Shown: piece after piece, positions 1 to 64,000 of the stretch
Numbering within the stretch: position 1 is the first letter of the stretch
Layout of the letters: every line of letters starts with the position of its first letter
NCBI GenBank assembly: GCA_964607765.1
Contig: CAZSNT010000010.1
Coordinates: forward strand, 27,049 to 91,048
DNA from: an uncultured Victivallales bacterium
GTDB taxonomy: Bacteria; Verrucomicrobiota; Lentisphaeria; Oligosphaerales; JABHEG01
Direction: 5' to 3'
Length of the DNA stretch: 64,000 nt
Program-made: the position numbers and the translations under genes
The notes under the pieces: model-generated
What the model was told of the DNA's origin: nothing
The model's input: the letters and a program-made list of their open reading frames with translations, nothing else
Databases searched by the model: none

Positions 1-2903
1 AACTGGTAGACATTGCCGAGACCGCGCTGCGCCGCCTTGCGCGCCGGTTCCGCGGCGATCTTCGCGGCTTCGGCGTGGTCCTGAGCAAAGACGAGCGTGC
101 CGTCGCCCAAGTGGTAGCGCGGCGTCTTCCAGCCCCGGCCGTAGTGGATCCGACAGCCGTACACTGCTCTGTCGTCAGCAGCGAGCTGCTGCGTACGCAA
201 CGGCGAGTAGCGCCCGTTCCACTCGGTGGTGAAGCGGCGGAAGGTCCGCTTGTTCTCAGCGGTGTCGAGGAAGCCCGAGCTGGCCATCATGCGCGGCTTG
301 GCCGAGTGGTTCGTCTCATCGATCGGGTACTGGGAGGACAGGCGCTCGAGCTGTTTGCTGAACTTGATGTGACGCATGTAGATGTGGGTACCGTCGCTGA
401 CGAGGATATCGTTCAGCGCACCAGCCGTATTGAAGGTCTCACGGCCCGACGTTTCCTGCTTGCGCGGCGTGGTTACGTTGCACTGGTGCCTCACCTCACC
501 GGTAGCCAGGTCGAGAGCGTAGACCGTGATGCCGCCGTCCAGATGTCCGGACCGTCCGGCAGCAGTGTAAACAAGGCCGTCCTGAACGAGCACGGAGCCG
601 TGGCACGGCCAGAGCGATTCGAGTTGTCCGAAGGCAACGGTCTGCATGTCCGCCGGTGCGGCGCGGAAGCGCCAGCAAAGGGCGCCGTCGGCAAGTCTCA
701 GTGCGTACACACGTCCGTCAGCGGCGCCGAAGACGGCCATGCCCAGGGCGAGCGTAGGCGGGCTGTCAATCCTGCCGTCGGCCATGAACGACCACAGAGG
801 CTTGCCGTTGTCGGCCTCGAGACAGTATACCGTCCGCGCGTCCGTTTCGGCCACGACCAGTTTGCCTGCCGCCAGTACCGGCGGAGTCACGCGTGAGGGG
901 AACGTTCGCATCCAGGCGGGAGCCAGCTCGCCGTCGGGCTCTGCGCGGCTGACGCTCCGCCGCTCCGGATCGCCTCTGAACGTGGGCCAATCAGACTGGG
1001 TGGGGAGGAGCGAGTGCGAGGGACGAGTGCGGGGGGGCGGTGTGGAAGACAAGGGCGAGGCGTAGGCCGGGCCTTTCTCCAGGCGATTGCCAGGGGCGGA
1101 CCGCGGCAGTTTGACTACCCTCGGGTTGTAGGCGACCATACCGCGCAGGATGGCTTCCACGTAGCAATTGCAGCCGTGCGGCGGCGTGTAGATCAGACCG
1201 TTGGTCGGGACAATGCCCAGCCGGCAGGTGCCACGCAGCCAATCGTGTTTCGTGCCGGCCTCTGCGCCACCTTCCCAGCTGAGGAACTCGATCCCGCGTT
1301 TGTTGAACATGGCAAACCGGTCGGTGGCCTTCGCCGGATAGCAGCGAACGTGGTGGCCGGGCGTCTGTGTGCCTTTCATGCTGATCTGTGTCTTCAGCTC
1401 ACCCGTCTTGAGATCGAGACCGACCGTGCTGCCCTTCGCCGTGAGCCAGACCCGCCCCTGAGCCAGCAGCACTTCCGGGGCGATGTAGAAGCAGTGCGTG
1501 AATGTGGGCAGCGACTGTCCGGACGCCTCCCAGAGCTTGCTGCCGTCTTTGGCCGAAAGCCCGCGTACAACGATGTTCGGGCGGCGCGTCTTCTTGTCTC
1601 GCGGCGCCTCGACACATGCCACCAACACGCCGTCCCGGAACATGAGCTTGGTGGCCTTGACCGGGACCTGCCACTGCTCCGCTCCCGTGCCCAGATCCAG
1701 AGCACGCAGGCCTTTGTCCTCCGCGACGTACACGCTCGCGCCGTCGGAACAGAAGGTCAGAGGCACGAACACGCTCGGCGTAGACCAAAGCTCCGTGCCG
1801 CCGACCGTTTCGTAGGCCGCGATAGTCTTGCCACGGCGCCGGTGCGCTTTGATGCCTGCCCTGCCCAACGGTTGCTCACGGGTGGTCGGGTACTCCCTGA
1901 CCTTCCCCGAGGCGGGGTCCATCAAGCCGACGATCAGGGCGCGGCCGGTCTTGATGAGCTCCGCTGCGCCCTTCGTCCCGGCAAACCGAGTGAGTTCCTT
2001 CCCTGTCGCGGCATCGAGGGCGACCACCTGTCCGTTCAGCCCATCGGTCACGTAAAGGCGGTCGGTGCCGGCGACCATGGCCCGGTGCAGGTATTCAGGG
2101 ATCGTGCCCCACCACTGGTGGCTCGGCGTCCAGTTGGGAATGGGCCGCCGCCAGAGCATGACGCCATTGTAAGCGTTGCGTGCGTAGACGGCATGACGCG
2201 AAGGCAGCCGTCTGTCGACCACCCCGATCGGGCCTTCGTCCAGGATGTAGAACAGCCGGCCGCCGGCCGTGACCATGCCGGACACGCTCGGGGTCGTGTC
2301 ATGGTCTCGCGTCCACCAGGGCCCGGCGACCCACTGCAATCCGGTTGGGTAACCGACAGTGGTATCGCTTGAGACAGGCACGTTGTCCGGGGCGTGCAGG
2401 AAGTGGCTCCAGTCATCGAGTCCGGCGGGGATCGGATTTCGCGTAACGTTCCACGTCCCATTGGGTTGGCGCACACAGAGTGCGCCGCCCGGCGTCAGGA
2501 CCCGGAGCGCTTCGTCAGTAGACGGCGCCGTTCCGTCTGTCGCCACGAGCAAGTCGACAACACCGTCTGCATACGGAAGTGCCGCGCTGCGCCAACCCCG
2601 CACCGAAGCCGTCCCCGCCAGGCCTGCCGCCTGGATCTGAGCTCGAACAGCCCCAAGCTCCTCGGCGCCATCAACCAACCCTTGCGCGAGCACGCCGGGG
2701 CGTGTGGCGAGGGCGCGGACCAGGGACGCATCGTCACAGCCCACGTGGACCACCAGGCCGTTCTGGAAGCCTGTTGCCTTCGCCATGCCGGCCAGTAACG
2801 CAGCGGCGTCCGTGTCGGCGCGTAACGTGTCCGGGCCCCATGCCACGATAAAAACAGCCAGCACGGGGACGACAAACCAAGACCGCTGATGCGTTGCCGT
2901 CAT
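1..2903 (-). CDS. Secreted PQQ-binding-like (BamB-family) double beta-propeller protein with N-terminal class I SAM-methyltransferase-like domain; 3'-partial (runs off window start)
   Basis: Absent from the ORF track (no stop codon in window). Hand translation from ATG at 2903: MTATHQRSWFVVPVLAVFIVAWG...GLVVHVGCDDA...LPYADGVVDLLV...EALRVLTPGG...DDWSHFLHAPDN...HHVRCYPAKAT...WLRGTCRLG...PPHGCNCY...AGRSGHLDGG. Frame checked at 2903, 1377 and 3. Clear paralog of 15605..19450 and 37017..40211. Confidence 0.88.
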   Translation of the reverse strand, partial: MTATHQRSWFVVPVLAVFIVAWGPDTLRADTDAAALLAGMAKATGFQNGLVVHVGCDDASLVRALATRPGVLAQGLVDGAEELGAVRAQIQAAGLAGTASVRGWRSAALPYADGVVDLLVATDGTAPSTDEALRVLTPGGALCVRQPNGTWNVTRNPIPAGLDDWSHFLHAPDNVPVSSDTTVGYPTGLQWVAGPWWTRDHDTTPSVSGMVTAGGRLFYILDEGPIGVVDRRLPSRHAVYARNAYNGVMLWRRPIPNWTPSHQWWGTIPEYLHRAMVAGTDRLYVTDGLNGQVVALDAATGKELTRFAGTKGAAELIKTGRALIVGLMDPASGKVREYPTTREQPLGRAGIKAHRRRGKTIAAYETVGGTELWSTPSVFVPLTFCSDGASVYVAEDKGLRALDLGTGAEQWQVPVKATKLMFRDGVLVACVEAPRDKKTRRPNIVVRGLSAKDGSKLWEASGQSLPTFTHCFYIAPEVLLAQGRVWLTAKGSTVGLDLKTGELKTQISMKGTQTPGHHVRCYPAKATDRFAMFNKRGIEFLSWEGGAEAGTKHDWLRGTCRLGIVPTNGLIYTPPHGCNCYVEAILRGMVAYNPRVVKLPRSAPGNRLEKGPAYASPLSSTPPPRTRPSHSLLPTQSDWPTFRGDPERRSVSRAEPDGELAPAWMRTFPSRVTPPVLAAGKLVVAETDARTVYCLEADNGKPLWSFMADGRIDSPPTLALGMAVFGAADGRVYALRLADGALCWRFRAAPADMQTVAFGQLESLWPCHGSVLVQDGLVYTAAGRSGHLDGGITVYALDLATGEVRHQCNVTTPRKQETSGRETFNTAGALNDILVSDGTHIYMRHIKFSKQLERLSSQYPIDETNHSAKPRMMASSGFLDTAENKRTFRRFTTEWNGRYSPLRTQQLAADDRAVYGCRIHYGRGWKTPRYHLGDGTLVFAQDHAEAAKIAAEPARKAAQRGLGNVYQ

Positions 2904-2942
2904 GTGATTCCCCAAATGTCACCTGATCCGGATTCGCTGACC

Positions 2943-3569
2943 CTACATGCCCATGCCGTCCATGCCCTCCATGCCGTCCATGCCCTCCATGCCCTCCATG
3001 CCCTCCATGCCGCCCATGCCGCCTTTCTTGAACTCGCCTTTCCAGAGCAGCTCACCGGTGGCCTTGTCCCACTTGCGTCTGCGATCGATCGTGTAGTGGG
3101 TATCGTGGCAGTCGGTACAGGTTCGGGTGCCGGGCGGGAACTTGCAGGTGTCGCCGAGGCGTGTGGGATAATGACAGCGTTGGCAGCAGGCGTTCACCTG
3201 CTCCTTTGTGAACATCACATCCGGAGGCTGGATCGCGTCTTCGTCTTCAGAATGCTCCATGGATGGGCCGTGGCAGGCCTGGCACCCCCAACCGGCGAGT
3301 TCATGCTTGCGCGCGATGTCCTCGTACCCGAAATCGAGGTGACAGACCAGGCAGTAGCTGTTGTCTACAGCGGGGCGCGGCATGAACCCGAGGTCGCGGT
3401 GCGGGTCGATCATGCAGAGCGTGACGACCACGACGACGCTGGCAAGGCACAACGCCCATCCGAGCCAGCCGCCGGGTGCGACGTCCTGGGGGGGAGCGTC
3501 GGCACTGGAACTGTCCGAACCTGAGTGTGGATCTGCAGCGTGGTCGTGGACAACTGCGGACTCAGACAT
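2943..3569 (-). CDS. Membrane-anchored tetraheme c-type cytochrome (cytochrome c3-like) with Met-rich C-terminal tail
   Basis: Four CxxCH motifs (CLVCH, CQACH, CQRCH, CTDCH), one N-terminal hydrophobic helix (WLGWALCLASVVVVVTLCMI), and a C-terminal (GME/GMD)n tail. Start overlaps the stop of the upstream gene. Confidence 0.85.
   Translation of the reverse strand: MSESAVVHDHAADPHSGSDSSSADAPPQDVAPGGWLGWALCLASVVVVVTLCMIDPHRDLGFMPRPAVDNSYCLVCHLDFGYEDIARKHELAGWGCQACHGPSMEHSEDEDAIQPPDVMFTKEQVNACCQRCHYPTRLGDTCKFPPGTRTCTDCHDTHYTIDRRRKWDKATGELLWKGEFKKGGMGGMEGMEGMEGMDGMEGMDGMGM
2946..3023. repeat. 9-bp coding tandem repeat (CCATGCC[C/G]T)n encoding Gly-Met-Glu/Asp
   Basis: catgccgtc/catgccctc units are visible directly; the minus strand reads GGMGGMEGMEGMEGMDGMEGMDGMGM. 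Confidence 0.9.
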
Positions 3570-4644
3570 ACTCCCAGTCCCTCAACCACTGGTACTGGGG
3601 CGGGAGATTCGCCCACATCTGCTCGGAGGCATTGTCGAGCTCGATCTGCTCAACCTGGGCCAGTCCGCGGTGTTCCTTGATCGCCTGGACCATGTTGTCG
3701 ACCTGCTCGATGGTGTAGAGGCCGGGGATCGGGGCAGTGATGGCTGGATTGCCGAGGATGTAACGGATCGTCAGGCGGGCGAGCTTCGCACACTCCTGGG
3801 CACGCTCTTTCTCGTCCTTGATGCGCACGCCTCTGAACAGAGAACCGCCTCCGAACGGCTTGATGCCAAACGTGCCCACGTCATGCTTGCGCACGGTGTC
3901 GAACAGGCTGTCTTTGGGCGCTTCCTTGGAGCGCGCGGTGTAGGGGAACAGCACGACCTGGAAGGTATCGGGATAGGTTTCGCAAAGCCGTTTCAGCCAC
4001 GGCCGGCCGTGCGATGAGACACCCGTGAACCGGACCTTGCCCTGTTTCTTCGCGGTCTCGAGCGCTTTGACGAACTCCAGCTCCTCGGCTTCGGTGTGTT
4101 TGCCCGGCGTGCTTGCGACCGGGCGCCACACGTCGACATAATCGAGCTTCGCTCTCTGCATGCCGTCGTCAAGCGTCTTCAGCAGGACCTCGGCGGTACG
4201 GTACTTCGCGTTGCGCGGACACTTGGGCCACATGGCGAAGTTCAGAAACACCTTGTCGCGCATCCCGCCCTGCAGCGCGTGCCCGTAGTGGATGACCTCG
4301 CCTTCAGTACACGCGTCGATGTGATTGATACCGGCCTCGATGCACCGGTTCACGACTTCACGCCGATTCTCCACGATCTCGGGATCGGAACCAGTGTCCG
4401 GGTTCGCGATCCCCTTCTGCATCGGCCCAATCCGGTAGTGACCGCCAAGGCAGACCGCGGAGACCCAAAGCCCCGTCTTGCCGAGCCGGCGATACTCCAT
4501 CTCCGGGTTGTAGCTGCGTGTTTCCTTGACGGCGCTGTCATCCTCGGCAGCGGCCAGGAAGTTGCCGGGCAGGCCCGTAGCTACACAGCCGGCAGCAACA
4601 GCCCCCGTGCGGATGAAGTCACGTCTGGTGAACTCGTTAGGCAT
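3562..4644 (-). CDS. Tat-exported aldo/keto reductase-fold protein
   Basis: Start re-called at MPNEFTRRDFIRTG (twin-arginine motif, GGGAGA RBS). AKR signatures MEYRRLGKTGLWVSAVCLG, KKQGKVRFTGVSSH, GIKPFGGG, TAPIPG. Confidence 0.85.
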   Translation of the reverse strand: MPNEFTRRDFIRTGAVAAGCVATGLPGNFLAAAEDDSAVKETRSYNPEMEYRRLGKTGLWVSAVCLGGHYRIGPMQKGIANPDTGSDPEIVENRREVVNRCIEAGINHIDACTEGEVIHYGHALQGGMRDKVFLNFAMWPKCPRNAKYRTAEVLLKTLDDGMQRAKLDYVDVWRPVASTPGKHTEAEELEFVKALETAKKQGKVRFTGVSSHGRPWLKRLCETYPDTFQVVLFPYTARSKEAPKDSLFDTVRKHDVGTFGIKPFGGGSLFRGVRIKDEKERAQECAKLARLTIRYILGNPAITAPIPGLYTIEQVDNMVQAIKEHRGLAQVEQIELDNASEQMWANLPPQYQWLRDWEYV

Positions 4645-4658
4645 AGCACTTCTCCCTG

Positions 4659-5564
4659 TCATTCTGCGCTCGCTGCCGAATGGCACGCGAGAAGGTAATC
4701 GCGGGACTTCTCCAGGGCCGCGCTCATTGCGTCGGGCCCGGGTTCGTGATGCATGAACGGATTGACGTAGTGTGCGTAGTCGATCTTGGCCAAAGCGCTG
4801 AGCCAAGGCTTGAAATCTGCGGGCCCATGTCCCGGCAGCTGCCCCACGCCTTTGTGGCGTTGCCAGGCGTAGAAGAAGAAGAGCTGTTTGCCGGCGATTC
4901 GAATGGCCTCGGGCACGGACGCCTTTGCGCCCTGCAGATGGTACGGCGCCAAAGCAATCCCGAGGTGCTTGCTCGTGTTGATGTCAACGAACGCTTTGAA
5001 CGAGTCAAGCGTGTGCAGCAGAGCGTTGCCGTGGTTCTCGATGGCCAGGTATGAGTTGTGCTTCTCCGCCAGCTCGACCTGGGGCTTGAGGCCCTCGATG
5101 AACTTGGTCATGCGGGCGGTCAGGTCGCCCGGCTTGACGGCGCCGCCCTGGCTGCCGCGTACAGCGATGCCGCCGCCGCAGTCGCCCAACAGTTGCGCGT
5201 AGCGTGGATACCCGCCGCGGTAGACACTGAACGCATTCAGCGTCAGCTTGTGTTCCGCCAGCACATTCATGAACGCTTCCGCGCCCAGGCGGTTGGCCAC
5301 TTCATCCAAGTGCTTGCACTTCCTGCCAAAGGGGCACCATACGTCAACGCCCTCAAAGCCGAGGGCAGCGATGCGGGAACAGGCTTCCTCGACAGCGAGA
5401 CTGCCGAACTGCACCGTCGACGTCGAGAGACGCATCGACCATGTCCCCTCCGCCGCCTGGCCTTCACCGCGACAGACAACAGGGAATGCGGCTGTTGCGA
5501 GGCCGGCTGCAGCACCGGCCAGAAAACGGCGGCGCGGCGGCTGGAACGAGTCAGGCGCGATCAT
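4659..5564 (-). CDS. Tat-exported sugar-phosphate isomerase/epimerase (xylose isomerase-like TIM barrel)
   Basis: PRRRFL Tat motif; GFEGVDVW, LAIENHG and PGHGPADF motifs of the AP_endonuc_2/IolE-like family. Confidence 0.8.
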   Translation of the reverse strand: MIAPDSFQPPRRRFLAGAAAGLATAAFPVVCRGEGQAAEGTWSMRLSTSTVQFGSLAVEEACSRIAALGFEGVDVWCPFGRKCKHLDEVANRLGAEAFMNVLAEHKLTLNAFSVYRGGYPRYAQLLGDCGGGIAVRGSQGGAVKPGDLTARMTKFIEGLKPQVELAEKHNSYLAIENHGNALLHTLDSFKAFVDINTSKHLGIALAPYHLQGAKASVPEAIRIAGKQLFFFYAWQRHKGVGQLPGHGPADFKPWLSALAKIDYAHYVNPFMHHEPGPDAMSAALEKSRDYLLACHSAASAE

Positions 5565-5685
5565 ACTGTCCGTTCCCTTCGCTTGCGGGCGGTTGACGGA
5601 ACACCACCTCTATCAATAGAATGCGTGTGAGGGCCGCAGGCAAGTTGGGGCAGGTTTTCAGCGCGGCCTCGTTTGGTGCCTGGCA

Positions 5686-8600
5686 TCATTTCGGTCGGTC
5701 CAGCCATTCCACACGTCCGACGGTGAGGCCGGACGCCGGCATGGACGGTGTGATCAGCACCAGACCGTTGGCGGGCAGGTTGTTTCGTTCGGTGGTTTCA
5801 CGTCCAAACTCCGTGAAAACGTCCCAGGGGATTTCGGAGGTCGTCACATCTGGCGAGACCGTGACCTCGGCGGCGAATGTCTGCATGTCCAGGCTTTGGT
5901 AATCGCGCGAGAGAACGACGTGGGCCTTGAAACTGGCGCCGTTGCCGCCAAGCTCGATACGAATCCCCTGGTGCATCGTCCCGGCGGCCTCTCCTACGGC
6001 GAAACTGTTCGAAAGCACGGCGACCCGTTTGCCCGGACGAGTCGGGGCAAAGGTGACACGCCCGTTCTCGGCATCCTCGATCGCCGCCCGATCGCCGGCC
6101 AGATCGGACCGCCACGCCGCGGCTCCGCTGGCCACGTCCCACAGACACCCGTCCTGCCAGACCAGCGCTTCCCGGATCCCGTCGCCTTCGTTCTTCATGA
6201 GGTCAGAGGACACGGCTCGCCCGTCTTCATCGATGGCGGTGAAGTAGTAGGTCGCGCACAGATCCCTCAGTGTGTCCGGTATCCGGGCAAACCAGCGTCC
6301 GTCCGTTTCCTCCGCCCTGATCCAGAGATAGTAGCGCGCGACCGACACGGCATCACCGGGCGCCCAGGCCAGGTACACGGCCTGCAGCGGCTTGCCGGAG
6401 TCAATGCTCGCCACGGCCATGTTGCCGGCACACACCACCTCACGGAACGCGGGAAAGGAAGCGTCGCCCAGCATGGCCGTCCGGTGCCACAAACCGATGG
6501 TATCCGGCAGTTCGGGGCCGCCGTTGCCGTGGTCGCTGTTCGGTCTCAGCAGCCACTGCGCCTTGTGCGGAAACGTGTCGCGTTGACGCGCCGCGCCGTC
6601 CAGCCAGAAGAAGCGGTCAACCGTCGACAGGTTCAGGTAGACCCGGGCCTGGGTCTGTTTCGCGTAGACGGCAGGATCGGCGTTGGCCATCCAGATCGGG
6701 AGTTGCTTCGCGGGGCGCCAGTCGTGGGGCAGACAGGCTCGGCCACGCATGCCGGCAGTTCCGGCGGCACTCACACCGGTGTATACGGTCTTGATGCGCG
6801 CGTCCTGGCCGGCAATGAAGAACGACACCCAGCCGCCGTAGGAAATGCCGACTGCGCCATACTTGTCCCGGTCAGCCCACGACTGCTCGTCGACCCAGTC
6901 GAGTACGCGCCGCGATGCCTGCGCAAAGTGATACATCGGGAAGTTGAGCTTGTTCGGAATCAGGTTGTGTTCCGGCTTCCTCAACTCCGCGGTCACGGTG
7001 ACCCACTTGGTGACGGGGCTCTTCGAGGGGCGGAACTGCCCGTTGTAGTCCACCGCCACGCCGGCAAAACCCGGGTTCTTGCGGGCAATACTCAGGGCCA
7101 ACGCCCCACTGGCGTGCCCTCCGCCTCCATGAAAGACAAACAGCACGGGGACCCGGCCCTGAACTCCCACCGGCACGGCAGTCGCGCAGAAGATCCGGTT
7201 GGGGCCGTCTTCGTTGCCACCGCCGGTGATGTAGAAATCAGTGACTCTGAAATCCGCGAAGTCGGCTTTGACATTCCGGACCCTGATCGCCGCGGCATTG
7301 CCGCCGTTCCTGGCAACCCAGCTGTCGCCGATGCTCGTCCAGTCGCCGACCTTCCCAGAGGCAAGAGGAGCCGTGCGCACGCCGAGCTCTTCATAGTCGA
7401 ACGGCCAAGTCCGCCACGTAGTCAGATCCCAGGTCGTGCAGTCGATGGGCGCCGGCGCGCGCTCCGCTGCAGCCGGTCCCGCCTTCACAGTCTCCGCGCG
7501 GGCAGACGACGCCGGGCGAACGGCAGCGCCCTCTGCCAACTCCGTTTGGCGGATATCCGGCCCTGCCCTCAGTTTGCTTCGCAGCCGTTTGTTGGCCGCC
7601 ACGAAACAGGCCAGCAACTCCGGGTTCCGGCCGCGGGTGATGTCGAAGCGCTGCGGGTTGTTCTGGTCCATCGCCCGGTCGGACTGGTAGCACCACCAGT
7701 AGGAGAGCTGAACGCCGGTGTCGATCACGCTGTTGAGCGACTTCTCCACCCACGGCTTGGCCGCGGCGGTGTCTGAGTAGCTTTCGAAGTAGTCGGGGGT
7801 CACGTCCCAGATCTTCCTGTCCGTCTTCGGCCGGGCGTGCAGGCCGAGCTCGCCGATCATCAGCGGCTTGCCGATGCGCCGAGCAATGGTCATCCAGTCA
7901 CGGTTATCGAGAAACGCCTCGCCCCCCGCGCCGTCGGAGATGACGTAGCCGGGGCGATTGTTCATGTAGGAATGCACGTCGATCACATCCACCGCGTTGT
8001 CCGTGTAGAGCATGTCGAAACACTTGAACTGCTCCTCGAACGTGTCCTTCCGCCATGACCTGTTCGTGTACAGATTCCACTGACTCTCGCGCATGTGCGA
8101 GCCGCCGCTGTTGACCAGCCGCAGCGGATCGGCGGCCTTGATCCGTTTGGCCACATCGTCGAAGAACGCCGCCACATCCTTGAGCGTGGGCATGCGCTCG
8201 CCTTTGTAGATCCGCTCGTGGCTGCCGATGTCGGCCGAGAGTGTCGTCTCGTTGCCGACCTCCCACATCAGCACGGCGCGGCGGTGTCTGTAGCGCTCCA
8301 CCGTTTCGTCGATGTACCGGTGGAGCAACTGCCGCCCGCGCGAGGCCGGGTTCGATATCAGTTCGCGCTGGTGTTCCTCGCCGTGAACCCAGCCCTTGCC
8401 CGGCACGAGCTTGGTGTCGGTGAACGTGCCCGCAGCCAGGGACCAGACCACGCGGATGTCATACGTGTCGCAGAGCTCGAGCGTCTTGTCGAGCGCCGCG
8501 TAGAGCAGCTTGCGTTTCTCCGGGGCCGCGTACGACTCCGGGCCCCTGGGCCCCCAAGGCAACGCGAAGATGCGGATCGTGCGGAACCCCATCTCGTGCA

Positions 8601-8886
8601 GTTCCCGCAGCGCCCTGTCCTGCGCCTGCAGCATCGGGTTGGCGGCGTCCAGAGCCCTTCCTGCATCCAGTTGATCATAGAGCTGCCAGAACAGGTCGAA
8701 TTTGTTGAAGCTGATCTCGGCGAACGGCTGACCGTCGAGAAAGAAGCGGCCGTCACGAATCGAGAGCACATCGTCTTTCGTCAAAGGCATCGTCGCAACT
8801 CCCTCCGCCATGACGTTGGGGTGTGGCCAGCCCGTTACCAGAATGGCCGTGAAGACGGCCAGAGCTGCTGCTTTGGGTCGGATCAT
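5686..8886 (-). CDS. Secreted GH5-like (mannanase/cellulase clan GH-A) glycoside hydrolase fused to an alpha/beta-hydrolase (carbohydrate esterase-like) domain
   Basis: Start re-called at MIRPKAAALAVF (signal peptide, GGGAGA RBS). WEVGNE acid/base and LMIGELG nucleophile motifs; second half has FHGGGG, GISYGG (GxSxG), STVDRFF and NSDH. Confidence 0.82.
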   Translation of the reverse strand: MIRPKAAALAVFTAILVTGWPHPNVMAEGVATMPLTKDDVLSIRDGRFFLDGQPFAEISFNKFDLFWQLYDQLDAGRALDAANPMLQAQDRALRELHEMGFRTIRIFALPWGPRGPESYAAPEKRKLLYAALDKTLELCDTYDIRVVWSLAAGTFTDTKLVPGKGWVHGEEHQRELISNPASRGRQLLHRYIDETVERYRHRRAVLMWEVGNETTLSADIGSHERIYKGERMPTLKDVAAFFDDVAKRIKAADPLRLVNSGGSHMRESQWNLYTNRSWRKDTFEEQFKCFDMLYTDNAVDVIDVHSYMNNRPGYVISDGAGGEAFLDNRDWMTIARRIGKPLMIGELGLHARPKTDRKIWDVTPDYFESYSDTAAAKPWVEKSLNSVIDTGVQLSYWWCYQSDRAMDQNNPQRFDITRGRNPELLACFVAANKRLRSKLRAGPDIRQTELAEGAAVRPASSARAETVKAGPAAAERAPAPIDCTTWDLTTWRTWPFDYEELGVRTAPLASGKVGDWTSIGDSWVARNGGNAAAIRVRNVKADFADFRVTDFYITGGGNEDGPNRIFCATAVPVGVQGRVPVLFVFHGGGGHASGALALSIARKNPGFAGVAVDYNGQFRPSKSPVTKWVTVTAELRKPEHNLIPNKLNFPMYHFAQASRRVLDWVDEQSWADRDKYGAVGISYGGWVSFFIAGQDARIKTVYTGVSAAGTAGMRGRACLPHDWRPAKQLPIWMANADPAVYAKQTQARVYLNLSTVDRFFWLDGAARQRDTFPHKAQWLLRPNSDHGNGGPELPDTIGLWHRTAMLGDASFPAFREVVCAGNMAVASIDSGKPLQAVYLAWAPGDAVSVARYYLWIRAEETDGRWFARIPDTLRDLCATYYFTAIDEDGRAVSSDLMKNEGDGIREALVWQDGCLWDVASGAAAWRSDLAGDRAAIEDAENGRVTFAPTRPGKRVAVLSNSFAVGEAAGTMHQGIRIELGGNGASFKAHVVLSRDYQSLDMQTFAAEVTVSPDVTTSEIPWDVFTEFGRETTERNNLPANGLVLITPSMPASGLTVGRVEWLDRPK

Positions 8887-9137
8887 GTTCGTTCTCCCGG
8901 TTCGACGGTGATCCCGGCCGCAGGGCAGAGCATCGAGTTTGCGGGGGACCATAGTTTCACCCGCACGGATTCCCCGGTCAAGTTGGCGTATTCCACATTC
9001 ACGAAGAACGTGTTTTCGGTCATGTTCGAGAAAGTCCAGCGAAGGCGTGCCCCGGTGGCATCGAAGCAGGCGATGTGCTGTGTCCCGTACCGGGCTGCCG
9101 CTCGTTGGGTCCGTTGTCCCTTCAGTACAAGATCCAC
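8883..9137 (-). CDS. Small hypothetical protein or gene remnant
   Basis: 84-codon ORF whose TGA overlaps the ATG of the GH5 gene (ATGA coupling). Composition is protein-like but no family is recognised. Confidence 0.3.
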   Translation of the reverse strand: MDLVLKGQRTQRAAARYGTQHIACFDATGARLRWTFSNMTENTFFVNVEYANLTGESVRVKLWSPANSMLCPAAGITVEPGERT

Positions 9138-9326
9138 AGTGAGAGGCGGGGGGCAGTGCCTGGGACGCGGTCTGCGGCACGCGCGGCCTGCAGGTCGAAA
9201 GGAGCGCCGCCGCGGGAATTCGGGCGGGGTTGTTCATGATTGCTCTTCAACGGCTGCTCCCGGAGCCCGCAGCAGATCAAGGGCGGCACGGTACTCAGAC
9301 GGCACGGCGTCGTAGAACCTGTCACT

Positions 9327-11819
9327 CTATCCCCTCACAACATGCAACAGGGACTTGACGGTAACCTGCGGCAACGGCCTGGCGCTGGACAGCTCAATCG
9401 TCCGGGTCTCGCCGGGGATGAGATCGAAGTAGTTGTCACTCAGCGTGACATCCCGCAGCCGATCGAACGGGACTTCCACGACCACGAAGCGCGCGTAGTT
9501 CTCGGACGTGATCGTCAGAGCGGAGTCATCCAGCTCCCACGCGAGTTTCGGCGCCTCGAACGCGACGTCCTTGAACAGTTGCGGGAAGTAGTTTTCCGCA
9601 AGAACCTGCTCACCAACCGTCCATTCCATGCGCAGGAACTGATTCGGCTGCCTGGCCGTGCCGGGAGCGTAGGTCTTGACGGTCACAGCGCTGTTGGCCG
9701 GGCAGATGCCGTCGACGGTCTCTTCCCACTCAACGTTGCCGAAGATGTCCATGCAGCGGATCGTCACCGGGCCGGCGGCATCCGCCAACGTGTCGTTGAG
9801 CAGGTGCAGTGTGAACTCGTCGTGGACGCGTTTGATGGTGACGGCCAGGGGTGCGAAGAGCTTCTTCTCCATCCAGTAGGCGGGTTTGAGCGCGCCGTAG
9901 AAATCGACGTTCGCCCAGTTCGAGCACGGCCAGCACTCGTTGTACATCCAGAGCATGGCCCCGCTGTTGCCCCACTTGGTGGAGCGGTAGAACCCAAGCT
10001 CTTCGCGTACCATTTCCGCGTGCGCCATCATGGCGTTGCCGGTGAAGCTCTCGGCACTGTCGCACGGGCCGATGATCTCCTCGGCAGCAGTGAGCTGCGA
10101 GATGACGAAGCGCGGATGGACTTTCGGATTTGCCGGATGCCGCATGACGTGGAAGTCGACGACCTCGTTCGGCGGCCAGATATCGCTCTTGTCGAGGAAC
10201 TGCAGCTGCGACGGCAGCGGCGACGGGCCCTGCAGACAGATCTCGCCGTTGAACACGGTGCGCACCAGCTTCAGCCGATCCCGGTACGTGCCGTACCCGT
10301 CCGAGCCCGTCCGCGGCCACATGGACCAGTGCGTCTCGCCGGAAGTCTGGATCTGGCCGAAGTCGGACTTGCCGTGCGATGAGCCGGGGATGTAGGGGGT
10401 GAACGGCGAGAGATCGCCGACCACGCCGCGGTAGTAGTAGCGGGTCAGGCGCCGCCCCGGACGGTCCGGCGTGTAGCGGTGCGAGCTGGAGCTCTCGTTG
10501 CCGCCGCACCAGCAGGCAACCGCCGGGTGATTGCGCAGCCGTTTGACCTGGTACTCCGCCTCCTCGATGATGTTGCGCAGGAAGAACTCGTCATCGTCCG
10601 GCGGCTCGGCGCAGGCGTTGGTGAAGTCTTGCCAGACCATGACGCCGCGTCTGTCGCACTCCTCGTAGAACGCGTCCTTCTCGTAGATGCCGCCACCCCA
10701 GATACGCAGCATGTTGTAGTTGGCCTCCTGCGCGCGGCGGACCAGGTACTCGTAGGTGGTGTCCTCGATCACGCCGGGGAAGCAGTGGGCGGGCACCCAA
10801 TTCGCGCCCTTGATGAAGACGCGCTCGCCGTTCACCAGGAAGGTGAAGCTGATGCGGTCCGCCTCTATCTTCTTCTCCTCGATCGCGACCGAGCGGAAGC
10901 CGAAGGTCTTGGTCACGACATCCTGTTCGAGCCCCTCCTCGTCACGCAATGTGACGCGACACTGGTACAGCGGCTGCTCGCCCATGCCGTTCGGCCACCA
11001 CCACTCCGGGTCGTCCACCTGCAGACAGATGAAGTTGTGCACGCCGGTGATGGTGATCTGGTCGCTGGCCACCGCCTCGCCGTTGCGGGAGATCTCGGCA
11101 TGCAGTGTCCCAGTCGGGTAATAAGGCCGAACGTTGCTCAGTGGCACGCCTTTGGGTGCCTTGTCCCGGGGAAGCAGCGGCAGTTCAATGCGCACGCAGC
11201 AGTCACCGTCGAGCTGTGCCTCGACGAACACGTTCTCGATCTTCACCCCATCGGTTTCCTCGAGGAACACGTCCTGCCAGATCCCGAGCGCCAGCGCGTC
11301 AGGCGCCCAGTCCCAGCCGAATTGGCACTGCGCATGACGCACCAGCGATCGGCCCGGCGTGAACAGGCTCCAGTACTGTGGGTACTGCTCGTGCAGGTCT
11401 TCGACCATCTTGCGCGTCGGCGCAAACTCGACCTCGAGTCGGTTCGACCCGAGCTTGACCGAGCCGGTCACGTCGAACCGGAACGCCTTGAAGGCGTTGT
11501 CGCTCCTGCCGACCTCCGCGCCATTCACGTAGACGGTGGCGAACAGGTCCAGCCCGAGGAAGACCAGCTCGAGCTTGTTCTCCGGCAGGGCTGCCAGCGT
11601 GAAATCGCGCGCATACCACCAGGTCTTGCCTTCGACCCACTTGGCCTGTTTCAGGTTCTCGCGATAGAACAGATCCGTCGGCAGTTGCCCGGCTTTGCTC
11701 AGCGCAACCGTGACATCACCCGGTACGTCAGCGTCGTGCCATGTCCCTGCCGGCCGCTCCCCTGCCCCGTCGCTGCACGCGAGTTTCCACACGCCGTTCA
11801 GATCTGTCTGCTGTTTCAT
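9327..11819 (-). CDS. GH2 beta-mannosidase
   Basis: FGWDWAP, KGANWVPA, NMLRIWGGGIYE, VWQDF, WCGGNE and WMYNECWP motifs typical of GH2 beta-mannosidases; GGAGGA RBS. Confidence 0.9.
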   Translation of the reverse strand: MKQQTDLNGVWKLACSDGAGERPAGTWHDADVPGDVTVALSKAGQLPTDLFYRENLKQAKWVEGKTWWYARDFTLAALPENKLELVFLGLDLFATVYVNGAEVGRSDNAFKAFRFDVTGSVKLGSNRLEVEFAPTRKMVEDLHEQYPQYWSLFTPGRSLVRHAQCQFGWDWAPDALALGIWQDVFLEETDGVKIENVFVEAQLDGDCCVRIELPLLPRDKAPKGVPLSNVRPYYPTGTLHAEISRNGEAVASDQITITGVHNFICLQVDDPEWWWPNGMGEQPLYQCRVTLRDEEGLEQDVVTKTFGFRSVAIEEKKIEADRISFTFLVNGERVFIKGANWVPAHCFPGVIEDTTYEYLVRRAQEANYNMLRIWGGGIYEKDAFYEECDRRGVMVWQDFTNACAEPPDDDEFFLRNIIEEAEYQVKRLRNHPAVACWCGGNESSSSHRYTPDRPGRRLTRYYYRGVVGDLSPFTPYIPGSSHGKSDFGQIQTSGETHWSMWPRTGSDGYGTYRDRLKLVRTVFNGEICLQGPSPLPSQLQFLDKSDIWPPNEVVDFHVMRHPANPKVHPRFVISQLTAAEEIIGPCDSAESFTGNAMMAHAEMVREELGFYRSTKWGNSGAMLWMYNECWPCSNWANVDFYGALKPAYWMEKKLFAPLAVTIKRVHDEFTLHLLNDTLADAAGPVTIRCMDIFGNVEWEETVDGICPANSAVTVKTYAPGTARQPNQFLRMEWTVGEQVLAENYFPQLFKDVAFEAPKLAWELDDSALTITSENYARFVVVEVPFDRLRDVTLSDNYFDLIPGETRTIELSSARPLPQVTVKSLLHVVRG

Positions 11820-11900
11820 GATTCCTCCGCAAGGTCCTGGCGCATTCTTGGTGAGCCGCGGGATTGGGCCCGGTGTCGATCGTGAACCACAGAGCGGTTG

Positions 11901-12608
11901 TCACTCGGTTCCGCCCGTGAGCATGGGCACGAGTTCGGCGAGGGACCGGATCTCCACGTCGGGCTCGATGCCGGTGTCGTTTGTCGTTCCGTCGCGGTTC
12001 AGCCACACGGACGCAACGCCTGCGTTCTGTGCGCCCAGCACGTCGCTGCCAAGCTCATCGCCGACATGCAGCAGTTGCCCAGGTCGGCAATCCGCCTGTG
12101 AAAGCGCGATCTCGAACAGGCCCCTGTCCGGCTTCGCCACGCCGTGGTCTTCCGCAAACACAACGAACTGGAGCCAGCCGTCGATGTTGCAGAGAGCAGG
12201 CAGAGTGTTGCCGTTGGAGAGCAATCCAAGTGCAAACGTCGGCGACAGCGCCTCGAACACAGGCATCACGTCCGGAAAGAGCTCGACGGATGCGAATCGG
12301 CATGTGCGGTACAGGGAGTTGATCCGGGCAGCCAGCGCCTCATCGTCCACGCCGACTGACGCGAGCGTGCGCCGGAACGCTTCGGCGCGTAAATCCACCA
12401 GCCGCGCGCCACTCGCCTTCAGATCCGCTGCAGTGGCATCGCGGATACGGATCATGTCCTCGACAGTCAATGCGTCGACGTGCGGGCCGGTCACGTGCCG
12501 ACGGATTTCAGTCAGGGCGCAGGTGAGCGCGTGCCGCATCGCCTTCTCGAAGTCCCAGAGCGTCTGGTCGCCGTCGAAGGAGATCGCTTTGATGCTGCTG
12601 ACGTCCAT
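11901..12608 (-). CDS. HAD-superfamily hydrolase (subfamily IA, YigB/YjjG-like)
   Basis: Start re-called at MDVSSIKAISFDGDQTLWD (DxD motif I). LLSNGN, AKPD and VGDELGSDVLGA motifs II-IV. Confidence 0.87.
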   Translation of the reverse strand: MDVSSIKAISFDGDQTLWDFEKAMRHALTCALTEIRRHVTGPHVDALTVEDMIRIRDATAADLKASGARLVDLRAEAFRRTLASVGVDDEALAARINSLYRTCRFASVELFPDVMPVFEALSPTFALGLLSNGNTLPALCNIDGWLQFVVFAEDHGVAKPDRGLFEIALSQADCRPGQLLHVGDELGSDVLGAQNAGVASVWLNRDGTTNDTGIEPDVEIRSLAELVPMLTGGTE

Positions 12609-12622
12609 TGGAACCACCAAAC

Positions 12623-12718
12623 GGCGCGTATCGGGCCGGTCAGGGACGACCGGATCTCCAGCGCGTTGGACCAGATGGCGCGTATCGGGCCGGTCAGGGA
12701 CTATCGGATCTCCAGCGC
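12623..12718. repeat. Two ~42-bp REP-like direct repeats (period 54 bp)
   Basis: GGCGCGTATCGGGCCGGTCAGGGAC(GAC/TAT)CGGATCTCCAGCGC at 12623 and 12677; the first copy has an internal hairpin CCGGTC...GACCGG. Confidence 0.85.
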
Positions 12719-13914
12719 TACTGCGCGAGCACCGCGGCAATGGCCTCGCACAGGCGCTCGACATTCGCCCCTGTCATCCCGGCCACGTTGATGCGTCCGG
12801 ACCCCACAATGTAGATGGAGTGCTCGTTCCGCAGCGCGTCAACCTGTGCGGGGTTCAGCCCGGAGTAAGAGAACATGCCGTGCTGGCGCGTGATGAACGA
12901 GAAGTCCTGGCTCACGCCCTTCCGCGCGAGTGTCGCCACAAACTGCTGGCGCATGGTGTTGATCCGGTCCCGCATGGCAGCGACCTCGTCAATCCAGAGC
13001 GCACGCAACTCCGCGTCGTCGAGAATCCGTTTGACCACGTTGATCCCGTGGGCGGGCGGATTGGAGTAGTTTGCACGGATGCAGCGCTTGATGTGTCCCA
13101 GCGCTTTCTGGGCGGCATCGGCGTTGCCGGCAACGACCGTCAAGGCGCCGACGCGCTCGTTGTAGAGCCCGAAATTCTTGGAAAATGAGCTGGCCACGAG
13201 CATCTCGACGCCAGTCGCGGCGACTGCCCGGACACCTGTCGCGTCGGCGTCGATCCCCTCGCCGAACCCCTGGTAAGCGAAGTCGAAGAAAGGCAGGAAC
13301 CGCCTGTGCGCGACTAACGCGGCGATCTGCTCCCACTGCTCGTGGGTCGGGTCCATGCCGGTCGGGTTGTGGCAGCAGGCGTGCAGGAGCACGACATCAC
13401 CGGCGGGCACACGCGCCAGGTTCTCGATCATGTTGCCGAATGCCAGCGCGCGCCGTTTCTCGTCGTAGTACGGATAGGTGCACACCTCGACCCCGGCCGC
13501 GTTGAAGATGTTCTTGTGGTTGGCCCACGTCGGGTCGCTGACCCACACTTTGGCGCCGGGCAGGTGATTGTGGATGAAGTCAGCAGCGACGCGCAGCGCA
13601 CCCGTGCCGCCGGGAGTCTGCGCAGTCAAAGCCCGCTGCGCCGCGATGATCTCGTTCCCGTCCCCGAAGAGCAGCGGCTGCAGGCTCTCGCCCAGCCCCT
13701 CCAGGCCGGCGATACCCAGGTAGCTCTTGGTCTGCTGTTCCGCAAGCTCTATCGTCTCGGCGCGCTTGACCGAATCGAGAACAGGGGTCAGTCCGTTCGC
13801 GTCCTTGTAGATCCCGACGCCAAGATTGACTTTCTGGGGATTGGGGTCGCTCTTGAACGCTTCTGTCAGTCCAAGAATGGGATCTGCGGGAGCCTGGTCG
13901 AGCTGATCGAACAT
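12718..13914 (-). CDS. aspC: Aspartate/aromatic amino acid aminotransferase (class I, PLP)
   Basis: Start re-called at MFDQLDQAPADPILGL. QTPGGTGALR, LHACCHNPTG, FDFAYQGF, SFSKNFGLYNERVG (PLP lysine), GMFSY and GRINVAG motifs. Confidence 0.93.
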   Translation of the reverse strand: MFDQLDQAPADPILGLTEAFKSDPNPQKVNLGVGIYKDANGLTPVLDSVKRAETIELAEQQTKSYLGIAGLEGLGESLQPLLFGDGNEIIAAQRALTAQTPGGTGALRVAADFIHNHLPGAKVWVSDPTWANHKNIFNAAGVEVCTYPYYDEKRRALAFGNMIENLARVPAGDVVLLHACCHNPTGMDPTHEQWEQIAALVAHRRFLPFFDFAYQGFGEGIDADATGVRAVAATGVEMLVASSFSKNFGLYNERVGALTVVAGNADAAQKALGHIKRCIRANYSNPPAHGINVVKRILDDAELRALWIDEVAAMRDRINTMRQQFVATLARKGVSQDFSFITRQHGMFSYSGLNPAQVDALRNEHSIYIVGSGRINVAGMTGANVERLCEAIAAVLAQ

Positions 13915-13982
13915 CGTGCCTCTCCGTGAATCGGGAACGGTGGTTGGGGTGTGATACGAACACAAACCCGGACAAAGACTAT

Positions 13983-14011
13983 AATCTATAGGGTCGCGCG
14001 TGGCATGCCAA
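13983..14011 (-). promoter_or_regulatory. Putative sigma70 promoter of aspC
   Basis: Minus strand TTGGCA-N17-TAGATT, about 70 nt upstream of the aspC start. Confidence 0.45.
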
Positions 14012-14099
14012 GAGCGGGAACGCCGGATAAGCGGCGAGCGCGAGTGGGCCAAGCCGCCTCGGCCACACGCAGGAAGGGCAACGCGGGTCGTGTTGCGGG

Positions 14100-14217
14100 A
14101 CCAATCTCGCTCACCCACGGCACGAGGCCGTGGGGGTCGTTTTTGCCCCTCCTCTTGACCAATCTCGCTCACCCACGGCACGAGGCCGTGGGGGTCGTTT
14201 TTGCCCCTCCTCTTGAC
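14100..14217. repeat. Perfect 58-bp tandem duplication containing a REP-like hairpin
   Basis: ACCAATCTCGCTCACCCACGGCACGAGGCCGTGGGGGTCGTTTTTGCCCCTCCTCTTG x2; stem CCCACGGC-N5-GCCGTGGG. Confidence 0.92.
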
Positions 14218-14241
14218 GCCATTCCGCTCCAGGGGGATAAT
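14213..14241 (+). promoter_or_regulatory. Putative sigma70 promoter of ald
   Basis: TTGACG-N17-GATAAT, near consensus, 68 nt upstream of the ald ATG. Confidence 0.65.
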
Positions 14242-14308
14242 GTAAGCCCGTCGCTGACCCACCGTGCACTTGCCAGAACGAGCGGCATTGATACAGGGAG
14301 AGAGTCGG

Positions 14309-15397
14309 ATGATCATCGGTGTACCGACGGAAATCAAGGCGGACGAATACCGTGTGGCCATGGTGCCGAACGGGGTCGAAGAACTCGTGGGTGCGGGGCA
14401 TCGTGTGCTGATTCAGCAGGGCGCGGGCTCCGGCAGCGGGATCTGCGACAGCGAGTACGCCGAACACGACGCGGAACTGGTGGCAGGTGCGGAAGCGGTC
14501 TGGCGCGACGCCGAGTTGATCGTGAAGGTGAAAGAACCGCAGCCCGAGGAGATCGCACACATCAGGCCGGGCCAGGTCGTTTTCACGTACTTCCACCTGG
14601 CGGCCTCACGGGATCTGACCGAGAGTCTTGTGACAACGCAGGCATCGTGCGTGGCCTACGAAACGATCCGTGATACGGAGGGGCGTCTGCCGCTGCTGCA
14701 GCCAATGAGCGAGGTGGCGGGCAAGCTGGCCGTTCAGGAAGTGGCGAAGTATCTGGAGAAGCCCATGTCGGGGCGCGGCATGCTGCTGGGCGGCGTACCG
14801 GGCGTCGCGCCTGGCCACGTCCTCATCCTGGGCGGCGGCACGGTCGGAGCGATGGCAGCCCGGGTGGCGGCGGGGCTTGGCGCGAACGTGGCCCTGCTCG
14901 ACATTGATCTGTACCGGCTGCGACACCTTGCCGATGTCATGCCCAGCAACGTCACACTGCTGCACAGTAACCTGCACACGATCCGGGACCAACTCAGCCT
15001 GGCCGATGCGGTGATCGGCGCTGTGCTCATACCCGGCGCGAAGGCGCCGCGGCTGGTGTGGCACGATGATCTGAAGCGTATGAAGGAAGGTGCTGTGATC
15101 GTGGACGTGTGCGTGGACCAGGGCGGCTGTGTCGAGACAATCCGGCCCACCACACATCACGAGCCGACGTATGTGGTGGACGGGATCGTGCACTACGGCG
15201 TGACCAACATGCCGGGCGCGGTCGGGCGCACCAGCACGTTCGCCCTCACCAATGCCACGCTGCCCTATGTCCGCAATCTCGCCTGCCTGGGGCTCGACGA
15301 AGCGCTGGCGCGTGATCCCGGCTTCGCGATGGGGCTGAATGTCCATGCCGGCAGGATCACCTGCGACGCGGTTGCGGAGGCACTTGCGGGCACGTGA
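14309..15397 (+). CDS. ald: Alanine dehydrogenase
   Basis: MIIGVPTEIKADEYRV, VKVKEP, FTYFHLAA, LPLLQPMSEVAG, GGGTVG, VDQGGCVET and NMPGAV motifs. Confidence 0.95.
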   Translation: MIIGVPTEIKADEYRVAMVPNGVEELVGAGHRVLIQQGAGSGSGICDSEYAEHDAELVAGAEAVWRDAELIVKVKEPQPEEIAHIRPGQVVFTYFHLAASRDLTESLVTTQASCVAYETIRDTEGRLPLLQPMSEVAGKLAVQEVAKYLEKPMSGRGMLLGGVPGVAPGHVLILGGGTVGAMAARVAAGLGANVALLDIDLYRLRHLADVMPSNVTLLHSNLHTIRDQLSLADAVIGAVLIPGAKAPRLVWHDDLKRMKEGAVIVDVCVDQGGCVETIRPTTHHEPTYVVDGIVHYGVTNMPGAVGRTSTFALTNATLPYVRNLACLGLDEALARDPGFAMGLNVHAGRITCDAVAEALAGT

Positions 15398-15604
15398 CCT
15401 CGGATGAAGGGCTTGGAACAGCGATCCGTCAGATCGGCTGAGTTCCGAAGAGCAAACTCGACAGCAATCGGGTGCAATCGACAGCTGCCGCCCGCAATCG
15501 ACGCGGGCTCCAGCTGAGAGCACCGGACTCTCACACCCGGAGAACCACGTCATGCAGCTCCGCGCCGAACGATCGGAGCCGCACTGAACAGAAGGACAGA
15601 ACGC

Positions 15605-18600
15605 ATGATCACACCACGGACACGCACGCACGTCGCCCTTTGGCTGACTGCACTTCTCAGCATCTGCACAACAGCGCTGCACGCCGCGCCGCCCGGCCCC
15701 AAGGAGATCGCTGGGAAGGTCCTGGCGACAGCCGGAATCCCGGGCGGTGTGGTGTCGCATGTGGGCTGCGGCGACGGCGCCCTCACCGCAGCACTGCGTG
15801 TCAGCGACCGATTCCGCGTTCAGGGGCTGGACACGGATGTGGGGAACGTGAAGAGAGCCCGGGCGCACATCCGTGGGCTGGGGTTGTATGGGAAGGTATC
15901 GGTGGCGCGGTTCGGCGGGAAGAGACTGCCTTACACGGATAACCTGGTCAATCTCATTGTCTGCGCTGCGGAGTCTGCCCCGCCTCAGCAGGAGATGATG
16001 CGTGTGCTGGCGCCGGGCGGCTGCATCGTTTTCGTGTCGTTCGACGGCGACCAGCTCAAGACCGAGCGGCTCGCCAAACCGTGGCCTGCGGCGATTGACG
16101 AGTGGACGCACTTCCTGCACAGTCCGGACAACAACGCGGTGTGCAGGGACAGTGTGGTGGGTATCCCGCGCTCGTTCCAGTGGGTCTGCGGCCCACGTTG
16201 GGGCCGTAGTCACGAAGAGTTCGCCAGTATGAGCGCGGCGGTCACTGCCCGCGGGCGTATTTACTACATCGTGGACGAGGCCCCGCTGACCTTCATCCGC
16301 TTCGCAAGCGACTGGAAGCTGGTTGCGCGGGACGCGTTTAACGGGACCCTGTTGTGGAAGCGCGGCATATCGTCGTGGAACGACCACCTTCGCCATTTCC
16401 GGTCCGGCCCTGCGCACCTGCCGCGGCGGCTGGTAGCGGTTGGCAACACGGTCTACGTCACGCTGGGCTTCACAGAGCCGGTTACGGCGCTCGACGGCAT
16501 CACGGGCAAGACACTGCGCACATACAAAGGCACGGAACGGACTGAGGAGATCGTGGTCAACGACGGCGTGCTGTACGTGGTCGTCGGCACGTCCGAAGCA
16601 GAGCGACGTGGAGGCGGATTGCACCAGCGCGACGAACCTGAGCCTACCGGCATGCGCCAGATCATGGCGTTCCAGGCCGAGTCCGGCAGCCGGCTGTGGC
16701 GCAACGATGTCAGCAAAACAAACATCCTGCCCCTCACCATGGCTCTGCAGGGGAACAGGTTGTACTACCAGAGCCTGAGCCACATTGTCTGCCTGGGTTC
16801 GCGGACCGGCAAGCAGCTCTGGGCCACACCGCGTCAGACGCCGGCGCGGCGCATGGGCTTCTCGGCGCCGACACTGGTGGCTACTGACAGCGTCGTGCTG
16901 TGTGCCGACAGGGACGCGGGGAAGAAGGAGGAGGACGCGCCCTCGACAGGGATGCTCGTGTGGGGCGTGCATGGATGGAACGAGAAGGGCTTTGCACGCA
17001 AAGGCGCGTGCACACTCCGTGCCTACAACGCGGCTGACGGTGCGGAACTGTGGTCTGTTTCATGCCGGGAAGGGTACAACTCACCGGTCGACGTGTTTGT
17101 GGTGGGCAGCGTGGTGTGGGTCGGCCCGGACTTTCGCGGGTTCGACCTGAAGACGGGTGAGGCCGTGGCCAAGGTCAACACCAAGGCGCCGCGCGTCGGC
17201 ATGAGCCATGCCCGTTGCTACCGCAACAAGGCCTCGGAACAGTTCATTTTTACCTGCAAGTCCGGGATCGAGGTGCTTGGACTGGCGGAGAGGAAGTGGC
17301 TCAGCAACAACAGCTGGGTGCGGGGCACGTGCCAGTACGGCATTGTGCCGGCCAACGGCCTGATCTACGCGCCGCCGGATGCCTGTGCCTGTTTCCTGAC
17401 CGTGAAGGCGCCCGGCTTCTTTGCTGTTGCGCCGCAGCGCGGCGCGGACGGACGCATGCCGTTCCCTGCAGAGCCTGTGCTCGAGAAAGGCGTGAGCTAC
17501 GGTCAAGCCGCGGCCACCGCAGTGGCGAGTGCAACGGACTGGCCGACGTATCGCCATGGCCCGGCGCGCAGCGGCTTCGCGTCCTGTCCGCTTCCGGAAT
17601 TCCCGAGGCAACGCTGGTCGACAGCGCTCGGGGGCACGCTCACACAGGCCGCAATCGCGGGCGGCAAGGTATTCGTTGCCGGCGTGGACACGCACACGGT
17701 GCATGCGCTCTCAGCCGATGACGGCACCGTGCTCTGGCATCACACGGCAGGGGGTCGGATCGACAGCACGCCGAGCGTCCACAACGACACGCTCCTGTTC
17801 GGCTCGACCGACGGTTGGGTCACCTGCCTGAGTGTGGCCGACGGCGCCGTGCGCTGGCGTTTCCGGGCCGCGCCCGAACAGCGCCTGGTCAGCGTCTATG
17901 GGCAGTTGGAGTCCGCCTGGCCGGTGCACGGAGCGGTGCTGGTGCAAAACGACACGGCATACGTCACGGCGGGCAGGTCTACGTACCTGGACGGCGGGCT
18001 GGTGCTGTACCGACTGGATCCTGCGACCGGCAAACAGCTTTCCCGGACCATGCTCTACCACCTGAATCCGGAAACTGGCGAGCAGCTGGTCCCGGAGGCC
18101 AAGTTCAACATGGAAGGGACCACGTCCGACGTGTTGTCAGGCAACGGCGACCAGGTGTTCCTGAAGTACTTCACGTTTGACCGGAACGGGAAGCGTACCG
18201 AGACAAAGGAGCCGCGCTTGTTCGGGATCACCGGCTTCCTGGGCGAGGACTGGTTTGTCCGCTCCTACTGGATCATCGGCACGCAGATCGGGGCGGGCTG
18301 GGGCGGCTGGGCCAACGCGGCGAACACGTACGCATCCGGCCGCCTGCTGTGCTTCAACCAGGACATGGTCTACGGCTATGGGCGCCAGAAAGTAGCCGGC
18401 GGCCCGACCGGGCATCGCGCCGACGCCTACCACCTGTTCGGCATGCCGCGCAAAGCCGCCGCAGCGACAAAGGACAAGCGCGGCAAGAAACGTCCGTCAA
18501 GACCGATCCCGACCTGGTCGGATCGCAGTTCGCTCCTCGGCCGTGCCCTGGTTGCCGGTGACGCGTTGCTCGCCGTTGCCGGCCCGCCGGACGTGGGGCA

Positions 18601-19450
18601 GAGGGTCCCGGGAAAGCTGGAGTTTGCCGACGAGGCCGAGGCCATGGCCCGGTTCAGTGGCGGTGAGGGCGCCCTGCTCCGGATCGTGCGGTCCAGCGAC
18701 GGCAAGAAGATATCCGAATGCAGCCTGACAGCCGTCCCTGTCTTCGACGGCATGTCGGCCGCCGCCGGCCGCCTGTATGTCGCACTGCGCGACGGCAGTC
18801 TGGTCTGCTTCGAAACGGGCGAGGGCACGCCGCTGCCTGATCCGCCGCCACCGCCGCCGGAGACCGCGCCGACGCCCAAGCAGTCGAACCAGACAGCCAA
18901 GCCGCCACCGCCGCCGGCGAAGCTCGCCGGCAAGAGCAAAGTTGCGGAGTTCGCACATGTTGACGCAGCGGGTGTGGTGGAGTCCGACCTCGGCTACCGG
19001 GTCGCGGCCAGGAAGGGCCAGATCGCTCTTGCGCTCCGCAAACTGGATTCTCCTCTGGGCAGCAAGGGCGTGTTCACAGCACGTCTGCGATGCGCGCCTG
19101 AATACCGCTACCCGCACGTTTACGAGAACGCCTTCATCGCGTTGGGCAGTGGCACGGCAGACGCCGACCTGGTCAAGTGCGGCCTCAAATTCGTGCAGAA
19201 CAGTGCCGTCATCCTGACCGGCACCGCGAAGGGCCCGGCAGCGGCCACGGCGAAGCTGCAGTACAACAGCACAAAGCCACTCGAGGTCCGGGTGGTTGCG
19301 GACTTCGCAAAGAAGGAGGTCGCCCTGACCGTGGCCGGAAAGACTCTGAAAGCGCCGATCCCTGCCAAGATCACGTCGATCAGCCACGTCGGTTATTGCA
19401 CAACGAACGCGGTCAGCGACTTCAGCACGATCACTGTCGAAGGCAAATAG
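15605..19450 (+). CDS. Secreted PQQ-binding-like double beta-propeller protein with N-terminal SAM-MTase-like domain and Pro-rich-linked C-terminal beta-sandwich domain
   Basis: Signal peptide; VVSHVGCGDG...LPYTDNLVNLIV...RVLAPGG; repeated DG/TG-x-x-x-W propeller blades; DWPTYRH; PDPPPPPPET linker. Confidence 0.88.
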   Translation: MITPRTRTHVALWLTALLSICTTALHAAPPGPKEIAGKVLATAGIPGGVVSHVGCGDGALTAALRVSDRFRVQGLDTDVGNVKRARAHIRGLGLYGKVSVARFGGKRLPYTDNLVNLIVCAAESAPPQQEMMRVLAPGGCIVFVSFDGDQLKTERLAKPWPAAIDEWTHFLHSPDNNAVCRDSVVGIPRSFQWVCGPRWGRSHEEFASMSAAVTARGRIYYIVDEAPLTFIRFASDWKLVARDAFNGTLLWKRGISSWNDHLRHFRSGPAHLPRRLVAVGNTVYVTLGFTEPVTALDGITGKTLRTYKGTERTEEIVVNDGVLYVVVGTSEAERRGGGLHQRDEPEPTGMRQIMAFQAESGSRLWRNDVSKTNILPLTMALQGNRLYYQSLSHIVCLGSRTGKQLWATPRQTPARRMGFSAPTLVATDSVVLCADRDAGKKEEDAPSTGMLVWGVHGWNEKGFARKGACTLRAYNAADGAELWSVSCREGYNSPVDVFVVGSVVWVGPDFRGFDLKTGEAVAKVNTKAPRVGMSHARCYRNKASEQFIFTCKSGIEVLGLAERKWLSNNSWVRGTCQYGIVPANGLIYAPPDACACFLTVKAPGFFAVAPQRGADGRMPFPAEPVLEKGVSYGQAAATAVASATDWPTYRHGPARSGFASCPLPEFPRQRWSTALGGTLTQAAIAGGKVFVAGVDTHTVHALSADDGTVLWHHTAGGRIDSTPSVHNDTLLFGSTDGWVTCLSVADGAVRWRFRAAPEQRLVSVYGQLESAWPVHGAVLVQNDTAYVTAGRSTYLDGGLVLYRLDPATGKQLSRTMLYHLNPETGEQLVPEAKFNMEGTTSDVLSGNGDQVFLKYFTFDRNGKRTETKEPRLFGITGFLGEDWFVRSYWIIGTQIGAGWGGWANAANTYASGRLLCFNQDMVYGYGRQKVAGGPTGHRADAYHLFGMPRKAAAATKDKRGKKRPSRPIPTWSDRSSLLGRALVAGDALLAVAGPPDVGQRVPGKLEFADEAEAMARFSGGEGALLRIVRSSDGKKISECSLTAVPVFDGMSAAAGRLYVALRDGSLVCFETGEGTPLPDPPPPPPETAPTPKQSNQTAKPPPPPAKLAGKSKVAEFAHVDAAGVVESDLGYRVAARKGQIALALRKLDSPLGSKGVFTARLRCAPEYRYPHVYENAFIALGSGTADADLVKCGLKFVQNSAVILTGTAKGPAAATAKLQYNSTKPLEVRVVADFAKKEVALTVAGKTLKAPIPAKITSISHVGYCTTNAVSDFSTITVEGK

Positions 19451-19563
19451 ACCCGCCGCTGTTACACATATGCCTGCTTGTCGCGAGACTGCCCGGCAGC
19501 GGCCACGCATTGACAGCCCCCGAATCATGTAGCACGGTTTGATAGAGAGAGGACGGGCACACC

Positions 19564-20139
19564 ATGCCGAAGGAGAAGATCGTCAACGTCCCGAACACGT
19601 TCACTGCCATGCGGCTGCTGCTGCTGGCACCGGTCGTCTGGCTGGTGTGCTGCGGGACGAGATCCGCGGCATTGATTCTGTACGTGGTGTTTCTGTCGAC
19701 TGACGCCTTCGACGGTTACTTTGCGCGCAAGCTCCACCAGGAGACGAACTTCGGGGAGTACTTCGACTTCGTGGTCGACTTTCTCGGTTACTACGCACTG
19801 CTGATCACGTTCATGGTGACGGGGAGAATGGCCTGGTACAACACAGCTCTGATTGCGGGCGCCACACTGGCCCTGGTCTGGGTGACGATCACGCTGGCGC
19901 GGAAGGCGGGACGGGCCTACATGCCGCACCGCCTGTCGAGCAAATTCCTGGCCGTGCTGCTGATCGCCGCCATCGTGCCTTACATCCTCCGGCTGCAGCA
20001 CGCCAACACAGCCTGCCTGGTCATGCTTCTCATCGTTTACGCTTACCCCTTGACCGACTACATCCGCTTCACGCTCACGTTCAAGTCCGCGGACGATCAG
20101 GACCGAGCGAGTGCGGGGGACGGAGAGACTGGGCCGTGA
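19564..20139 (+). CDS. CDP-alcohol phosphatidyltransferase family protein
   Basis: NVPNTFTAMR and the signature DAFDGYFAR-x7-G-x3-D-x3-D; several transmembrane helices; GAGG RBS. Confidence 0.9.
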   Translation: MPKEKIVNVPNTFTAMRLLLLAPVVWLVCCGTRSAALILYVVFLSTDAFDGYFARKLHQETNFGEYFDFVVDFLGYYALLITFMVTGRMAWYNTALIAGATLALVWVTITLARKAGRAYMPHRLSSKFLAVLLIAAIVPYILRLQHANTACLVMLLIVYAYPLTDYIRFTLTFKSADDQDRASAGDGETGP

Positions 20140-20277
20140 ACGGGATCTCGCGACCGCGGAGCGTCGCGCTACGGGGATTGCGGCGGCCGGACGTGGCTCC
20201 GCGACGGACTCAAGGAGGAGGACGAGGGCAAGAACAGCCGTCCTGAATCCCGAGTTCGCTTCGAGAGTTCTCAACCA

Positions 20278-20350
20278 GCATCCGGCATCCGGCATCCGTG
20301 GGGCGGCTCTGCCATCCGCGGGGACACCACATCCGGCATCCGGCATCCGG
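20278..20350. repeat. Two short arrays of the heptamer GCATCCG
   Basis: 3 copies at 20278-20298 and 3 copies (first degenerate) at 20329-20349, same orientation, intergenic. Confidence 0.85.
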
Positions 20351-20462
20351 CCCCATGGCAAAAACTGCCCGGGCTCGTATAGTATTGCAGGGGCGGGATT
20401 ATGGACCATACGACACACAGCGTGATGCAGTTGATGCACACCAGGCCGAACGCGTCAGGCGC

Positions 20463-23400
20463 ATGATTCACACCACACAAGCTCCCCATCCCGGCGAATT
20501 CCTCCGACATTTCTGCGGCGACGTAATTCGGTTCACGCTGACTGTTCCTTCCAGCGCGGCCGGGACCTGCTGGTTGCGCACGAATGTCGGTCGCGCAGCT
20601 GTGCGCCACGACGAGGTCGTCCGACATGTGGAGCACGACCGCCCCATCTGGGCGGGCGACTGGCACGATGTGGAGATGGTGCGCGAGAGCGACGAGCTGT
20701 TCGGTGTCTCCGTGCCGCTCACCGAGGTTGGCGTTTTCGAGGCGAAAGCGTTCTTTCTGCGTGACGGATCCACCGAGCCCGTCTGGCCGGGCGGCCGGAA
20801 TACGACCATCAAAGTCGAACCGTCCGACACGTGCTGCGCGAACACGATCTATACGGCTTTTGTGCGACAGTTCGGCGAGTCCTGTACAGACGCCACGGCG
20901 CCCGACGCGCCCGAGCACCTGGAGCAGTTGGAGACGGCCGGATACACGACCATTCCGCCATCGGGCAAGTTCCGGGGCCTGATACGGCGTCTGGACTTCA
21001 TCATGGGCGAGCTGGGTTTCCGTATTATCCAACTGCTGCCCATTCACCCCGTTCCCACCACATACGCCCGGATGGGCAGGTTCGGCAGCCCGTACGCTGC
21101 GCTCGACTTCATGGACGTGGATCCCGCACTGGCCGAGTTCGATCGGCAGACAACGCCGCTCGACCAGTTCAGGGAACTCGTTGACGCGGTGCATCTGCGC
21201 CGGGGCAAACTGCTGATCGACATCCCGCTGAACCACACCGGATGGGCGTCCGTGCTGCAGAACCAGCATCCGGAGTGGTTTGTCCGTGGTGCGGACGCCA
21301 CTTTCCAGTCACCGGGGGCGTGGGGTGTGACCTGGGAGGATCTGTCCGAGCTGGACTTCAGGCACCGCAAGCTGTGGAATTACATGGCGGACGTGCTTCT
21401 GTTCTGGTGCCGGCAGGGCGTGGACGGGTTCCGCTGCGATGCCGGCTACATGATTCCGGTGCGCGTGTGGGAGTACATCACGGCGAAGGTCCGCGACCAG
21501 TTCCCCGATACCGTGTTTCTCCTGGAAGGGCTGGGCGGCAAGATCGAGACCATGGAGCTGCTGCTCTCGCGGGGCGGTCTGACCTGGGCCTATTCCGAGC
21601 TGTTCCAGAACTACGACCGCCCGCAGGTGAACGGCTATCTTCCCGGCTGCCTGCACATTTCGAGCACCAAAGGCACACTGGTCCATTTTGCCGAGACGCA
21701 CGACAACAGTCGCCTGGCCGCACGCTCGCACGGCTACGCTCGGCTGCGCACGGCTCTCGCCGCGTTGTTCTCGGACTGCGGCGCGTTCGGCATCACCAAT
21801 GGTGTGGAGTGGTTTGCCGCAGTCAAGCTGGACGTGCACGGCGCCATGCCTTTGAACTGGGGTGCGGCAGAGAACCAGACCGATCACATCAAACGGCTCG
21901 CCACACTGTTGCGGACACACCCGGCGTTCGGCAGCGCCACACAGCTGCACACAGTGGCCTGCGAGGCGTCGCACAGCGTTGCTCTGCGCCGATCGCCTCC
22001 GGATGCCGCGGACACGCTTTTCGTGGTAGCGAATCTGGCCGAGTCTCAGCCGGACGAGGTCAGCTGGTCGGATTCCGAGTACCCGTCGACCGGCCCCGCA
22101 TTAACCGACCTGCTCGCAGGTACGCCGCACAAGGTATGGCAGCACGGCGGACGCTGCGGGATACGCCTTGGCCCGGGCCAGGTCGTCTGTCTGGCGTCCA
22201 CCCCGGACGCGCTGCCCCGACTCGAAGCCGCACTGGCGGCCGGGGACATGTCTCTCGCGCGGATCGAGCAGCAGCGCGCCCGTGCCCGCGCGCTCCGCAT
22301 TCACACGCACTTCCAGGGGCTCAATCACCTGGAGGACGCCGCACCGGACATGTTGACGGCGCAGATGCTGCAGGATCCCGCGGGTTACTGCGCCGCGCTT
22401 GCGGGTCGGCAGCTGGCGCCCGTAACGCACTGGCAGTGGCCGCGGGACCTGCGCCGCATTGTACCGGTGCCGCCGGAGTGGTTTGTGCTGGTGCGAGCCG
22501 AGCATGACTTCCACGCCGAACTCCGGGATGGGGACCACGTCCTGTTCGGCGAACGCGCCTGCCGTGCCGACGACGGCTCGTATTTCGTGCTCGTACCGCC
22601 GCTCCGGCACGGGCCGCTGCCATGCACGCGCGAGCTGGCTCTGACGGTTTTCGAAGGCGACGGCTGCCGCCGCGAACGCGGGCAACTCCGCTTCGTTTCC
22701 ACCGAGAATACCGAAGCTGTGCAACGCGCCTTCTCGCGTGAGCAGGTGAAGTCGTACGGCTGTTTCGCGCTGGCCACGAACGGGTGCGGCGCAATGAGTC
22801 AGGTGCAGGGCGCATGGAGCGAACTGCACAGCCAGTACGATGCAGTGCTGGCGGCCAACATCCACCCCGACTTCCCGGTCGATCGGCGTATCCTGTTGAC
22901 GCGCTGCCGAGCCTGGCTGGTGAATCGCGGCTACTCCCAGACCATCAACAAGGGCTGTCTGGCCGAGTTCGCCGCGGACGAGAACGAGCATGTGACATGG
23001 AGCTTCTCCGTGCCGGCCGGCATGGGCAAGACGGTGCCGTTGGAGGTCGTCCTGGGCTTGTCCCGCGGCAGGAACGCGGTGACGCTGGAATTCCGGCGCC
23101 TGCGCGGCCGCGGCGGAGAGCGTCTGCTGGACGACGACACCCCCGTGAAGATCATCGTGCGGCCCGACGTGGAGGACAGGAACTGCCACGAGACAACCAA
23201 AGCTTACACGGGCCCCGAAACAACGTGGCCGAGCGCGGTGCGGCCGCGTCATCGCGGCTTCTCGTTCTCTCCTTATCCCAATCACTGCCTGCGGATGGCG
23301 GCCACGCGCGGCGAGTTCACATCCGAGCCGGAATGGCACTACATGGTCCCGCATCCCTTCGAAGCGGAGCGCGGTCTGGAGGGCAGTTCGGACCTGTTCA

Positions 23401-24722
23401 GCCCCGGCTATTTCACTCTGACGCTGAAAGGCGGCCAGACAGCCGTGCTGCGCGCCGACGTCGCGAAGCCGTCCGACAGCGCGGGCCGGGTCGGTGTCCC
23501 GGTCAGCTTCAAGCCCGGGCCGTCGTCGCGCTGCGACATGCTGGACAGCCTGCGCACGAGCATGCGCGCGTTCCTGGCCAAACGTGACGATTCTCTGACC
23601 GTGATCGCCGGCTATCCGTGGTTCCTTGACTGGGGCCGGGACACACTGATCTGCCTCCGCGGCTACATTGCCGCCGGGTACGTGGAAGAGGCAACAGAGG
23701 TACTGCGTCAATTCGGACGTTTCGAAGCGAACGGTACACTGCCCAACATGATCCGCGGCGACGATGACTCCAACCGCGACACGTCAGACGCGCCGCTGTG
23801 GTTTTTCGTCGCGTGCCGGGACCTGGTCGCCGAACTCGGCACGGACCTTCTCGACATGGACTGCGACGGACGGTCTCTGGCCCAGGTCCTGCGCTCCATT
23901 GCCAACTCCTACCGCCGGGGGACGCCGAACGGTATCGGCATGGACCCGGACAGCGGGCTGATCTTCAGTCCGCCGCACTTCACGTGGATGGACACGAACC
24001 ACCCGACGGGCACGCCGCGCCAGGGCTATCCGGTCGAGATTCAGGCGCTGTGGCACGCTGCCCTGCGGTTTCTGGCAGAGCACGATGACACAGAAGACTG
24101 GGCCGGGCAGGCCGAGCAGGTGCGCCGCGCCATCCAAACCCACTTTTTCAGCGCCGATCTCGGGTTCCTGTCCGACTGCCTGCACGCGCGCCCCGGTCAG
24201 CGCGCAGCTCAGGCGCACGCCGATGACCATCTCCGTCCCAACCAGCTGTTTGCTGTCACGCTCGGCGCGGTGGAGTGCCCGACGGTGTGCGCGGGTATCC
24301 TGGCGGCGTGCGAGGAACTGCTCGTGCCGGGCGCCATCCGCAGCCTGGCCGACCGGCCCGTGTCGCACGCACTGCCCGTACGGCGGCACGGCGCGTTGCT
24401 CAACGACCAGCACGCTCCTTACTGGGGCACGTACAAAGGCGACGAGGACACACGCCGAAAGCCGGCCTACCACAACGGCACAGCCTGGACGTGGGTCTTT
24501 CCCTCCTACAGCGAGGCGCTGTATCACGTCTACGGCGAAGAAGCGCGACAGCCGGGCATCGCTCTGCTGAACAGCGCGCTGGACCTGCTGAACAGGGCCT
24601 GCATCGGGCACATGCCGGAGATTGTGGACGGCAACGCGCCTCACACCGACAGGGGCTGCGGGGCCCAGGCCTGGGGCGAAACAGAGTTGTTCCGCGTGCT
24701 TGCCATGTTAACGAATGTCTGA
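20463..24722 (+). CDS. Bifunctional glycogen debranching enzyme: GH13 (alpha-amylase/glucanotransferase-like) domain + GDE N-terminal domain + GH133 amylo-alpha-1,6-glucosidase
   Basis: GH13 regions QLLPIHP, LNHTG, GFRCDAGY, LLEG and ETHDN; GH133 motifs IAGYPWFLDWGRDT, DAPLW, TWMD, PVEIQALW, RPNQL, YHNGTAWTW, PEIVDG and GCGAQAW. Start uncertain (20463 chosen). Confidence 0.9.
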   Translation: MIHTTQAPHPGEFLRHFCGDVIRFTLTVPSSAAGTCWLRTNVGRAAVRHDEVVRHVEHDRPIWAGDWHDVEMVRESDELFGVSVPLTEVGVFEAKAFFLRDGSTEPVWPGGRNTTIKVEPSDTCCANTIYTAFVRQFGESCTDATAPDAPEHLEQLETAGYTTIPPSGKFRGLIRRLDFIMGELGFRIIQLLPIHPVPTTYARMGRFGSPYAALDFMDVDPALAEFDRQTTPLDQFRELVDAVHLRRGKLLIDIPLNHTGWASVLQNQHPEWFVRGADATFQSPGAWGVTWEDLSELDFRHRKLWNYMADVLLFWCRQGVDGFRCDAGYMIPVRVWEYITAKVRDQFPDTVFLLEGLGGKIETMELLLSRGGLTWAYSELFQNYDRPQVNGYLPGCLHISSTKGTLVHFAETHDNSRLAARSHGYARLRTALAALFSDCGAFGITNGVEWFAAVKLDVHGAMPLNWGAAENQTDHIKRLATLLRTHPAFGSATQLHTVACEASHSVALRRSPPDAADTLFVVANLAESQPDEVSWSDSEYPSTGPALTDLLAGTPHKVWQHGGRCGIRLGPGQVVCLASTPDALPRLEAALAAGDMSLARIEQQRARARALRIHTHFQGLNHLEDAAPDMLTAQMLQDPAGYCAALAGRQLAPVTHWQWPRDLRRIVPVPPEWFVLVRAEHDFHAELRDGDHVLFGERACRADDGSYFVLVPPLRHGPLPCTRELALTVFEGDGCRRERGQLRFVSTENTEAVQRAFSREQVKSYGCFALATNGCGAMSQVQGAWSELHSQYDAVLAANIHPDFPVDRRILLTRCRAWLVNRGYSQTINKGCLAEFAADENEHVTWSFSVPAGMGKTVPLEVVLGLSRGRNAVTLEFRRLRGRGGERLLDDDTPVKIIVRPDVEDRNCHETTKAYTGPETTWPSAVRPRHRGFSFSPYPNHCLRMAATRGEFTSEPEWHYMVPHPFEAERGLEGSSDLFSPGYFTLTLKGGQTAVLRADVAKPSDSAGRVGVPVSFKPGPSSRCDMLDSLRTSMRAFLAKRDDSLTVIAGYPWFLDWGRDTLICLRGYIAAGYVEEATEVLRQFGRFEANGTLPNMIRGDDDSNRDTSDAPLWFFVACRDLVAELGTDLLDMDCDGRSLAQVLRSIANSYRRGTPNGIGMDPDSGLIFSPPHFTWMDTNHPTGTPRQGYPVEIQALWHAALRFLAEHDDTEDWAGQAEQVRRAIQTHFFSADLGFLSDCLHARPGQRAAQAHADDHLRPNQLFAVTLGAVECPTVCAGILAACEELLVPGAIRSLADRPVSHALPVRRHGALLNDQHAPYWGTYKGDEDTRRKPAYHNGTAWTWVFPSYSEALYHVYGEEARQPGIALLNSALDLLNRACIGHMPEIVDGNAPHTDRGCGAQAWGETELFRVLAMLTNV

Positions 24723-24863
24723 TACAGTTCTAATGATCGGGCGATGGGGTATTGTATTGTCACTGATTAGAGTGTTACCCACTTGAACATAGTGCCCTGT
24801 TTCACGCGTAAGCGGGGGGGGGCATGCCTTTGGTATCGGGCGGCATTCGAGAGGAGAAAAGCG

Positions 24864-25142
24864 ATGGCGAGAACATCGACAAAAGGCAGGAAGCGGGTGA
24901 CGTTCGAGCTGCGTGCCGAGCCCGGAAGCGAGGTATTCGTAGCTGGCGACTTTAATGACTGGGCCCCCGCCAAACGGCCGCTGGTATACGATGAGAGTGT
25001 TTACAAGGCTACACTTCTGCTCCCCAAAGGGAGGCATGAATACAAATTTCTTATCGATGGAATCTGGTGCGTTGATCCTGAGTGCGCCGATTGGGTCCCC
25101 AATGACCAAGGCTCCCTGAACAGTGTCCTCTACGTCGAGTAG
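24864..25142 (+). CDS. Stand-alone glycogen-binding domain protein (CBM48 / AMPK-beta / isoamylase early-set)
   Basis: VFVAGDFNDW and GRHEYKFLIDGIWCVDP; AGGAG RBS before the ATG at 24864. Confidence 0.9.
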   Translation: MARTSTKGRKRVTFELRAEPGSEVFVAGDFNDWAPAKRPLVYDESVYKATLLLPKGRHEYKFLIDGIWCVDPECADWVPNDQGSLNSVLYVE

Positions 25143-25270
25143 TTGACACACGTTTCACCATACGCTCCACACACTACTGTATTGACCGGTTCCCCTCTCC
25201 GTCCGTCGCAGAGGGCGTTTCCTCTTGGCTGCCGGGCCCGCGTCTCGTTCCCTGTAAGGACTGCTGATCT

Positions 25271-27841
25271 GTGAAAATGAACCGAATCCAGCTTTTCAAC
25301 GTCTCTCCCGCTGTTCCCGAGCAGCTGCATTTCCTGGAAGTACTGGCACGCAACCTATGGTGGTGCTGGAACATAGATGCCATCGAGCTGTTCCGTCGGA
25401 TCAGCCCCCAATACTGGCGCGACCTCGGCCACAATCCCCTGCTGTTTCTGAGCACGATCCCACAGGAACGGCTGGAAGTCATGATTGAGGATGACGCGTT
25501 TCTGCAGCACCTGAATGCTGTCCAGGAGCGCTTCAACGCGAGCGTGAGTCGGCCGGAGACGGAGCAACCGGCCCGGACGGCTCCGCACTGCATCGGGTAT
25601 TTCTCGCTCGAGTACGGCATCCACGAGAGCCTTCGCCTCTACTCAGGCGGTCTGGGTGTTCTTGCCGGCGATCATCTGAAAGCCGCCTCCGATCTCGGTC
25701 TGCCGTTGGTCGCGGTTGGTCTGCTGTATCGCCAGGGCTACTTCCGGCAGTCCCTGGACGGCAGCGGCTGGCAGCGTGAGCACTATCCGCAGAACGAGAT
25801 TCAGAACATGCCGCTGAGCCGGGCGTTGGACGCGAACGGGGACGAGGTGCAGGTGACCGTGCCGCTTCCCGACGGTGAGTTGCGCGCCATCGTGTGGCGG
25901 CTGGACGTGGGTCGCATTCCGCTCTACCTGCTCGACACGACCATTCCGGAGAACCCGCCCGAGTATGCCGAAATCACGGGCCGGCTGTACGGCGGGGGCC
26001 GCGTCACGCGTCTGCGCCAGGAACTGCTGTTGGGCATCGGCGGGTACCGGGCGCTCTTGCGCATGGGATACCATCCACATGTCTGCCACATCAACGAGGG
26101 GCATGCCGCATTCCTGAACATTGCCCGGGTGGCGCATCTGATGGAGGCCAAAGAGTGTACACTGGATGCAGCGACCGAGATAGCGGCCCGCACGAATGTG
26201 TTCACCACACACACGCCTGTTCCGGCGGGCAATGAGTATTTCGACCTGGAGATCCTGAAGCCGCACCTGACGGCGATCGCCAAGGAGATCCCCGTTGCGC
26301 CGGAGAAAGTGATCAGTTGGGGCACAGACCCGAGCAACGAGGCCGGCGAGGAGCTGTCCATGACGGTGTTCGGTCTGCGGTTGGCCCGCAACAGCAATGG
26401 TGTGAGCGAACTGCACGGCATGGTGGCTCGCCAGATGTGGCGGCACCTGTGGCCCGGCAAGCCCGACGACGAGATCCCGGTCACGCACATCACGAACGGG
26501 GTTCACGTGCCGTCGTGGCTGTCTCCGGATAACCTGGTGTTGTACGACCGCTATCTCGGCCCGCAGTGGCGCAATCATCCGAACGCGCCGCGCACGCTGC
26601 GCCGGATTGCCCAGATCCCCGACGAGGAGCTGTGGCACGCGCACGAGTTGAGCCGTTCCCGTCTCGTGCGCACTTCGCGCGAGCTGTTGGAGAAGCAACT
26701 GCGCGGCCGTCATGCCAGCCGCGCCCAGATAGCCCAGTCCAAGTCTTCCCTGGATCACGACGCCCTGACCATTGGGTTCGCGCGTCGGTTTGCCACGTAC
26801 AAACGCGCCACGCTGTTACTGCGCGACCCGGCCCGGTTCGAGGCGCTTCTGACCAATGAAGACCGGCCTGTGCAGTTCATTTTCGCGGGCAAAGCACACC
26901 CGGACGACCATGACGGCAAGACGTTTATCCAAGAGCTTGTCCGGTTCGCGAACAACCCGAAAGTACGACGCAGGATCGTGTTCCTCGAAGACTACGACAT
27001 CTACACGGCCCGGTACATGCTCCAGGGCGTCGATGTCTGGCTGAACACACCGCGCCGGCCCATGGAAGCCAGCGGCACGTCCGGCATGAAGGCCGCGGTC
27101 AACGGCGGCGTGAACGTCAGCATTCTGGACGGGTGGTGGTGTGAAGGCTACGCCCCGGACTGCGGCTGGGCGATCGGCACGGGCGAAGAGTTCGACAACC
27201 CGGAGTATCAGGATGCCGAGGAGTGTATGGCTCTGTACAACCTGCTGGAGAACGAGGTGGTGCCGTGCTTCTACGACCGCCCGTTCGGCGAGCTGCCCAC
27301 GCTGTGGGTCAAGATGATGAAGGCATCGATCCGTATGGGGTTGAGTTTCTTCACCAGCCACCGCATGGTTGCCGAGTACAGCACGCGGTTCTACGAACCG
27401 TCTTTCCGCTCCTACGAGGAGCTGACCGCGAACCATTCGAAAACCGCGAAGACATTCGTGCGTCAGCAGAAGCGGCTGGCCCGGCTGTGGAAGCACGTGG
27501 CCGTCAGCTTCCCTGTCGCGGACCGCGACACGTCAACGGTCCATGTCAGTGACGAGTTCACCGTCACCTCGACGGTATCCCTCGGCACACTGCGCCCTGA
27601 AGAAGTGGACGTTGAGGTCTACTACGGGCCGGTCGATCCGCAGAACCACATTGTCAAGAGCCATGCCAGCCGCATGGAGCTTGTGGAGGATCTGGGCGAG
27701 GGTGTGTACGTCTACAGTCAGCGCATTCCATGTGAACGGACGGGACGTTACGGGTTCACGGCACGGGTCGTGCCCGACGGCACGTGCTGGCGGGGGTTGA
27801 TGCCGGGATTCATTACCTGGGCTGACGGAGAAGAAGCATGA
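25271..27841 (+). CDS. glgP: Alpha-glucan (glycogen) phosphorylase, GT35
   Basis: YSGGLGVLAGDHLK, HINEGH, FTTHTPVPAG, ITNGVH, FARRFATYKRA, AGKAHP and EASGTSGMKA (PLP lysine). Confidence 0.95.
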   Translation: MKMNRIQLFNVSPAVPEQLHFLEVLARNLWWCWNIDAIELFRRISPQYWRDLGHNPLLFLSTIPQERLEVMIEDDAFLQHLNAVQERFNASVSRPETEQPARTAPHCIGYFSLEYGIHESLRLYSGGLGVLAGDHLKAASDLGLPLVAVGLLYRQGYFRQSLDGSGWQREHYPQNEIQNMPLSRALDANGDEVQVTVPLPDGELRAIVWRLDVGRIPLYLLDTTIPENPPEYAEITGRLYGGGRVTRLRQELLLGIGGYRALLRMGYHPHVCHINEGHAAFLNIARVAHLMEAKECTLDAATEIAARTNVFTTHTPVPAGNEYFDLEILKPHLTAIAKEIPVAPEKVISWGTDPSNEAGEELSMTVFGLRLARNSNGVSELHGMVARQMWRHLWPGKPDDEIPVTHITNGVHVPSWLSPDNLVLYDRYLGPQWRNHPNAPRTLRRIAQIPDEELWHAHELSRSRLVRTSRELLEKQLRGRHASRAQIAQSKSSLDHDALTIGFARRFATYKRATLLLRDPARFEALLTNEDRPVQFIFAGKAHPDDHDGKTFIQELVRFANNPKVRRRIVFLEDYDIYTARYMLQGVDVWLNTPRRPMEASGTSGMKAAVNGGVNVSILDGWWCEGYAPDCGWAIGTGEEFDNPEYQDAEECMALYNLLENEVVPCFYDRPFGELPTLWVKMMKASIRMGLSFFTSHRMVAEYSTRFYEPSFRSYEELTANHSKTAKTFVRQQKRLARLWKHVAVSFPVADRDTSTVHVSDEFTVTSTVSLGTLRPEEVDVEVYYGPVDPQNHIVKSHASRMELVEDLGEGVYVYSQRIPCERTGRYGFTARVVPDGTCWRGLMPGFITWADGEEA

Positions 27842-29370
27842 GCAAGCCCCCGAAAACCCCACGGCCGAGCAGCCCCCGGATCCTCATCGTCACACCCGAG
27901 ATAACCTACCTGCCGGGCGGCATGGGCAACATGGCCAACGTCATGACCGCCAAGGCCGGCGGGCTCGCCGATGTGTCGGCCTCCCTGGTGTCTGCCCTGT
28001 TCGAGCTTGGCGCGGACGTGCACGTCGCCCTCCCCCACTACCGCAAGATGTTCCACATCGATGTGGGGCAGTTGATCGACGACGAACTCCGGCTCTACCA
28101 CAGCAAGCTGCCCAACGAACGCGTGCACCTTGCTGAAGACCGGATTTTCTACTACCGCAGCCAGGTGTACGGCGACCACCAGAACGAGAACCCGAAACTC
28201 GCCATCGCTTTCCAGCGCGAAGTGATCAACAACATCATGCCGCTCGTCAAGCCCGATCTGATCCACTGCAACGACTGGATGACCGGCCTCATCCCGGCCA
28301 TGGCGCGGCGGCTGAACATCCCCTGCCTGTTCACCGTCCACAATATCCACACGTACGAGATCCTGCTCGAACGCATCGAGGACGGCGGGATCGATGCCGC
28401 CGAGTTCTGGCGTTACCTGTACTTTGACCGCGTGCCCGCCAACTACGAGGAGACGCGGTCAGCCAACCCGGTCGACCTCCTGTCCAGCGGCCTGTTCGCT
28501 GCGCACTTCGTGAACACGGTGAGCCCGACCTTCCTCGACGAGGTCATCGAAGGCCGGCACAACTTCGTGCCGGAGCACGTCCGTAACGAGTTCGCGTTCA
28601 AGAAGAACGCGGGCTGTGCGCAGGGCATTCTCAATGCCCCGGACGAGACGTACGTGCCGCAGACCGACGAGCTTATCGCCTGTCAGTACGACGCCGCAAC
28701 GCACCAGGAGGGGAAGCGCGCGAACAAGGTCGCCTTCCAGGAGAGGATGGGGCTGGCCCCGAATCCCGACGCGCCGCTGCTGTTCTGGCCGTCGCGTCTC
28801 GACCCGGTACAGAAAGGCTGTCAGCTGCTGACCGACTGCCTGTACTCGATGGTCTCCAAGTACTGGGCGGACGGGCTGCAGCTCGCCGTGGTTGCGAACG
28901 GCGCGTACCAGCCGCACTTCCACAGTATCGTGCAATTCCACGACCTGCACGGCCGCGTCGCAGTCTGCGACTTCGACGAGGCCCTGTCGCACCTGGGCTA
29001 CGCTGCCGCAGACTTCATGCTCATGCCGTCGCGCTTCGAACCGTGCGGCCTGCCGCAGATGGTCAGTGCCATCTACGGCACACTGCCCATCGTTCACGAC
29101 ACGGGCGGACTGCACGACACGGTGACGCAGCTTGACGTTGACGAGGAGACCGGCAACGGTTTCGTGTTCGACATTTTCGATACGAACGGCCTGCTTTGGG
29201 CCGTCGACCAGGCGCTGGCGTTCTACCGTCTGGCCCCGGCCCTACGCGCAGCCCAGATCAAGCGAGTCATGGGACACGGGGCAGACACCTTCAATCACGC
29301 CGTCACCGCCCATGCGTACTTCGAGATCTACGAGCGCATGCTGAAACGGCCACTGGTCAACCCGTTCTAG
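27838..29370 (+). CDS. glgA: Glycogen synthase, GT5
   Basis: KAGGLADV (KxGGL), IHCNDW, FTVHN, QKG, PSRFEPCGLPQM and TGGLHDTV; ATGA overlap with glgP. Confidence 0.93.
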   Translation: MSKPPKTPRPSSPRILIVTPEITYLPGGMGNMANVMTAKAGGLADVSASLVSALFELGADVHVALPHYRKMFHIDVGQLIDDELRLYHSKLPNERVHLAEDRIFYYRSQVYGDHQNENPKLAIAFQREVINNIMPLVKPDLIHCNDWMTGLIPAMARRLNIPCLFTVHNIHTYEILLERIEDGGIDAAEFWRYLYFDRVPANYEETRSANPVDLLSSGLFAAHFVNTVSPTFLDEVIEGRHNFVPEHVRNEFAFKKNAGCAQGILNAPDETYVPQTDELIACQYDAATHQEGKRANKVAFQERMGLAPNPDAPLLFWPSRLDPVQKGCQLLTDCLYSMVSKYWADGLQLAVVANGAYQPHFHSIVQFHDLHGRVAVCDFDEALSHLGYAAADFMLMPSRFEPCGLPQMVSAIYGTLPIVHDTGGLHDTVTQLDVDEETGNGFVFDIFDTNGLLWAVDQALAFYRLAPALRAAQIKRVMGHGADTFNHAVTAHAYFEIYERMLKRPLVNPF

Positions 29371-29385
29371 CCCGGAGGATCAGTC

Positions 29386-31413
29386 GTGCCGGCACGCCCG
29401 CGTTCCAGTCTCGCCACGCTGCTCAGCGATCCGTACCTCAAACCCTATCTCCCGCAACTGGCGCAGCGCAATGCTGCGGCACGCAGCATGGAAAAGCGTC
29501 TGACGCAGGGCGCGCGGTCGCTTGCCGATTTCGCCAGCGGCCACGAGCACTTCGGCCTGCACCGGGACGGAGTGGGGTGGGTCTTCCGCGAGTGGCTCCC
29601 GAACGCGTCTGGCGTCTGTCTGATCGGCACGTTCTCCGACTGGGGTGAGGCGGACGAGTTCAGGCTCGCCGCGGCGGACGAGCCCGGCGTCTGGCAGCTG
29701 CGGCTGCCCGCCGACGCGATCCGGCACGGGGACCTGTACCGGCTGCGCGTGCACTGGCCCGGCGGCAGCGGCGAGCGCATGCCCGCCTTTGCCAGGCGCG
29801 TGGTGCAGGACGAATCCACAAACATCTTCGCCGCGCAGGTTTGGTGCCCGGACCCGCCCTATACGTGGCAGCATGCCGCGCCCGCGCCGCTCGGCTCGAG
29901 ACCGCTGCTCGTCTATGAAGCCCACGTCGGCATCGCGCAGGAGCACGGGCGTGTCGGAACGTATGCGGAGTTCGCCGAGGAGACGCTTCCCCGGATTGCC
30001 GATGCCGGCTACAATGCGGTGCAGCTCATGGCTGTCATGGAGCATCCGTACTACGGCTCTTTCGGCTATCAGGTCTCCAGCTTCTTCGCTGCATCCTCCC
30101 GCTTCGGAACGCCCGAGGAACTGAAGGGGCTGGTCGATGCCGCGCACGGCGCCGGGCTGCACGTGATCATCGATCTGATCCACTCCCATGCGGTCAAGAA
30201 CGAAACCGAGGGGCTCTCGCACCAGGACGGAACGCCGTACCAGTACTTCCACGAAGGCGCCCGCGGTCAACACCCGGTCTGGGACTCGCGCTGCTTTGAC
30301 TACACCAAGCCGGAGGTCTTGCATTTGCTCCTGTCCAACTGCCGGTTCTGGCTGGACGAGTACCGCGTCGACGGCTTCCGCTTCGACGGTATCACGAGCA
30401 TGCTCTATTCGCATCACGGCCTGGGCACGGTGTTCACGGGCTATGACCAGTATTTCGACGACTGTGTGGAGACCGAGGCCCTGGCCTACCTGGCCCTGGC
30501 CAACACGCTCATCCACACGGTCAATCCGCACGCCGTGACGATTGCGGAGGACGTCAGCGGCATGCCGGGTCTGGCGGCGCCGGTGGACCAGGGCGGCTGC
30601 GGCTTCGATTACCGCCTGGCCATGGGCGTTCCGGATTGCTGGTTCGAGCTCGTGCGTGAGGTGCGGGACGAGGACTGGGACCTGCACCGCCTGTGGCACG
30701 AACTCACCAATCGCCGATCCGACGAACGCACAATCAGCTACGTTGAGTGCCACGACCAGGCGATTGTCGGGGGCAAGACGTTCCTGTTCGAATTGCTCGA
30801 CGCCCGGATGTACTCGTCCATGCACGTGAACCACCACGGTCCCACGCTCGATCGCGGCATTGCCCTGCACAAAATGGCGCGCCTGGCCACCGTCATGGCT
30901 GCCGGGCACGGATACCTCAATTTCATGGGCAACGAGTTCGGGCATCCCGAGTGGGTCGACTTCCCGCGCGAAGGCAACAACTGGTCCCACCACTACGCCC
31001 GGCGCCAGTGGAGCCTGAGAGACGACCCGGCCCTGAAGTACGCCGCCCTGGCCAGGTTCGACCATGCCATGCTCGCGCTTGTCCACGACCAGGCAGCGTT
31101 CGGCACGCAGCCGCCCAGGCTGCTGCGCATCAGCGAGCAGGACAGCACCCTCGCTTTCGAGCGCGTCGGCCTGTTCGTCGTGCTCAACTTCCACCCCAAC
31201 CAGTCGTTCGCCGACTACGCCATCGAGGTGCCACCGGGCACGTACCGCCTGGTGCTGGACACGGACGAGGACGTGTTCGGCGGCCAGGGGCGCCTGTCAC
31301 CGCAGCAGGAGTACGTCACCCAACCCCTCACCAGAGGCACCGAACTGCACCACTGCATCAAAGTCTACGCACCCAGCCGCACCGCGCTCGTGCTCCGACG
31401 TGCGGAGGCCTAG
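29386..31413 (+). CDS. glgB: 1,4-alpha-glucan branching enzyme (GH13_8-like)
   Basis: YEAHVG, EHPYYGSFGYQVSSFFAASSRFGTPEELK, GFRFDGITSMLY, AEDVSG, YVECHDQA and NFMGNEFGHPEWVDFPREGN. Confidence 0.93.
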   Translation: MPARPRSSLATLLSDPYLKPYLPQLAQRNAAARSMEKRLTQGARSLADFASGHEHFGLHRDGVGWVFREWLPNASGVCLIGTFSDWGEADEFRLAAADEPGVWQLRLPADAIRHGDLYRLRVHWPGGSGERMPAFARRVVQDESTNIFAAQVWCPDPPYTWQHAAPAPLGSRPLLVYEAHVGIAQEHGRVGTYAEFAEETLPRIADAGYNAVQLMAVMEHPYYGSFGYQVSSFFAASSRFGTPEELKGLVDAAHGAGLHVIIDLIHSHAVKNETEGLSHQDGTPYQYFHEGARGQHPVWDSRCFDYTKPEVLHLLLSNCRFWLDEYRVDGFRFDGITSMLYSHHGLGTVFTGYDQYFDDCVETEALAYLALANTLIHTVNPHAVTIAEDVSGMPGLAAPVDQGGCGFDYRLAMGVPDCWFELVREVRDEDWDLHRLWHELTNRRSDERTISYVECHDQAIVGGKTFLFELLDARMYSSMHVNHHGPTLDRGIALHKMARLATVMAAGHGYLNFMGNEFGHPEWVDFPREGNNWSHHYARRQWSLRDDPALKYAALARFDHAMLALVHDQAAFGTQPPRLLRISEQDSTLAFERVGLFVVLNFHPNQSFADYAIEVPPGTYRLVLDTDEDVFGGQGRLSPQQEYVTQPLTRGTELHHCIKVYAPSRTALVLRRAEA

Positions 31414-31770
31414 AGGGGCGAATTGCGTCACGCCAGGTACGTTTGCGTCCCGACGCCCCCTGCGATACTGTTACGCTACCCGAGGGAAAAACGGACACTC
31501 CCTCCGCAAAATGTGGCATGATACTCAACGGTGTAGCGCCAGAGCGATTGACTGAGAGTCGGGTTAAACATGGGGGGGGGGTAGAACATCCGGAGGAGGG
31601 CCCCGGACGGATGTGGGAGTTCACCCTCGGCGACCTTGGCTTCCATTTTCCACCCATCATCTTCAACCCGAATCCGGAGAGAGGAATTACACGCCAACTT
31701 GCTTCTGGCGGACCCCGCGGGGCGGCGCCGCAGAGCACACGGTTCGACGTGACAGAGGACCCCGGACCAT

Positions 31771-32814
31771 ATGGGACTCCACCCAGACATTGGCTTGGTC
31801 TTGCAGCACTACGGTTTGGCTGGAGAGCCTCGGGGCGTGGCTGAACTGGAGGCCACGCACAGAGCATTCCGTATCGACATCGACGGTCGCTCCTACGCTC
31901 TCCGCCAATTCAACCCGTTCATGACTTCGGGCGACTTCGCGGCTCAGGCCAGCCTTGCGGCGTCTCTGGCCGACGCCGGACTCGCCACTCCCCCGCCGCT
32001 CCCCACGAATGGCGGAGAGCGCTTCGTGCGATTGGGCGATCACCTTTGGGCGTTGTTCCCATGGTGCGATGGGCGGCCCGGCGACTCACGTCAATCCACC
32101 GACCTGTTCGCCCTCGTGGAAGCGCAGGGCAACTGGGCCAGGATCGCCGGGGAGATTGCCAAGTCACCCCACTGGGACGCGATCTTGTCTACTGCCAGGC
32201 GGTTCCGCCGGCGCAAGGATTGGGCGTGGATCGTGCCCCTGGATCAGGTCCCACGCTTCGTTGACGAGGAAGCCCTGCCGAGACTCCGCGCGTGCAGCTC
32301 TACAGGCAGGTTGGCAGACGAACTACGATGCGTTCTGTCCCGCCTGTCCGACGCCGCACTGCAACTCGCGAAGATGCTGGCCGGCAACTCTGTGTCCCGC
32401 TTGCCCCACATCGTCTCACACGGCGACTTCTGGGCGAGCAACATCTGCATATCGAGACAGGGAACATACGTGCTCGATCTGGATTGCTTCTCCTACGAAC
32501 CGAGGGTTGCGGACTTCGCCCGTGCAGCCCACTGGTTCTACCCGCAGCATTCCCCGGAGGAGAACCGCTTCCTCTTGGACCGCTTCCTCAGCGTATCGCG
32601 CATCGGGCCAGAAGAACTCAAGCCCTTGCCGGTGCTGATTTGCAGTCACAGCCTCTACTATTCCGTCGGCGCGGCACTGCGGTTCCCGGGTGAATCGGCT
32701 GCGGAACAAAGCAAGATCCTCGAGGAGATCCGCGTTGAGCTCGAGGAAAAAGCCGGGTGGGATGGGCAATGTCAGGCAGTCCAGGAGGCGTTTCTCCTCG
32801 GCAGCGTCAACTGA
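31771..32814 (+). CDS. Aminoglycoside phosphotransferase / type II homoserine kinase-fold phosphotransferase
   Basis: Brenner motif SHGDFWASNI and VLDLD; GAGG RBS. Confidence 0.8.
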   Translation: MGLHPDIGLVLQHYGLAGEPRGVAELEATHRAFRIDIDGRSYALRQFNPFMTSGDFAAQASLAASLADAGLATPPPLPTNGGERFVRLGDHLWALFPWCDGRPGDSRQSTDLFALVEAQGNWARIAGEIAKSPHWDAILSTARRFRRRKDWAWIVPLDQVPRFVDEEALPRLRACSSTGRLADELRCVLSRLSDAALQLAKMLAGNSVSRLPHIVSHGDFWASNICISRQGTYVLDLDCFSYEPRVADFARAAHWFYPQHSPEENRFLLDRFLSVSRIGPEELKPLPVLICSHSLYYSVGAALRFPGESAAEQSKILEEIRVELEEKAGWDGQCQAVQEAFLLGSVN

Positions 32815-33007
32815 CCGTCGAACATGATGGGATTGACATGACTGATTGGGGTGGACGATTGGGGAACCGGCTTCCGGCATCGTGGACCGTAATCGTCGCG
32901 CGTAATCGTCTACCGAACTGAACGAACCACATGTCAAGCTCTCGCACGGGACGCCGTGGGCACGGCGCCGGTAGAGAGCGGCGTTGGATAGGGATGAAGA
33001 TACCCGA

Positions 33008-34783
33008 CTAACGACTAACCTGCGTCATGATGACCCGAACGAAGCTCACCGGCGTCCGGCCGTCGACCAGGATCTCCAGATCGTAGTCGGTGTCGCGCGC
33101 CACGAAGTCGGCCGTGAGAAAGAACGTGGCCGTCTTGAACGTGTCCGTGCCCGTCGCGGTGACCGGTGGTGTCTCCTTGTCCTCCCCATCTTGCCGATAC
33201 GCCAGGCGCCATTGTCCGCCGTGCCCGTCGTACCATGTCACCTTGACGGCGACGGACTGGGCGCGACCGCTCAAGAACCGGTCATCGACGGCGAAGCCGA
33301 TCCGCTTGCCGGTACGCGCGACATAGTCGTAGGGCTTCTTCTCATCGCGCAGCCACCAGCGTTTGAGGGCATGGGGGATCCTGACGGCTGGCGTCGTCTC
33401 GCAACCCTCGCGGTCACGTTGGTAGAGCCAGCGCTCGAAATTCCTGACCGCTCCGGGGCTCTGATGGGGCTTGCTGTTGGCCCAGGCCGATATGTAGCTT
33501 TCGCGCAGGAAGCACCATGCGTCCGGGGCATCGTCGATGCGTCGTGCCAGCTCGTGACACACGAACCAGAGCATCTCGGGGATAACGGCGTTGGACTCGG
33601 TGTAGAGGTAGTTGCGTCGCATTTGCAGCAGGCGCAGCATGGACGTGAAGTACCGGTAGTTGAAGGACTCGCCCGGGCCGAAGCGTCCGGGCTTCCCGGG
33701 CTTGTCCGCCCAGCGGCCGCGTGAATACTCCTCGTTCTCGTCGCCGAAGATCACGTCGCGGTTGAGCACGGGAAACGACTCATCAACGCACAGGTAGCGA
33801 TCCGTGTCGATGAACTGGCCGCGCTCGGGATCGTTGGTGTGGTACAGGTACATCTCGACGAAACCGTCGCGGCTGCCGAGACCGAAGTCGGGCAAGCCGC
33901 TGTCGGCGGGGAGATCGGCCATGGATATGAGCTTGTTCCGATGGGGACCAAACGCGGCAATCCATGCTTCCAGGCGCTCGCGGAAACGCCGGACTTTCTC
34001 GGGTGTATCAAGGCGTAGCCCGGCGGCCTCCTCGCCGTTGGAATAGGACATGCCGCAGATGATGAGGCCCTTGATGTTGGGGGACGCCGGCAGCCCACTC
34101 TCGCCGAAGGCCTTCACGAACCGCAGATACTTCTCGTGGTAGACGGGGTCGAGGATGTCGAGATGGACGACGGGCGCACCGCCTCTCGCTTCCTCGACCT
34201 TGCGGACGTTGTAGTTCGCCAGCCAGCGGGGCGCGCTCCAGCGGCTGAACATCCAGTTCGCTTTCTTCTTCCACTGCTCCCAATCTTCCGGCGTTCCGTG
34301 CTGCCAGACCGACCCCAGCATCCGGATGATAACGCCGTCGCACCCCGCTTTGAGCCGGTCGTCAATGGCCTGGCGGAGCGGAGCGAAATCGAACGTGCCT
34401 TCCTCCGGCTCGATCTGCCGCCACCGCCACCAGAGCTCGTCGACGACCCTGACACCTTCGGGGAAGCCCGCCTCGCTCAGCTTCCGCCAGCCGTGCATCC
34501 CCCAGCGGACCAGCGCACGCTTCGACGGCTTCACGTGCGGCGGCAGCGACCAGTCCCAGCCATCCACCACGTCATCGCGGTCGCGCCACCGCGGCTCGCG
34601 CAGCGGCTGTTTGTCGGCGTACTCGCCCCAATACGCCCAGGGATTGACGCCGCCCGCGAGGGCATCTGCCCCCGTAGCACCGGCAGGAACGGCCTCGTAA
34701 ACACGCCCAGCGCCCGCTGTTGCACACAATGCGACACCGACGAGGAAGGTCAGGTGGAATTGCTTCCATGTTGTTCCAGCCAT
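33008..34783 (-). CDS. Secreted putative glycoside hydrolase (clan GH-A-like barrel + C-terminal beta-sandwich)
   Basis: Signal peptide, GGAGGAGG RBS, WRQIEPEEGTFDF (GH35/GH42-like motif), P-x-WL, candidate catalytic NGEE and ENEEY; Trp-rich. Confidence 0.65.
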   Translation of the reverse strand: MAGTTWKQFHLTFLVGVALCATAGAGRVYEAVPAGATGADALAGGVNPWAYWGEYADKQPLREPRWRDRDDVVDGWDWSLPPHVKPSKRALVRWGMHGWRKLSEAGFPEGVRVVDELWWRWRQIEPEEGTFDFAPLRQAIDDRLKAGCDGVIIRMLGSVWQHGTPEDWEQWKKKANWMFSRWSAPRWLANYNVRKVEEARGGAPVVHLDILDPVYHEKYLRFVKAFGESGLPASPNIKGLIICGMSYSNGEEAAGLRLDTPEKVRRFRERLEAWIAAFGPHRNKLISMADLPADSGLPDFGLGSRDGFVEMYLYHTNDPERGQFIDTDRYLCVDESFPVLNRDVIFGDENEEYSRGRWADKPGKPGRFGPGESFNYRYFTSMLRLLQMRRNYLYTESNAVIPEMLWFVCHELARRIDDAPDAWCFLRESYISAWANSKPHQSPGAVRNFERWLYQRDREGCETTPAVRIPHALKRWWLRDEKKPYDYVARTGKRIGFAVDDRFLSGRAQSVAVKVTWYDGHGGQWRLAYRQDGEDKETPPVTATGTDTFKTATFFLTADFVARDTDYDLEILVDGRTPVSFVRVIMTQVSR

Positions 34784-34910
34784 CCGCGTTCCTCCTCCAT
34801 TCCGGTGATTCAGGTGTGCCTGCCGGGCAGACGTGGGGCACTATACCCCATGTCCTCTTCTCTCGGAGAAGATGGTCGACGGTTGAGAGAACGGCGACAA
34901 GGACGTGATT

Positions 34911-34931
34911 TCTGATGATGGCATCATAAGA
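34911..34931. promoter_or_regulatory. Operator-like palindrome in a divergent intergenic region
   Basis: TCTg-ATGATG-G-CATCAT-aAGA in the AT-richer spacer between the divergent GH and FAD-oxidoreductase genes. Confidence 0.35.
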
Positions 34932-35007
34932 TATCCTGCATCCAATACACTGAACAGCGACGCCATCCCGCAAGAGTAACGTAACGGCAAGAGATGAGAG
35001 CAACTTC

Positions 35008-36831
35008 ATGCAACCACAATCTGACGCCAGCACCCTCCCGTCCGAATCTCCAGGGCTGCTCCTCGAGTCGGCCCAGTTCCAGACCAAAGGCGGCTGGGTC
35101 GTGGACCAGCAGTTCATGGACCGGATGGGTTCGTCGTTCCTGCTCGCTCACGGGCTCGGAAAACCGGTGGCGAATGCTGTCGCGGACGTGACGTTCGCCC
35201 AGGCAGGCCCATACCGGCTGTGGGTGCGGACCCGTGACTGGGTGGCGCCCTGGAAGACGCCGGACACACCTGCAGGCAAGCGCGCCACCGGCACGCCGGG
35301 TGTGTTCAACGTTCTGGTGAACGGCGAGGCCGTCGACACCACGTTCGGCGACCGGAACGCCGAGTGGCACTGGCAGGACGGCGGCACGGTCGAGATCGCG
35401 GCGGGTGCCGCCCGGGTTTCGCTCCAGGATCTCACCGGGTTCGAGGGGCGCTGTGCGGGCGTGTTCCTGACGCAGGACCTCGACTTCGCGCCACCCGATG
35501 CGGGCGAGGCATTGCAGCGGTTCCGGCGCCGCTGTCACGGGCACCCCGAGACGCCGGAGACGGCGGGGGCCTACGATCTGGTTGTGGTTGGCGGCGGCGC
35601 GGCGGGGACTTGTGCCGCGATCTCCGCAGCACGCCAGGGCTTGTCGGTCGCCTTCATCCAGGATCGCCCGGTGATCGGCGGCAACAACAGTTCGGAGGTG
35701 CGCGTTTGGCTGTGCGGAGCGCAGAGCGGGCCGCGCGCGACGAAGCTGGGCGACGTGCTGGCAGAGCTCGAACAGCAGGAACGGGCCCACTACGGCGAGG
35801 CCAACCAGCCCGAGCTGTACGAGGATGAGCGGAAGATGGGGATCGTGCAGGCGGAGCAGAACATCGCCTTCTTCCCCTCGCACCGGGCGAACGACGTGGA
35901 AACGGAGAACGGCCGCATTGTGGCTGTCATTGCCGAGCAGATCGAGACCGGGGAACGCCGCCGTTTCAAGGGGACGACCTTTGCGGACTGCACGGGTGAC
36001 GGCTGCGTTGGCTACCTGGCCGGTGCCGATTACGAGATCACGCTCGAAGACGGGCACATGGGACGTTGCAATCTCTGGCACACCGCGGCAACCGGCGGGC
36101 CCGTTTCATTCCCGCGTTGCCCGTGGGCGCTCGACCTGAGTGATAAACCGTTCCCGGGCCGACACGAAGACGCGCTGAGCGGCGAAACGCGCACCAACAA
36201 CAACTGGCAGGGGCTCGAGGCCCTCGGCGGCTGGTACTGGGAGAACGGGTTCTTCCACGACCCTTTCGCGAACAGCGAGTACATCCGCGACTGGAATTTC
36301 CGCGCCATGTACGGGGCGTGGGATTGCTTGAAGAACGTTGACGGCGAGTACCCCGATCGCGAGCTGGCGTGGGCGGCTCACATCTCCGGCAAACGCGAGT
36401 CCCGCCGCCTGCTGGGTGACATCATCCTGAACAAGGAGGATGTGACCAAACCGATCGAGTACGACGACGGCCTGGCCGCGACCGGGTGGAAGATCGACCT
36501 GCACCTGCCGCATCCGGCCTACGAGAAGGGGTTCGAGGGCGACGCGTTCATTGCCCGGGCCACATTCACCCCGTGCGTGACGCCCTACTACGTCCCGTAC
36601 CGCTGTCTCTACTCGCGCAACGTCGCCAACTTGTTCATGGCCGGCCGCTGCATCAGCGTAACGCATGAGGCGCTGGGTACGGTCCGGGTCATGCGCACCG
36701 GCGCGCTGATGGGCGAAGTCGTGGGCAAGGCGGCGGCGCTGTGCAGACGACACAGTGTGATGCCGCGCGCCGTCTACGAACAGCATCTGCACGAACTGAA
36801 AGAGCTGTGCGGCGTGGCTTCCGAGCAGTAG
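35008..36831 (+). CDS. FAD-dependent oxidoreductase (PF12831-type) with N-terminal beta-sandwich domain
   Basis: VVVGGGAAGTCAAISAAR dinucleotide-binding motif, GGNNSSEVR, DCTGDG, KRESRRLLGD and NLFMAGRCIS. Confidence 0.87.
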   Translation: MQPQSDASTLPSESPGLLLESAQFQTKGGWVVDQQFMDRMGSSFLLAHGLGKPVANAVADVTFAQAGPYRLWVRTRDWVAPWKTPDTPAGKRATGTPGVFNVLVNGEAVDTTFGDRNAEWHWQDGGTVEIAAGAARVSLQDLTGFEGRCAGVFLTQDLDFAPPDAGEALQRFRRRCHGHPETPETAGAYDLVVVGGGAAGTCAAISAARQGLSVAFIQDRPVIGGNNSSEVRVWLCGAQSGPRATKLGDVLAELEQQERAHYGEANQPELYEDERKMGIVQAEQNIAFFPSHRANDVETENGRIVAVIAEQIETGERRRFKGTTFADCTGDGCVGYLAGADYEITLEDGHMGRCNLWHTAATGGPVSFPRCPWALDLSDKPFPGRHEDALSGETRTNNNWQGLEALGGWYWENGFFHDPFANSEYIRDWNFRAMYGAWDCLKNVDGEYPDRELAWAAHISGKRESRRLLGDIILNKEDVTKPIEYDDGLAATGWKIDLHLPHPAYEKGFEGDAFIARATFTPCVTPYYVPYRCLYSRNVANLFMAGRCISVTHEALGTVRVMRTGALMGEVVGKAAALCRRHSVMPRAVYEQHLHELKELCGVASEQ

Positions 36832-36952
36832 CAGTCCGGGCGTAGCGTTCCCCTACTTGCCAACGTCGGTTCGCACTGGTGGATCCGCTTGACCGGAAGC
36901 TTGGCTCGTGGATGTAGCGTCAGCCCCCTTGAAACTGGTTGGCCTCGCAGCC

Positions 36953-36980
36953 TTGCATTTTGACCTCTCCTGGCCATAAT
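36953..36980 (+). promoter_or_regulatory. Putative sigma70 promoter
   Basis: TTGCAT-N16-CATAAT, 36 nt upstream of the ATG at 37017. Confidence 0.45.
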
Positions 36981-37016
36981 AGCGGTTGCGCCCAGGAGAA
37001 GGGCGCGGAGATCGCC

Positions 37017-40000
37017 ATGCGCAATCACACCAGACTGTTCGCGTTTCTTGCCACAACGACGGTCCTGCTGCTGTTCGCCGCCCAGGCGCCGAGCGCCAGC
37101 ACGAAGGAGATCATTGACGCATCGGGCGTCAAGGGCGGCCTTGCGGTCGTGTTCGGCAGCAGCCCGGAATTGCTCTCCGGCTTCGGCAAGGGGTGGGTCG
37201 TGCAAGCGCTCGAAACCGATGCGGGCAAGGTCCGCCAGGCCAGGAGCTCCCTGCGCAGGGCCGGACGTTACGGTCCGATCACGGTCAAGCACTGGACAGC
37301 CGCGCACCTGCCCTACGCGGACGGCGTTGTCAACCTGATCGTCGCGAGTCCTGAATCGCGAGTCGCGAGTCCTGAGATCCGCCGCGTGCTGGCCCCCGGG
37401 GGTGTGGCTGTCACCGATCGGCCTGAGCTGTCCGATCCGACTGATCGAAAACTCACCAAGCCCGTTCCCGACGCGATTGACGAGTGGACGCACTACCTGC
37501 ACGGCCCGGACAACAATGCGGTGGCAGAGGATTCGGTGATCGGGCCGCCGCGCTGCCTGAAATGGAGCGGCGGGCCGAAGTACAGCCGAAACCATGAGAT
37601 TGATTCGAGTGTCGTGGCTGTCGTATCGGCGCAGGGCCGGTTCTTCTACGTCGTTGACGAAGGTCTCCCCGGTTTCATGGGCAAGGTCCTGCCGCAGACG
37701 TGGGCCCTGGTCGCGCGGGATGCGTTCAGCGGCGTGATTCTCTGGAAGCGCGCCATGCCCGATATGGGCTGGACGCAGTGGAAGCCGGTCATGGCGGACG
37801 TGAACTGGGCCAAGCTCGTCGCCCAGCGCCGGCTGATCCCGATCACGCTGCCCCGGCGTGTCGTCGCTGCAGGCGACCGCCTCTTCGCCGTGCTGAGCTA
37901 CCACGCGCCGTTGACGGTCATGGACGCCGTCACGGGCGAGACACTGCGCACCGTCGAGGGCACGAAGGGCACGGACGAGATTCTCCACCTCGACGGTCGC
38001 CTGATTCTTGCCGTGCGCCCGCGGACCCGTGGCAGCCAGGACCGGAAGGAAGACGCCCTCAAGGTCGTGAACAGGAACGACAAGCTGGCCACTAACCACC
38101 CGGGAACGGTCATGGCGGTCGACCCGGGCACTGGCGGGATCCTGTGGCAGGCTCCTTCGGAGAAGCTCCTGCCGCTCTCGCTGACGGCCGGCGGCGAACG
38201 CGTGTTCTACCACACCGGCACGGAGGCCGTCTGCCTGAACGTCAGCACGGGCAAAGAGCTCTGGCGCGTCCCGAACAGCAACGCGCAGAGCTTCCGCTGG
38301 AACGTGCAGCACACGCTCATCGTTCACGACGACGTGTTCCTTATCGGGACGCCCAAGAAACTGCAAGCACTCTCCGCCGAATCGGGGGAGCTGCTTTGGG
38401 AAGGCAAAGGCGGCCGAAGCGGATTCGCCGGTTCGAACCCCGTCAACCTCTATGTCATCAACGGTCTCGTCTGGGCCCCCGCCGGTCACAGGCCGGGTTC
38501 TGTGGCCCAGGGGCGCGATCTCCGCACCGGCGACGTCAAGCGCACCGTCCAGCTCCCCGATCACATGTACACCCTCGGCCACCACTTCCGCTGCTACCGC
38601 GGCAAAGCCACCGAGCGCTATCTGCTCGAGAACAAACGCGGCATCGAGATGATCGACCTGAGAGACGGCGAGTTCGTCAAGAACGACTGGGTCCGCGGCA
38701 TGTGCCGTTACGGCATCCTCCCCAGCAACGGCATGATCTACTCCACCCCCACACCGTGCAGCTGCTACGAGGCCGCGCTCCTGACGGGATTCAATGCGCT
38801 GACCACGGAAGGCGTGGCAAGCGCGGGACGAGGCACTAATCCCCTGGAGAAGGGCCCCGCCTTCGCCGAAGTCGGGAGTCGGAAATCGGAGGCCGGAGGC
38901 CCCGATGATTGGCCGTGTTTCAGACGGGACAATCGACGGACCGGCGTGAGCGACGCCGAGGTCGGGCCAGCGCTGGCGCAGAAGTGGCATGCGAAGCTCT
39001 CCGGCAAACTCACGCAGCCCGTCGTAGTCGATGGCAAGCTCTTCGTGGCGTCGGTTGACGAGCACACGGTCCATGCGCTTGACGCAGGCAGCGGTGAACC
39101 GCTCTGGAGCTTCACCGCTGGCGGACGTGTCGATTCCCCGCCCACGTGGCACAGCGGGCGGCTCTTCTTCGGCAGCGCCAACGGCTGGCTCTACAGCCTG
39201 CGCGCCAGCGATGGAGAGCTGGCGTGGCGCTATCGTGTCGCCCCGGGCGACGACCAGATCGTCTCCTACAACCAACTCGAGTCGGCCTGGCCTCTCCGGG
39301 GCAGTGCCCTCGTCGTTGACGGCGTCGTCTACGCAGCGGCCGGCCGGAACACGTACCTGAACGACGGCATCTTCCTGGTCGGACTTGACGCGCACACAGG
39401 CAAGAAGCTCCACGAAGCCCATCTGAAGAACGGACCTCAGGACCCGGCAACGGACAAGAGCCACCACAGCAGCATCGACGGCGCCAAACTGGACGTGCTC
39501 TGCTCTGACGGCGCACACATCTGGATGCGAGGCACTGTGTTCGACAAGACACTCAAACGTGTCCCCGCCGGATCGAGGAAGCTCCCCGGCATCTACGCCT
39601 CGGCAGGCTTCATTGACGACCTCGCCTGGAACCGCAACGCCTGGCGCTTTGGCGCCAGCGTTGCGTCACTGGCCGCCAAGAAGGGGCTCGGGGGGAAGCC
39701 GCACACCGGGCAGCTCCTGGTCCACGACGACAGACTCGTCTACGGCGTCAAGTACTTCCTGGACAACAGCGGCCAGAGCGCCGTGTTCTACCCCGGCCGG
39801 GACGGGTACAAGCTCTTTGCGCATCGCGTCAGCGAGATCGGCAAGAAACCAGCTCCCGCTGCCAAGGCTGGAAAGAAGGGCAGAGGTGCAAAGAAGAAGG
39901 GCGGCAAAACGGCGTCCGCCGCCGCTGTTACTGCTTGGGAGTGTATGCTCCCCGTCCGGATCAGAGCCATGACCAAGGCCGGCAACATGCTCTATGTGGC

Positions 40001-40211
40001 CGGTCCCCCCGATGTCGTCGATCCCGACGATCCCATGGCCGCCTTCGAAGGCCGGAAGGGCGCCGTGCTCCGCGCCTTCTCGGCCGACAGCGGACAGCAA
40101 CTCGCCGAGATCAGACTCAGTTCGCCGCCCGTCTTTGACGGGTTGATCGCGGCCAACGGCAAGCTCTTCATGAGCACGGCTGACGCCGGCGTGATCTGTC
40201 TCGCACGGTAG
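37017..40211 (+). CDS. Secreted PQQ-binding-like double beta-propeller protein (third paralog)
   Basis: Start re-called at MRNHTRLFAFL (GGAG RBS, signal peptide). LPYADGVVNLIV...RVLAPGG, DEWTHYLHGPDNN, HHFRCYRGKAT, RGMCRYG, PCSCY and PVFDGLIAANG. Confidence 0.88.
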   Translation: MRNHTRLFAFLATTTVLLLFAAQAPSASTKEIIDASGVKGGLAVVFGSSPELLSGFGKGWVVQALETDAGKVRQARSSLRRAGRYGPITVKHWTAAHLPYADGVVNLIVASPESRVASPEIRRVLAPGGVAVTDRPELSDPTDRKLTKPVPDAIDEWTHYLHGPDNNAVAEDSVIGPPRCLKWSGGPKYSRNHEIDSSVVAVVSAQGRFFYVVDEGLPGFMGKVLPQTWALVARDAFSGVILWKRAMPDMGWTQWKPVMADVNWAKLVAQRRLIPITLPRRVVAAGDRLFAVLSYHAPLTVMDAVTGETLRTVEGTKGTDEILHLDGRLILAVRPRTRGSQDRKEDALKVVNRNDKLATNHPGTVMAVDPGTGGILWQAPSEKLLPLSLTAGGERVFYHTGTEAVCLNVSTGKELWRVPNSNAQSFRWNVQHTLIVHDDVFLIGTPKKLQALSAESGELLWEGKGGRSGFAGSNPVNLYVINGLVWAPAGHRPGSVAQGRDLRTGDVKRTVQLPDHMYTLGHHFRCYRGKATERYLLENKRGIEMIDLRDGEFVKNDWVRGMCRYGILPSNGMIYSTPTPCSCYEAALLTGFNALTTEGVASAGRGTNPLEKGPAFAEVGSRKSEAGGPDDWPCFRRDNRRTGVSDAEVGPALAQKWHAKLSGKLTQPVVVDGKLFVASVDEHTVHALDAGSGEPLWSFTAGGRVDSPPTWHSGRLFFGSANGWLYSLRASDGELAWRYRVAPGDDQIVSYNQLESAWPLRGSALVVDGVVYAAAGRNTYLNDGIFLVGLDAHTGKKLHEAHLKNGPQDPATDKSHHSSIDGAKLDVLCSDGAHIWMRGTVFDKTLKRVPAGSRKLPGIYASAGFIDDLAWNRNAWRFGASVASLAAKKGLGGKPHTGQLLVHDDRLVYGVKYFLDNSGQSAVFYPGRDGYKLFAHRVSEIGKKPAPAAKAGKKGRGAKKKGGKTASAAAVTAWECMLPVRIRAMTKAGNMLYVAGPPDVVDPDDPMAAFEGRKGAVLRAFSADSGQQLAEIRLSSPPVFDGLIAANGKLFMSTADAGVICLAR

Positions 40212-40348
40212 CGGGGGGAGCGGCGCAGATGGTCCGTTCCACTCGGCAGGAAGGGAATCCCATGGAACCGGTGGCTTGCCCCCTACGAGATCGCCAAGGC
40301 CACTCCCGAGATCGCCGCAAACACGCTCATACACGGAAGGACGCACGG

Positions 40349-43300
40349 ATGAATCTGACCAAACACGCTGTTCCTGCTTTGGCGTTGGCGTTGATGCTGG
40401 CGTGTTCATGCCAAAGCAGGCGAATCGCGTTGGATGAGGCCACGCTTTCGGGCATGCCGATCATGCTATCGACGAGCCACGGTCATGACGTGGAGGTCAC
40501 GAGGGAGGGGGAGGACGTCTACCACGTCAGGACTCTCGGTACGGACCCGTACATCCACGCTGTGTTCCTTGACGAGGCCATTGACACACACACCCAACAC
40601 GTCATTGCGTTCGAGTACACCGCTGATCGCGATCCCGGTCATTTCCAGGTCTTCTACGGCCCGCCCATTTCGGCGCGGGCCCAGGCTGTCACCGACATGC
40701 CGGCGGCGGCCGAATGGACGCCGTTCAGGATCGACCTCAAGAAGACCGGGAAGAACTTCAGGGGGCCCCTTGCTCTCTTCCGTTTCGACTTCGGAAATCA
40801 GGCGGCCGTGAATCTGAGGGTCCGCAATGTCCGCCTACTCGGGCCCGCCCCGGGCAGGAAGGCGTTGGTCCCGGGCCCATCTGAGCGTCTGGTCACCGTT
40901 GAAGAGGACGCGGTGGTCATTGATTTTGCGGACGAGTTCAAGACGGCAAAGTCGGCAAACAGCCTGAGCACGAGACTCACCGAGGCGCTCAGGATCGGCG
41001 ATATCGACGGCAAAGGCATTTTTCAGCATTCCCCACGTGATGTGAGCTCCGGCAACGCCAGCCTCACGTTTGCGGACGTGGTCATGCCCACGATCTCGGT
41101 CGACGAGAAGTTGATCCTGTCCTACTACAAGGGGCTCAATGTCGACCACACGACCAAAGACCAGGCGGACGGCGTTGCGTTTGTGCTTGGCATTGACGGC
41201 ACGGAGGTCCATCGCTCCGTCAAACAGACCAAGGAATGGGAGAGAGCGCGCTGTGATCTGAGCGACTTCGCGGGCCGGACGGTCACGGTCTCGCTGGAGA
41301 TGGACGGACTGGGGAACTCGAACTATGACCAGGCCACATGGGGGCACCCCCGCATCGTTGTTGACGGCAGGAAACTGGAAAAACAGAGAATCGAGAAGGT
41401 CTTCGGCATCAAGCTCTCCGACGTGGTGCCGGCCAGCCCGGCCGCGACCAATGTCCACGAGTCCGGCGATCGTGCAGTCACTCTCGTGTCGTCCTTCTAC
41501 AAGCACCTCGATCTCGATGCCATGACCCGGGAGGCGGCAACCGATCCCAGCGCGGCGCCGCTCGTGCCGTACGGACCTCGCCTGGTGGCCGGGGAAGGTC
41601 CCCATCCTGACAATCACACGATCATTCGCATTCTCGCCAGGCACCAGCTGCCTGTTGTGCAGTTCCTGGCCTTCCCCGAGACCGTGCGGGGCGGTGTCGG
41701 GGTGGAGTGCGGGCGCTTCGGCGCCGCGGCCGAGCTGTGCATTGTTGCCTATCCGTTGGCTGACAATACGCGGGCCGTACGGGTTTTCGACGAGCACGGC
41801 GGTCTGCTGCACGAGATCAAGGTCGCGGATGCGGTCACGCCGCCGTTCAGCGTCAGTGTCGGGAACGTCCTGGCTGATCACGCGGGAGATGAGATTGCGG
41901 TGACCCCGGCGGAACAGGACAGTCGGGAGGTCACCGTGCTCATCTACGCGCCCGACGGCGCTCTGCTCCAATCCGCCAGCTGCATCCGGAGGACTTCCGG
42001 GAAGACGTCCCTGCGCCTCTCGTGCAACCCCGGTGGTGCACATGATGCCTTGGTTCTCTGCGAGGGTACGCTTGCTCAGGCGGTTGAGTTGCCGCCACAG
42101 ACTGCCTGTGATCTCCCTCTCTCGGAGCTGGCTCCGGGGAGCCGGGTGTTCCCAAGCGCGTTTGAGGATCGTACGTTCAATGTGGTCCGAGACAGCAAGG
42201 TGGAGTCGTGGGTAGAGACCATCGGACCTGCCGGCCGCTCCCGTATCAACGCCGGCACGGAAGAGAATATCTTCTGGTACTACCTGCAGAAGAGCCATGC
42301 CGGGGACAAGGCGGACTGGGAGGAACTGCCTGACGGCGAGTACGTCCGGAACGGCAGGTACAACTTCCTTGGCATGGTCGCCTGTTGGAGCGACGTGCTG
42401 AAGGTCGGGAAACTCGAAGGGCACTCCTACGCCGACTGGACGGAGGGCCGGTTTGCGCAGGCCATGCAGAAACGTCTGGCCGAGTATGACCAGGGGCGCC
42501 CTAAGACGTGGTCGCCGACCGTCAGCCACCGCTGGGGGCTGCAGGCGATGTGGCCCACCATGAACATCAGGGACAGAACGTACGGCCTGCCCAAGTACAT
42601 GCTGCTCGACCGCGATAACGAAACCATACGGTCCGGACACTTCGGGCATGTCAGTTTCAGCTACGGCAGCTACAACTTCGAGCTGCCGGGATTGCGCGAT
42701 CTCTACACCTATTGCCAGCGGGAGTTCCTCAAGAGACTGGCGCCGCTGCACCGGAAGGACCCCGAGTACCTGCTCGCCGTGGAGCCGAATCACGAGAACG
42801 AGATTGTCTCGGGCGAAGGCGGCTCCGTCTCGATCGGCGACTACAACACCAGCGCTCTGGCAGGTTTCTACAAATACCTGCTGGTCATGTACGGGAATCT
42901 CGACGGCATCAATGCGGCTTTCGCCACGCCTTTCACGGACGCCTTTTTCGACGCGCCGCGGCACAAAGGGCGTGGCCCTTGGGACACCTATGACGTGGCC
43001 AATCCGTATTTCGCCAAGTGGCTCGAGTACAACACGACGCTGGTGCACCGCCGGGTCGGCAACACCTTCCGCGAAGCCCTGCTGGCCGGGTTCCCGCCCG
43101 AAGCGATCAAGTGTCACCAGATCCCCGACTCCTACGTGTTCGGGTTCGAGATCGGGTTCTCTGCGAAGACGCGGCGCATCACTCCCATCGATTGGATGCT
43201 CAACGCAGGCACGGGCTTCGGCTTCACCCGCTACGGGACCTGGTATAAGAAGCGCCACAACTGCACGCAGGGCAGTCACTCATCCGGATTCGACTCCGTG

Positions 43301-44062
43301 CTCATCGGCGAGTACGGCTCGCTCACGCCTAACGAGGAGGACGCCTACCGGCAGCTGGTCTACATGCAGGAGCGAGGCGTCAATTTCCTCCACGTCATGT
43401 GGTGGCCCCGGTCCCACGACAGAGGCTACAACAAGGCTCAGATCTCCGCACTGAAGCGATTCAGCGCGGAGAACGATGTGCCAAGACCGGGGCTGGCGGG
43501 CGGCATCAGGCAGATCAGGCCGTACAGACGGGAGGGCGCGGCCTATGATATTGCTTCGCTCGGGACCGGCCCCGAGCACACGGGCCTGCTCAAGTCCCTC
43601 AGAGCCGACGGCAAGTGGGAAGGCACAGTCTACACGGTACCGTTCCATGCCCACGTTGACGTTGCACGGCTCGCGAGTCGCGAGTCGGCGCGCATCACCA
43701 ATGCCGCGACGGATCTGTGCAATGTCACAGGCGTCTACTCGGGCATGCAGCTGGAGATTGTCTTCACCGGCACGGCCCCCGCTGCAACGTCTCTCACGGT
43801 CAAAGTACACCATGCCGGCCGGCACCTTCCGGAGCAGGATATGGTCGTTGCGGTGGGGCCGGCACAGCGGCACTACCGCCTGATCAAGAAGTTCTCCATG
43901 CCCGTTTCCGAGCTGAACTTCAAGCTCGAGGCGGACCGGAGCGACGTCGTGCTTACCGGACTGAAGGCCCTGCTGCACCGCGAGCAAACCGTGCGCCTGA
44001 AGCGGAGCGTCTTCACCGGGCAACGCCACCGAGGCGGCGTGATGTTCGATGTATTGGAGTAG
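40349..44062 (+). CDS. Large lipoprotein with N-terminal beta-sandwich/CBM-like modules and a C-terminal GH42-like glycoside hydrolase domain
   Basis: Start re-called at MNLTKHAV with lipobox LACSC. EPNHENE, GDYN...FYKYLLVMYGNLDGINAAFAT (GH42-like 'Y..l..lNaaw.t' motif) and LIGEYG. Confidence 0.7.
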   Translation: MNLTKHAVPALALALMLACSCQSRRIALDEATLSGMPIMLSTSHGHDVEVTREGEDVYHVRTLGTDPYIHAVFLDEAIDTHTQHVIAFEYTADRDPGHFQVFYGPPISARAQAVTDMPAAAEWTPFRIDLKKTGKNFRGPLALFRFDFGNQAAVNLRVRNVRLLGPAPGRKALVPGPSERLVTVEEDAVVIDFADEFKTAKSANSLSTRLTEALRIGDIDGKGIFQHSPRDVSSGNASLTFADVVMPTISVDEKLILSYYKGLNVDHTTKDQADGVAFVLGIDGTEVHRSVKQTKEWERARCDLSDFAGRTVTVSLEMDGLGNSNYDQATWGHPRIVVDGRKLEKQRIEKVFGIKLSDVVPASPAATNVHESGDRAVTLVSSFYKHLDLDAMTREAATDPSAAPLVPYGPRLVAGEGPHPDNHTIIRILARHQLPVVQFLAFPETVRGGVGVECGRFGAAAELCIVAYPLADNTRAVRVFDEHGGLLHEIKVADAVTPPFSVSVGNVLADHAGDEIAVTPAEQDSREVTVLIYAPDGALLQSASCIRRTSGKTSLRLSCNPGGAHDALVLCEGTLAQAVELPPQTACDLPLSELAPGSRVFPSAFEDRTFNVVRDSKVESWVETIGPAGRSRINAGTEENIFWYYLQKSHAGDKADWEELPDGEYVRNGRYNFLGMVACWSDVLKVGKLEGHSYADWTEGRFAQAMQKRLAEYDQGRPKTWSPTVSHRWGLQAMWPTMNIRDRTYGLPKYMLLDRDNETIRSGHFGHVSFSYGSYNFELPGLRDLYTYCQREFLKRLAPLHRKDPEYLLAVEPNHENEIVSGEGGSVSIGDYNTSALAGFYKYLLVMYGNLDGINAAFATPFTDAFFDAPRHKGRGPWDTYDVANPYFAKWLEYNTTLVHRRVGNTFREALLAGFPPEAIKCHQIPDSYVFGFEIGFSAKTRRITPIDWMLNAGTGFGFTRYGTWYKKRHNCTQGSHSSGFDSVLIGEYGSLTPNEEDAYRQLVYMQERGVNFLHVMWWPRSHDRGYNKAQISALKRFSAENDVPRPGLAGGIRQIRPYRREGAAYDIASLGTGPEHTGLLKSLRADGKWEGTVYTVPFHAHVDVARLASRESARITNAATDLCNVTGVYSGMQLEIVFTGTAPAATSLTVKVHHAGRHLPEQDMVVAVGPAQRHYRLIKKFSMPVSELNFKLEADRSDVVLTGLKALLHREQTVRLKRSVFTGQRHRGGVMFDVLE

Positions 44063-44094
44063 TGTGCAGTCGGTGGTGAGTTGAGGTGTCAGGT

Positions 44095-44182
44095 GGCGTT
44101 AGGCGTTAGGCGTTAGGCGTTAGGCGCTAGGCGTTAGGCGTTAGGCGTTAGGCGTTAGGCGTTAGGCGTTAGGCGTTAGGCG
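44095..44182. repeat. Heptamer microsatellite (GGCGTTA)12
   Basis: 12 full units (one GGCGCTA variant) plus GGCG; intergenic. Confidence 0.95.
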
Positions 44183-44183
44183 G

Positions 44184-44277
44184 TACTTCGTCTTTCTACT
44201 TCATCTTTCTACTTCGTCTCTCCGTGACGCACCCGAAACGGACGAAGAGGGAAGACGAGGCAGAAAGACAAGGGAAG
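44184..44277. repeat. Inverted pair of 13-mer tandem arrays
   Basis: TACTTC[G/A]TCTTTC x3 (44184-44221) followed about 19 nt later by degenerate reverse-complement copies GACGAAGAGGGAA/GACGAGGCAGAAA/GACAAGGGAAG. Confidence 0.75.
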
Positions 44278-44375
44278 GTAGCGGGAGTGTCAACTCCCAG
44301 CCAGGACTTGGCCGTCTGACGCTTCACGCGTACCTGAAGTGCGGTTGTGACCAGCGGAATCGATATGGAGTCAGC

Positions 44376-45458
44376 ATGACACCGAGAGAGAACACACTCA
44401 GCCTGTACCGGCGTACCGGCTACCAATTCATGCCGGTCTCGTTCGGGATGTGCCCGGCCGTGCGGGAGAAAATGGCGGCCGCGCTCGGCGACGGCGTTTC
44501 GCCGGGGGACTATTACGGCTACCCCGAAGGCTTTGCCGGCGCCGGCTGTCCCGGGCCGAGGCCGGCCGAGCGAGAGCCAGTGGACTGGCGCTCCTTCTAC
44601 GCCGAGAAACTCGCCCCCGACACGTCTTTCAATGCCTATGGGGTGGCGATGGAAGGCGGGCACGAGGGAACGCAGCATCTACGGCGGATGCATCATCCCC
44701 TGGCAAACGCCACATCCCTCGAGGAACTCCAGGCCTATCCGTGGCCGGAATGGGACTGGGACGACACCGGGCACATGGCCGAAGCGGTCCGGAACGGTCA
44801 GGACAAAGGGCTGGCCGTGGGTGGCGGCATGGCCATGACGATCTGGGAGACCGCCTGGTATATCCGGGACATGACCCAGCTCATGATGGACATGGCCATG
44901 GACGACGGGAAGGCCGTCTTCATTCTCGACAAGGTGACCGACGATTCCGCTCGCAGGGCCGCCGCGTTCGCCCAAGCCGGTGTCGACATCATTCAGATGG
45001 GCGATGACATCGGCATGCAGAACACGATCATGATGGCCGAGAGCATGTACCGGGAGTGGCTCAAACCGCGCCTGGCCAAGGTGATCGCGGCCGCGCGTGC
45101 AGAGAAGCCGGATGTGCTGATCCACTACCACAGCTGCGGCTACATCGAGCCCTACATCCCGGACCTCATCGAGATCGGTGTGGACATCCTGAACCCCGTA
45201 CAGCCTGAATGCACGGACTTCGCCAAGCTCCATGCCGAGTATGGCGACAGGCTTTCGTTCAACGGTACGCTGGGCACGCAGACAACCATGCCGTTCGGCA
45301 CCCCGGAAGATGTCCGGCAGGTCGTGTTCGAGAATCTCGACACTGCCGGCGCGAAGGGCGGATTAGGCGTGTGTCCCACGCACCTTCTCGAGCCCGAGGT
45401 GCCCTGGGCAAACGTCGAAGCCTACATCCGCGCCTGCCGCGACTACTCACGCAGCTGA
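44376..45458 (+). CDS. Uroporphyrinogen decarboxylase (URO-D)/MtaA-CmuA family protein
   Basis: MTPRE start, MGDDIG, HYHSCG, GVDILNPVQ, GTLGTQTTMPFGTPEDV and CPTH; GGAG RBS. Confidence 0.88.
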   Translation: MTPRENTLSLYRRTGYQFMPVSFGMCPAVREKMAAALGDGVSPGDYYGYPEGFAGAGCPGPRPAEREPVDWRSFYAEKLAPDTSFNAYGVAMEGGHEGTQHLRRMHHPLANATSLEELQAYPWPEWDWDDTGHMAEAVRNGQDKGLAVGGGMAMTIWETAWYIRDMTQLMMDMAMDDGKAVFILDKVTDDSARRAAAFAQAGVDIIQMGDDIGMQNTIMMAESMYREWLKPRLAKVIAAARAEKPDVLIHYHSCGYIEPYIPDLIEIGVDILNPVQPECTDFAKLHAEYGDRLSFNGTLGTQTTMPFGTPEDVRQVVFENLDTAGAKGGLGVCPTHLLEPEVPWANVEAYIRACRDYSRS

Positions 45459-45530
45459 AAGCGAGCCACGGCTCGAGCGAGTCACAGGGACAGGGGGCGT
45501 CCGAGAAACGCTCTGCCGGGCAAGCCCGCC

Positions 45531-45611
45531 CTGGGACCGCCGAGCACCAGCTCGGCATCCGGGAAGCCAACACAGGTAAGGAACAACGAGTAACGAGTAA
45601 CGAATAACGAT
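45531..45611. repeat. REP-like hairpin plus heptamer array (TAACGAG)~4
   Basis: CTGGGACC-GCCGAGC-ACCA-GCTCGGC (45531-45556); CAACGAG TAACGAG TAACGAA TAACGAT (45584-45611). Confidence 0.7.
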
Positions 45612-45711
45612 ACCCCCGCGCCCGGGGCGCTGTCCACTACCGGCTGTTCACAGCCGATCCAGATGGTACAGTTCTCTGTAGTTGATAACCAGACCATAGA
45701 GGAGACGGACC

Positions 45712-46377
45712 ATGATGACTCGGAATCGCACGTTGTTCGCAATCGCTTCGATGTTGCTGTTGGCGGGCGCGTCACAGCTGCGCGCCCAGGAGGCGGCAGC
45801 GGATGGTTGGGTGACGCTGCTCGACAAGGACTTCACGGGTTGGGCATTCCATCTCACCAAGGAAGGCAAGACCAACGAAGGCACGTTCACGATCGAAGAC
45901 GGCGTGATGAACTGCAACGGCAAGCCGTCCGGCTACATCTACTCGGAGAAGTCCTACAGCAAGTACACGCTGCAGGTTGAGCTCGCCTTCGTGAAGCCCC
46001 AGAAGCTCAAGGAAGGCAAGAAACCCCGCGGCAACAGCGGCATCCTGATCCACGCTGCCGACAAGAACGCACTCGGCGTCTGGCCGCGCAGCATCGAGGT
46101 CCAGGGCATGCACCGGCAGTCCGGGCTGATTCTGCCGATCCCGCGCAAGCTCAAGTGCGGAAAGACCTACGACAAAGCGGTTTTCAGCAAGAATGTGAAG
46201 CCATTCGGCGAGTGGAACCTCTACGAGATCGATGTCGACGGCGGCAATATGACCATCAAGCTGAACGGCGACGTGGTCTCGACCGTCACCGACTGCGAAC
46301 TCACCAGCGGCCCAATCGCCTTCCAGAGCGAAGGCGCACCCACACGCTGGCGCAACATCCGCATCAAGGAGAAGTGA
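45712..46377 (+). CDS. DUF1080 / 3-keto-disaccharide hydrolase family secreted protein
   Basis: Signal peptide; GNSGILIH, IEVQ, GEWN, GPIAFQSEG and RNIRIKE. Confidence 0.88.
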   Translation: MMTRNRTLFAIASMLLLAGASQLRAQEAAADGWVTLLDKDFTGWAFHLTKEGKTNEGTFTIEDGVMNCNGKPSGYIYSEKSYSKYTLQVELAFVKPQKLKEGKKPRGNSGILIHAADKNALGVWPRSIEVQGMHRQSGLILPIPRKLKCGKTYDKAVFSKNVKPFGEWNLYEIDVDGGNMTIKLNGDVVSTVTDCELTSGPIAFQSEGAPTRWRNIRIKEK

Positions 46378-46537
46378 TCCGGGTTACGGAAGCACGCCTT
46401 TCGTACCGTTCCGGGGCTGCTCAAACCGTCTAGGGGACGGTCTTCCCGGGGGCTATTTGCCGACGTGGCGGGACATCACGAGATAAGCCTCCCGGGCGGG
46501 ACGAGGATGCACGTATGGTCAAGGCTTTCGACGGCAG

Positions 46538-47941
46538 GTGACTACGCCAACCACCAATCTTGGGACGGTGGACGCATCCATCGTCGTTGTGTGCCTCCTC
46601 GCTGTTCTGGTGGCGGGGTTGGCTTTGGCCGGGAGGGCCAGGACGGAGGCCGAGTTCGCGGTGGCCGGACGACGCCTCTCTGCGCGGGTGATGGGGCTGT
46701 CAGTGTTCGTCTCATGGGTGGGACTCGCGGGGTTGTTCGGGACGCCGGAGAACGTGTACAAGTTCGGGCTCTCCGGCATGTGGTGGTTCCAGGCGTGGCT
46801 CCCCGGTGCGTTGCTGATGGCTTGCCTGCTGGCCACACGCCTGCGCGCCCGGTCGCACACCACCGTTTCCGAAGTCATCGCGGCCCATTCCGGGCCGTCC
46901 GCCCGCGTCGCGGCTTCGCTGGTCACATCCTGGAACTACCTGGCCTGGGTCGCCGTACAGGTCTTCGCCCTCGGCACGATTCTCGGGATGTGCACACCTG
47001 TCGGCTCGACTGCCGGCGTTGTGATTGCGTTCCTGATTGTGGTTGCCTACACATTGAGCGGCGGACTGCCGGCGGTCGTGGTCACGGACGTGTTCCAAGG
47101 CGTTGTTGTCATCGGCGTCATTCTCGTCATCGCACCCGTGATGGGACTGGTGCACGCCGGCGGTTGGAATGAGGTGATGCAGCACACGCGCGATATTCCG
47201 GAGTTCTACACGTTGTTCAGAGGAGCGGGGACCAAGACCCTCACCGTGTGGTTCTTAAGCCTGGTCCCAGCCGCTTTCATCGATCCGGGTGGACTGCAGA
47301 AGGTCTTTGCCGCCAGTGCGCCGGCGACAGCGAAACGTGGGCTTCTTCTGAGTGCGCTCCTGTATTTCCTCCTTGGCTTGTCGATCACGCTCCTTGGAGT
47401 TGTGGCACGCGCCCTATTACCCGCGATTGACCCTCAACAGGCCATGCCAGCCGTGCTCCTGCGCGTGTTACCTACGGGGCTCAAAGGCCTAGCGATCGTG
47501 GCCTTCCTCGGTGCGGCCATGTCGACGGCAGACACGGCGCTCGTGGTGGTGGCGACCACCTTGCAGCGCGACCTCTACACGCCACTCCGCGGCGACATAA
47601 GCGAACGCGAGCGTTTGCTCGTCTCACGTGTTCTGGTTCTGCTGTTCGGCCTGGCCGCTTTGTTCATCGCTTTGACCGCGAAAGGGGTTGTGGCTATTCT
47701 ACTGATGGGCTTTGCCCTGTATGTGCCGGGTCTGTTGCTGCCCATGCTCGCGGCGTCGTTCGGCTGGCGCCTGTGCCGGGGAACTGCGTGTGCAACGATC
47801 TGTGTCGGGGCCGGCAGCGCAGCGCTCTGGACCGCACTGAAGGAGCCGTTCGTGCCGGCCATTGTGGCCGGGCTGGCTGCCTCGCTGGTCCCGTTCCTGT
47901 GCGGCCGATTCGTCCGTCTGAAGACGGGAGACGCCAAGTGA
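46538..47941 (+). CDS. Sodium:solute symporter (SLC5/SSS) family transporter
   Basis: About 12-13 transmembrane helices; EFAVAGRRL, YTLSGGLPAVVVTDVFQ, QKVFAA and AAMSTADT. Confidence 0.9.
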   Translation: MTTPTTNLGTVDASIVVVCLLAVLVAGLALAGRARTEAEFAVAGRRLSARVMGLSVFVSWVGLAGLFGTPENVYKFGLSGMWWFQAWLPGALLMACLLATRLRARSHTTVSEVIAAHSGPSARVAASLVTSWNYLAWVAVQVFALGTILGMCTPVGSTAGVVIAFLIVVAYTLSGGLPAVVVTDVFQGVVVIGVILVIAPVMGLVHAGGWNEVMQHTRDIPEFYTLFRGAGTKTLTVWFLSLVPAAFIDPGGLQKVFAASAPATAKRGLLLSALLYFLLGLSITLLGVVARALLPAIDPQQAMPAVLLRVLPTGLKGLAIVAFLGAAMSTADTALVVVATTLQRDLYTPLRGDISERERLLVSRVLVLLFGLAALFIALTAKGVVAILLMGFALYVPGLLLPMLAASFGWRLCRGTACATICVGAGSAALWTALKEPFVPAIVAGLAASLVPFLCGRFVRLKTGDAK

Positions 47942-49923
47942 AAGACGCCGACAAGACCAAGGCGCAGCTGATCGCGGAGCTGGCGCAATTTCGCGCTCTG
48001 GTCTCCGAGGCGGGACTCGACTCACGTGATCCGGCGAATGTCCCGCACCAGCGGCCACCGCTGCCCATCGACTCATTCGAGCGCAGGTATCTCGATCTCA
48101 TCCAGCGGAACCGCGACGGCTATGCCCTGCTGGACATGGATGGCGGGTTCGTGCTCTGCAATCCCGCCTACCGCCAGATGCTCGGCTATGCCGAGGAGGA
48201 GCTCCGGGAGTGCACCTACGCGGACATCACGCCCGAAGAGTGGCATGCAGCGGACGAAACGGGCCTCCAACAGATGCTGCAGCTGGGGCACTGCGACCTG
48301 TACGAGAAGGAGTACCGCCGCAAGGACGGCACGCTGTTCCCCGTCGAGATCCAGTCCTACCTGATCAGGGACAGCGACGGCGGGCCCACCGGCATGTGGT
48401 CGTTTGTGCGAGACATCACTGAGCGCAAAGAGACAGACCAATCCCTGCACAAAGCCAATCGCGCTCTGAGGATGCTCAGTGACTGCAACCGCGTTGTGGC
48501 GCGAAGCGCTGAGGAGCGGTCGCTGCTGGTCGAGGCGTGTCGCCTGGTCATCGAGGTCGGCGGCTACCGTCTCGCGTGGATCGGGCTCGCGGAGAATGAC
48601 ACGCGTCGGACGGTCCGCCCTGTGGCGCAGGCGGGGTATGGGGGCGGCTACCTGGACACCGTCGACATCACCTGGAGCGACACTGAGCGCGGCCGTGGCC
48701 CGACCGGCACCGCCATCCGGACAGGCAGACCGGTCGCGTGCCGCGACATCCTGAGCGATCCAGATTATCGACCATGGCGAGAAAGCGCGCGGGCGCGAGG
48801 GTACGCGTCCTCGATAGCCCTGCCCCTTGTTGTGGACGATGCGACACTGGGGGCCCTCAACATCTATGCCGAGGAGACTGATGCGTTCGATGCCGGGGAG
48901 GTCGAGCTGCTCGTGGAGCTTGCCGACGACCTCGCTCTCGGCGTGTCATCGCTGCGCCACCGGGCCGAGCGCCGGCGGGCGGAAGAGCAGGTTGCGGCGC
49001 TACATGACCGCTTCAAGAAGATTGCCGCCAATGTGCCTGGGACAATCTACCAATTCTGCCTACGGCCCGATGGAACGTTCTTTGTTCCCTATGCCAGTGA
49101 GGGCTTCCGGGACATCTACGAACTGTCACCCGATGATGTCAAGGAAGATGCCTCGCCTGTCTTCGACCTCGTGCATCCTGAGGATCGTGAGCGCGTCACA
49201 TGGGGCGTTGCGGAGTCCGGGGAACAGCTCACTCCCGGGCATGAGGAGAACAGAGTCGTTCGGCCGTCGGGCGGGACAATCTGGGTGGAAGGCGACTCCA
49301 CCCCGCAGAAACTCGAGGACGGCACCATCGTCTGGCATGGATACATGAGGGACATTTCTGCACGCAAACAGGCGGACGAGGAACTGAATCGGGCGGCGCG
49401 TCAATGGCAGGCGACCTTCGATGCAGTTGAGGACGGGGTGGCCCTGATCGAAGTGGACGGCACGCTGCTGCGGTGCAACCGGGGCATGGAGCAGCTCTTC
49501 GATGAGCACCAAGATAAGATGGTGGGCAGGAAGTGCTGGGAGGTCGTGCATGGCACGTCCGAGCCGGTCGAGGGCTGTCCGGGGTTGCGCACGCGCGAGA
49601 CGCTGCGTCGCGAATCGATGGAGCTGGCGCGAGATGGACAATGGCTTGAGATCACGGTCGACCCTCTGCTCGGCCCCGAGGGCAAGCTCATCGGCGCCGT
49701 GCACGTTGTCAGCGACATCACCGAGCGCAAGCAGGCGGAAGCGGAATTGGCCCGCCACCGCGAGGATCTGGAAGAGGAGGTCCACGAGCGGACCCGGGAG
49801 CTCCGGACAATCGTGAATGCCATGGCGGGACGTGAGGTGCGTATGGCCGAGTTGAAAGATGAGATTGCGGGTATGAGGGAGCGCGTTCGAGAGCTGGAGG
49901 GGCAAGCATCACCTGATGGATAG
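47938..49923 (+). CDS. Cytoplasmic PAS-GAF-PAS-PAS sensor protein with C-terminal coiled coil and no catalytic output domain
   Basis: Start re-called at GTG 47938 (GTGA overlap, GGGAG RBS). KTKAQLIAEL coil, three DIT/DIS-ERK PAS ends, GAF (GRGPTGTAIRTG...SSIALPL...GALNIY), ends ERTRELR...MAGREVRMAELKDEI. Confidence 0.88.
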   Translation: MKDADKTKAQLIAELAQFRALVSEAGLDSRDPANVPHQRPPLPIDSFERRYLDLIQRNRDGYALLDMDGGFVLCNPAYRQMLGYAEEELRECTYADITPEEWHAADETGLQQMLQLGHCDLYEKEYRRKDGTLFPVEIQSYLIRDSDGGPTGMWSFVRDITERKETDQSLHKANRALRMLSDCNRVVARSAEERSLLVEACRLVIEVGGYRLAWIGLAENDTRRTVRPVAQAGYGGGYLDTVDITWSDTERGRGPTGTAIRTGRPVACRDILSDPDYRPWRESARARGYASSIALPLVVDDATLGALNIYAEETDAFDAGEVELLVELADDLALGVSSLRHRAERRRAEEQVAALHDRFKKIAANVPGTIYQFCLRPDGTFFVPYASEGFRDIYELSPDDVKEDASPVFDLVHPEDRERVTWGVAESGEQLTPGHEENRVVRPSGGTIWVEGDSTPQKLEDGTIVWHGYMRDISARKQADEELNRAARQWQATFDAVEDGVALIEVDGTLLRCNRGMEQLFDEHQDKMVGRKCWEVVHGTSEPVEGCPGLRTRETLRRESMELARDGQWLEITVDPLLGPEGKLIGAVHVVSDITERKQAEAELARHREDLEEEVHERTRELRTIVNAMAGREVRMAELKDEIAGMRERVRELEGQASPDG

Positions 49924-51481
49924 GCATGAGGCACCAATCAAGAGCTCCTCGGCTCGGTGTCGCCTCACGATGACGCGTGCTGGATACGCGGGCTCCGCCC
50001 GAGGCGCGTGCGCGCTGCCGCTCATATTCGCAACGTTTGTGCTCCTTCTCGCTGCTGCCGAGACAGCGGCACTCGACCCGGCTGAGGTCGCCCCGGCGTC
50101 GGCGCCAGCCGCTCCGGAAGCGGTCCTCGTGGCACGCGGCAACCACGCCTACCCGCCCTACGAGTTCATTGACGAGAAGGGGGATCCTGCTGGTTTCGGG
50201 GTGGAACTGATGCAGGGCGTGGCTCGGGTCATGGGACTGAGAATCGACATCCGTCTCGGACCGTGGCACGAGGTCCGCATGGACCTCGAGGCGGGCAGGA
50301 TTGACGCCGTGACCGGCATGTTCTTCTCAGCGGAACGAGCGAGGCGGGTGGATTTCTCAACACCGTATATCGTTATCTCTCACGCAGTGTTCGTCCGAAG
50401 CGACTCACAGATCCGCTCGATCGAGGACATCCGCGGGCACGCTGTCATCGTGCAGCGCGGCGACATCATGCACGATTACGCGCGGGAACGCCTCTCGGGA
50501 TGTCGACTCATTGCCGTCCCCGAACAACTCGATGCTCTGCGCCTCCTGGCCTCCGGGGAACATGACTGTGCGCTCCTGCCAAGATTGCAGGGGCTCTACC
50601 ACGCGCGCAACAGCGGCTTGAGCAACGTGCGTGCAGTGGGGCCGCCAATCGAGCCCAAGAAATGCTGCTTTGCCGTAGCGAAAGGGAGAGAGAATCTGGT
50701 AGTTCAGCTAAACGAAGGTCTGGCCATCCTGAGACAGACCGGCGAATATGAGCGGACATTCGAGAAGTGGTTCGGACCGCGGGAGGGGCACAGTCACCTG
50801 CGGCACGTGATCTGGGTCGCCGCCCCCTTGGCCATCCTGTTCCTGTTGGCATTGGCCTGGTCGTGGACGCTGCGTCGGCAGGTAAGGGCCCGTACGGCGG
50901 CGATCGAAGGCGAGCTCAAGGCACGTAGAGAGGCGGAAGAAGAGCGGGATCGCATCCTCGCGCTTTCCCAGGACTTGATATGCGTGGCGGGAATGGACGG
51001 CTTCTTCAAGTACGTCAATCCTGCGTGGGAACAGGTTCTCGGGTACTCGGAAGAGGAATTGCTGACACGACCGTTCCTCGAGTTCATACACCCGGATGAC
51101 CACTCTCGTAACGATGCGGAGGTAGCCCAACTGTCCAACGGACAGAAGACGGTCGGCTTCGAGAACCGGTATGTGTGCCGGGACGGCTCTGTCCGCCACA
51201 TGTCGTGGACAGCAACGCCATTCACCGCGGAAGGCCTCATCTACTGCATCGGCCGGGACGTCACCGACCGGAAGCGTGCGGAGCAGGAACTGGCCAGTCA
51301 CCGTGAGCACCTGGAAGAAGAAGTTGAGAAGCGCACGGCGGAACTGAAGAAGACGGTCGGTCTCATGGCGGGACGTGAGGTCCGTATGGCCGAGTTGAAG
51401 GAGGAGGCGCGGTCACTCAAGAGACTGCTGGCTGAAGACCAGGAACGGGCCGAGCAGCGCGAGTCGGAGGGAGAGGAATGA
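49916..51481 (+). CDS. Membrane sensor: periplasmic amino-acid-binding (SBP family 3) domain + TM + PAS + C-terminal coiled coil, no output domain
   Basis: YPPYEF...GFGVEL...GRIDAV...ERARRVDFSTPY...FAVAKG; TM helix; PAS ending GRDVTDRK; ends KRTAELK...MAGREVRMAELKEEA. Start could be 49970. Confidence 0.87.
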   Translation: MDRHEAPIKSSSARCRLTMTRAGYAGSARGACALPLIFATFVLLLAAAETAALDPAEVAPASAPAAPEAVLVARGNHAYPPYEFIDEKGDPAGFGVELMQGVARVMGLRIDIRLGPWHEVRMDLEAGRIDAVTGMFFSAERARRVDFSTPYIVISHAVFVRSDSQIRSIEDIRGHAVIVQRGDIMHDYARERLSGCRLIAVPEQLDALRLLASGEHDCALLPRLQGLYHARNSGLSNVRAVGPPIEPKKCCFAVAKGRENLVVQLNEGLAILRQTGEYERTFEKWFGPREGHSHLRHVIWVAAPLAILFLLALAWSWTLRRQVRARTAAIEGELKARREAEEERDRILALSQDLICVAGMDGFFKYVNPAWEQVLGYSEEELLTRPFLEFIHPDDHSRNDAEVAQLSNGQKTVGFENRYVCRDGSVRHMSWTATPFTAEGLIYCIGRDVTDRKRAEQELASHREHLEEEVEKRTAELKKTVGLMAGREVRMAELKEEARSLKRLLAEDQERAEQRESEGEE

Positions 51482-53361
51482 CGCGCTCGCGACCCGACAG
51501 TCCGGTCGCCCTTCGGTGGCACGTGTATGTGGCCTTGGGCATCGCCACCGCCGCGATGGTGTGCACGGTGGGCTACTCTCTGCACATGGGCGACCGCGCG
51601 CTGCGCGTGTACGCGCCGTTGATGAACGCGGCCATGGGGATCAAGCTGGAAGCAGCCATCGCCCATCTCTGGTTCGAGGAAATACTCAGTGGGGATCGCC
51701 ATGAGAGCATCGAGGACGTGTGGCAGCACTTGGACCAAGCGGCTTGGTACGCGGATGCGATGCTGGAGGGCGGCGCGAATGAGAAGGGCACGTTCATCGC
51801 GCTTGGCGATCCGGAACTCCGGCGTGAAGTCGAGGGCGTGCGCACCAAGATTGCCCGGTTTCGGACGGTCGCCGAACAGCGCTACGCTTCTCGCGATCGG
51901 GCCAAGGCCGGGACCGGTATCGACCAACGCTTTGACGCCGTGTTCCACGACTTTATGGCTCAGGCTGACGGAGTGGCGCGCGCACTCCGACGACTGATGC
52001 AGGTGCAGAGGCGGAGCTTCCTGGCTATCCAGGCGGGCCTTGGCGTCGCCTACGTCGCGCTGAGCGTGCTTGCCGTCGGCGTGTTGCGCCGCCAGGGCCG
52101 GAGACGCAGGCTGTATTCGCAGGAACTGGGCCGGAACGAGAAGCGTTTGCGGAGCGTCGTGGAGAGCATGCCGGTGATGCTGGACGCCTTCGACGAGAAA
52201 GGGATCCTGCTGACGTGGAACGGGGAGTGCGAACGCGTGACCGGGTATGCGGAAGGCGAATTGGTGGGCAACCCCCGGGCGATGGAGATACTGTATCCCG
52301 ACCCTGACTATCGAGAGAAGATGGTCAAGGCGTGGGCGGAGCGGGGCGACAGTTACCGCGACTGGGAGTGGAACATCACGTGCAAGGACGGCAGCGTCAG
52401 GACCATCGCGTGGTCCAATATTTCTGATGTATTCCCGATCCCCGGTTGGGCAAGCTGGGGAGTCGGTCTGGATGTGACGGGCAGGAAGCGCACGGAGCAG
52501 GAGCTTCGTGACGCACGTGGGGAACTTGGGCAGCGCGTCCGCGAGCGTACGACCGAGCTGCGGGAACGCATCCAGGAGTCTGAGCAGCTGAACCGTGCGA
52601 TGGTGAACCTGCTGGAGGACCACCAGGAGAGCAACCGCAGGCTCAAGGAGGCCAAAGCCGCTCTCGAGTCTGCCAATCGGGAGCTCGAGACCTTCAGCTA
52701 TTCGGTCTCCCACGACCTGCGTGCGCCGCTGCGGGCCGTCGACGGCTTCAGCAAGGCGCTGATGGAGGACTGCGCAGACCGACTGGATAGCGAGGGGCTT
52801 GATTATCTGCAGTGCCTGCGTGAGGCGAGCCAGAACATGGGCCGGCTGATCGACGATTTGCTCGCGCTGTCTCGCGTGGCGCGCGACCCGATGCGCAAGG
52901 AACAGATCGATTTGAGGGAGATTGCCGAGGATGTGGTGTCCGAACTGCGCGAGGACGATCCGGAACGGAACGTCGCGTTCGCCGTGTCCGACGGCCTCTC
53001 GGCGGAGGGGGATCCCGGCCTGATGCGCGTCGTGCTGATGAACCTCCTGGGCAATGCGTGGAAATTCACCCGCGGAACGGAGTCGCCGCAGGTCGAGTTC
53101 GGCGTCACCGGGGAAGGCAACCAGCCCGTGTATCACGTTCGCGACAATGGCGCCGGCTTCGACATGGCTCACGCCAACAAGCTCTTCGGACCGTTCCAGC
53201 GCCTGCATGCGGTCCATGAGTTCGAGGGCTCCGGCATAGGGCTCGCCACCGTGCAGCGCATCGTTCACCGTCACGGCGGGCGCGTGTGGGCCGAGGGCGC
53301 CCCAGGCGAAGGCGCGACGTTCTACTTCACGCTGGCACCGGAGCAGGAGAAAAGCCCATGA
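51478..53361 (+). CDS. Membrane PAS sensor histidine kinase (Cph1/BphP-type HisKA core)
   Basis: Two TM helices, PAS, H-box FSYSVSHDLRAPL, N-box NLLGNAWKF, DNGAGF, F-box LFGPFQRLH and G2 GSGIGLA; ATGA overlap. Confidence 0.95.
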   Translation: MTRSRPDSPVALRWHVYVALGIATAAMVCTVGYSLHMGDRALRVYAPLMNAAMGIKLEAAIAHLWFEEILSGDRHESIEDVWQHLDQAAWYADAMLEGGANEKGTFIALGDPELRREVEGVRTKIARFRTVAEQRYASRDRAKAGTGIDQRFDAVFHDFMAQADGVARALRRLMQVQRRSFLAIQAGLGVAYVALSVLAVGVLRRQGRRRRLYSQELGRNEKRLRSVVESMPVMLDAFDEKGILLTWNGECERVTGYAEGELVGNPRAMEILYPDPDYREKMVKAWAERGDSYRDWEWNITCKDGSVRTIAWSNISDVFPIPGWASWGVGLDVTGRKRTEQELRDARGELGQRVRERTTELRERIQESEQLNRAMVNLLEDHQESNRRLKEAKAALESANRELETFSYSVSHDLRAPLRAVDGFSKALMEDCADRLDSEGLDYLQCLREASQNMGRLIDDLLALSRVARDPMRKEQIDLREIAEDVVSELREDDPERNVAFAVSDGLSAEGDPGLMRVVLMNLLGNAWKFTRGTESPQVEFGVTGEGNQPVYHVRDNGAGFDMAHANKLFGPFQRLHAVHEFEGSGIGLATVQRIVHRHGGRVWAEGAPGEGATFYFTLAPEQEKSP

Positions 53362-53777
53362 AGCGGCGAGCGATCCTTCTGGTTGAAGACAACCCTCACG
53401 ACGTCAAACTCACGCAACGGGCCTTCGGCAAGTGCAACCTGGCCAACGAGATCGCCGTTGCCCGTGACGGACAGGAGGCCCTCGACCTCCTCCATGGGGA
53501 CACGACACGCCCTCTGCCGGCGGTCGTCCTGCTGGACCTGAAGCTGCCGAAAGTGGACGGAATCGAGGTGCTCCAACGGATTCGGGCCAGCGAACGGACG
53601 CAGGCGCTGCCGGTGGTGATCCTGACATCGTCCAAGGAACAGGAGGATGTGGCCGCCAGCTACCGGCACGGCGCAAACAGCTACATCCGCAAGCCGGTGG
53701 ACTTCGATCGATTCGTTGAGGCCGTCGCACAACTTGGGCTCTACTGGCTCGTGCTGAACGAACCGCCGCCGGCATGA
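53358..53777 (+). CDS. Single-domain response regulator (Rcp1-like)
   Basis: Start re-called at MKRRAILLVEDN (ATGA overlap). LLDLKLP (phospho-Asp), LTSS, YIRKP and the C-terminal LYWL..NEPPP typical of Rcp1/CpdR-like partners of this kinase class. Confidence 0.93.
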   Translation: MKRRAILLVEDNPHDVKLTQRAFGKCNLANEIAVARDGQEALDLLHGDTTRPLPAVVLLDLKLPKVDGIEVLQRIRASERTQALPVVILTSSKEQEDVAASYRHGANSYIRKPVDFDRFVEAVAQLGLYWLVLNEPPPA

Positions 53778-53782
53778 TCTTC

Positions 53783-53824
53783 GATTGCGGATTGCGGATT
53801 GCGGATTGCGGATTGCGGATTGCG
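53783..53824. repeat. Heptamer array (GATTGCG)6, left flank of the four-helix-bundle gene
   Basis: Six perfect copies. Confidence 0.95.
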
Positions 53825-53835
53825 CGGAGAGGGAA

Positions 53836-54188
53836 ATGATACCTGAAGCGATGAAGAAGCGGACGAAGCAGTTCGCGCTGCGAGTCATTCGACTGTGTGA
53901 GGCCCTGCCCGAGCCCCCTGTTGCGCGTGTCATCCGTAGTCAGCTTCTGCGTTGTGGTACCAGTGTCGGGCCAACTACCGCGCTGCGTGCAGGGCCAAGT
54001 CGACGGCAGACTTCATCAGCAAGATGGGAACGGTCGAGGAAGAAGCCGACGAGTCCATGTACTGGATGGAGATGATCATCGACGCCGGCCTGATAGCACA
54101 GGAGCTCGTCCGCGATCTGCACCTGGAAGCGGACGAGATCCTCTCCATGATCGTTGCCTCGATCAACACGGCAAAGCACAACAGGTGA
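53836..54188 (+). pseudogene. Four-helix-bundle protein (23S rRNA IVP / Avd-like family), frameshifted
   Basis: MIPEAMKKRTKQFALRVIRLC...QLLRCGTSVG in one frame continues as ANYRAACRAKSTADFISKMGTVEEEADESMYW... in another. One G is missing at GTC-GGG-CC-AAC (53968-53970) relative to the family consensus QLLRSGTSVGANY. Confidence 0.88.
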
Positions 54189-54192
54189 GCGC

Positions 54193-56064
54193 ATGTCCGG
54201 CAATCCCAAATCCGCAACCCGCAATCCCCAATCCCTCCGCGTTCTGCTTGTCGAGGACAGCGAGCACGACGCGAAGCTGCTGGTGCGTGAACTGAAGTCC
54301 GGCGGCTTCGGTGTCGCATGGGAGCGCGTCGACAGCGAAACGACGATGCGCGCGACTTTCGAGTCGTCATCGTGGGATCTGATCGTCTGCGACTACAACG
54401 TGCCCGGCTTCGGAGCACTGCCCGCTTTGGCGCTCTGCGGAGAGTTGGGGCTGCATACGCCTTTCATCGTCGTGTCCGGCGCCGTTGGTGAGGCAGCGGC
54501 CGTCGAGTGCATGCGCCGCGGCGCGCATGATTTCCTCATGAAGGACCGCCTTGTCCGGCTGTGCGAAGCCGTGCGCCGCGAGCTTCGCGAGGCCGAGACG
54601 CGCCGCCGCAGGCGGGAGGCCGAAGACGCACTCCAGGAGAGCACACGGCGCCTTGCCACACTCATGGCCAACCTGCCCGGAATGGCTTACCGCTGCGCCA
54701 ACACGCGCGACTGGCCAATGGACTTTGTGAGCGAGGGATGCCTGGCGCTCACGGGGTATCGTGCGAATGAGCTCATGGGCCGCGATCGGCGTCTCTACGG
54801 CGACCTAATTCACCCGGATGACCGACAGATGGTCTGGGACTGTGTCCAGGATGCCGTATCACGGGGCGGACGTTTCGTCGTCGAGTACCGACTGATAGAC
54901 AAGAAGGAGCAGACACGGTGGGTCTGGGAACAAGGACAGGCCGTTGGCACGGACCGTGACAGGGCCCTGATCCTGGAGGGATTCATCACTGACATCACAG
55001 ATCGCAAGAGAGCTGAACAGCAGCTTCAGGACGCGCTCGCGGAACTCCGTTCAGTACACGATAGGGTGAGCGCGGAGAATGTGCTCTTGCGCGAGAAACT
55101 GCGCATGGGAGACCGCCACGGCGACATCGTGGCTCGAAGCGATGCCATGAAGACCGTCCTCGTCCAGGCCGAACAAGTCGCGGAAACAGACTCCACGGTG
55201 CTGATTCTCGGCGAGACGGGAACGGGTAAGGAACTCCTGGCCCGGGCAATTCACGACATGAGCACGCGACGCGACAAGCCGCTCATTACCGTCAACTGCG
55301 CCACAATCCCCGCCGCCTTGGTGGAGAGCGAGCTGTTCGGTAGAGAGAAAGGCGCTTACACCGGGGCGGTGAGTCGACAGATCGGTCGTTTCGAGGCCGC
55401 TGACACAGGAACGCTGTTCCTGGACGAAGTCGGCGAACTGCCCTTGGAGACTCAACCCAAGCTCCTGCGCGTGCTGCAGGAGGGGCGGTTTGAACGTCTG
55501 GGAAGCACCGACTCCGTCAAGGTCGATGTCCGAGTAGTCACTGCAACCAACCGGAATGTGGAGAGGGATGTCCGGGAGGGCCGCTTCAGGGAGGACCTGT
55601 TCTTCCGGCTCAACGTCTTCCCGATCACCATCCCGCCACTGCGGGAACGCGCTGACGATGTCGAGCCGCTCGTGTGGAAATTCGTACGCGAGTTCGCCAC
55701 GAGAATGGGCAAGCCCGTCGAGGCAGTCTCGCAAGCCGATATGGCCCGGCTGCGAGCGCACCCCTGGCCGGGCAACGTCCGCGAACTGCGCAACGTGGTC
55801 GAGCGAGCCATGATTGCCGCGCAAGGTCCGACACTGGGGATACGGCCCCCCCGACCAGCCGGTCACGCGGCAGGTGCATACCGCGGTCTCACTCTGGACG
55901 ATGTCCAGCGACGACACATCCTCACCGTTCTCAAGCAGACGCGGTGGCGGGTCCGCGGCGACGCGGGCGCCGCTCAGATCCTCGGCCTCAAGCCCACCAC
56001 CCTCGAATCGCGGATGCAGAAACTGGGCATCCGCCGCCACTCCACGCCCTCCGATATATCGTAG
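54193..56064 (+). CDS. Sigma-54-dependent enhancer-binding protein (REC-PAS-AAA+-HTH, FhlA-like C-terminus)
   Basis: REC (VEDSEHD, VCDY), PAS, Walker A GETGTGKE, ESELFG.EKGAYTGA, LFLDEVGE, FREDLFFRLNVFPI, WPGNVREL and HTH AAQILGLKPTTL. Confidence 0.94.
   Translation: MSGNPKSATRNPQSLRVLLVEDSEHDAKLLVRELKSGGFGVAWERVDSETTMRATFESSSWDLIVCDYNVPGFGALPALALCGELGLHTPFIVVSGAVGEAAAVECMRRGAHDFLMKDRLVRLCEAVRRELREAETRRRRREAEDALQESTRRLATLMANLPGMAYRCANTRDWPMDFVSEGCLALTGYRANELMGRDRRLYGDLIHPDDRQMVWDCVQDAVSRGGRFVVEYRLIDKKEQTRWVWEQGQAVGTDRDRALILEGFITDITDRKRAEQQLQDALAELRSVHDRVSAENVLLREKLRMGDRHGDIVARSDAMKTVLVQAEQVAETDSTVLILGETGTGKELLARAIHDMSTRRDKPLITVNCATIPAALVESELFGREKGAYTGAVSRQIGRFEAADTGTLFLDEVGELPLETQPKLLRVLQEGRFERLGSTDSVKVDVRVVTATNRNVERDVREGRFREDLFFRLNVFPITIPPLRERADDVEPLVWKFVREFATRMGKPVEAVSQADMARLRAHPWPGNVRELRNVVERAMIAAQGPTLGIRPPRPAGHAAGAYRGLTLDDVQRRHILTVLKQTRWRVRGDAGAAQILGLKPTTLESRMQKLGIRRHSTPSDIS
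54199..54233. repeat. Degenerate heptamer array (CGCAATC)5, inverted relative to 53783-53824
   Basis: GGCAATC CCAAATC CGCAACC CGCAATC CCCAATC; lies inside the 5' end of the downstream regulator gene. Confidence 0.85.
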
Positions 56065-56082
56065 GCAGCACGACATATCGGA
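56050..56082. promoter_or_regulatory. Putative enhancer (bEBP upstream activating sequences)
   Basis: TCCGATATATCGT and ACGACATATCGGA: a 12/13 inverted pair, each half itself palindromic, 20 bp apart and 100-135 bp upstream of a sigma-54 promoter. Confidence 0.6.
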
Positions 56083-56182
56083 GCTCTCGCCTCGCGGCGC
56101 GGGTGTTGCGCCTTGGCGCGCGGCAGTCGTACGTCGCTGTCATTACGCTACTCATGGCACAGCCCAGGCGCGCGCCCCACGC

Positions 56183-56198
56183 TTGGCATGCTTCCTGC
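56183..56198 (+). promoter_or_regulatory. Sigma-54 (-24/-12) promoter
   Basis: TTGGCATGCTTCCTGC matches TGGCAC-N5-TTGC with exact GG-N10-GC spacing; about 87 nt upstream of the hybrid kinase. Confidence 0.7.
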
Positions 56199-56284
56199 CA
56201 AGTAACCGGAGAATACAACCCCTGCGCATCCACGACGGCCGAAGCCGACCACCGTAGGGCCAGGAACAGCCGGAGAGACGGACG

Positions 56285-59251
56285 ATGCCTGATCAACTGC
56301 CCCCTGCCATGCCACAGCCGATCCGTGTCTTGATCGTCGAGGACAGCGAGCACGACGCCAGACTACTCGTCCGTGAGCTGACGAAAGGTGGTTTCAAAGT
56401 CGCATGGACACGCGTCGCTTCGGAGGAGCAGATGCGGTCGTCGCTCGAGTCGTCGGAGTGGGACCTTGTCATCAGCGACTACAGCATCCCCGGCTTTGGC
56501 GGCATGGAAGCCCTGTCGCTTCACCAGCAGTTGCGGCTGGACATTCCCTTCATTGTCGTGTCCGGCACGGTGGGCGAGGATGTGGCGGTCGGATGCATGC
56601 GTGAGGGCGCCCATGACTACCTCATGAAAGACCAGCTGACACGACTGTGCGAAGCGGTCCGGCGCGAGCTCCGCGAAGCCGACATGCGCCGTACACACCG
56701 CGAGGCCTCCACTGCGTTGGCACGTAGCGAGGAGCGCCTGGGCCTCGTGTGGGAGAACGTGGAAGCGGGCATCATCCTCGTCGATGCGGCTACGCGCGAC
56801 GTTATCGACATCAACCCGGTTGCCGCAGCGATGATCGGCAGTCCCCGGGGCGATATCGTCGGGCGGCAGTGCCACGAGTTCATCTGCCCCGCGGAACGGT
56901 GCAAGTGCCCCGTCCTCGACCTGGGCCAAACTGTGGACCGCTCCGAGCGGCAACTCGTACGGGTCGACGGCTCGTCGCTCCCCGTCGTGAAGTCGGTCAC
57001 GCCGATTGAGCTGGACGGTCGGCAGGTCCTGCTGGAGAGCTTCGTGGACATTGCCAAGCTTCGGGAAGCGCAGAAAGCGCTGCGCGTAACGCAGTTTGTC
57101 ACCGACCATGCCGTGGAAGCGGTCTACTGGATGGGCCCCGACGCACAGTTTCTGTACGTGAACGACACGGCCTGTCGGTGTCTGGGCTACTCGCGGGACG
57201 AACTGCTGACCATGACGGTGCACGACATTGACCCCAACTTCCCGAAAGAGGCATGGCAACAGCACTGGGCAGAGCTCAGGGAGAAGGGCAGCATGGTGGT
57301 CGAGTCGGTCCACCGCGCGAAGGACGGTCGTGAGTTCCCGGTCGAGATCTCGCTCAGCTACCAGGTTTCCGAAGGCGAGGCGCGCAACTGCGCTTTTGCC
57401 CGCGACATCACCGAGCGCAGGCAGGCCGAGGCACGGCGCGCGCTGGAGGCGCGAGTACTGGAGACGCTCAACGGTTCCAACGGCTGGCAGAACCTGCTGC
57501 GTGACCTGCTGGCCGGCATCAAGGAGTTCACCGAGTTCGATGCGGTTGGCCTGCGATTGCGTGACGCGGATGATTATCCCTACTACGAGTACAACGGGTT
57601 CTCTGAAGATTTCGTGATCGGCGAGCGCTACCTGTGCGCCCGGGACGATGCCGGAGAGATCGTTCGTGATGCCTCCGGGGATCCCTGCCTGGAGTGCATG
57701 TGCGGCAACGTGATCAGAGGCCGGACCGACGCGACGCTGCCCTGTTTCACCGATGCAGGCAGTTTCTGGACGAACAGCACCTCTGCGCTGTTGGGTGAAG
57801 GCAACACCCTGAACTGTCAGGGACGGATGCGCAATGAGTGCAGTGCCGCAGGATACGAGTCAGTGACCCTCATTCCCCTCCGTTCCGGGGACGAGACGAT
57901 TGGCCTGTTACAGCTCAATGACCGGCGCCCCGACCGCTTCACTCCGGACCTCATCCGATTCTTCGAGGAGATTGGCCACAGCATCGGCATCGCCTGCACG
58001 CGACGCGCCATGCATGAGGCGCTGGAGGAGAGCGAGCGACGCCTGACCACGCTGTTGGGCAACCTGCCAGGCATGGCCTACCGCTGTCTGAACGAGCCAG
58101 ATCGCCCGATGGAATTCGTCAGCGGGGGCGGGATGGCCCTGACCGGGTACACGCCCGACGAGCTGACCGACACAGAGCACCCGGCTTATGGCGAACTGAT
58201 CCATCCGGAGGACCGTCAACGGGTGTGGGATACCGTCCAGGATGCACTGAGCCAAGGACAGACCTTTGCCGTTGAGTATCGCCTCTCCGACCGGCAGGGA
58301 GCGGAGCGCTGGGCCTGGGAGCAAGGCCAGGCGGTCGGTGAGGACAGCGACGGCACGGTCGTCATGGAGGGAGTCATCCATGACATCACCGAACGCAAGC
58401 GGGCTGAAGAGCATCGGCGGACTGCGGAGGCCCAGCTCCGGCAGTCGCAGCGGCTCGAGTCCATCGGCACACTGGCAGGCGGCGTTGCGCACGAGATCAA
58501 CAACCCGATCAATGGCATCATGAACTACGCACAGCTGATCCGGGATGAACTTGGGCAAGAGCCGGGCGAGTTGGGCGAGTTCGCCTGTGAGATCGTCCAT
58601 GAGACGGAGCGCGTCGCAGCCATCGTGAAAAGCCTGCTTCAGTTCGCGCGGCACGACAAGCGATCGCACAGTCCTGCACGGGTCTGTGACATCGTGGAAG
58701 GCACCTCGTCGCTGATCCGCACTGTCATGCGTCACGACCAGATTACGTTGAGCATTGATGTCCCGGACAGCCTGCCTGAGATCCGCTGTCGCAGCCAGCA
58801 GATCCAACAAGTCGTGATGAACCTCCTCACCAACGCCAGAGATGCCCTGAACGACAAGTACGAGGGGTATGACGAGAACAAAGTCATCGAGGTGAAGGCA
58901 CTGCTGCTGGCGCAAGGACGTCCGAAGCGCTTTCCATGCCGCCGCCTCGCCCCAGACGCGAAGGCGAGTGACGTCAGGGAATCCCCTCCTGCGTTGCGCT
59001 CCGGGGACGCTGTCCCGCCGATGATTCGCATCACCGTTGCGGACCGCGGCACAGGCATTCCGGACCGTGTTCGTGAGCGCATGTTCGACCCCTTTTTCAC
59101 GACAAAGGCACGGGACAAGGGCACGGGGCTGGGCCTGGCCATCAGCCACGGCATCGTCAAAGACCATGGCGGCGACATGAGCGTAGAGAGCAAGCCCGGC
59201 GAATACACACGCTTCCACGTGGACCTGCCCGCAGCACAACCGTCGTCCTGA
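56285..59251 (+). CDS. Hybrid cytoplasmic histidine kinase REC-PAS-PAS-GAF-PAS-HisKA-HATPase (NtrB-type core)
   Basis: REC (VISDY), PAS domains, Cys-rich GAF, H-box GVAHEINNP, NLLTNARDA, DRGTGI and FDPFFTTK...GTGLGL. Start could be 56309. Confidence 0.93.
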   Translation: MPDQLPPAMPQPIRVLIVEDSEHDARLLVRELTKGGFKVAWTRVASEEQMRSSLESSEWDLVISDYSIPGFGGMEALSLHQQLRLDIPFIVVSGTVGEDVAVGCMREGAHDYLMKDQLTRLCEAVRRELREADMRRTHREASTALARSEERLGLVWENVEAGIILVDAATRDVIDINPVAAAMIGSPRGDIVGRQCHEFICPAERCKCPVLDLGQTVDRSERQLVRVDGSSLPVVKSVTPIELDGRQVLLESFVDIAKLREAQKALRVTQFVTDHAVEAVYWMGPDAQFLYVNDTACRCLGYSRDELLTMTVHDIDPNFPKEAWQQHWAELREKGSMVVESVHRAKDGREFPVEISLSYQVSEGEARNCAFARDITERRQAEARRALEARVLETLNGSNGWQNLLRDLLAGIKEFTEFDAVGLRLRDADDYPYYEYNGFSEDFVIGERYLCARDDAGEIVRDASGDPCLECMCGNVIRGRTDATLPCFTDAGSFWTNSTSALLGEGNTLNCQGRMRNECSAAGYESVTLIPLRSGDETIGLLQLNDRRPDRFTPDLIRFFEEIGHSIGIACTRRAMHEALEESERRLTTLLGNLPGMAYRCLNEPDRPMEFVSGGGMALTGYTPDELTDTEHPAYGELIHPEDRQRVWDTVQDALSQGQTFAVEYRLSDRQGAERWAWEQGQAVGEDSDGTVVMEGVIHDITERKRAEEHRRTAEAQLRQSQRLESIGTLAGGVAHEINNPINGIMNYAQLIRDELGQEPGELGEFACEIVHETERVAAIVKSLLQFARHDKRSHSPARVCDIVEGTSSLIRTVMRHDQITLSIDVPDSLPEIRCRSQQIQQVVMNLLTNARDALNDKYEGYDENKVIEVKALLLAQGRPKRFPCRRLAPDAKASDVRESPPALRSGDAVPPMIRITVADRGTGIPDRVRERMFDPFFTTKARDKGTGLGLAISHGIVKDHGGDMSVESKPGEYTRFHVDLPAAQPSS

Positions 59252-59368
59252 GCCACCACTCCATCCCGCGATAAGCTGAAGGGGGGGCGAGGTCAAGGCC
59301 TAGCGGTTTGTAATGGTCCCGAGCTCAAAGTGCGAATCGCAAGGCTGACCCCGCCGAGCCTTGGGAGG

Positions 59369-59478
59369 GTGACTTCGTGACCCCATGACTCTGTGACGCC
59401 GGGAACAGGCCCAATCCGGGCGTCACCCACGTCATCGTGGCACGCCGGGCGTCATGAAGTCACCGAGTCATGAAGTCA
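59369..59478. repeat. Inverted pair of octamer tandem arrays
   Basis: GTGACTTC GTGACCCC ATGACTCT GTGACGCC (59369-59400) and GTCATGAA GTCACCGA GTCATGAA GTCA (59451-59478), between convergent genes. Confidence 0.75.
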
Positions 59479-59743
59479 GCTGGACCGCCCCGTCCGCCAG
59501 AGGTAAAGAGGACGAGACACCGTTGTCCCCGTGGCGGGCCCCCAGACGACATCGCGGTGCCTGACAGAGCGGCTGTTACTGGCCCAGATGCAGACAGAGC
59601 CAGAACGTCGGGCAAGTCTCATGGCTTCCAGGATAGTCACTTTCGCAGTGCCGGCAGGTCAGCCCTGCGCAAAGCCATTTTCCGCGCAACGCTCGATTGT
59701 CAACTGCGGTCACGCTGTGCCCGAGGCGACCGCAACTGCGGCA

Positions 59744-62700
59744 TCACTGCTGGTCAGGACCATCGACGAGCAAGGCGCGGCGGGCGGCTGGTGTCCAGGC
59801 CTGCTCGAGGATAAACGCGGCACGTCCGTTGCGGAGCGCGTCTGCGTCGGTTGCTTCCTGCCAACCGGCCAAATTCAGATGTTCGTCGAGGAAGTGCGGC
59901 GGTGCCGGCCCGAACCGGCGCGCATCGAGGCAGTACATCAGGAGCGGGAGCGTGCGAGGCCCCAGGCTGCGGAACTCCTCGAAGGCCTCTTGCCACATAA
60001 GGTTGTCGTTGTAGTTGAGCACGTCGCAGATTTCGAGCAGATCACTGCGCAGTTCCTCATCGTGCTCCCAGCCGGTCTTCTCGATGATGAGAGCAACACC
60101 ACGGTCGCCGGCGGACCTGAGTGCGTGCATGCGCTCCCAAGCCTTGGCCGCATCCCGCTCACCCAGCCCTTCCCACGCTTTCAGAAGATCAGCGTCAGTC
60201 ACTTCCGCGGAGGCCGGAGCTTCGGTCAGGAGCTGGATGCCTACGTTGTCCAGACACCAGGCTTCGTCTTCCGGGACGCCCAGATTCAGCCCGGCGAAGA
60301 ACAGTGTCAGGTCCGGCTCGACGTGCGGAAAGGTGAAGACCATAGGGTAGTAGGCGTTGCGGGTCCAGGGCTTGTCCCACGTGCGCAGTTCGGTGTCGAA
60401 CTTGACGGCACCGGCGTTGCTGCGCACCGCCCCCAGGCGGAAGGGGAACGGATGGGACTGGCTGCCCGACCACGTGCAGAAGCTGTTGAACAGCAACCGA
60501 GGGCCGTTGGCGACGCGGATCGCCATGACGTCGGGCCCCCTGCCCTTCTGATTGCCGTCCCAGCTGCGGAGCAGGAACAGTTCGCAGTAGAGGCGGATGT
60601 GGGTGTGTGCCGGGAGCTCGGCCAGGCCGAGAGCCACTTGGTCCGGCCCGCCGAATTGCCCCAGCATGCGACGTTTCTCACCCTCCACCTCCAGCTCGTA
60701 GACCTGTTCAGTGGACCAGCCCGGGGCCGCATCCTCGCCCTCGAAGTCGCACCAGTAGAGCGCCTGTTTCGGATCGAAGTCCTCACCGAGCTTCGGGACG
60801 GCGATGTCGGGAACGGAGGACGAAGCCACGTCTGAGTCTGGGCCTTTGACGATGACTTTCACATCCTGGTCGCCGCCCTGGACACGGGCATAGCCGCGGC
60901 GGGACGGGCCTGCCCGGGACGACGCGTGCACCACGGCTGAGCCAGCGCAGACCGGAGCGAGGACAAATCGACCATCTGCTCCTGTCCGTACTCCCCGTGT
61001 GGGCGGCTGCCCCTGGCCCGCCAGATAAACCCATGCTTCCGGTACAGGCTTCTCATCCACCCCGAGTACGATTCCGGCAATGGTCTGGTCCGCAGGGCGA
61101 AGGATGAAAGGCTCCAGCTCAGTTTCCACGGGCTCATTCGACGGCGGCGGCGTCTGCAGCTGTGTTTTGGCCGTACCGAAACCGTCAGCCCCTATGATGA
61201 CGGTAGTCACCATGCCGCGAGGCACGGCGCTGATGACAAGCGAGTCGCCCCCTGCCGCGGGAGCATCGTGCAACATGGGATAGGCGTTTTGCTCTGACTC
61301 CTTTCTGACACTGACGTAAACAAGGACCTTGGGGATCGGGGTTCCGTCCGGGGTATGCACGGTCCCGCGGAGAGCGGCGCCGGGACGCAAGGTCAGCTCA
61401 GCTTCAGTCTGGGATTCAGGCCAGGGCTCCAGAGCCACCAGGTTCCTCTCCAAGTGCCGCGCGCTAAAGATCAGTCTGGGCAGGCGGCTTCCGAAGCGGC
61501 TCCGGGACCACTGCAGTCGGAAACTGCCATCATCTGCCGACTGCACGGGCGGTTGCTCATCCGTGGCCGGTCTGAGTATGACTTCTGCACCTTCGACCGG
61601 AGCGCCATCGGCATCGACCAGTCTACCGGTCACCGTGCGAAGGGACTCCAGGACCAGCCTGACAGGCGACTGCGCAGTGGCGACCTCCTGCCGATGGCTG
61701 GCATGGAGGCCCTCCCGGCTGTACCGCAGGTAGACTTTCAGAGGGCCGCGGCAAATGCCCTCAAGCGTGAACTTCCCGTCCCGGTCCGTCTTGGTCGAAC
61801 GGCTGGACTGGCCGGGGCCCGACACGGAGACGGTGGCTCCGTTCAGCTGCGTGCCAGCGGCGTCGACCACTGTCCCCCGGAGGGTCGCGTCTGCTTTGCG
61901 CAGCACCATGTCGGGCAGTTGTGCCGTTAGCGAGGTCGGTCCGTCGGTCTCTGCCTGGGGGGCGGCCTCCTGCTCCACGCGGCCGTATCCGGGCTGATCC
62001 ACCCACACTTTCAGAGCGATGGCCGGAGGGAGCGCTGTGAAACGGCAGGAGCCATCGGCTGATGAAGTCACCCGATCCAGAGACGTCGTCGTGCTTGGAC
62101 CAAGAGCTCCCTGCACGAACGCTCGTGCTTCCGGAATGCCCTTGCCCTCCTCATCCGTGACCCGGAACGTGATGCTGCGTCCGGACTCCATGGGGATGAC
62201 CGGCGCCTTGACCTTCTCATTCCACGGCAGTATCGCGAACAGATTCTGCCCTTCGTGCCGCGCAACCAGCGTCATCTTCGGCACGCCGTTGCGGAACCTC
62301 TCGGCCGACCAGAAAAGGACGAACTTCCCAGCGACATCAGTTCTCGTCGGCGCTGTGAGGTGTGAGATCGGCAGCAGGGCGACGGCTGCCCCGGCGACTG
62401 GCGAGCCGTCGGCCGTCCTGACGTGGCCGACAAGCTGGTGCAGCGACTCAAGGACAACGCGCACCGGCTTCTCCCCGGTCCTGGTTTGCAGTGAGACGGA
62501 CGTATGAACGCCGTGCCGGTTGTAGTAAGCCTGTACCGTGACCGGACCTTCACAGAGCTGAGTCAGGACAAATGACCCATTGGCGGCGCTCTCCACGCTC
62601 CGCCCGGGCTGCCCCTCCCCGCGGGAGCTGACCCGAGCCCCCCCGACCGGAACACCTTCCGCATCGACGACAGTGCCCGCCAGTTTGGCTGTGGTTCTTC

Positions 62701-64000
62701 TGAGGACAATGTCGGGCAACGCAGTTGGGCCTTCGCGCGCGTCATCTGCAGAGCTGATTGCGGGCAGACGGAGCTTACGCTGAACGAGCGCACACCCCGA
62801 CTTGGCTACACTGAGCGACAGATCACAAGCGCGCGGCAATCCTCTGCACGTCCATGTTGTCCCGTCTGGTGCCGCCGCACACGGGAAGGGCGTGCCGCGA
62901 TTCTTGACCAGTTGAGCTGACAACAGAATACCGGGGGCGTCGATGGGGTTGCCGGCAGTATCGATGACCTTGAACGTCAGCGTGCCGGCCGGCCCTACCA
63001 CGATCGTGGGCTCTTTCGTGTCCGTTGACCACGGCAGCATTCCGAACAGATTGCGTTCGTCATGTCGCGCTACGAACGTCGTGCCCGTCAAGCCCTTGGG
63101 GTGTCTCTCAGCCGACCAGTGGAAGACGAACTCGCCCTTGCTGTCAGCCTCTACCGGCGACGTGAGACGCGTGATCGGCATGAGGGCGACAGCTGCCCCG
63201 GCGACTGCCGAGCCATCGGCTGTCCTGACGCAGCCGGTGATTCTGCGCAGCGACTTGAGAACGGCGCGCACCGGCTTCCCACCCGCTGTGGTCTCGAGGG
63301 ACACGGACGTCTGGGCGCCAGGCCGGTTGTAGAGGACCTGTATCTTGATCGGGCCTTCGCAGGTCCCAGTCAGCACGAATGAGCCGTCGGCCTTACTCTC
63401 TGTGGCCGTCCCGGCCCCCTCGCCCATCCACAAGATCTGAGCTCCCCGTACCGGAACGCCCTCGGCATCGACGACGGTCCCGGTCACTTTGCCCGTGGCC
63501 GACCGCAGGACAATGTCGGGCAGCACGGTTACGTCCTGCTTAGCGTCGTCGCCAGGGCTGGCCCAGGGCAGACGGAGTTCACGAGTGACCTGCGCACGTC
63601 CTATCTTGGACACGTTCAGCGCCAGGTCACGGGCACGCGGCACAGCCCTGCACGTGTGTGTAACGCCGTCTGCTGCAACCGCAGACGGCAACGTCGTGCG
63701 TTTGTAGGGGAGCAGTTCGGCTGAAAGCCAGATGCTGGGCGTGTCGATGGGGCTGCCGGCAGCATCAACTACCTTGAAGGTCAGCGTGCCGGCCGGTTTC
63801 AGCACGATCGTGGCGTGCCTCATTCCCTCTGTCCACGGCAACGTCCCGAACTGACTGGTCTGTCCATGCCGTGCTGCCAGGGACATCTGCTGCGGCCTCG
63901 TCCCGCGCTGCTGTTTGGCCCAGGGCAGACGGAATGTCCCGTCGGCCCCGGTCTTGACTGCACGGCTGAACTTCATGCTCGGAATCAGGGCCACTTCGGC
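59744..64000 (-). CDS. Large protein with tandem carboxypeptidase-regulatory-like (CnaB/prealbumin-fold) repeats, a C-terminal SWDG/DE.W.LDNV beta-sandwich and a helical tail; 5'-partial
   Basis: Recurrent G-x-V-VDAEGxPVxGA and T/SxADGxF-L blocks with ~270-aa periodicity. The frame stays open to 64000 (…AEVALIP), so the start lies outside the window. Confidence 0.82.
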   Translation of the reverse strand, partial: AEVALIPSMKFSRAVKTGADGTFRLPWAKQQRGTRPQQMSLAARHGQTSQFGTLPWTEGMRHATIVLKPAGTLTFKVVDAAGSPIDTPSIWLSAELLPYKRTTLPSAVAADGVTHTCRAVPRARDLALNVSKIGRAQVTRELRLPWASPGDDAKQDVTVLPDIVLRSATGKVTGTVVDAEGVPVRGAQILWMGEGAGTATESKADGSFVLTGTCEGPIKIQVLYNRPGAQTSVSLETTAGGKPVRAVLKSLRRITGCVRTADGSAVAGAAVALMPITRLTSPVEADSKGEFVFHWSAERHPKGLTGTTFVARHDERNLFGMLPWSTDTKEPTIVVGPAGTLTFKVIDTAGNPIDAPGILLSAQLVKNRGTPFPCAAAPDGTTWTCRGLPRACDLSLSVAKSGCALVQRKLRLPAISSADDAREGPTALPDIVLRRTTAKLAGTVVDAEGVPVGGARVSSRGEGQPGRSVESAANGSFVLTQLCEGPVTVQAYYNRHGVHTSVSLQTRTGEKPVRVVLESLHQLVGHVRTADGSPVAGAAVALLPISHLTAPTRTDVAGKFVLFWSAERFRNGVPKMTLVARHEGQNLFAILPWNEKVKAPVIPMESGRSITFRVTDEEGKGIPEARAFVQGALGPSTTTSLDRVTSSADGSCRFTALPPAIALKVWVDQPGYGRVEQEAAPQAETDGPTSLTAQLPDMVLRKADATLRGTVVDAAGTQLNGATVSVSGPGQSSRSTKTDRDGKFTLEGICRGPLKVYLRYSREGLHASHRQEVATAQSPVRLVLESLRTVTGRLVDADGAPVEGAEVILRPATDEQPPVQSADDGSFRLQWSRSRFGSRLPRLIFSARHLERNLVALEPWPESQTEAELTLRPGAALRGTVHTPDGTPIPKVLVYVSVRKESEQNAYPMLHDAPAAGGDSLVISAVPRGMVTTVIIGADGFGTAKTQLQTPPPSNEPVETELEPFILRPADQTIAGIVLGVDEKPVPEAWVYLAGQGQPPTRGVRTGADGRFVLAPVCAGSAVVHASSRAGPSRRGYARVQGGDQDVKVIVKGPDSDVASSSVPDIAVPKLGEDFDPKQALYWCDFEGEDAAPGWSTEQVYELEVEGEKRRMLGQFGGPDQVALGLAELPAHTHIRLYCELFLLRSWDGNQKGRGPDVMAIRVANGPRLLFNSFCTWSGSQSHPFPFRLGAVRSNAGAVKFDTELRTWDKPWTRNAYYPMVFTFPHVEPDLTLFFAGLNLGVPEDEAWCLDNVGIQLLTEAPASAEVTDADLLKAWEGLGERDAAKAWERMHALRSAGDRGVALIIEKTGWEHDEELRSDLLEICDVLNYNDNLMWQEAFEEFRSLGPRTLPLLMYCLDARRFGPAPPHFLDEHLNLAGWQEATDADALRNGRAAFILEQAWTPAARRALLVDGPDQQ

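Follow-up and report, generated by a model that had tools for sequence, protein, structure and literature searches.

A shared C-terminal helical tail on two output-less sensors and a candidate docking helix in the neighbouring histidine kinase of an uncultured Victivallales bacterium

Thousands of output-less "PAS domain S-box proteins" are annotated, and their signalling route is unexplained. The window analysed here, a whole stretch of 64,000 nucleotides from an uncultured Victivallales bacterium (assembly GCA_964607765.1, contig CAZSNT010000010.1, positions 27,049 to 91,048), raises the question of how such proteins might deliver their signals: two consecutive genes encode sensors without an output domain, both sensors end in a related helical tail, and a histidine kinase gene follows. 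The original prediction, made from the sequence, was that the tails dock on an extra helix of the kinase, so that interchangeable sensors control one kinase in trans. We examined this prediction by domain searches, profile comparisons, genome surveys and structure prediction.

Gene order and domain content of the locus

Table 1. Features of the sensor-kinase locus (positions in the window)
Feature	Position	Strand	Description	Evidence
Symporter gene	46538..47941	+	Sodium:solute symporter (SSF)	Pfam PF00474, E 9e-30
Sensor 1	47938..49923	+	Cytoplasmic PAS-GAF-PAS-PAS, no output domain, type-A tail at end	Pfam, NCBIfam, ORF
Sensor 1 tail	49786..49923	+	Starts ERTRELRTIVNAMAGREVRMAELK, runs to stop; core 12 codons 49822-49857	HMM 61.4 bits
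Sensor 2	49916..51481	+	Periplasmic SBP_bac_3, membrane helix, PAS, no output domain, type-A tail at end	Pfam, NCBIfam
Sensor 2 tail	51335..51481	+	Starts KRTAELKKTVGLMAGREVRMAELK, runs to stop; core 12 codons 51365-51400	HMM 54.5 bits
Histidine kinase	51478..53361	+	Membrane N-terminus, PAS, S-helix, socket helix, HisKA, HATPase	Pfam
Socket helix ("KLINK")	52540..52653	+	RERTTELRERIQESEQLNRAMVNLLEDHQESNRRLKEA, stalk between S-helix and DHp; core NRAMVNLLED 52591-52620	HMM 55.1 bits
Response regulator	53358..53777	+	Single-domain, receiver only, ATG at 53358	Pfam PF00072
Activator (downstream context)	54154..56064	+	REC-PAS-sigma54 AAA-HTH_8	Pfam
Second kinase (downstream context)	56285..59251	+	REC-PAS-PAS-GAF-PAS-HisKA-HATPase, no socket helix	Pfam

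The genes overlap their neighbours through the response regulator, as first noted, and the overlaps include the symporter gene. The overlaps are GTGA between symporter and sensor 1, 8 bp between the two sensors, and ATGA both between sensor 2 and the kinase and between the kinase and the regulator. Since the symporter stop codon and the GTG start codon of sensor 1 overlap, the symporter gene probably heads this operon. The kinase had been taken for the only one of the unit, which holds within the overlapping genes but not beyond them, where a second kinase lies further downstream.

In the kinase product, Pfam placed PF00512 at residues 404-467 and PF02518 at 511-621, and with the adjoining PF00072 receiver gene this HisKA/HATPase_c kinase forms a classical two-component pair. 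Pfam and NCBIfam detected no HisKA, HATPase, GGDEF, EAL or HTH domain in sensor 1 or sensor 2, bearing out that both sensors lack an output domain; having neither a phospho-acceptor DHp nor an ATPase domain, they are not histidine kinases. H-NOX and NosP were absent from the Pfam matches of the window genes, and no MCP signalling domain, CheW or CheA was found in these genes or in the mapped related loci. An ERT-type S-helix was present in all three proteins (EEEV.ERT.EL in both sensors, VRERTTEL in the kinase). In the kinase it lies between the sensor and output domains of one protein; in the sensors it does not, and a 45-residue tail alone follows it.

Tail and socket helix families

Both sensors end with EEEV.[E/K]RT.EL...MAGREVRMAELK, followed by 21 residues in one sensor and 26 in the other, and the identical 12-mer reported after the signalling-helix motif was confirmed. 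The DNA match of 35/36 was reproduced for 49821-49856 versus 51364-51399, and identity across the 12 codons proper (Table 1) was 34/36. In the 10.6-Mb host genome, the tail regular expression matched these two ORFs only, and the third-best score of the tail HMM, after the two sensors, was 22. Both window tails show the features of the GRE-RM-ELK family, being C-terminal, carrying the core after the S-helix and ending proteins without an output domain. AlphaFold2 predicted the sensor 2 tail as one continuous helix (pLDDT 92.5).

The type-A tail is a conserved helical C-terminal module of ~45 residues that prolongs the S-helix and has the core (L/A)MAGREVRMAELK (G-R-E-x-R-M-x-E-L-K). Its profile matched 985 representative protein clusters (E<=1e-3), and in almost all of the best 150 of these the match ended ~20 residues or less from the C-terminus. 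The distance from tail to stop was about 14-40 residues (14-37 aa in 81/81 regex tails). Among 86 matches to the sensor 2 tail, HATPase_c was listed for none and HisKA for one, and the inputs included PAS, GAF, dCache, HAMP, SBP, CHASE, PocR and REC. Several tail proteins consisted exactly of REC(-PAS/GAF)-tail. The description of the tail as a sensor ending is correct but too narrow, since the family is large and also ends receiver proteins. No Pfam or NCBIfam model spans the tail or the socket. The tail classes encountered were MAGREVRMAELK, AVGRELRMIELK, TIGREE(R/K)MI.LK, MMGREARMMELK and LRREKRIIDLK.

Most tails carried an additional conserved peptide at the C-terminus, AGLxPVADDPL or LGxxPPY, that resembles an independent docking peptide. 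AGLxPVADDPL was missing from both window tails, which retain the core, and from P0005, P0049, P0055, P0064 and most other tails of the Planctomycetes-Verrucomicrobia group; in locus L018 the first tail lacks it and the second ends in the related EPVAADPV. Because the window tails and those others lack it, AGLxPVADDPL is dispensable for membership in the core family.

The extra kinase segment NRAMVNLLED had been placed about 30 residues before the phospho-His, and translation showed that it ends 31 residues before it. The socket is a conserved insertion of ~35 residues, with the core LN(R)AM(V)NLLED, in the single long helix from the S-helix to the DHp; AlphaFold2 placed it within one 98-residue predicted helix entering DHp helix 1. 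The window kinase conforms to the family pattern E-x-LN-x-x-M-x-N-L-L-E-D, found in the stalk of the output protein downstream of tail genes. Its socket was the one strong HMM match in the host genome, though 5 kinases share that H-box type, and scored 67 bits in the profile search of the genome collection. A 33-residue socket HMM gave 35 ORFs with at least 42 bits, three at 19-28 bits and the remainder at most 5. Socket-bearing cores varied, including HisKA with SHDLRAPL, SHEIRTP or THELRSPL H-boxes and HisKA_3. The position of the socket within the protein also varied and was sometimes far upstream of the kinase core, yet the gene still lay downstream of tail genes. The kinase stalk as its site stands, but this site is too narrow, since the socket also occurs ahead of a GGDEF and a PP2C domain.

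Pairing of tails with sockets and its interpretation

Tails and sockets are nearly always encoded with the tail gene or genes first and the socket gene after them. The usual order in related loci was one to five tail genes, a socket kinase and a receiver of ~145 aa, the last being present in most related type-A loci; a second kinase was often next, as in the window, and no third conserved gene was found in the mapped related loci. A socket kinase followed the tail gene(s) in 30 of the 45 type-A loci with at least 5 kb of downstream DNA, and the other 15 had none nearby. In L044, which has five tail genes, the socket kinase lay just past the locus end, and the rule "tail <=5 kb upstream" gave wrong scores for L027 and L040, in which ORFs called too long run into the tail gene. 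Strong tails, by cut-offs picked after gaps in the score lists were seen, occurred in 5 of 401 genomes of the host phylum, and the socket occurred in precisely those 5 and no others. In the Anaerolineae (291 genomes), 8/8 strong-tail genomes fell among the 14 socket genomes; 6 of the 14 had no tail, two of them being cut by contig ends. The sampled genomes are kin, so that Fisher p-values for co-occurrence overstate it.

A second class, type B, with the tail ELERFNRLAVGRELRMIELK and the helix RRAALNLMEDA, has a pair in the host genome as well. Its tails and sockets were homologous to those of type A (hhalign, 96.8% and 97.1%, respectively). Among 301 genomes, both type-B motifs were present in 37, the socket only in 2, the tail only in 20 and neither in 242. 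Tails were thus present in 37/39 socket genomes, and the tail lay 140-3075 bp upstream at 34/40 socket sites. A match to the 40-position socket profile was missing in 20/57 tail genomes; either this profile misses divergent sockets or these tails have other partners. A type-B socket ORF was found in 19 of 29 metagenome loci with at least 3 kb downstream. The socket motif was carried by 27 of 434 ORFs of at least 200 aa, all on the + strand, of which 25 lay downstream of a regex-detected tail gene and 2 in loci without a regex-found tail; none of the 27 lay upstream of, or on the strand opposite to, a regex-detected tail gene. The type-B regexes missed a divergent pair in L173, which only profile searches found. 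Many type-B socket kinases were hybrids with receiver domains, and the type-B socket also preceded the GGDEF domain and a SpoIIE/PP2C domain. The smallest conserved unit, in one planctomycete family, was a tail protein and a socket kinase amid housekeeping genes. A 1791-aa open frame with tail and socket (G215) was considered as a natural fusion but not counted as evidence: a signal-peptide-like start lies between the two, and the frame may join two genes that no stop codon separates. Co-occurrence of both motifs in genomes and operons, a check set beforehand, was therefore strongly positive in two homologous classes.

The subclasses of the two motifs also co-varied. REE[RK]M tails paired with AMLN..EDL sockets (4/0/1/21), a GREARMMELK tail with an ALQNILDDLQ socket, and a RREKRIIDLK tail with an ALSMMEDA socket, the last in a two-gene unit without a separate receiver gene. 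Four socket-only Anaerolineae kinases had lost the N or E of the socket motif.

Structure and profile comparisons were also made for physical contact. Complex prediction with two kinase stalk segments and two tails gave a score of 0.00, which speaks neither for nor against binding. PDB sequence searches with four profiles (tail and socket of both classes) gave nothing at E<0.1, and no solved structure holds either module. Comparison of the tail core with the socket or DHp by hhalign gave no similarity beyond the common ERTxEL (8 columns), and the sensor tails aligned with the kinase profile at its S-helix rather than at the H-box. Two candidate relations were rejected. A homologous register of tail "VNLMAG" and socket "VNLLED" is without statistical support because the similarity stops at ERTxEL, and the reading of the tail as a degenerate DHp helix 1 (ELERF.. 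versus ELExF..SHDL) found no support, as the type-B tail matched the end of the PAS domain and the S-helix instead of the H-box (hhalign, 70%).

We consider it fairly probable that the unit is a many-sensors-to-one-kinase operon whose sensor tails are proposed to dock on the kinase socket. The tail of a sensor dimer would dock onto the socket within the kinase stalk, and the signalling state of the sensor coiled coil would alter the stalk, hence the balance of kinase and phosphatase activity. Docked sensors would add in-trans inputs to the kinase's own PAS input, and the receiver protein would then accept the phosphoryl group. We infer direct tail-socket binding, possibly as the predicted hetero-coiled coil of GRE-x-RM-x-ELK with the N-LLED helix. 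The acidic socket residues E-D are a possible partner for the invariant Arg of G-R-E, which falls at a core heptad position by hand reading.

Three other explanations were weighed. It is unlikely that the tail is a mere homodimerising coiled-coil cap, with any action of the sensors on the kinase running through other surfaces, for example PAS-PAS contacts, and the socket being a co-inherited signature of a kinase subfamily. A tail predicted as a plain continuous helix prolonging the S-helix would suit such a cap, as would the lack of any profile similarity or predicted interface joining tail and socket, and operon co-inheritance could produce the subclass co-variation without contact. However, a generic dimerising coil would not hold G-R-E-x-R-M-x-E-L-K invariant across phyla and input types; the socket occurs in different core types (HisKA variants, HisKA_3, GGDEF, PP2C) and positions, still downstream of tail genes, and the presence or absence of tail and socket in genomes agrees closely. 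It also seems rather unlikely that the tail sensors regulate the downstream protein by docking elsewhere (DHp, ATPase or receiver), or through a third factor binding both motifs, while the socket serves another purpose. The small receiver of most type-A operons, the receiver-domain hybrids of type B and the extra peptide on most tails point this way, whereas the planctomycete family that keeps just tail protein and socket kinase, the window tails that keep the core without the peptide, the tracking of the tail by the socket and not by output type, and the locus maps without a third conserved gene point against it.

It is extremely improbable that the sensors are assembly errors, or what is left of longer kinases after breakage or a frameshift. 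They do share the S-helix of kinases and stop where the DHp would start, but 108 tail ORFs from 79 loci have a common stopping point and a conserved ending, which recurs in the 985 clusters, and the next gene begins at once with its own N-terminal domains. Moreover, contigs from three runs and two studies had zero insertions or deletions at the sensor-kinase locus, and those of the independent study ran without a single difference across the junctions of sensor 1 with sensor 2, sensor 2 with the kinase, and the kinase with the regulator, in keeping with the original view that the sensors are not pseudogenes. Because the two motifs co-occur in two classes, their subclasses co-vary and the frameshift or pseudogene alternative is excluded, there is good support, as regards functional coupling, for the idea that interchangeable stand-alone sensors feed one kinase.

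The docking proposal can be extended, tentatively, to a possible general plug-and-socket code in prokaryotic signalling. Mutually orthogonal tail classes, each with its own socket, would wire PAS, GAF, Cache, SBP or receiver inputs in trans, many-to-one, to any dimeric output (histidine kinase, diguanylate cyclase or PP2C phosphatase). Through receiver proteins with the same tail, the output of one two-component system would enter another, and under such a code these proteins would be connectors between two-component systems.

Comparison with known systems

Should the tail prove to be a portable helix that docks on a matching socket in kinases, cyclases and phosphatases, orphan sensors would gain a sequence-predictable partner, and the integration of several unrelated inputs by one kinase would be accounted for. 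The pair would also be a compact, apparently orthogonal tool for rewiring sensors in synthetic biology, and it makes the passage of signals along coiled-coil stalks in dimeric signalling enzymes testable. Motif-string searches gave no relevant paper and concept searches gave analogues only, with no published description of the tail/socket module, although supplementary files, which lay outside the search, could contain such motifs; the plugging of extra sensors into one signalling enzyme by helix tails is apparently undescribed.

Short LOV and short PAS proteins are output-less PAS proteins with terminal helices, RetS-GacS heteromers show helix-bundle contacts between signalling proteins that are both full kinases, and chemoreceptor-CheW-CheA arrays let many receptors feed one kinase. 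None of these shares a motif with the tail or socket, and the loci hold no CheW or CheA. In the passages of the Galperin census that treat them, archaeal and bacterial REC-PAS/GAF proteins without output are said to signal by protein-protein contacts, and these passages name no C-terminal helix or partner motif (PMC5847659); the REC(-PAS/GAF)-tail proteins resemble them.

Anantharaman, Balaji and Aravind (2006) described the S-helix as linking two domains within a single protein, with positional polarity, and a term search of that article turned up no terminal or stand-alone forms (PMC1592074). As in the S-helix proteins described there, the window sensors and kinase carry an ERT-type S-helix right after the last PAS, and the tail prolongs the same helix; unlike the described form, nothing but the tail lies beyond it in the sensors. 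The stand-alone haem sensors H-NOX and NosP control neighbouring kinases in Vibrio (PMC6769237). Here, too, output-less sensors are encoded beside a kinase that they are proposed to control in trans, but H-NOX and NosP are single dedicated folds that bind through a globular domain, whereas the tail is portable, ends many unrelated inputs and has a matching kinase motif.

As outlined in PMC12143880, the targets of RsbT in RsbU are its N-terminal dimerisation domain and the coiled-coil linker, and GGDEF cyclases and histidine kinases are also coupled to the RsbU-N/RsbT module. No sequence relation to the tail/socket pair was seen, and the partner role of the tail is putative. RsbT is globular, kinase-like and released from the stressosome, whereas the partner here would be a short helix ending PAS, GAF, Cache, SBP or REC sensors. 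In both systems, nevertheless, a separately encoded partner acts, or is proposed to act, on a helical linker ahead of a dimeric output domain, and the socket precedes HisKA, GGDEF and SpoIIE/PP2C domains much as RsbU-N precedes PP2C, GGDEF and kinase domains.

The operon of two output-less sensors and one kinase

The five genes from the symporter to the regulator are joined by overlaps on the + strand, with GTGA between the symporter and the start of sensor 1, followed in gene order by an 8-bp overlap, ATGA and ATGA. Translation of the transporter thus appears to be coupled to that of the sensor array. A search of Pfam and NCBIfam found no output domain in sensor 1 or sensor 2. Both proteins end with EEEV.[E/K]RT.EL, the identical MAGREVRMAELK and 21 or 26 further residues, and the DNA of the two tails is identical at 35/36 positions in the tabulated segments and at 34/36 over the 12 codons proper. 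In the kinase, the phospho-His lies 31 residues beyond NRAMVNLLED. These results reproduced the original prediction, which had described two output-less sensors with identical tails, a 35/36 DNA match between them, a kinase helix about 30 residues before the phospho-His, and overlapping genes through the regulator.

The sensors might also have been frameshifted fragments of longer kinases. Two studies, with three runs between them, yielded contigs free of indels, and those of the independent study spanned three gene junctions with 0 differences, indicating that the sensor stops are real.

After the regulator and ahead of the sigma-54 activator, we observed an insert of about 450 bp delimited by 35-nt inverted arms of heptamer repeats (a GATTGCG run) with 89% complementarity. 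The degenerate ORF inside it matches the 23S rRNA intervening-sequence (four-helix-bundle) protein family weakly and below the cut-off (E 0.0055). The N-terminal receivers of the sigma-54 activator and the downstream hybrid kinase are very similar, and their PAS segments (LPGMAYRC...PM.FVS.G) are similar; they resemble paralogous input modules attached to two distinct outputs.

Coordinates of the features discussed (L, locus; G, genome; C, contig; G000, the genome of the window)
Feature	Location	Coordinates	Strand	Content
Symporter	window	46538-47941	+	SSF
Sensor 1	window	47938-49923	+	PAS-GAF-PAS-PAS
Sensor 2	window	49916-51481	+	SBP_bac_3, membrane helix, PAS
Kinase	window	51478-53361	+	membrane N-terminus, PAS, HisKA, HATPase
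Regulator	window	53358-53777	+	receiver only
Tail DNA, sensor 1	window	49821-49856	+	
Tail DNA, sensor 2	window	51364-51399	+	
Kinase helix	window	52591-52620	+	NRAMVNLLED
Insert	window	53783-54234		
Sigma-54 activator	window	54154-56064		
Hybrid kinase	window	56285-59251		
TonB-dependent-receptor-like gene	L002	2145-4469		Plug domain
TonB-dependent-receptor-like gene	L005	10347-12647		
TonB-dependent-receptor-like gene	L036	7798-9852		
Type-B tail/socket pair	L090 (G000:C116:12000-28000)	4804-11761		
KaiC-like gene	L105	8219-10084		double ATPase
Open frame with type-B tail and socket	L171 (G215:C29)	3397-8769 of reverse strand	-	1791 aa

Type-A tails and sockets and their pairing

We searched for relatives of the sensor 2 tail with a word-seeded search over the last 70 residues, and 86 of 557 candidates matched at E<=0.01. 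HATPase_c was listed in none of the 86 and HisKA in one, while their inputs comprised PAS, GAF, dCache, HAMP, SBP_bac_3, CHASE, PocR, Cache and REC in many combinations. A loose tail regex matched 84/86 near the C-terminus, and the usual ending was RTAEL..VNLMAGREVRMAELK.VI.KLR.QL..AGL.PVADDPL. When a profile of 60 tails was compared with 1.84 billion representatives, 985 clusters matched at E<=1e-3 (694 at E<=1e-10), and among the best 150 almost every match ended within about 20 residues of the C-terminus. Species-representative genomes supplied 78 loci, in which each of the 81 regex tails lay 14-37 residues before the stop, and the tail HMM found 108 ORFs at >=38 bits, the next score being 23. 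The source genomes were MAGs without exception, mostly Anaerolineales, with Planctomycetaceae, Lentisphaerae/Victivallales, Verrucomicrobiota, Nitrospirota, Desulfobacterota and others. No model in Pfam or NCBIfam covers the tail. In the AlphaFold2 prediction, the C-terminal 84 residues of sensor 2 form a single helix (pLDDT 92.5).

Kinases directly 3' of tail genes have in common RT.EL..RV.EVE.LNRAM.NLLEDLQ.AN..LE, the socket, flanked by the S-helix on one side and N.ELE.F.YSVSHDLRAPLR on the other. With a 33-residue socket HMM, 35 ORFs reached >=42 bits; three more scored 19-28 and all others <=5. Within its own genome, the window kinase was the only strong match (55 bits), and four other kinases with the same H-box type are without the segment. 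The S-helix, socket and first DHp helix were predicted as one 98-residue helix (AlphaFold2). A HisKA_3 kinase carries a type-A-like socket at its N-terminus.

The recurrent locus order is one to five tail genes, a socket kinase, a receiver of about 145 aa and often a further kinase. Among the 45 loci with >=5 kb of DNA beyond the last tail gene, the socket kinase was present in 30 and absent in 15; at L044, a locus with five consecutive tail genes, it lies immediately past the locus end. In a second arrangement, a kinase and a receiver are followed by a REC(-PAS/GAF)-tail protein, and here the tail is the output of the response regulator. Such tail-ended proteins stand right after a kinase and small receiver at seven loci (L004, L006, L023, L026, L056, L072 and L077), and the one at L026 is upstream of another tail gene and socket kinase, an arrangement resembling a cascade that links two-component systems. 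At three loci from different phyla, the socket kinase is separated from the tail sensor(s) by a TonB-dependent-receptor-like gene.

With cut-offs for 'strong' matches set after gaps in the score lists were seen, and with genomes that are kin, strong tail matches (>=60 bits) among 401 genomes of the same phylum were found in G000, G101, G104, G242 and G386, and socket matches in exactly these five. In four of them a single contig has both tail and socket, at a distance of about 1.6 to 2.6 kb, and in G101 the two are on separate contigs. The choice of cut-offs and the kinship of the genomes make Fisher values for the co-occurrence rough. Among 291 Anaerolineae genomes, 14 had a strong socket and eight had strong tails, all eight within the 14. 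In the six socket-only genomes, two kinases were interrupted by contig ends and the other four had a diverged socket that had lost the N or E of N-L-L-E-D. The ratio was many-to-one, for example 9 tails vs 3 sockets in genome G401. The genome and operon co-occurrence that the original prediction had put forward as a check was therefore observed.

A second, homologous class and tail-socket co-variation

The genome of the window contains a second tail/socket pair, on contig C116. Its sensor (1170 aa, two SBP and three PAS domains) ends with the type-B tail ELERFNRLAVGRELRMIEIKREINTLLEQLGQGAKY, and the following GAF-HisKA-HATPase-REC-REC kinase has ARVAMLNMMEDLGEAR, with AMLNMMEDL, just before the DHp. 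Downstream of this kinase are a TonB-dependent receptor, a YfiR-like protein and a CHASE8-HAMP kinase. The two classes are related both in their tails (hhalign 96.8%, E 3e-10) and in their sockets (97.1%, E 7e-11).

Counting only the 'shorter' length class, the type-B tail search returned at least 126 proteins (E<=0.01), with diverse inputs and some archaeal members. None of the 120 listed had HisKA or HATPase, and 110 of these 120 tails matched the regex, 15-54 residues from the end. Among the metagenome loci of the best 80 of 425 confirmed matches, 74 had a regex tail. A same-strand downstream ORF with LN..ED was found at 25 of these 74, and at 19/29 loci with >=3 kb of downstream DNA; none was found upstream or on the opposite strand, and the motif occurred in 27/434 ORFs of >=200 aa. 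The socket was present in 14/17 downstream H-box ORFs, and in some of these ORFs it precedes PAS domains and is 150-400 residues N-terminal to the H-box. Eight of ten socket proteins scanned were HisKA-HATPase kinases; in the other two, the socket directly preceded GGDEF and SpoIIE/PP2C, respectively.

Among 301 genomes of the same phylum, the type-B socket was found in 39 and the tail in 57 (both 37, socket only 2, tail only 20, neither 242). A tail was located within 6 kb on the same contig and strand at 35/40 socket sites, 140-3075 bp upstream at 34 and in reversed order at one.

In type-B loci, the position between sensor and kinase is occupied by periplasmic binding proteins (Peripla_BP_4, Bmp, NMT1). 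At L105, the KaiC-like gene is directly 3' of a 1181-aa type-B tail sensor, and the socket kinase is one gene beyond it. In the L171 frame, the socket helix follows 170 residues after the tail, with a signal-peptide-like start in between; the frame could be a natural fusion or, alternatively, two genes without an intervening stop.

Tail and socket sequences also varied together. In type B, REE[RK]M tails were paired with AMLN..EDL sockets in 4/4 cases and REL[RK]M tails in 1/22. A divergent Anaerolineae pair has GREARMMELK beside ALQNILDDLQ. One planctomycete family has a two-gene unit in 12 genomes, with tail-to-socket spacing of 434 to 635 bp. In the one unit inspected, a 272-aa membrane protein ending in RREKRIIDLK is overlapped by a 637-aa hybrid kinase with ALSMMEDA, and neither has a separate receiver gene as neighbour. 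Judged from sequence, this co-variation would be the picture expected of matched, mutually specific pairs, and operon co-inheritance would look alike.

Proposed docking and comparison with known systems

Our results showed that tail and socket are portable helical modules that both come in two homologous classes, co-occur strongly in genomes and have a fixed gene order. The plug-in sensor arrangement is real and widespread, and the functional coupling of tail sensors to socket proteins is well supported. We infer physical docking, in which the tail, prolonging the S-helix coiled coil of the sensor, would dock on the stalk of the output protein, at its socket stretch, and pass the sensor state to the dimeric output. 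In a heptad reading by hand, M-L-I-L-L of RM.EL...I..L...L would occupy a/d positions, with the invariant Arg of G-R-E at the core and the socket E-D at the flank, which would suit a four-helix arrangement.

A literature search by motif and by concept, supplements excluded, found no conserved terminal helix with a matching partner motif, and the tail-socket plug-in arrangement appears undescribed. Stand-alone haem sensors encoded next to kinases of Vibrio (PMC6769237) are an analogue, as are the S-helix concept (PMC1592074) and output-less REC-PAS/GAF regulators (PMC5847659). The nearest described logic is that of RsbT/RsbU, in which RsbT acts on RsbU at its N-terminal domain and linker; GGDEF cyclases and kinases also carry this receiving module (PMC12143880).

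Follow-up and report, generated by a model that had tools for sequence, protein, structure and literature searches.

The IVP/S23p family of small four-helix-bundle proteins has, to our knowledge, been without an assigned function since its discovery in rRNA intervening sequences (IVSs) about 30 years ago. Solved structures of its members are toroidal pentamers. Pairings of one protein with short repeats are known from other systems: in REP/REPIN-RAYT, a single gene is flanked by an inverted short repeat, many gene-less hairpin copies of the repeat exist, and each repeat family pairs with a protein clade; and TRAP, a host regulator, is a ring-shaped homo-oligomer of 11 subunits that binds triplet repeats in RNA, one short tandem repeat per subunit.

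Among IVP/S23p proteins, that of Xanthomonas campestris (Xcc0516) is described as a homopentameric toroid of four-helix bundles, and the IVS of Coxiella as having a 28-bp terminal stem that is cut by RNase III (PMC4990558). The DGR accessory protein Avd, which is related to the IVP family, forms a pentameric, positively charged four-helix-bundle barrel and binds a defined RNA element (bioRxiv 10.1101/2023.10.23.563531). Heptamer repeats of bacteria have been reported from Xanthomonas (GGGAATC), Nostoc/Anabaena (GGGGA(C/T)T), cyanobacteria (STRR) and Beggiatoaceae (TAACTGA); they are mostly intergenic, typically of about 4 units and often in convergent inverted pairs, and their function is unexplained, with G-quadruplexes or regulation being proposed (PMC4692102, PMC4679880). 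In Xanthomonas, 70-75 convergent pairs of heptamer arrays were counted (PMC4692102). The searched text of these two papers contains 0 mentions of IVP, S23 or four-helix-bundle genes, and in the openly accessible literature that we searched, no link between such genes and flanking tandem arrays was found.

In a 64,000-nucleotide stretch of DNA from an uncultured Victivallales bacterium (hereafter the window), an IVP gene is bracketed by inverted heptamer arrays and lies inside a regulatory operon. The left arm, (GATTGCG)x6, occupies positions 53783..53824 on the plus strand (Tandem Repeats Finder, TRF: period 7, 6.0 copies, 100% match, score 84), and the right arm, consisting of five degenerate units that are GATTGCG-like on the minus strand, occupies 54201..54235 (period 7, 5.0 copies, 78% match; its TRF consensus, CAATCCC, reads as the left unit reverse-complemented). 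Upstream of the left arm is a REC-only response-regulator gene (53358..53777, plus strand; PF00072, 82.2 bits), whose ATG overlaps the stop of a histidine-kinase gene and whose own stop lies 5 nt before the arm. Downstream, a sigma-54 activator gene of REC-PAS-AAA+-HTH architecture follows (54193..56064, plus strand; PF00158, 238.6 bits, and also PF00072, PF08447 and PF02954). The cassette is oriented in the same direction as its host operon, and a candidate ribosome-binding site of the IVP gene, GGAGAGGG, can be recognized in the sequence that separates the left arm from the ATG (53826..53833, plus strand). The large ORFs up to about 4 kb away to either side encode a sensor protein, kinases, the response regulator and the activator, with no reverse-transcriptase domain among them, and a scan of 53200-54500 returned 0 promoter-like sites and a single terminator-like site, which is on the other strand and no more than shuffled sequences yield. 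TRF and profile matches thus confirm the arrangement of (GATTGCG)6, four-helix-bundle gene and degenerate inverted array between two regulator genes that the initial annotation of this DNA had reported. Its statement that neither a transposase nor a target duplication is visible is also borne out: the locus has no transposase ORF, and its outer edges, TCTTC on the left and TCCGC on the right, form no direct repeat, so that the features of an insertion sequence or MITE (a transposase, or inverted repeats with a target-site duplication) are absent.

Alignment of the two arms gave 35 Watson-Crick columns, 3 transversions and 1 transition. The inverted-arm score of the locus is 26; for 600 intervals drawn at random from the source genome, the maximum was 16.5 and the 99th percentile 13.5. 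In four marine metagenome runs, the word depth of the left arm was 800-4700 against 3-8 for its flanks, indicating that an identical array is present at many other loci. Joints that connect 53814 or 53821 directly with 54210, of the type expected from DNA-level excision, were seen in contigs of runs X2-X4; their shorter side has only 25 letters, and they were discounted because metagenome joints of this kind usually come from other loci with the same repeat.

The IVP gene extends from 53836 to 54188, with its ATG at 53836, 11 nt past the left array and behind GGAGAGGG, and it is split between two frames. TIGR02436 is matched at positions 2-39 in frame A (53836-54072; 25.7 bits) and at positions 40-109 in frame B (53952-54185; 52.2 bits), both above the cut-off of 24 and together covering positions 2-109. 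The two PF05635 pieces (18 and 33.6 bits; profile positions 7-43 and 44-105) fall below that profile's cut-off of 33.8 because the gene is split. The 5' part comprises codons 1-45 of frame A (53836..53970, plus strand; TIGR02436, PF05635 and paralog alignment), and the 3' part runs in frame B to the stop TGA at 54186-54188 (53970..54188, plus strand; TIGR02436 positions 40-109). Alignment with intact paralogs showed that a single residue is absent where the two pieces meet, between GTSV and ANYRAA, indicating that one G was lost from the G run 53968-53970. Contigs from two samples, runs X1 and X2, span the break with identical sequence. Programmed frameshifting was considered; there is no recognisable slippery heptamer at GUC GGG/CC, and the break was read as a deletion. 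Instead of an intact ORF of about 115-125 residues, the locus thus carries a pseudogene, dead after a one-base loss. The four-helix-bundle gene of about 117 codons that was annotated initially does have this length, but its frame is lost at 53968-53970. The four-helix bundle is the only family that the cassette gene matched in the profile search, and an IVP relative with 68% identity matches PDB 2RLD (5 chains) with an E value of 4.9e-20.

The right arm has been taken over by the activator gene. The activator ATG at 54193 lies 4 nt past the IVP stop codon, and AGGTGA (54183-54188), which can serve as its ribosome-binding site, is inside the cassette's 3' end (the two together span 54183..54195, plus strand); the only other in-frame start upstream of the REC strand LRVLLVED is TTG 54154. 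The DNA from the start codon up to and including the right array encodes MSGNPKSATRNPQS, residues 1-14 of the activator, the arm itself forming codons 3-14. The REC paralog encoded at 56285 is 64% identical to the activator over 149 residues, beginning at activator residue 12 and paralog residue 10, which indicates that about 11 N-terminal residues of the activator are new; its "PQ" may be ancestral. The start codon and the first 11-14 codons of the activator therefore derive from the 3' end of the cassette and its right arm, in agreement with the earlier observation that the right array encodes an N-terminus that this paralog lacks. A search for an orthologous site without the cassette, made with the activator protein in 41 genomes (G000 included; one belonging to the same family and the others to the same order), yielded no ortholog of the activator; the best match outside the source genome has 53% identity over residues 171-616.

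The association of gene and arms is not confined to this locus. Taking the maximum of the 600 random intervals, 16.5, as the threshold for the arm score, 8 of the 10 IVP genes of the source genome reach it; the best-scoring family member, on contig C131, has no flanking arms, and no reverse transcriptase that would link it to a DGR is nearby. In this genome, 11 pairs of inverted arrays have a loop of 350-1200 nt; 9 of them enclose IVP genes (7 cassettes), one a GxxExxY gene and one a Uma2 gene. In other genomes, relatives of the IVP 3' part with 53-68% identity occur in at least 14 phyla, and arms scoring at least 16.5 were found at 45 of 77 scorable relative loci versus 2 of 142 displaced control intervals, the remaining 32 relatives scoring below the threshold. 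A tandem array lies within 300 nt at 78 of 80 relative loci (set 1), and the best such array has period 7 in 67 of the 80, while 172 of 206 control windows contain no array. Homologs are thus generally flanked by arrays, and the discrete arm-gene-arm cassette proposed initially is seen here and across genomes, with arm scores exceeding those of random and displaced intervals.

The distribution of the relatives points to horizontal spread. Their protein tree contains at least 14 labelled phyla and at least 32 phylum changes, and the clade of the window's protein is present on 32 plasmids. The neighbours of the cassette vary by site, being drmD and pglX at one and a DUF1156 gene and a Swt1-HEPN gene at another. 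Phages are rare carriers, a relative being found in only 2 of 50,697 phage records, at 31-33% identity.

Each protein clade carries its own repeat unit, and the arrays are not generic microsatellites. Beside relatives of the window's protein, 83 of 115 period-7 arms are within one mismatch of GATTGCG, against a random expectation of 1.1%; none of the 115 is near CGAACAT and 1 has the opposite orientation. The consensus of their upstream unit is G (59/64), A (60/64), T/A/G, T (59/64), G/T, C (57/64) and G (50/64). Examples of intact genes of this clade in cultured carriers are WP_015211461.1 of Gloeocapsa sp. PCC 7428, flanked by GATTTTA/TAAAATC arms, and WP_235752341.1 of Planktothrix agardhii PCC 7805, flanked by GATTTAC arms. 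In a second clade (29 loci), by contrast, 16 of 40 arms are within one mismatch of CGAACAT and none is near GATTGCG. GxxExxY genes have arms in 17 of 28 cases (controls, 0 of 54), with CACRGAG-type units of period 8-10. In the two-domain clade, the unit-core class changes 6 times on the protein tree, compared with a mean of 15.8 in shuffles, none of 500 of which reached 6; the classes were defined after the arms had been inspected, and kin share labels. Within the window's clade, fine-scale covariation is weak (8 of 300 shuffles were as good at unit position 3, and 19 of 300 at position 5). The covariation between protein clade and repeat unit, which the initial annotation had put forward as a test, is thus positive, both between the GATTGCG and CGAACAT clades and on the tree of two-domain proteins. 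The presence of a matching repeat beside relatives in so many bacterial groups suggests that the protein reads the repeat, although clade-specific units could also result from co-inheritance of arms and gene together with selection by some host factor.

The length of the unit scales with the number of domains in the protein: 6-7 nt for one domain and 12-14 nt for two fused domains. Among 36 two-domain proteins, 25 have arrays of period 11-14, 4 of period 25-38 and 3 of period 6, and 4 have no array; among 35 one-domain relatives, the period is 6 in 27 and 13 in one, and 7 have none. At lag 6, the arms of one-domain proteins have a median self-match of 0.84 and those of two-domain proteins one of 0.37, the latter reaching 0.76 at lag 12. 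The same is seen in the source genome, where four fused proteins go with 12-14-nt units and single-domain proteins with 7- or 9-nt units. Since this contrast rests on essentially one fused clade, it may reflect a single evolutionary event. The length of the arm remains roughly constant at about 27-38 nt, with a median of 4.4-5.4 copies for 6- and 7-mers and 2.7 copies for 12-14-mers. Copy numbers cluster at 4-5.4, so their fit to a pentamer is loose, and published heptamer arrays of Xanthomonas mostly have 4 units (PMC4692102).

Arrays also occur without a gene in the source genome. Of 79 inverted array pairs, 54 have loops of at most 150 nt and are gene-less, and a palindromic hairpin element of about 160 nt, whose inner arms consist of GATTGCA/GAATGCA units, is present in 18 copies (86-100% identical). 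There are 25 orphan arrays of the GATTGCG family and 406 period-7 TRF arrays in all, and 136 of the 361 perfect arrays in the genome have period 7. Gene-less array copies, as predicted by the initial annotation, are therefore present. The window does contain the solo and empty arrays that it attributed to this cassette, but they are not footprints of the GATTGCG cassette, their units being those of other IVP clades. The solo array (GGCGTTA)x12.6 (44095..44182, plus strand; TRF), in the gap after a gene ending at 44062, has a unit whose reverse complement, CTAACGC, resembles the CGAACGC type and is distinct from the GATTGCG family. The adjoining gene-less, degenerate 13-mer hairpin (44184 to about 44290, no strand assigned), with TACTTCGTCTTTC x2.8, a 17-nt loop and a GACGAAG-rich arm, was paired by eye and is unscored; it shares its unit family with a two-domain IVP cassette, the one on contig C97. 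On contigs C35 and C125, loops of 1367 and 2332 nt between like arrays contain no recognisable small cargo, and these were treated as separate arrays. In the assembly, which is 93.7% complete, the broken copy is the sole gene of the window's clade, yet the 18 near-identical gene-less elements share its unit family, so that their spread may not require the IVP protein. Unrelated folds (GxxExxY, Uma2) between periodic arms could mean that the arms are a general landing site and not a partner of the four-helix bundle.

From these comparisons of sequence, we consider it probable that a horizontally mobile cassette is decaying at this locus and that its encoded protein recognises the arms, in the manner of REP/RAYT systems. 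Such a cassette would consist of a small four-helix-bundle gene with its own ribosome-binding site, bracketed by arrays of about five units that point geneward. Most likely, the encoded protein would recognise its own arms unit by unit, the unit being as long as the footprint of the protein, 6-7 nt for one domain and 12-14 nt for two fused ones. The arms would persist and multiply as gene-less hairpins, comparable to REP/REPIN elements and their RAYT gene, and recognition may serve movement, maintenance or self-regulation, all three being possible. At the present locus, a cassette would have lodged between the response-regulator and sigma-54 activator genes; the IVP gene has since lost one base, and the right arm has drifted and now provides the translation start and first 11-14 residues of the activator. 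We infer protein-arm binding, its stoichiometry, mobility within the genome and any role of arm pairing from these patterns.

An alternative is an IVS-like RNA element, in which the arms merely pair in the operon transcript, RNase III frees the gene loop and the protein does not read the arms. Pairing is indeed predicted: in the RNA fold of 53770-54250 (minimum free energy of -199.2 kcal/mol; z of -3.44, equalled by none of 100 shuffles), the arms of 42 and 35 nt pair with each other and, as the arm score also indicates, the ORF is enclosed, as in IVSs, by inverted repeats at both ends that form a long stem. The arms are close in length to the RNase III-cut stem of Coxiella (PMC4990558), the gene belongs to the family of IVS ORFs and the cassette is co-oriented with the operon. 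However, the unit is conserved beyond the needs of pairing, 5 of its 7 positions being 78-94% constant over at least 14 phyla, and its length tracks domain number. Arm mismatches over the 45 loci have no wobble bias (48 G:U in the sense and 46 in the antisense, with 86 transversions), and in the source genome sense G:U are fewer than antisense ones (27 versus 66), leaving an RNA stem unsupported. In the hexamer clade, moreover, 16 of 25 loci have the upstream array alone. The earlier proposal that the arrays pair in RNA to loop out the gene thus agrees with the predicted pairing, but sense G:U mismatches are not in excess and, since in one clade only the upstream array is a constant feature, looping out is no more than a possible function; we regard the RNA element as unlikely.

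Somewhat less likely still is a domesticated, non-selfish regulator, a ring protein that represses its own translation via the upstream array and acts in trans on host genes with orphan arrays. No feature is as constant as the upstream array, whose end is near the start codon, at 11 nt here, a median of 11 nt in the hexamer clade and 16.5-30 nt in heptamer clades; orphan arrays are numerous; and TAACTGA heptamers upstream of genes in Beggiatoaceae have been proposed as regulatory (PMC4679880). Some relatives, forming one clade, have long resided stably at a single site, with a gap-like gene on one side and pgk on the other, which also means that mobility of the cassette is episodic. Against regulation stand the patchy phylum distribution and the unrelated neighbours from site to site, the frequency of decayed or truncated copies (the window locus, C164 and C35), and the occurrence of the IVP family inside rRNA IVSs (PMC4990558). 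Furthermore, most orphan arrays of the GATTGCG family are inside the 18-copy palindrome and not at defined promoter or start-codon positions. Finally, that slippage-prone heptamer microsatellites, common as period-7 arrays are in this genome and over-represented as heptamers are among bacterial simple repeats (PMC4692102), are mere chance neighbours of a small gene is very improbable, given the association statistics in the source genome and in three independent locus sets, and the recurrence, across at least 14 phyla, of one unit in one orientation next to one protein clade.

Extending the mobile-cassette reading beyond this locus is more tentative. It is possible, though we would not bet on it, that IVP/S23p proteins in general are modular, sequence-specific repeat readers, partners of heptamer repeats that, with their gene-less hairpin copies, would make up a REPIN/RAYT-like pairing of gene and repeat moving from phylum to phylum, with GxxExxY as a parallel system that has its own units. 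One domain would then read each 6-7-nt unit, and a toroidal oligomer would engage an arm of about five units. IVP proteins would be the missing partners of unexplained bacterial heptamers such as STRR, GGGAATC and GCAATCT; CCCCAAT units, which we take to be of the STRR type, flank an IVP gene on a Planktothrix plasmid. What is new here are the clade-specific units, unit length tracking domain number, the constant arm length and the gene-less copies. By tying a repeat family to a protein clade, they turn the IVP and heptamer puzzles into one testable hypothesis, that of a protein binding its own repeat with one domain to each unit. If true, it would establish a new class of proteins that read repeats, along with a widespread selfish cassette that inserts into operon junctions, defence islands and rRNA. 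As at the activator, cassettes can provide host genes with translation starts and N-termini, and for annotation, odd low-complexity N- or C-terminal extensions and "hypothetical" peptides would in many cases be translated repeats.

Compared with known systems, the arrays of this locus resemble bacterial heptanucleotide simple sequence repeats in being few tandem 7-nt units that are intergenic and form a convergent inverted pair; unlike the published repeats, the arrays of the cassette are tied to a gene family. TRAP is an analogy only for the binding of a ring to a repeat, since its fold is unrelated and it is not a mobile cassette. From Avd, the cassette gene differs in that neither a DGR reverse transcriptase nor a template/variable repeat pair is adjacent to it or to its C131 paralog, and Avd, as far as the consulted part of its description goes, is not reported to be flanked by periodic arrays (bioRxiv 10.1101/2023.10.23.563531). 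With the 23S rRNA IVSs of Coxiella burnetii and Leptospira, the cassette shares the protein family in the loop and the inverted repeats around the ORF, and selfishness, horizontal acquisition and frequent decay are ascribed to both (PMC4990558). In contrast to those IVSs, however, it lies between protein-coding operon genes, here for the response regulator and the sigma-54 activator, and not in helix 9, 25 or 45 of 23S rRNA; each of its arms repeats a clade-specific unit of 6-14 nt in tandem, which the consulted part of the IVS description does not mention (PMC4990558); and excision by RNase III is demonstrated for IVSs but hypothetical for the cassette. With REP/REPIN-RAYT, it shares the inverted flanking repeat that is also dispersed without the gene, here as the 25 GATTGCG-family arrays and 18 palindromic elements and likewise for other IVP clades, and the pairing of repeat and clade. 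Unlike RAYT, an HUH Y1 transposase, the cassette protein is a four-helix bundle of about 118 residues with no known catalytic motif, its repeat forms tandem arrays with a period that follows the number of domains, and the cassettes cross phylum boundaries.

The locus in the window represents a dead member of a widespread cassette class, in which a small gene of the four-helix-bundle IVP family (23S rRNA intervening-sequence proteins) lies between inverted tandem arrays. A response-regulator gene (+ strand) has its stop codon at 53775-53777, and 5 nt beyond it comes a perfect left array, (GATTGCG)6 (53783-53824, + strand), followed by an 11-nt spacer with GGAGAGGG, the four-helix-bundle-family ORF (ATG 53836 to TGA 54186-54188, + strand) and, 4 nt further, the start codon of a sigma-54 activator gene (ATG 54193, + strand). 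The right array, five degenerate CAATCCC-like units at 54201-54235, is the reverse complement of the left. Kinase gene, regulator, cassette, activator and hybrid kinase share the + orientation, the kinase gene stop codon overlapping the regulator start codon. The initial annotation, which placed arrays and a four-helix-bundle gene between regulator and activator, was thus borne out by both arrays and by a match to TIGR02436, and a reading of the locus sequence agreed with it that neither a transposase nor a target duplication is present at the cassette.

The small gene is split between two frames, the first piece matching TIGR02436 positions 2-39 and the second positions 40-109, each above the cut-off. 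In alignment with intact paralogs the two pieces abut with one residue missing, which matches the loss of one G from the G run at 53968-53970. Since the break is identical in contigs from two samples of one study, from one of which the window possibly derives, we take the gene for a genuine pseudogene of recent origin. It is the sole gene of its IVP clade in the genome assembly (10.6 Mb, 406 contigs, 63.6% G+C, 93.7% complete).

Arms were scored by the best local alignment between the 350-nt upstream flank of a gene and its 350-nt downstream flank in reverse complement. The window locus scored 26, while 600 random intervals of the same genome reached at most 16.5 (99th percentile, 13.5). Eight of the ten IVP genes or remnants in this genome scored at least 16.5, each with its own unit of 7, 9, 12, 13 or 14 nt; the two exceptions are an intact but armless gene on contig C131 and a truncated one on C164 (8795-9073), which has lost its last helix and stop codon and runs in-frame into a signal peptide in an 813-residue ORF. 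Four of the IVP genes encode two fused four-helix-bundle domains in one chain. The 1528 tandem arrays of the assembly (TRF score ≥36) form 79 inverted pairs within 2.5 kb, of which 54 have gene-less loops of at most 150 nt and 11 have loops of 350-1200 nt; nine of these 11 (7 cassettes) enclose an IVP gene, one a GxxExxY gene and one a Uma2 gene.

Arm scores far above the random 99th percentile were also found for 4/5 GxxExxY genes and 4/5 'four-helix-bundle suffix' genes of this genome. Proteins combining a four-helix bundle, a 'suffix' domain and a zinc ribbon (TIGR04258) likewise lie between inverted periodic arms outside the window, at C14:60088-60837 (10-mer arms), C37, C148, C242 and C10:95200-95900, and four of the five score at least 15. 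On contig C42, a small-gene island (2800-6500, locus L036) carries DUF2442, Uma2, GxxExxY, MntA-like nucleotidyltransferase and HepT-like genes with 9-mer arrays (AAATCTGCG) between them, and a second GxxExxY gene (52132-52846, locus L037) is bracketed by CACGGAGG/CTCCGTGC arrays. A nested-arm cassette at C8:19827-20774 has CGAACGY arrays (up to 26 units) on the outside and AATGGGG/CCCCATT arrays inside, and is directly adjoined by a 13-mer hairpin.

When one genome per species was searched with the 72 C-terminal residues of the window protein, 80 loci were recovered, 53-68% identical and labelled with at least 14 phyla (set 1). An arm score of at least 16.5 was reached in 45 of 77 scorable loci vs 2 of 142 control intervals taken 1.1 kb away at the same loci. 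The best array within 300 nt had period 7 in 67/80 and period 14 in 5/80; among control windows, 172/206 were without any array. Of 115 period-7 arms, 83 were within one mismatch of GATTGCG (1.1% expected for random heptamers) and only one had the opposite orientation; unit positions 1, 2, 4, 6 and 7 were constant at 78-94%, and positions 3 and 5 were variable. A second single-domain clade (set 3), matched in 116 of 301 genomes of the window's phylum, its own included, showed only period-7 arms in the 29 loci examined, with units of the CGAACAT, CGAACGC or CCAACAT type; 16/40 arms were within one mismatch of CGAACAT and 0/40 near GATTGCG. GxxExxY genes, matched in 102/201 genomes, had arms in 17 of 28 scorable loci (of 29 outside the window's assembly) vs 0 of 54 controls, with CACRGAG-type units of period 8-10 in ~3 copies.

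The covariation of repeat unit and protein clade, which the initial annotation had proposed as a check, is therefore positive between clades, since set 1, set 3 and the GxxExxY genes each have their own unit type. Within the window's clade the covariation is weak: on the protein tree, which omits 6 of the 80 proteins because of their odd length, the whole unit shows 43 changes vs a shuffle mean of 49 (0/300 shuffles as low), and 8/300 and 19/300 shuffles did as well for positions 3 and 5, respectively. In the two-domain clade, the unit-core class, defined after the arms had been seen, changes 6 times vs a shuffle mean of 15.8 (0/500 as low).

A metagenome scan with an alignment of the four fused proteins gave 80 loci, 75 scorable (set 2), which were divided into two-domain (≥200 residues, 36) and one-domain (≤160 residues, 35) proteins, with four intermediates set aside. 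The best array of two-domain loci had period 12 in 18, 11, 13 or 14 in 7, 25-38 in 4 and 6 in 3, with none in 4, and that of one-domain loci had period 6 in 27 and 13 in 1, with none in 7, a contrast that depends on essentially one fused clade. Median arm self-match at lag 6 was 0.84 for one-domain vs 0.37 for two-domain loci, the latter reaching 0.76 at lag 12. Copy number offsets unit length (median 4.4-5.4 for 6- and 7-mers vs 2.7 for 12-14-mers), so that the arm measures ~27-38 nt in every case. The solved family structure PDB 2RLD has five chains, Xcc0516 is reported as a homopentameric toroid (PMC4990558), and the related accessory protein Avd as a pentamer with a defined RNA element as its ligand (bioRxiv 10.1101/2023.10.23.563531). 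Because unit length tracks domain number, arm length is steady and solved relatives are pentameric, we infer, as a coherent reading, that each domain corresponds to one unit and each oligomer to roughly one arm.

The arms also differ in constancy. In the hexamer clade, 16/25 loci with full flanks have only an upstream array, whose end lies a median of 11 nt from the start codon, as in the window, and many of these genes are stably placed between a gap-like gene and pgk. At L172, L176, L196, L198, L201 and other loci of set 2, the upstream array, within the 70 nt preceding the gene start, may be translated as a short ORF rich in Leu, e.g. MLLLILMIEL, whose TGA overlaps the IVP gene ATG (ATGA); it may encode a coupled leader peptide or simply reflect the 6-nt period.

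The initial annotation had the arms pairing in RNA or ssDNA. Left and right arrays do pair together in the predicted RNA fold (z -3.44). Arms kept solely for sense-transcript pairing should show transition mismatches favouring G:U, and no such bias was found in 45 loci (48 sense vs 46 antisense G:U, 86 transversions) or in the window's genome (27 sense vs 66 antisense G:U). Arm pairing may nonetheless matter. Sequence-level constraint, fixed orientation towards the gene and scaling with domain number argue that the units are recognised by a protein, and on the covariation results the leading hypothesis is that the IVP protein binds its own repeat. The interpretation given in the initial annotation is partly supported.

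The protein tree of the window's clade has at least 32 phylum changes among 68 labelled rows, and 32 plasmid records, most of them cyanobacterial, carry the clade. In Gloeocapsa sp. PCC 7428 the IVP gene lies exactly between DUF1156 and Swt1-HEPN genes, with 2.5-3 units per side. On plasmid p1 of Planktothrix agardhii PCC 7805 (L263, 1237-2030) it lies between DISARM drmD and BREX pglX, with a complete hairpin of GATTTAC and CCCCAAT units on either side; the CCCCAAT units are of the cyanobacterial STRR type. IVP genes wedged inside cas operons are noted in a published survey (PMC3936711). In the window, the activator ribosome-binding site AGGTGA overlaps the IVP stop codon and lies, like the ATG, within the cassette; the right arm codes for activator residues 3-14, and the REC paralog at 56285 resembles the activator (64% over 149 residues) from activator residue 12 onward. 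Insertion thus added to, or took the place of, the original 5' end of the activator gene. The right arm, with a unit match of 78% vs 100% in the left, has since drifted, presumably under coding demands.

The window's unit family also occurs without a gene. Its 25 arrays in the genome lie mostly inside a ~160-nt palindromic element (18 copies, 86-100% identical, e.g. C64:1510-1721) built of outer inverted flanks, inner GATTGCA/GAATGCA heptamer arms and a small central hairpin; the fold of one 212-nt copy has -100 kcal/mol. Another family, of 13-mers, makes up 19 inverted pairs, 17 of them gene-less hairpins within a larger conserved palindrome and two bracketing a two-domain IVP gene on C167. 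The hairpin arms are AGATTAGGGCGAA in 2.7 copies (e.g. C78:40671-40749) and the enclosing palindrome, caatgtcgttgaattaagg... / ...cttaattcaatgacattg, is itself bordered by GTGTTCA-type heptamers, giving nested repeat shells. In contigs of four seawater/marine metagenome runs (X1-X4), word depth is 800-4700 for the (GATTGCG)n array vs 3-8 for its flanks, and the array has many different loose ends, indicating that it is common at other loci and highly abundant in these communities. In the window, the gap at 44063-44375 holds a solo (GGCGTTA)12.6 array and a degenerate 13-mer hairpin, neither of the GATTGCG unit family. The window also contains a perfect 58-nt tandem duplication (14099-14217, 2.1 copies), a 54-nt repeat (12616-12718, 1.9 copies, 91% match) and a (CCATGCCCT)7.8 array with a 9-nt (or 18-nt) unit (2951-3020).

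The cassette arrays belong to the known, unexplained bacterial heptamer repeats. IVP, S23 and four-helix-bundle genes go unmentioned in the searched text of two papers on these repeats (PMC4692102, PMC4679880), and no link between IVP/S23p genes and flanking tandem arrays was found in the open-access literature searched. Like the cassette, an ORF-bearing rRNA intervening sequence holds a gene of this family inside a ~30-bp stem, and a REP-RAYT pair places a gene between inverted copies of a repeat that multiplies gene-less. The window cassette works like both systems and belongs to neither, as it lies outside rRNA and encodes no transposase.
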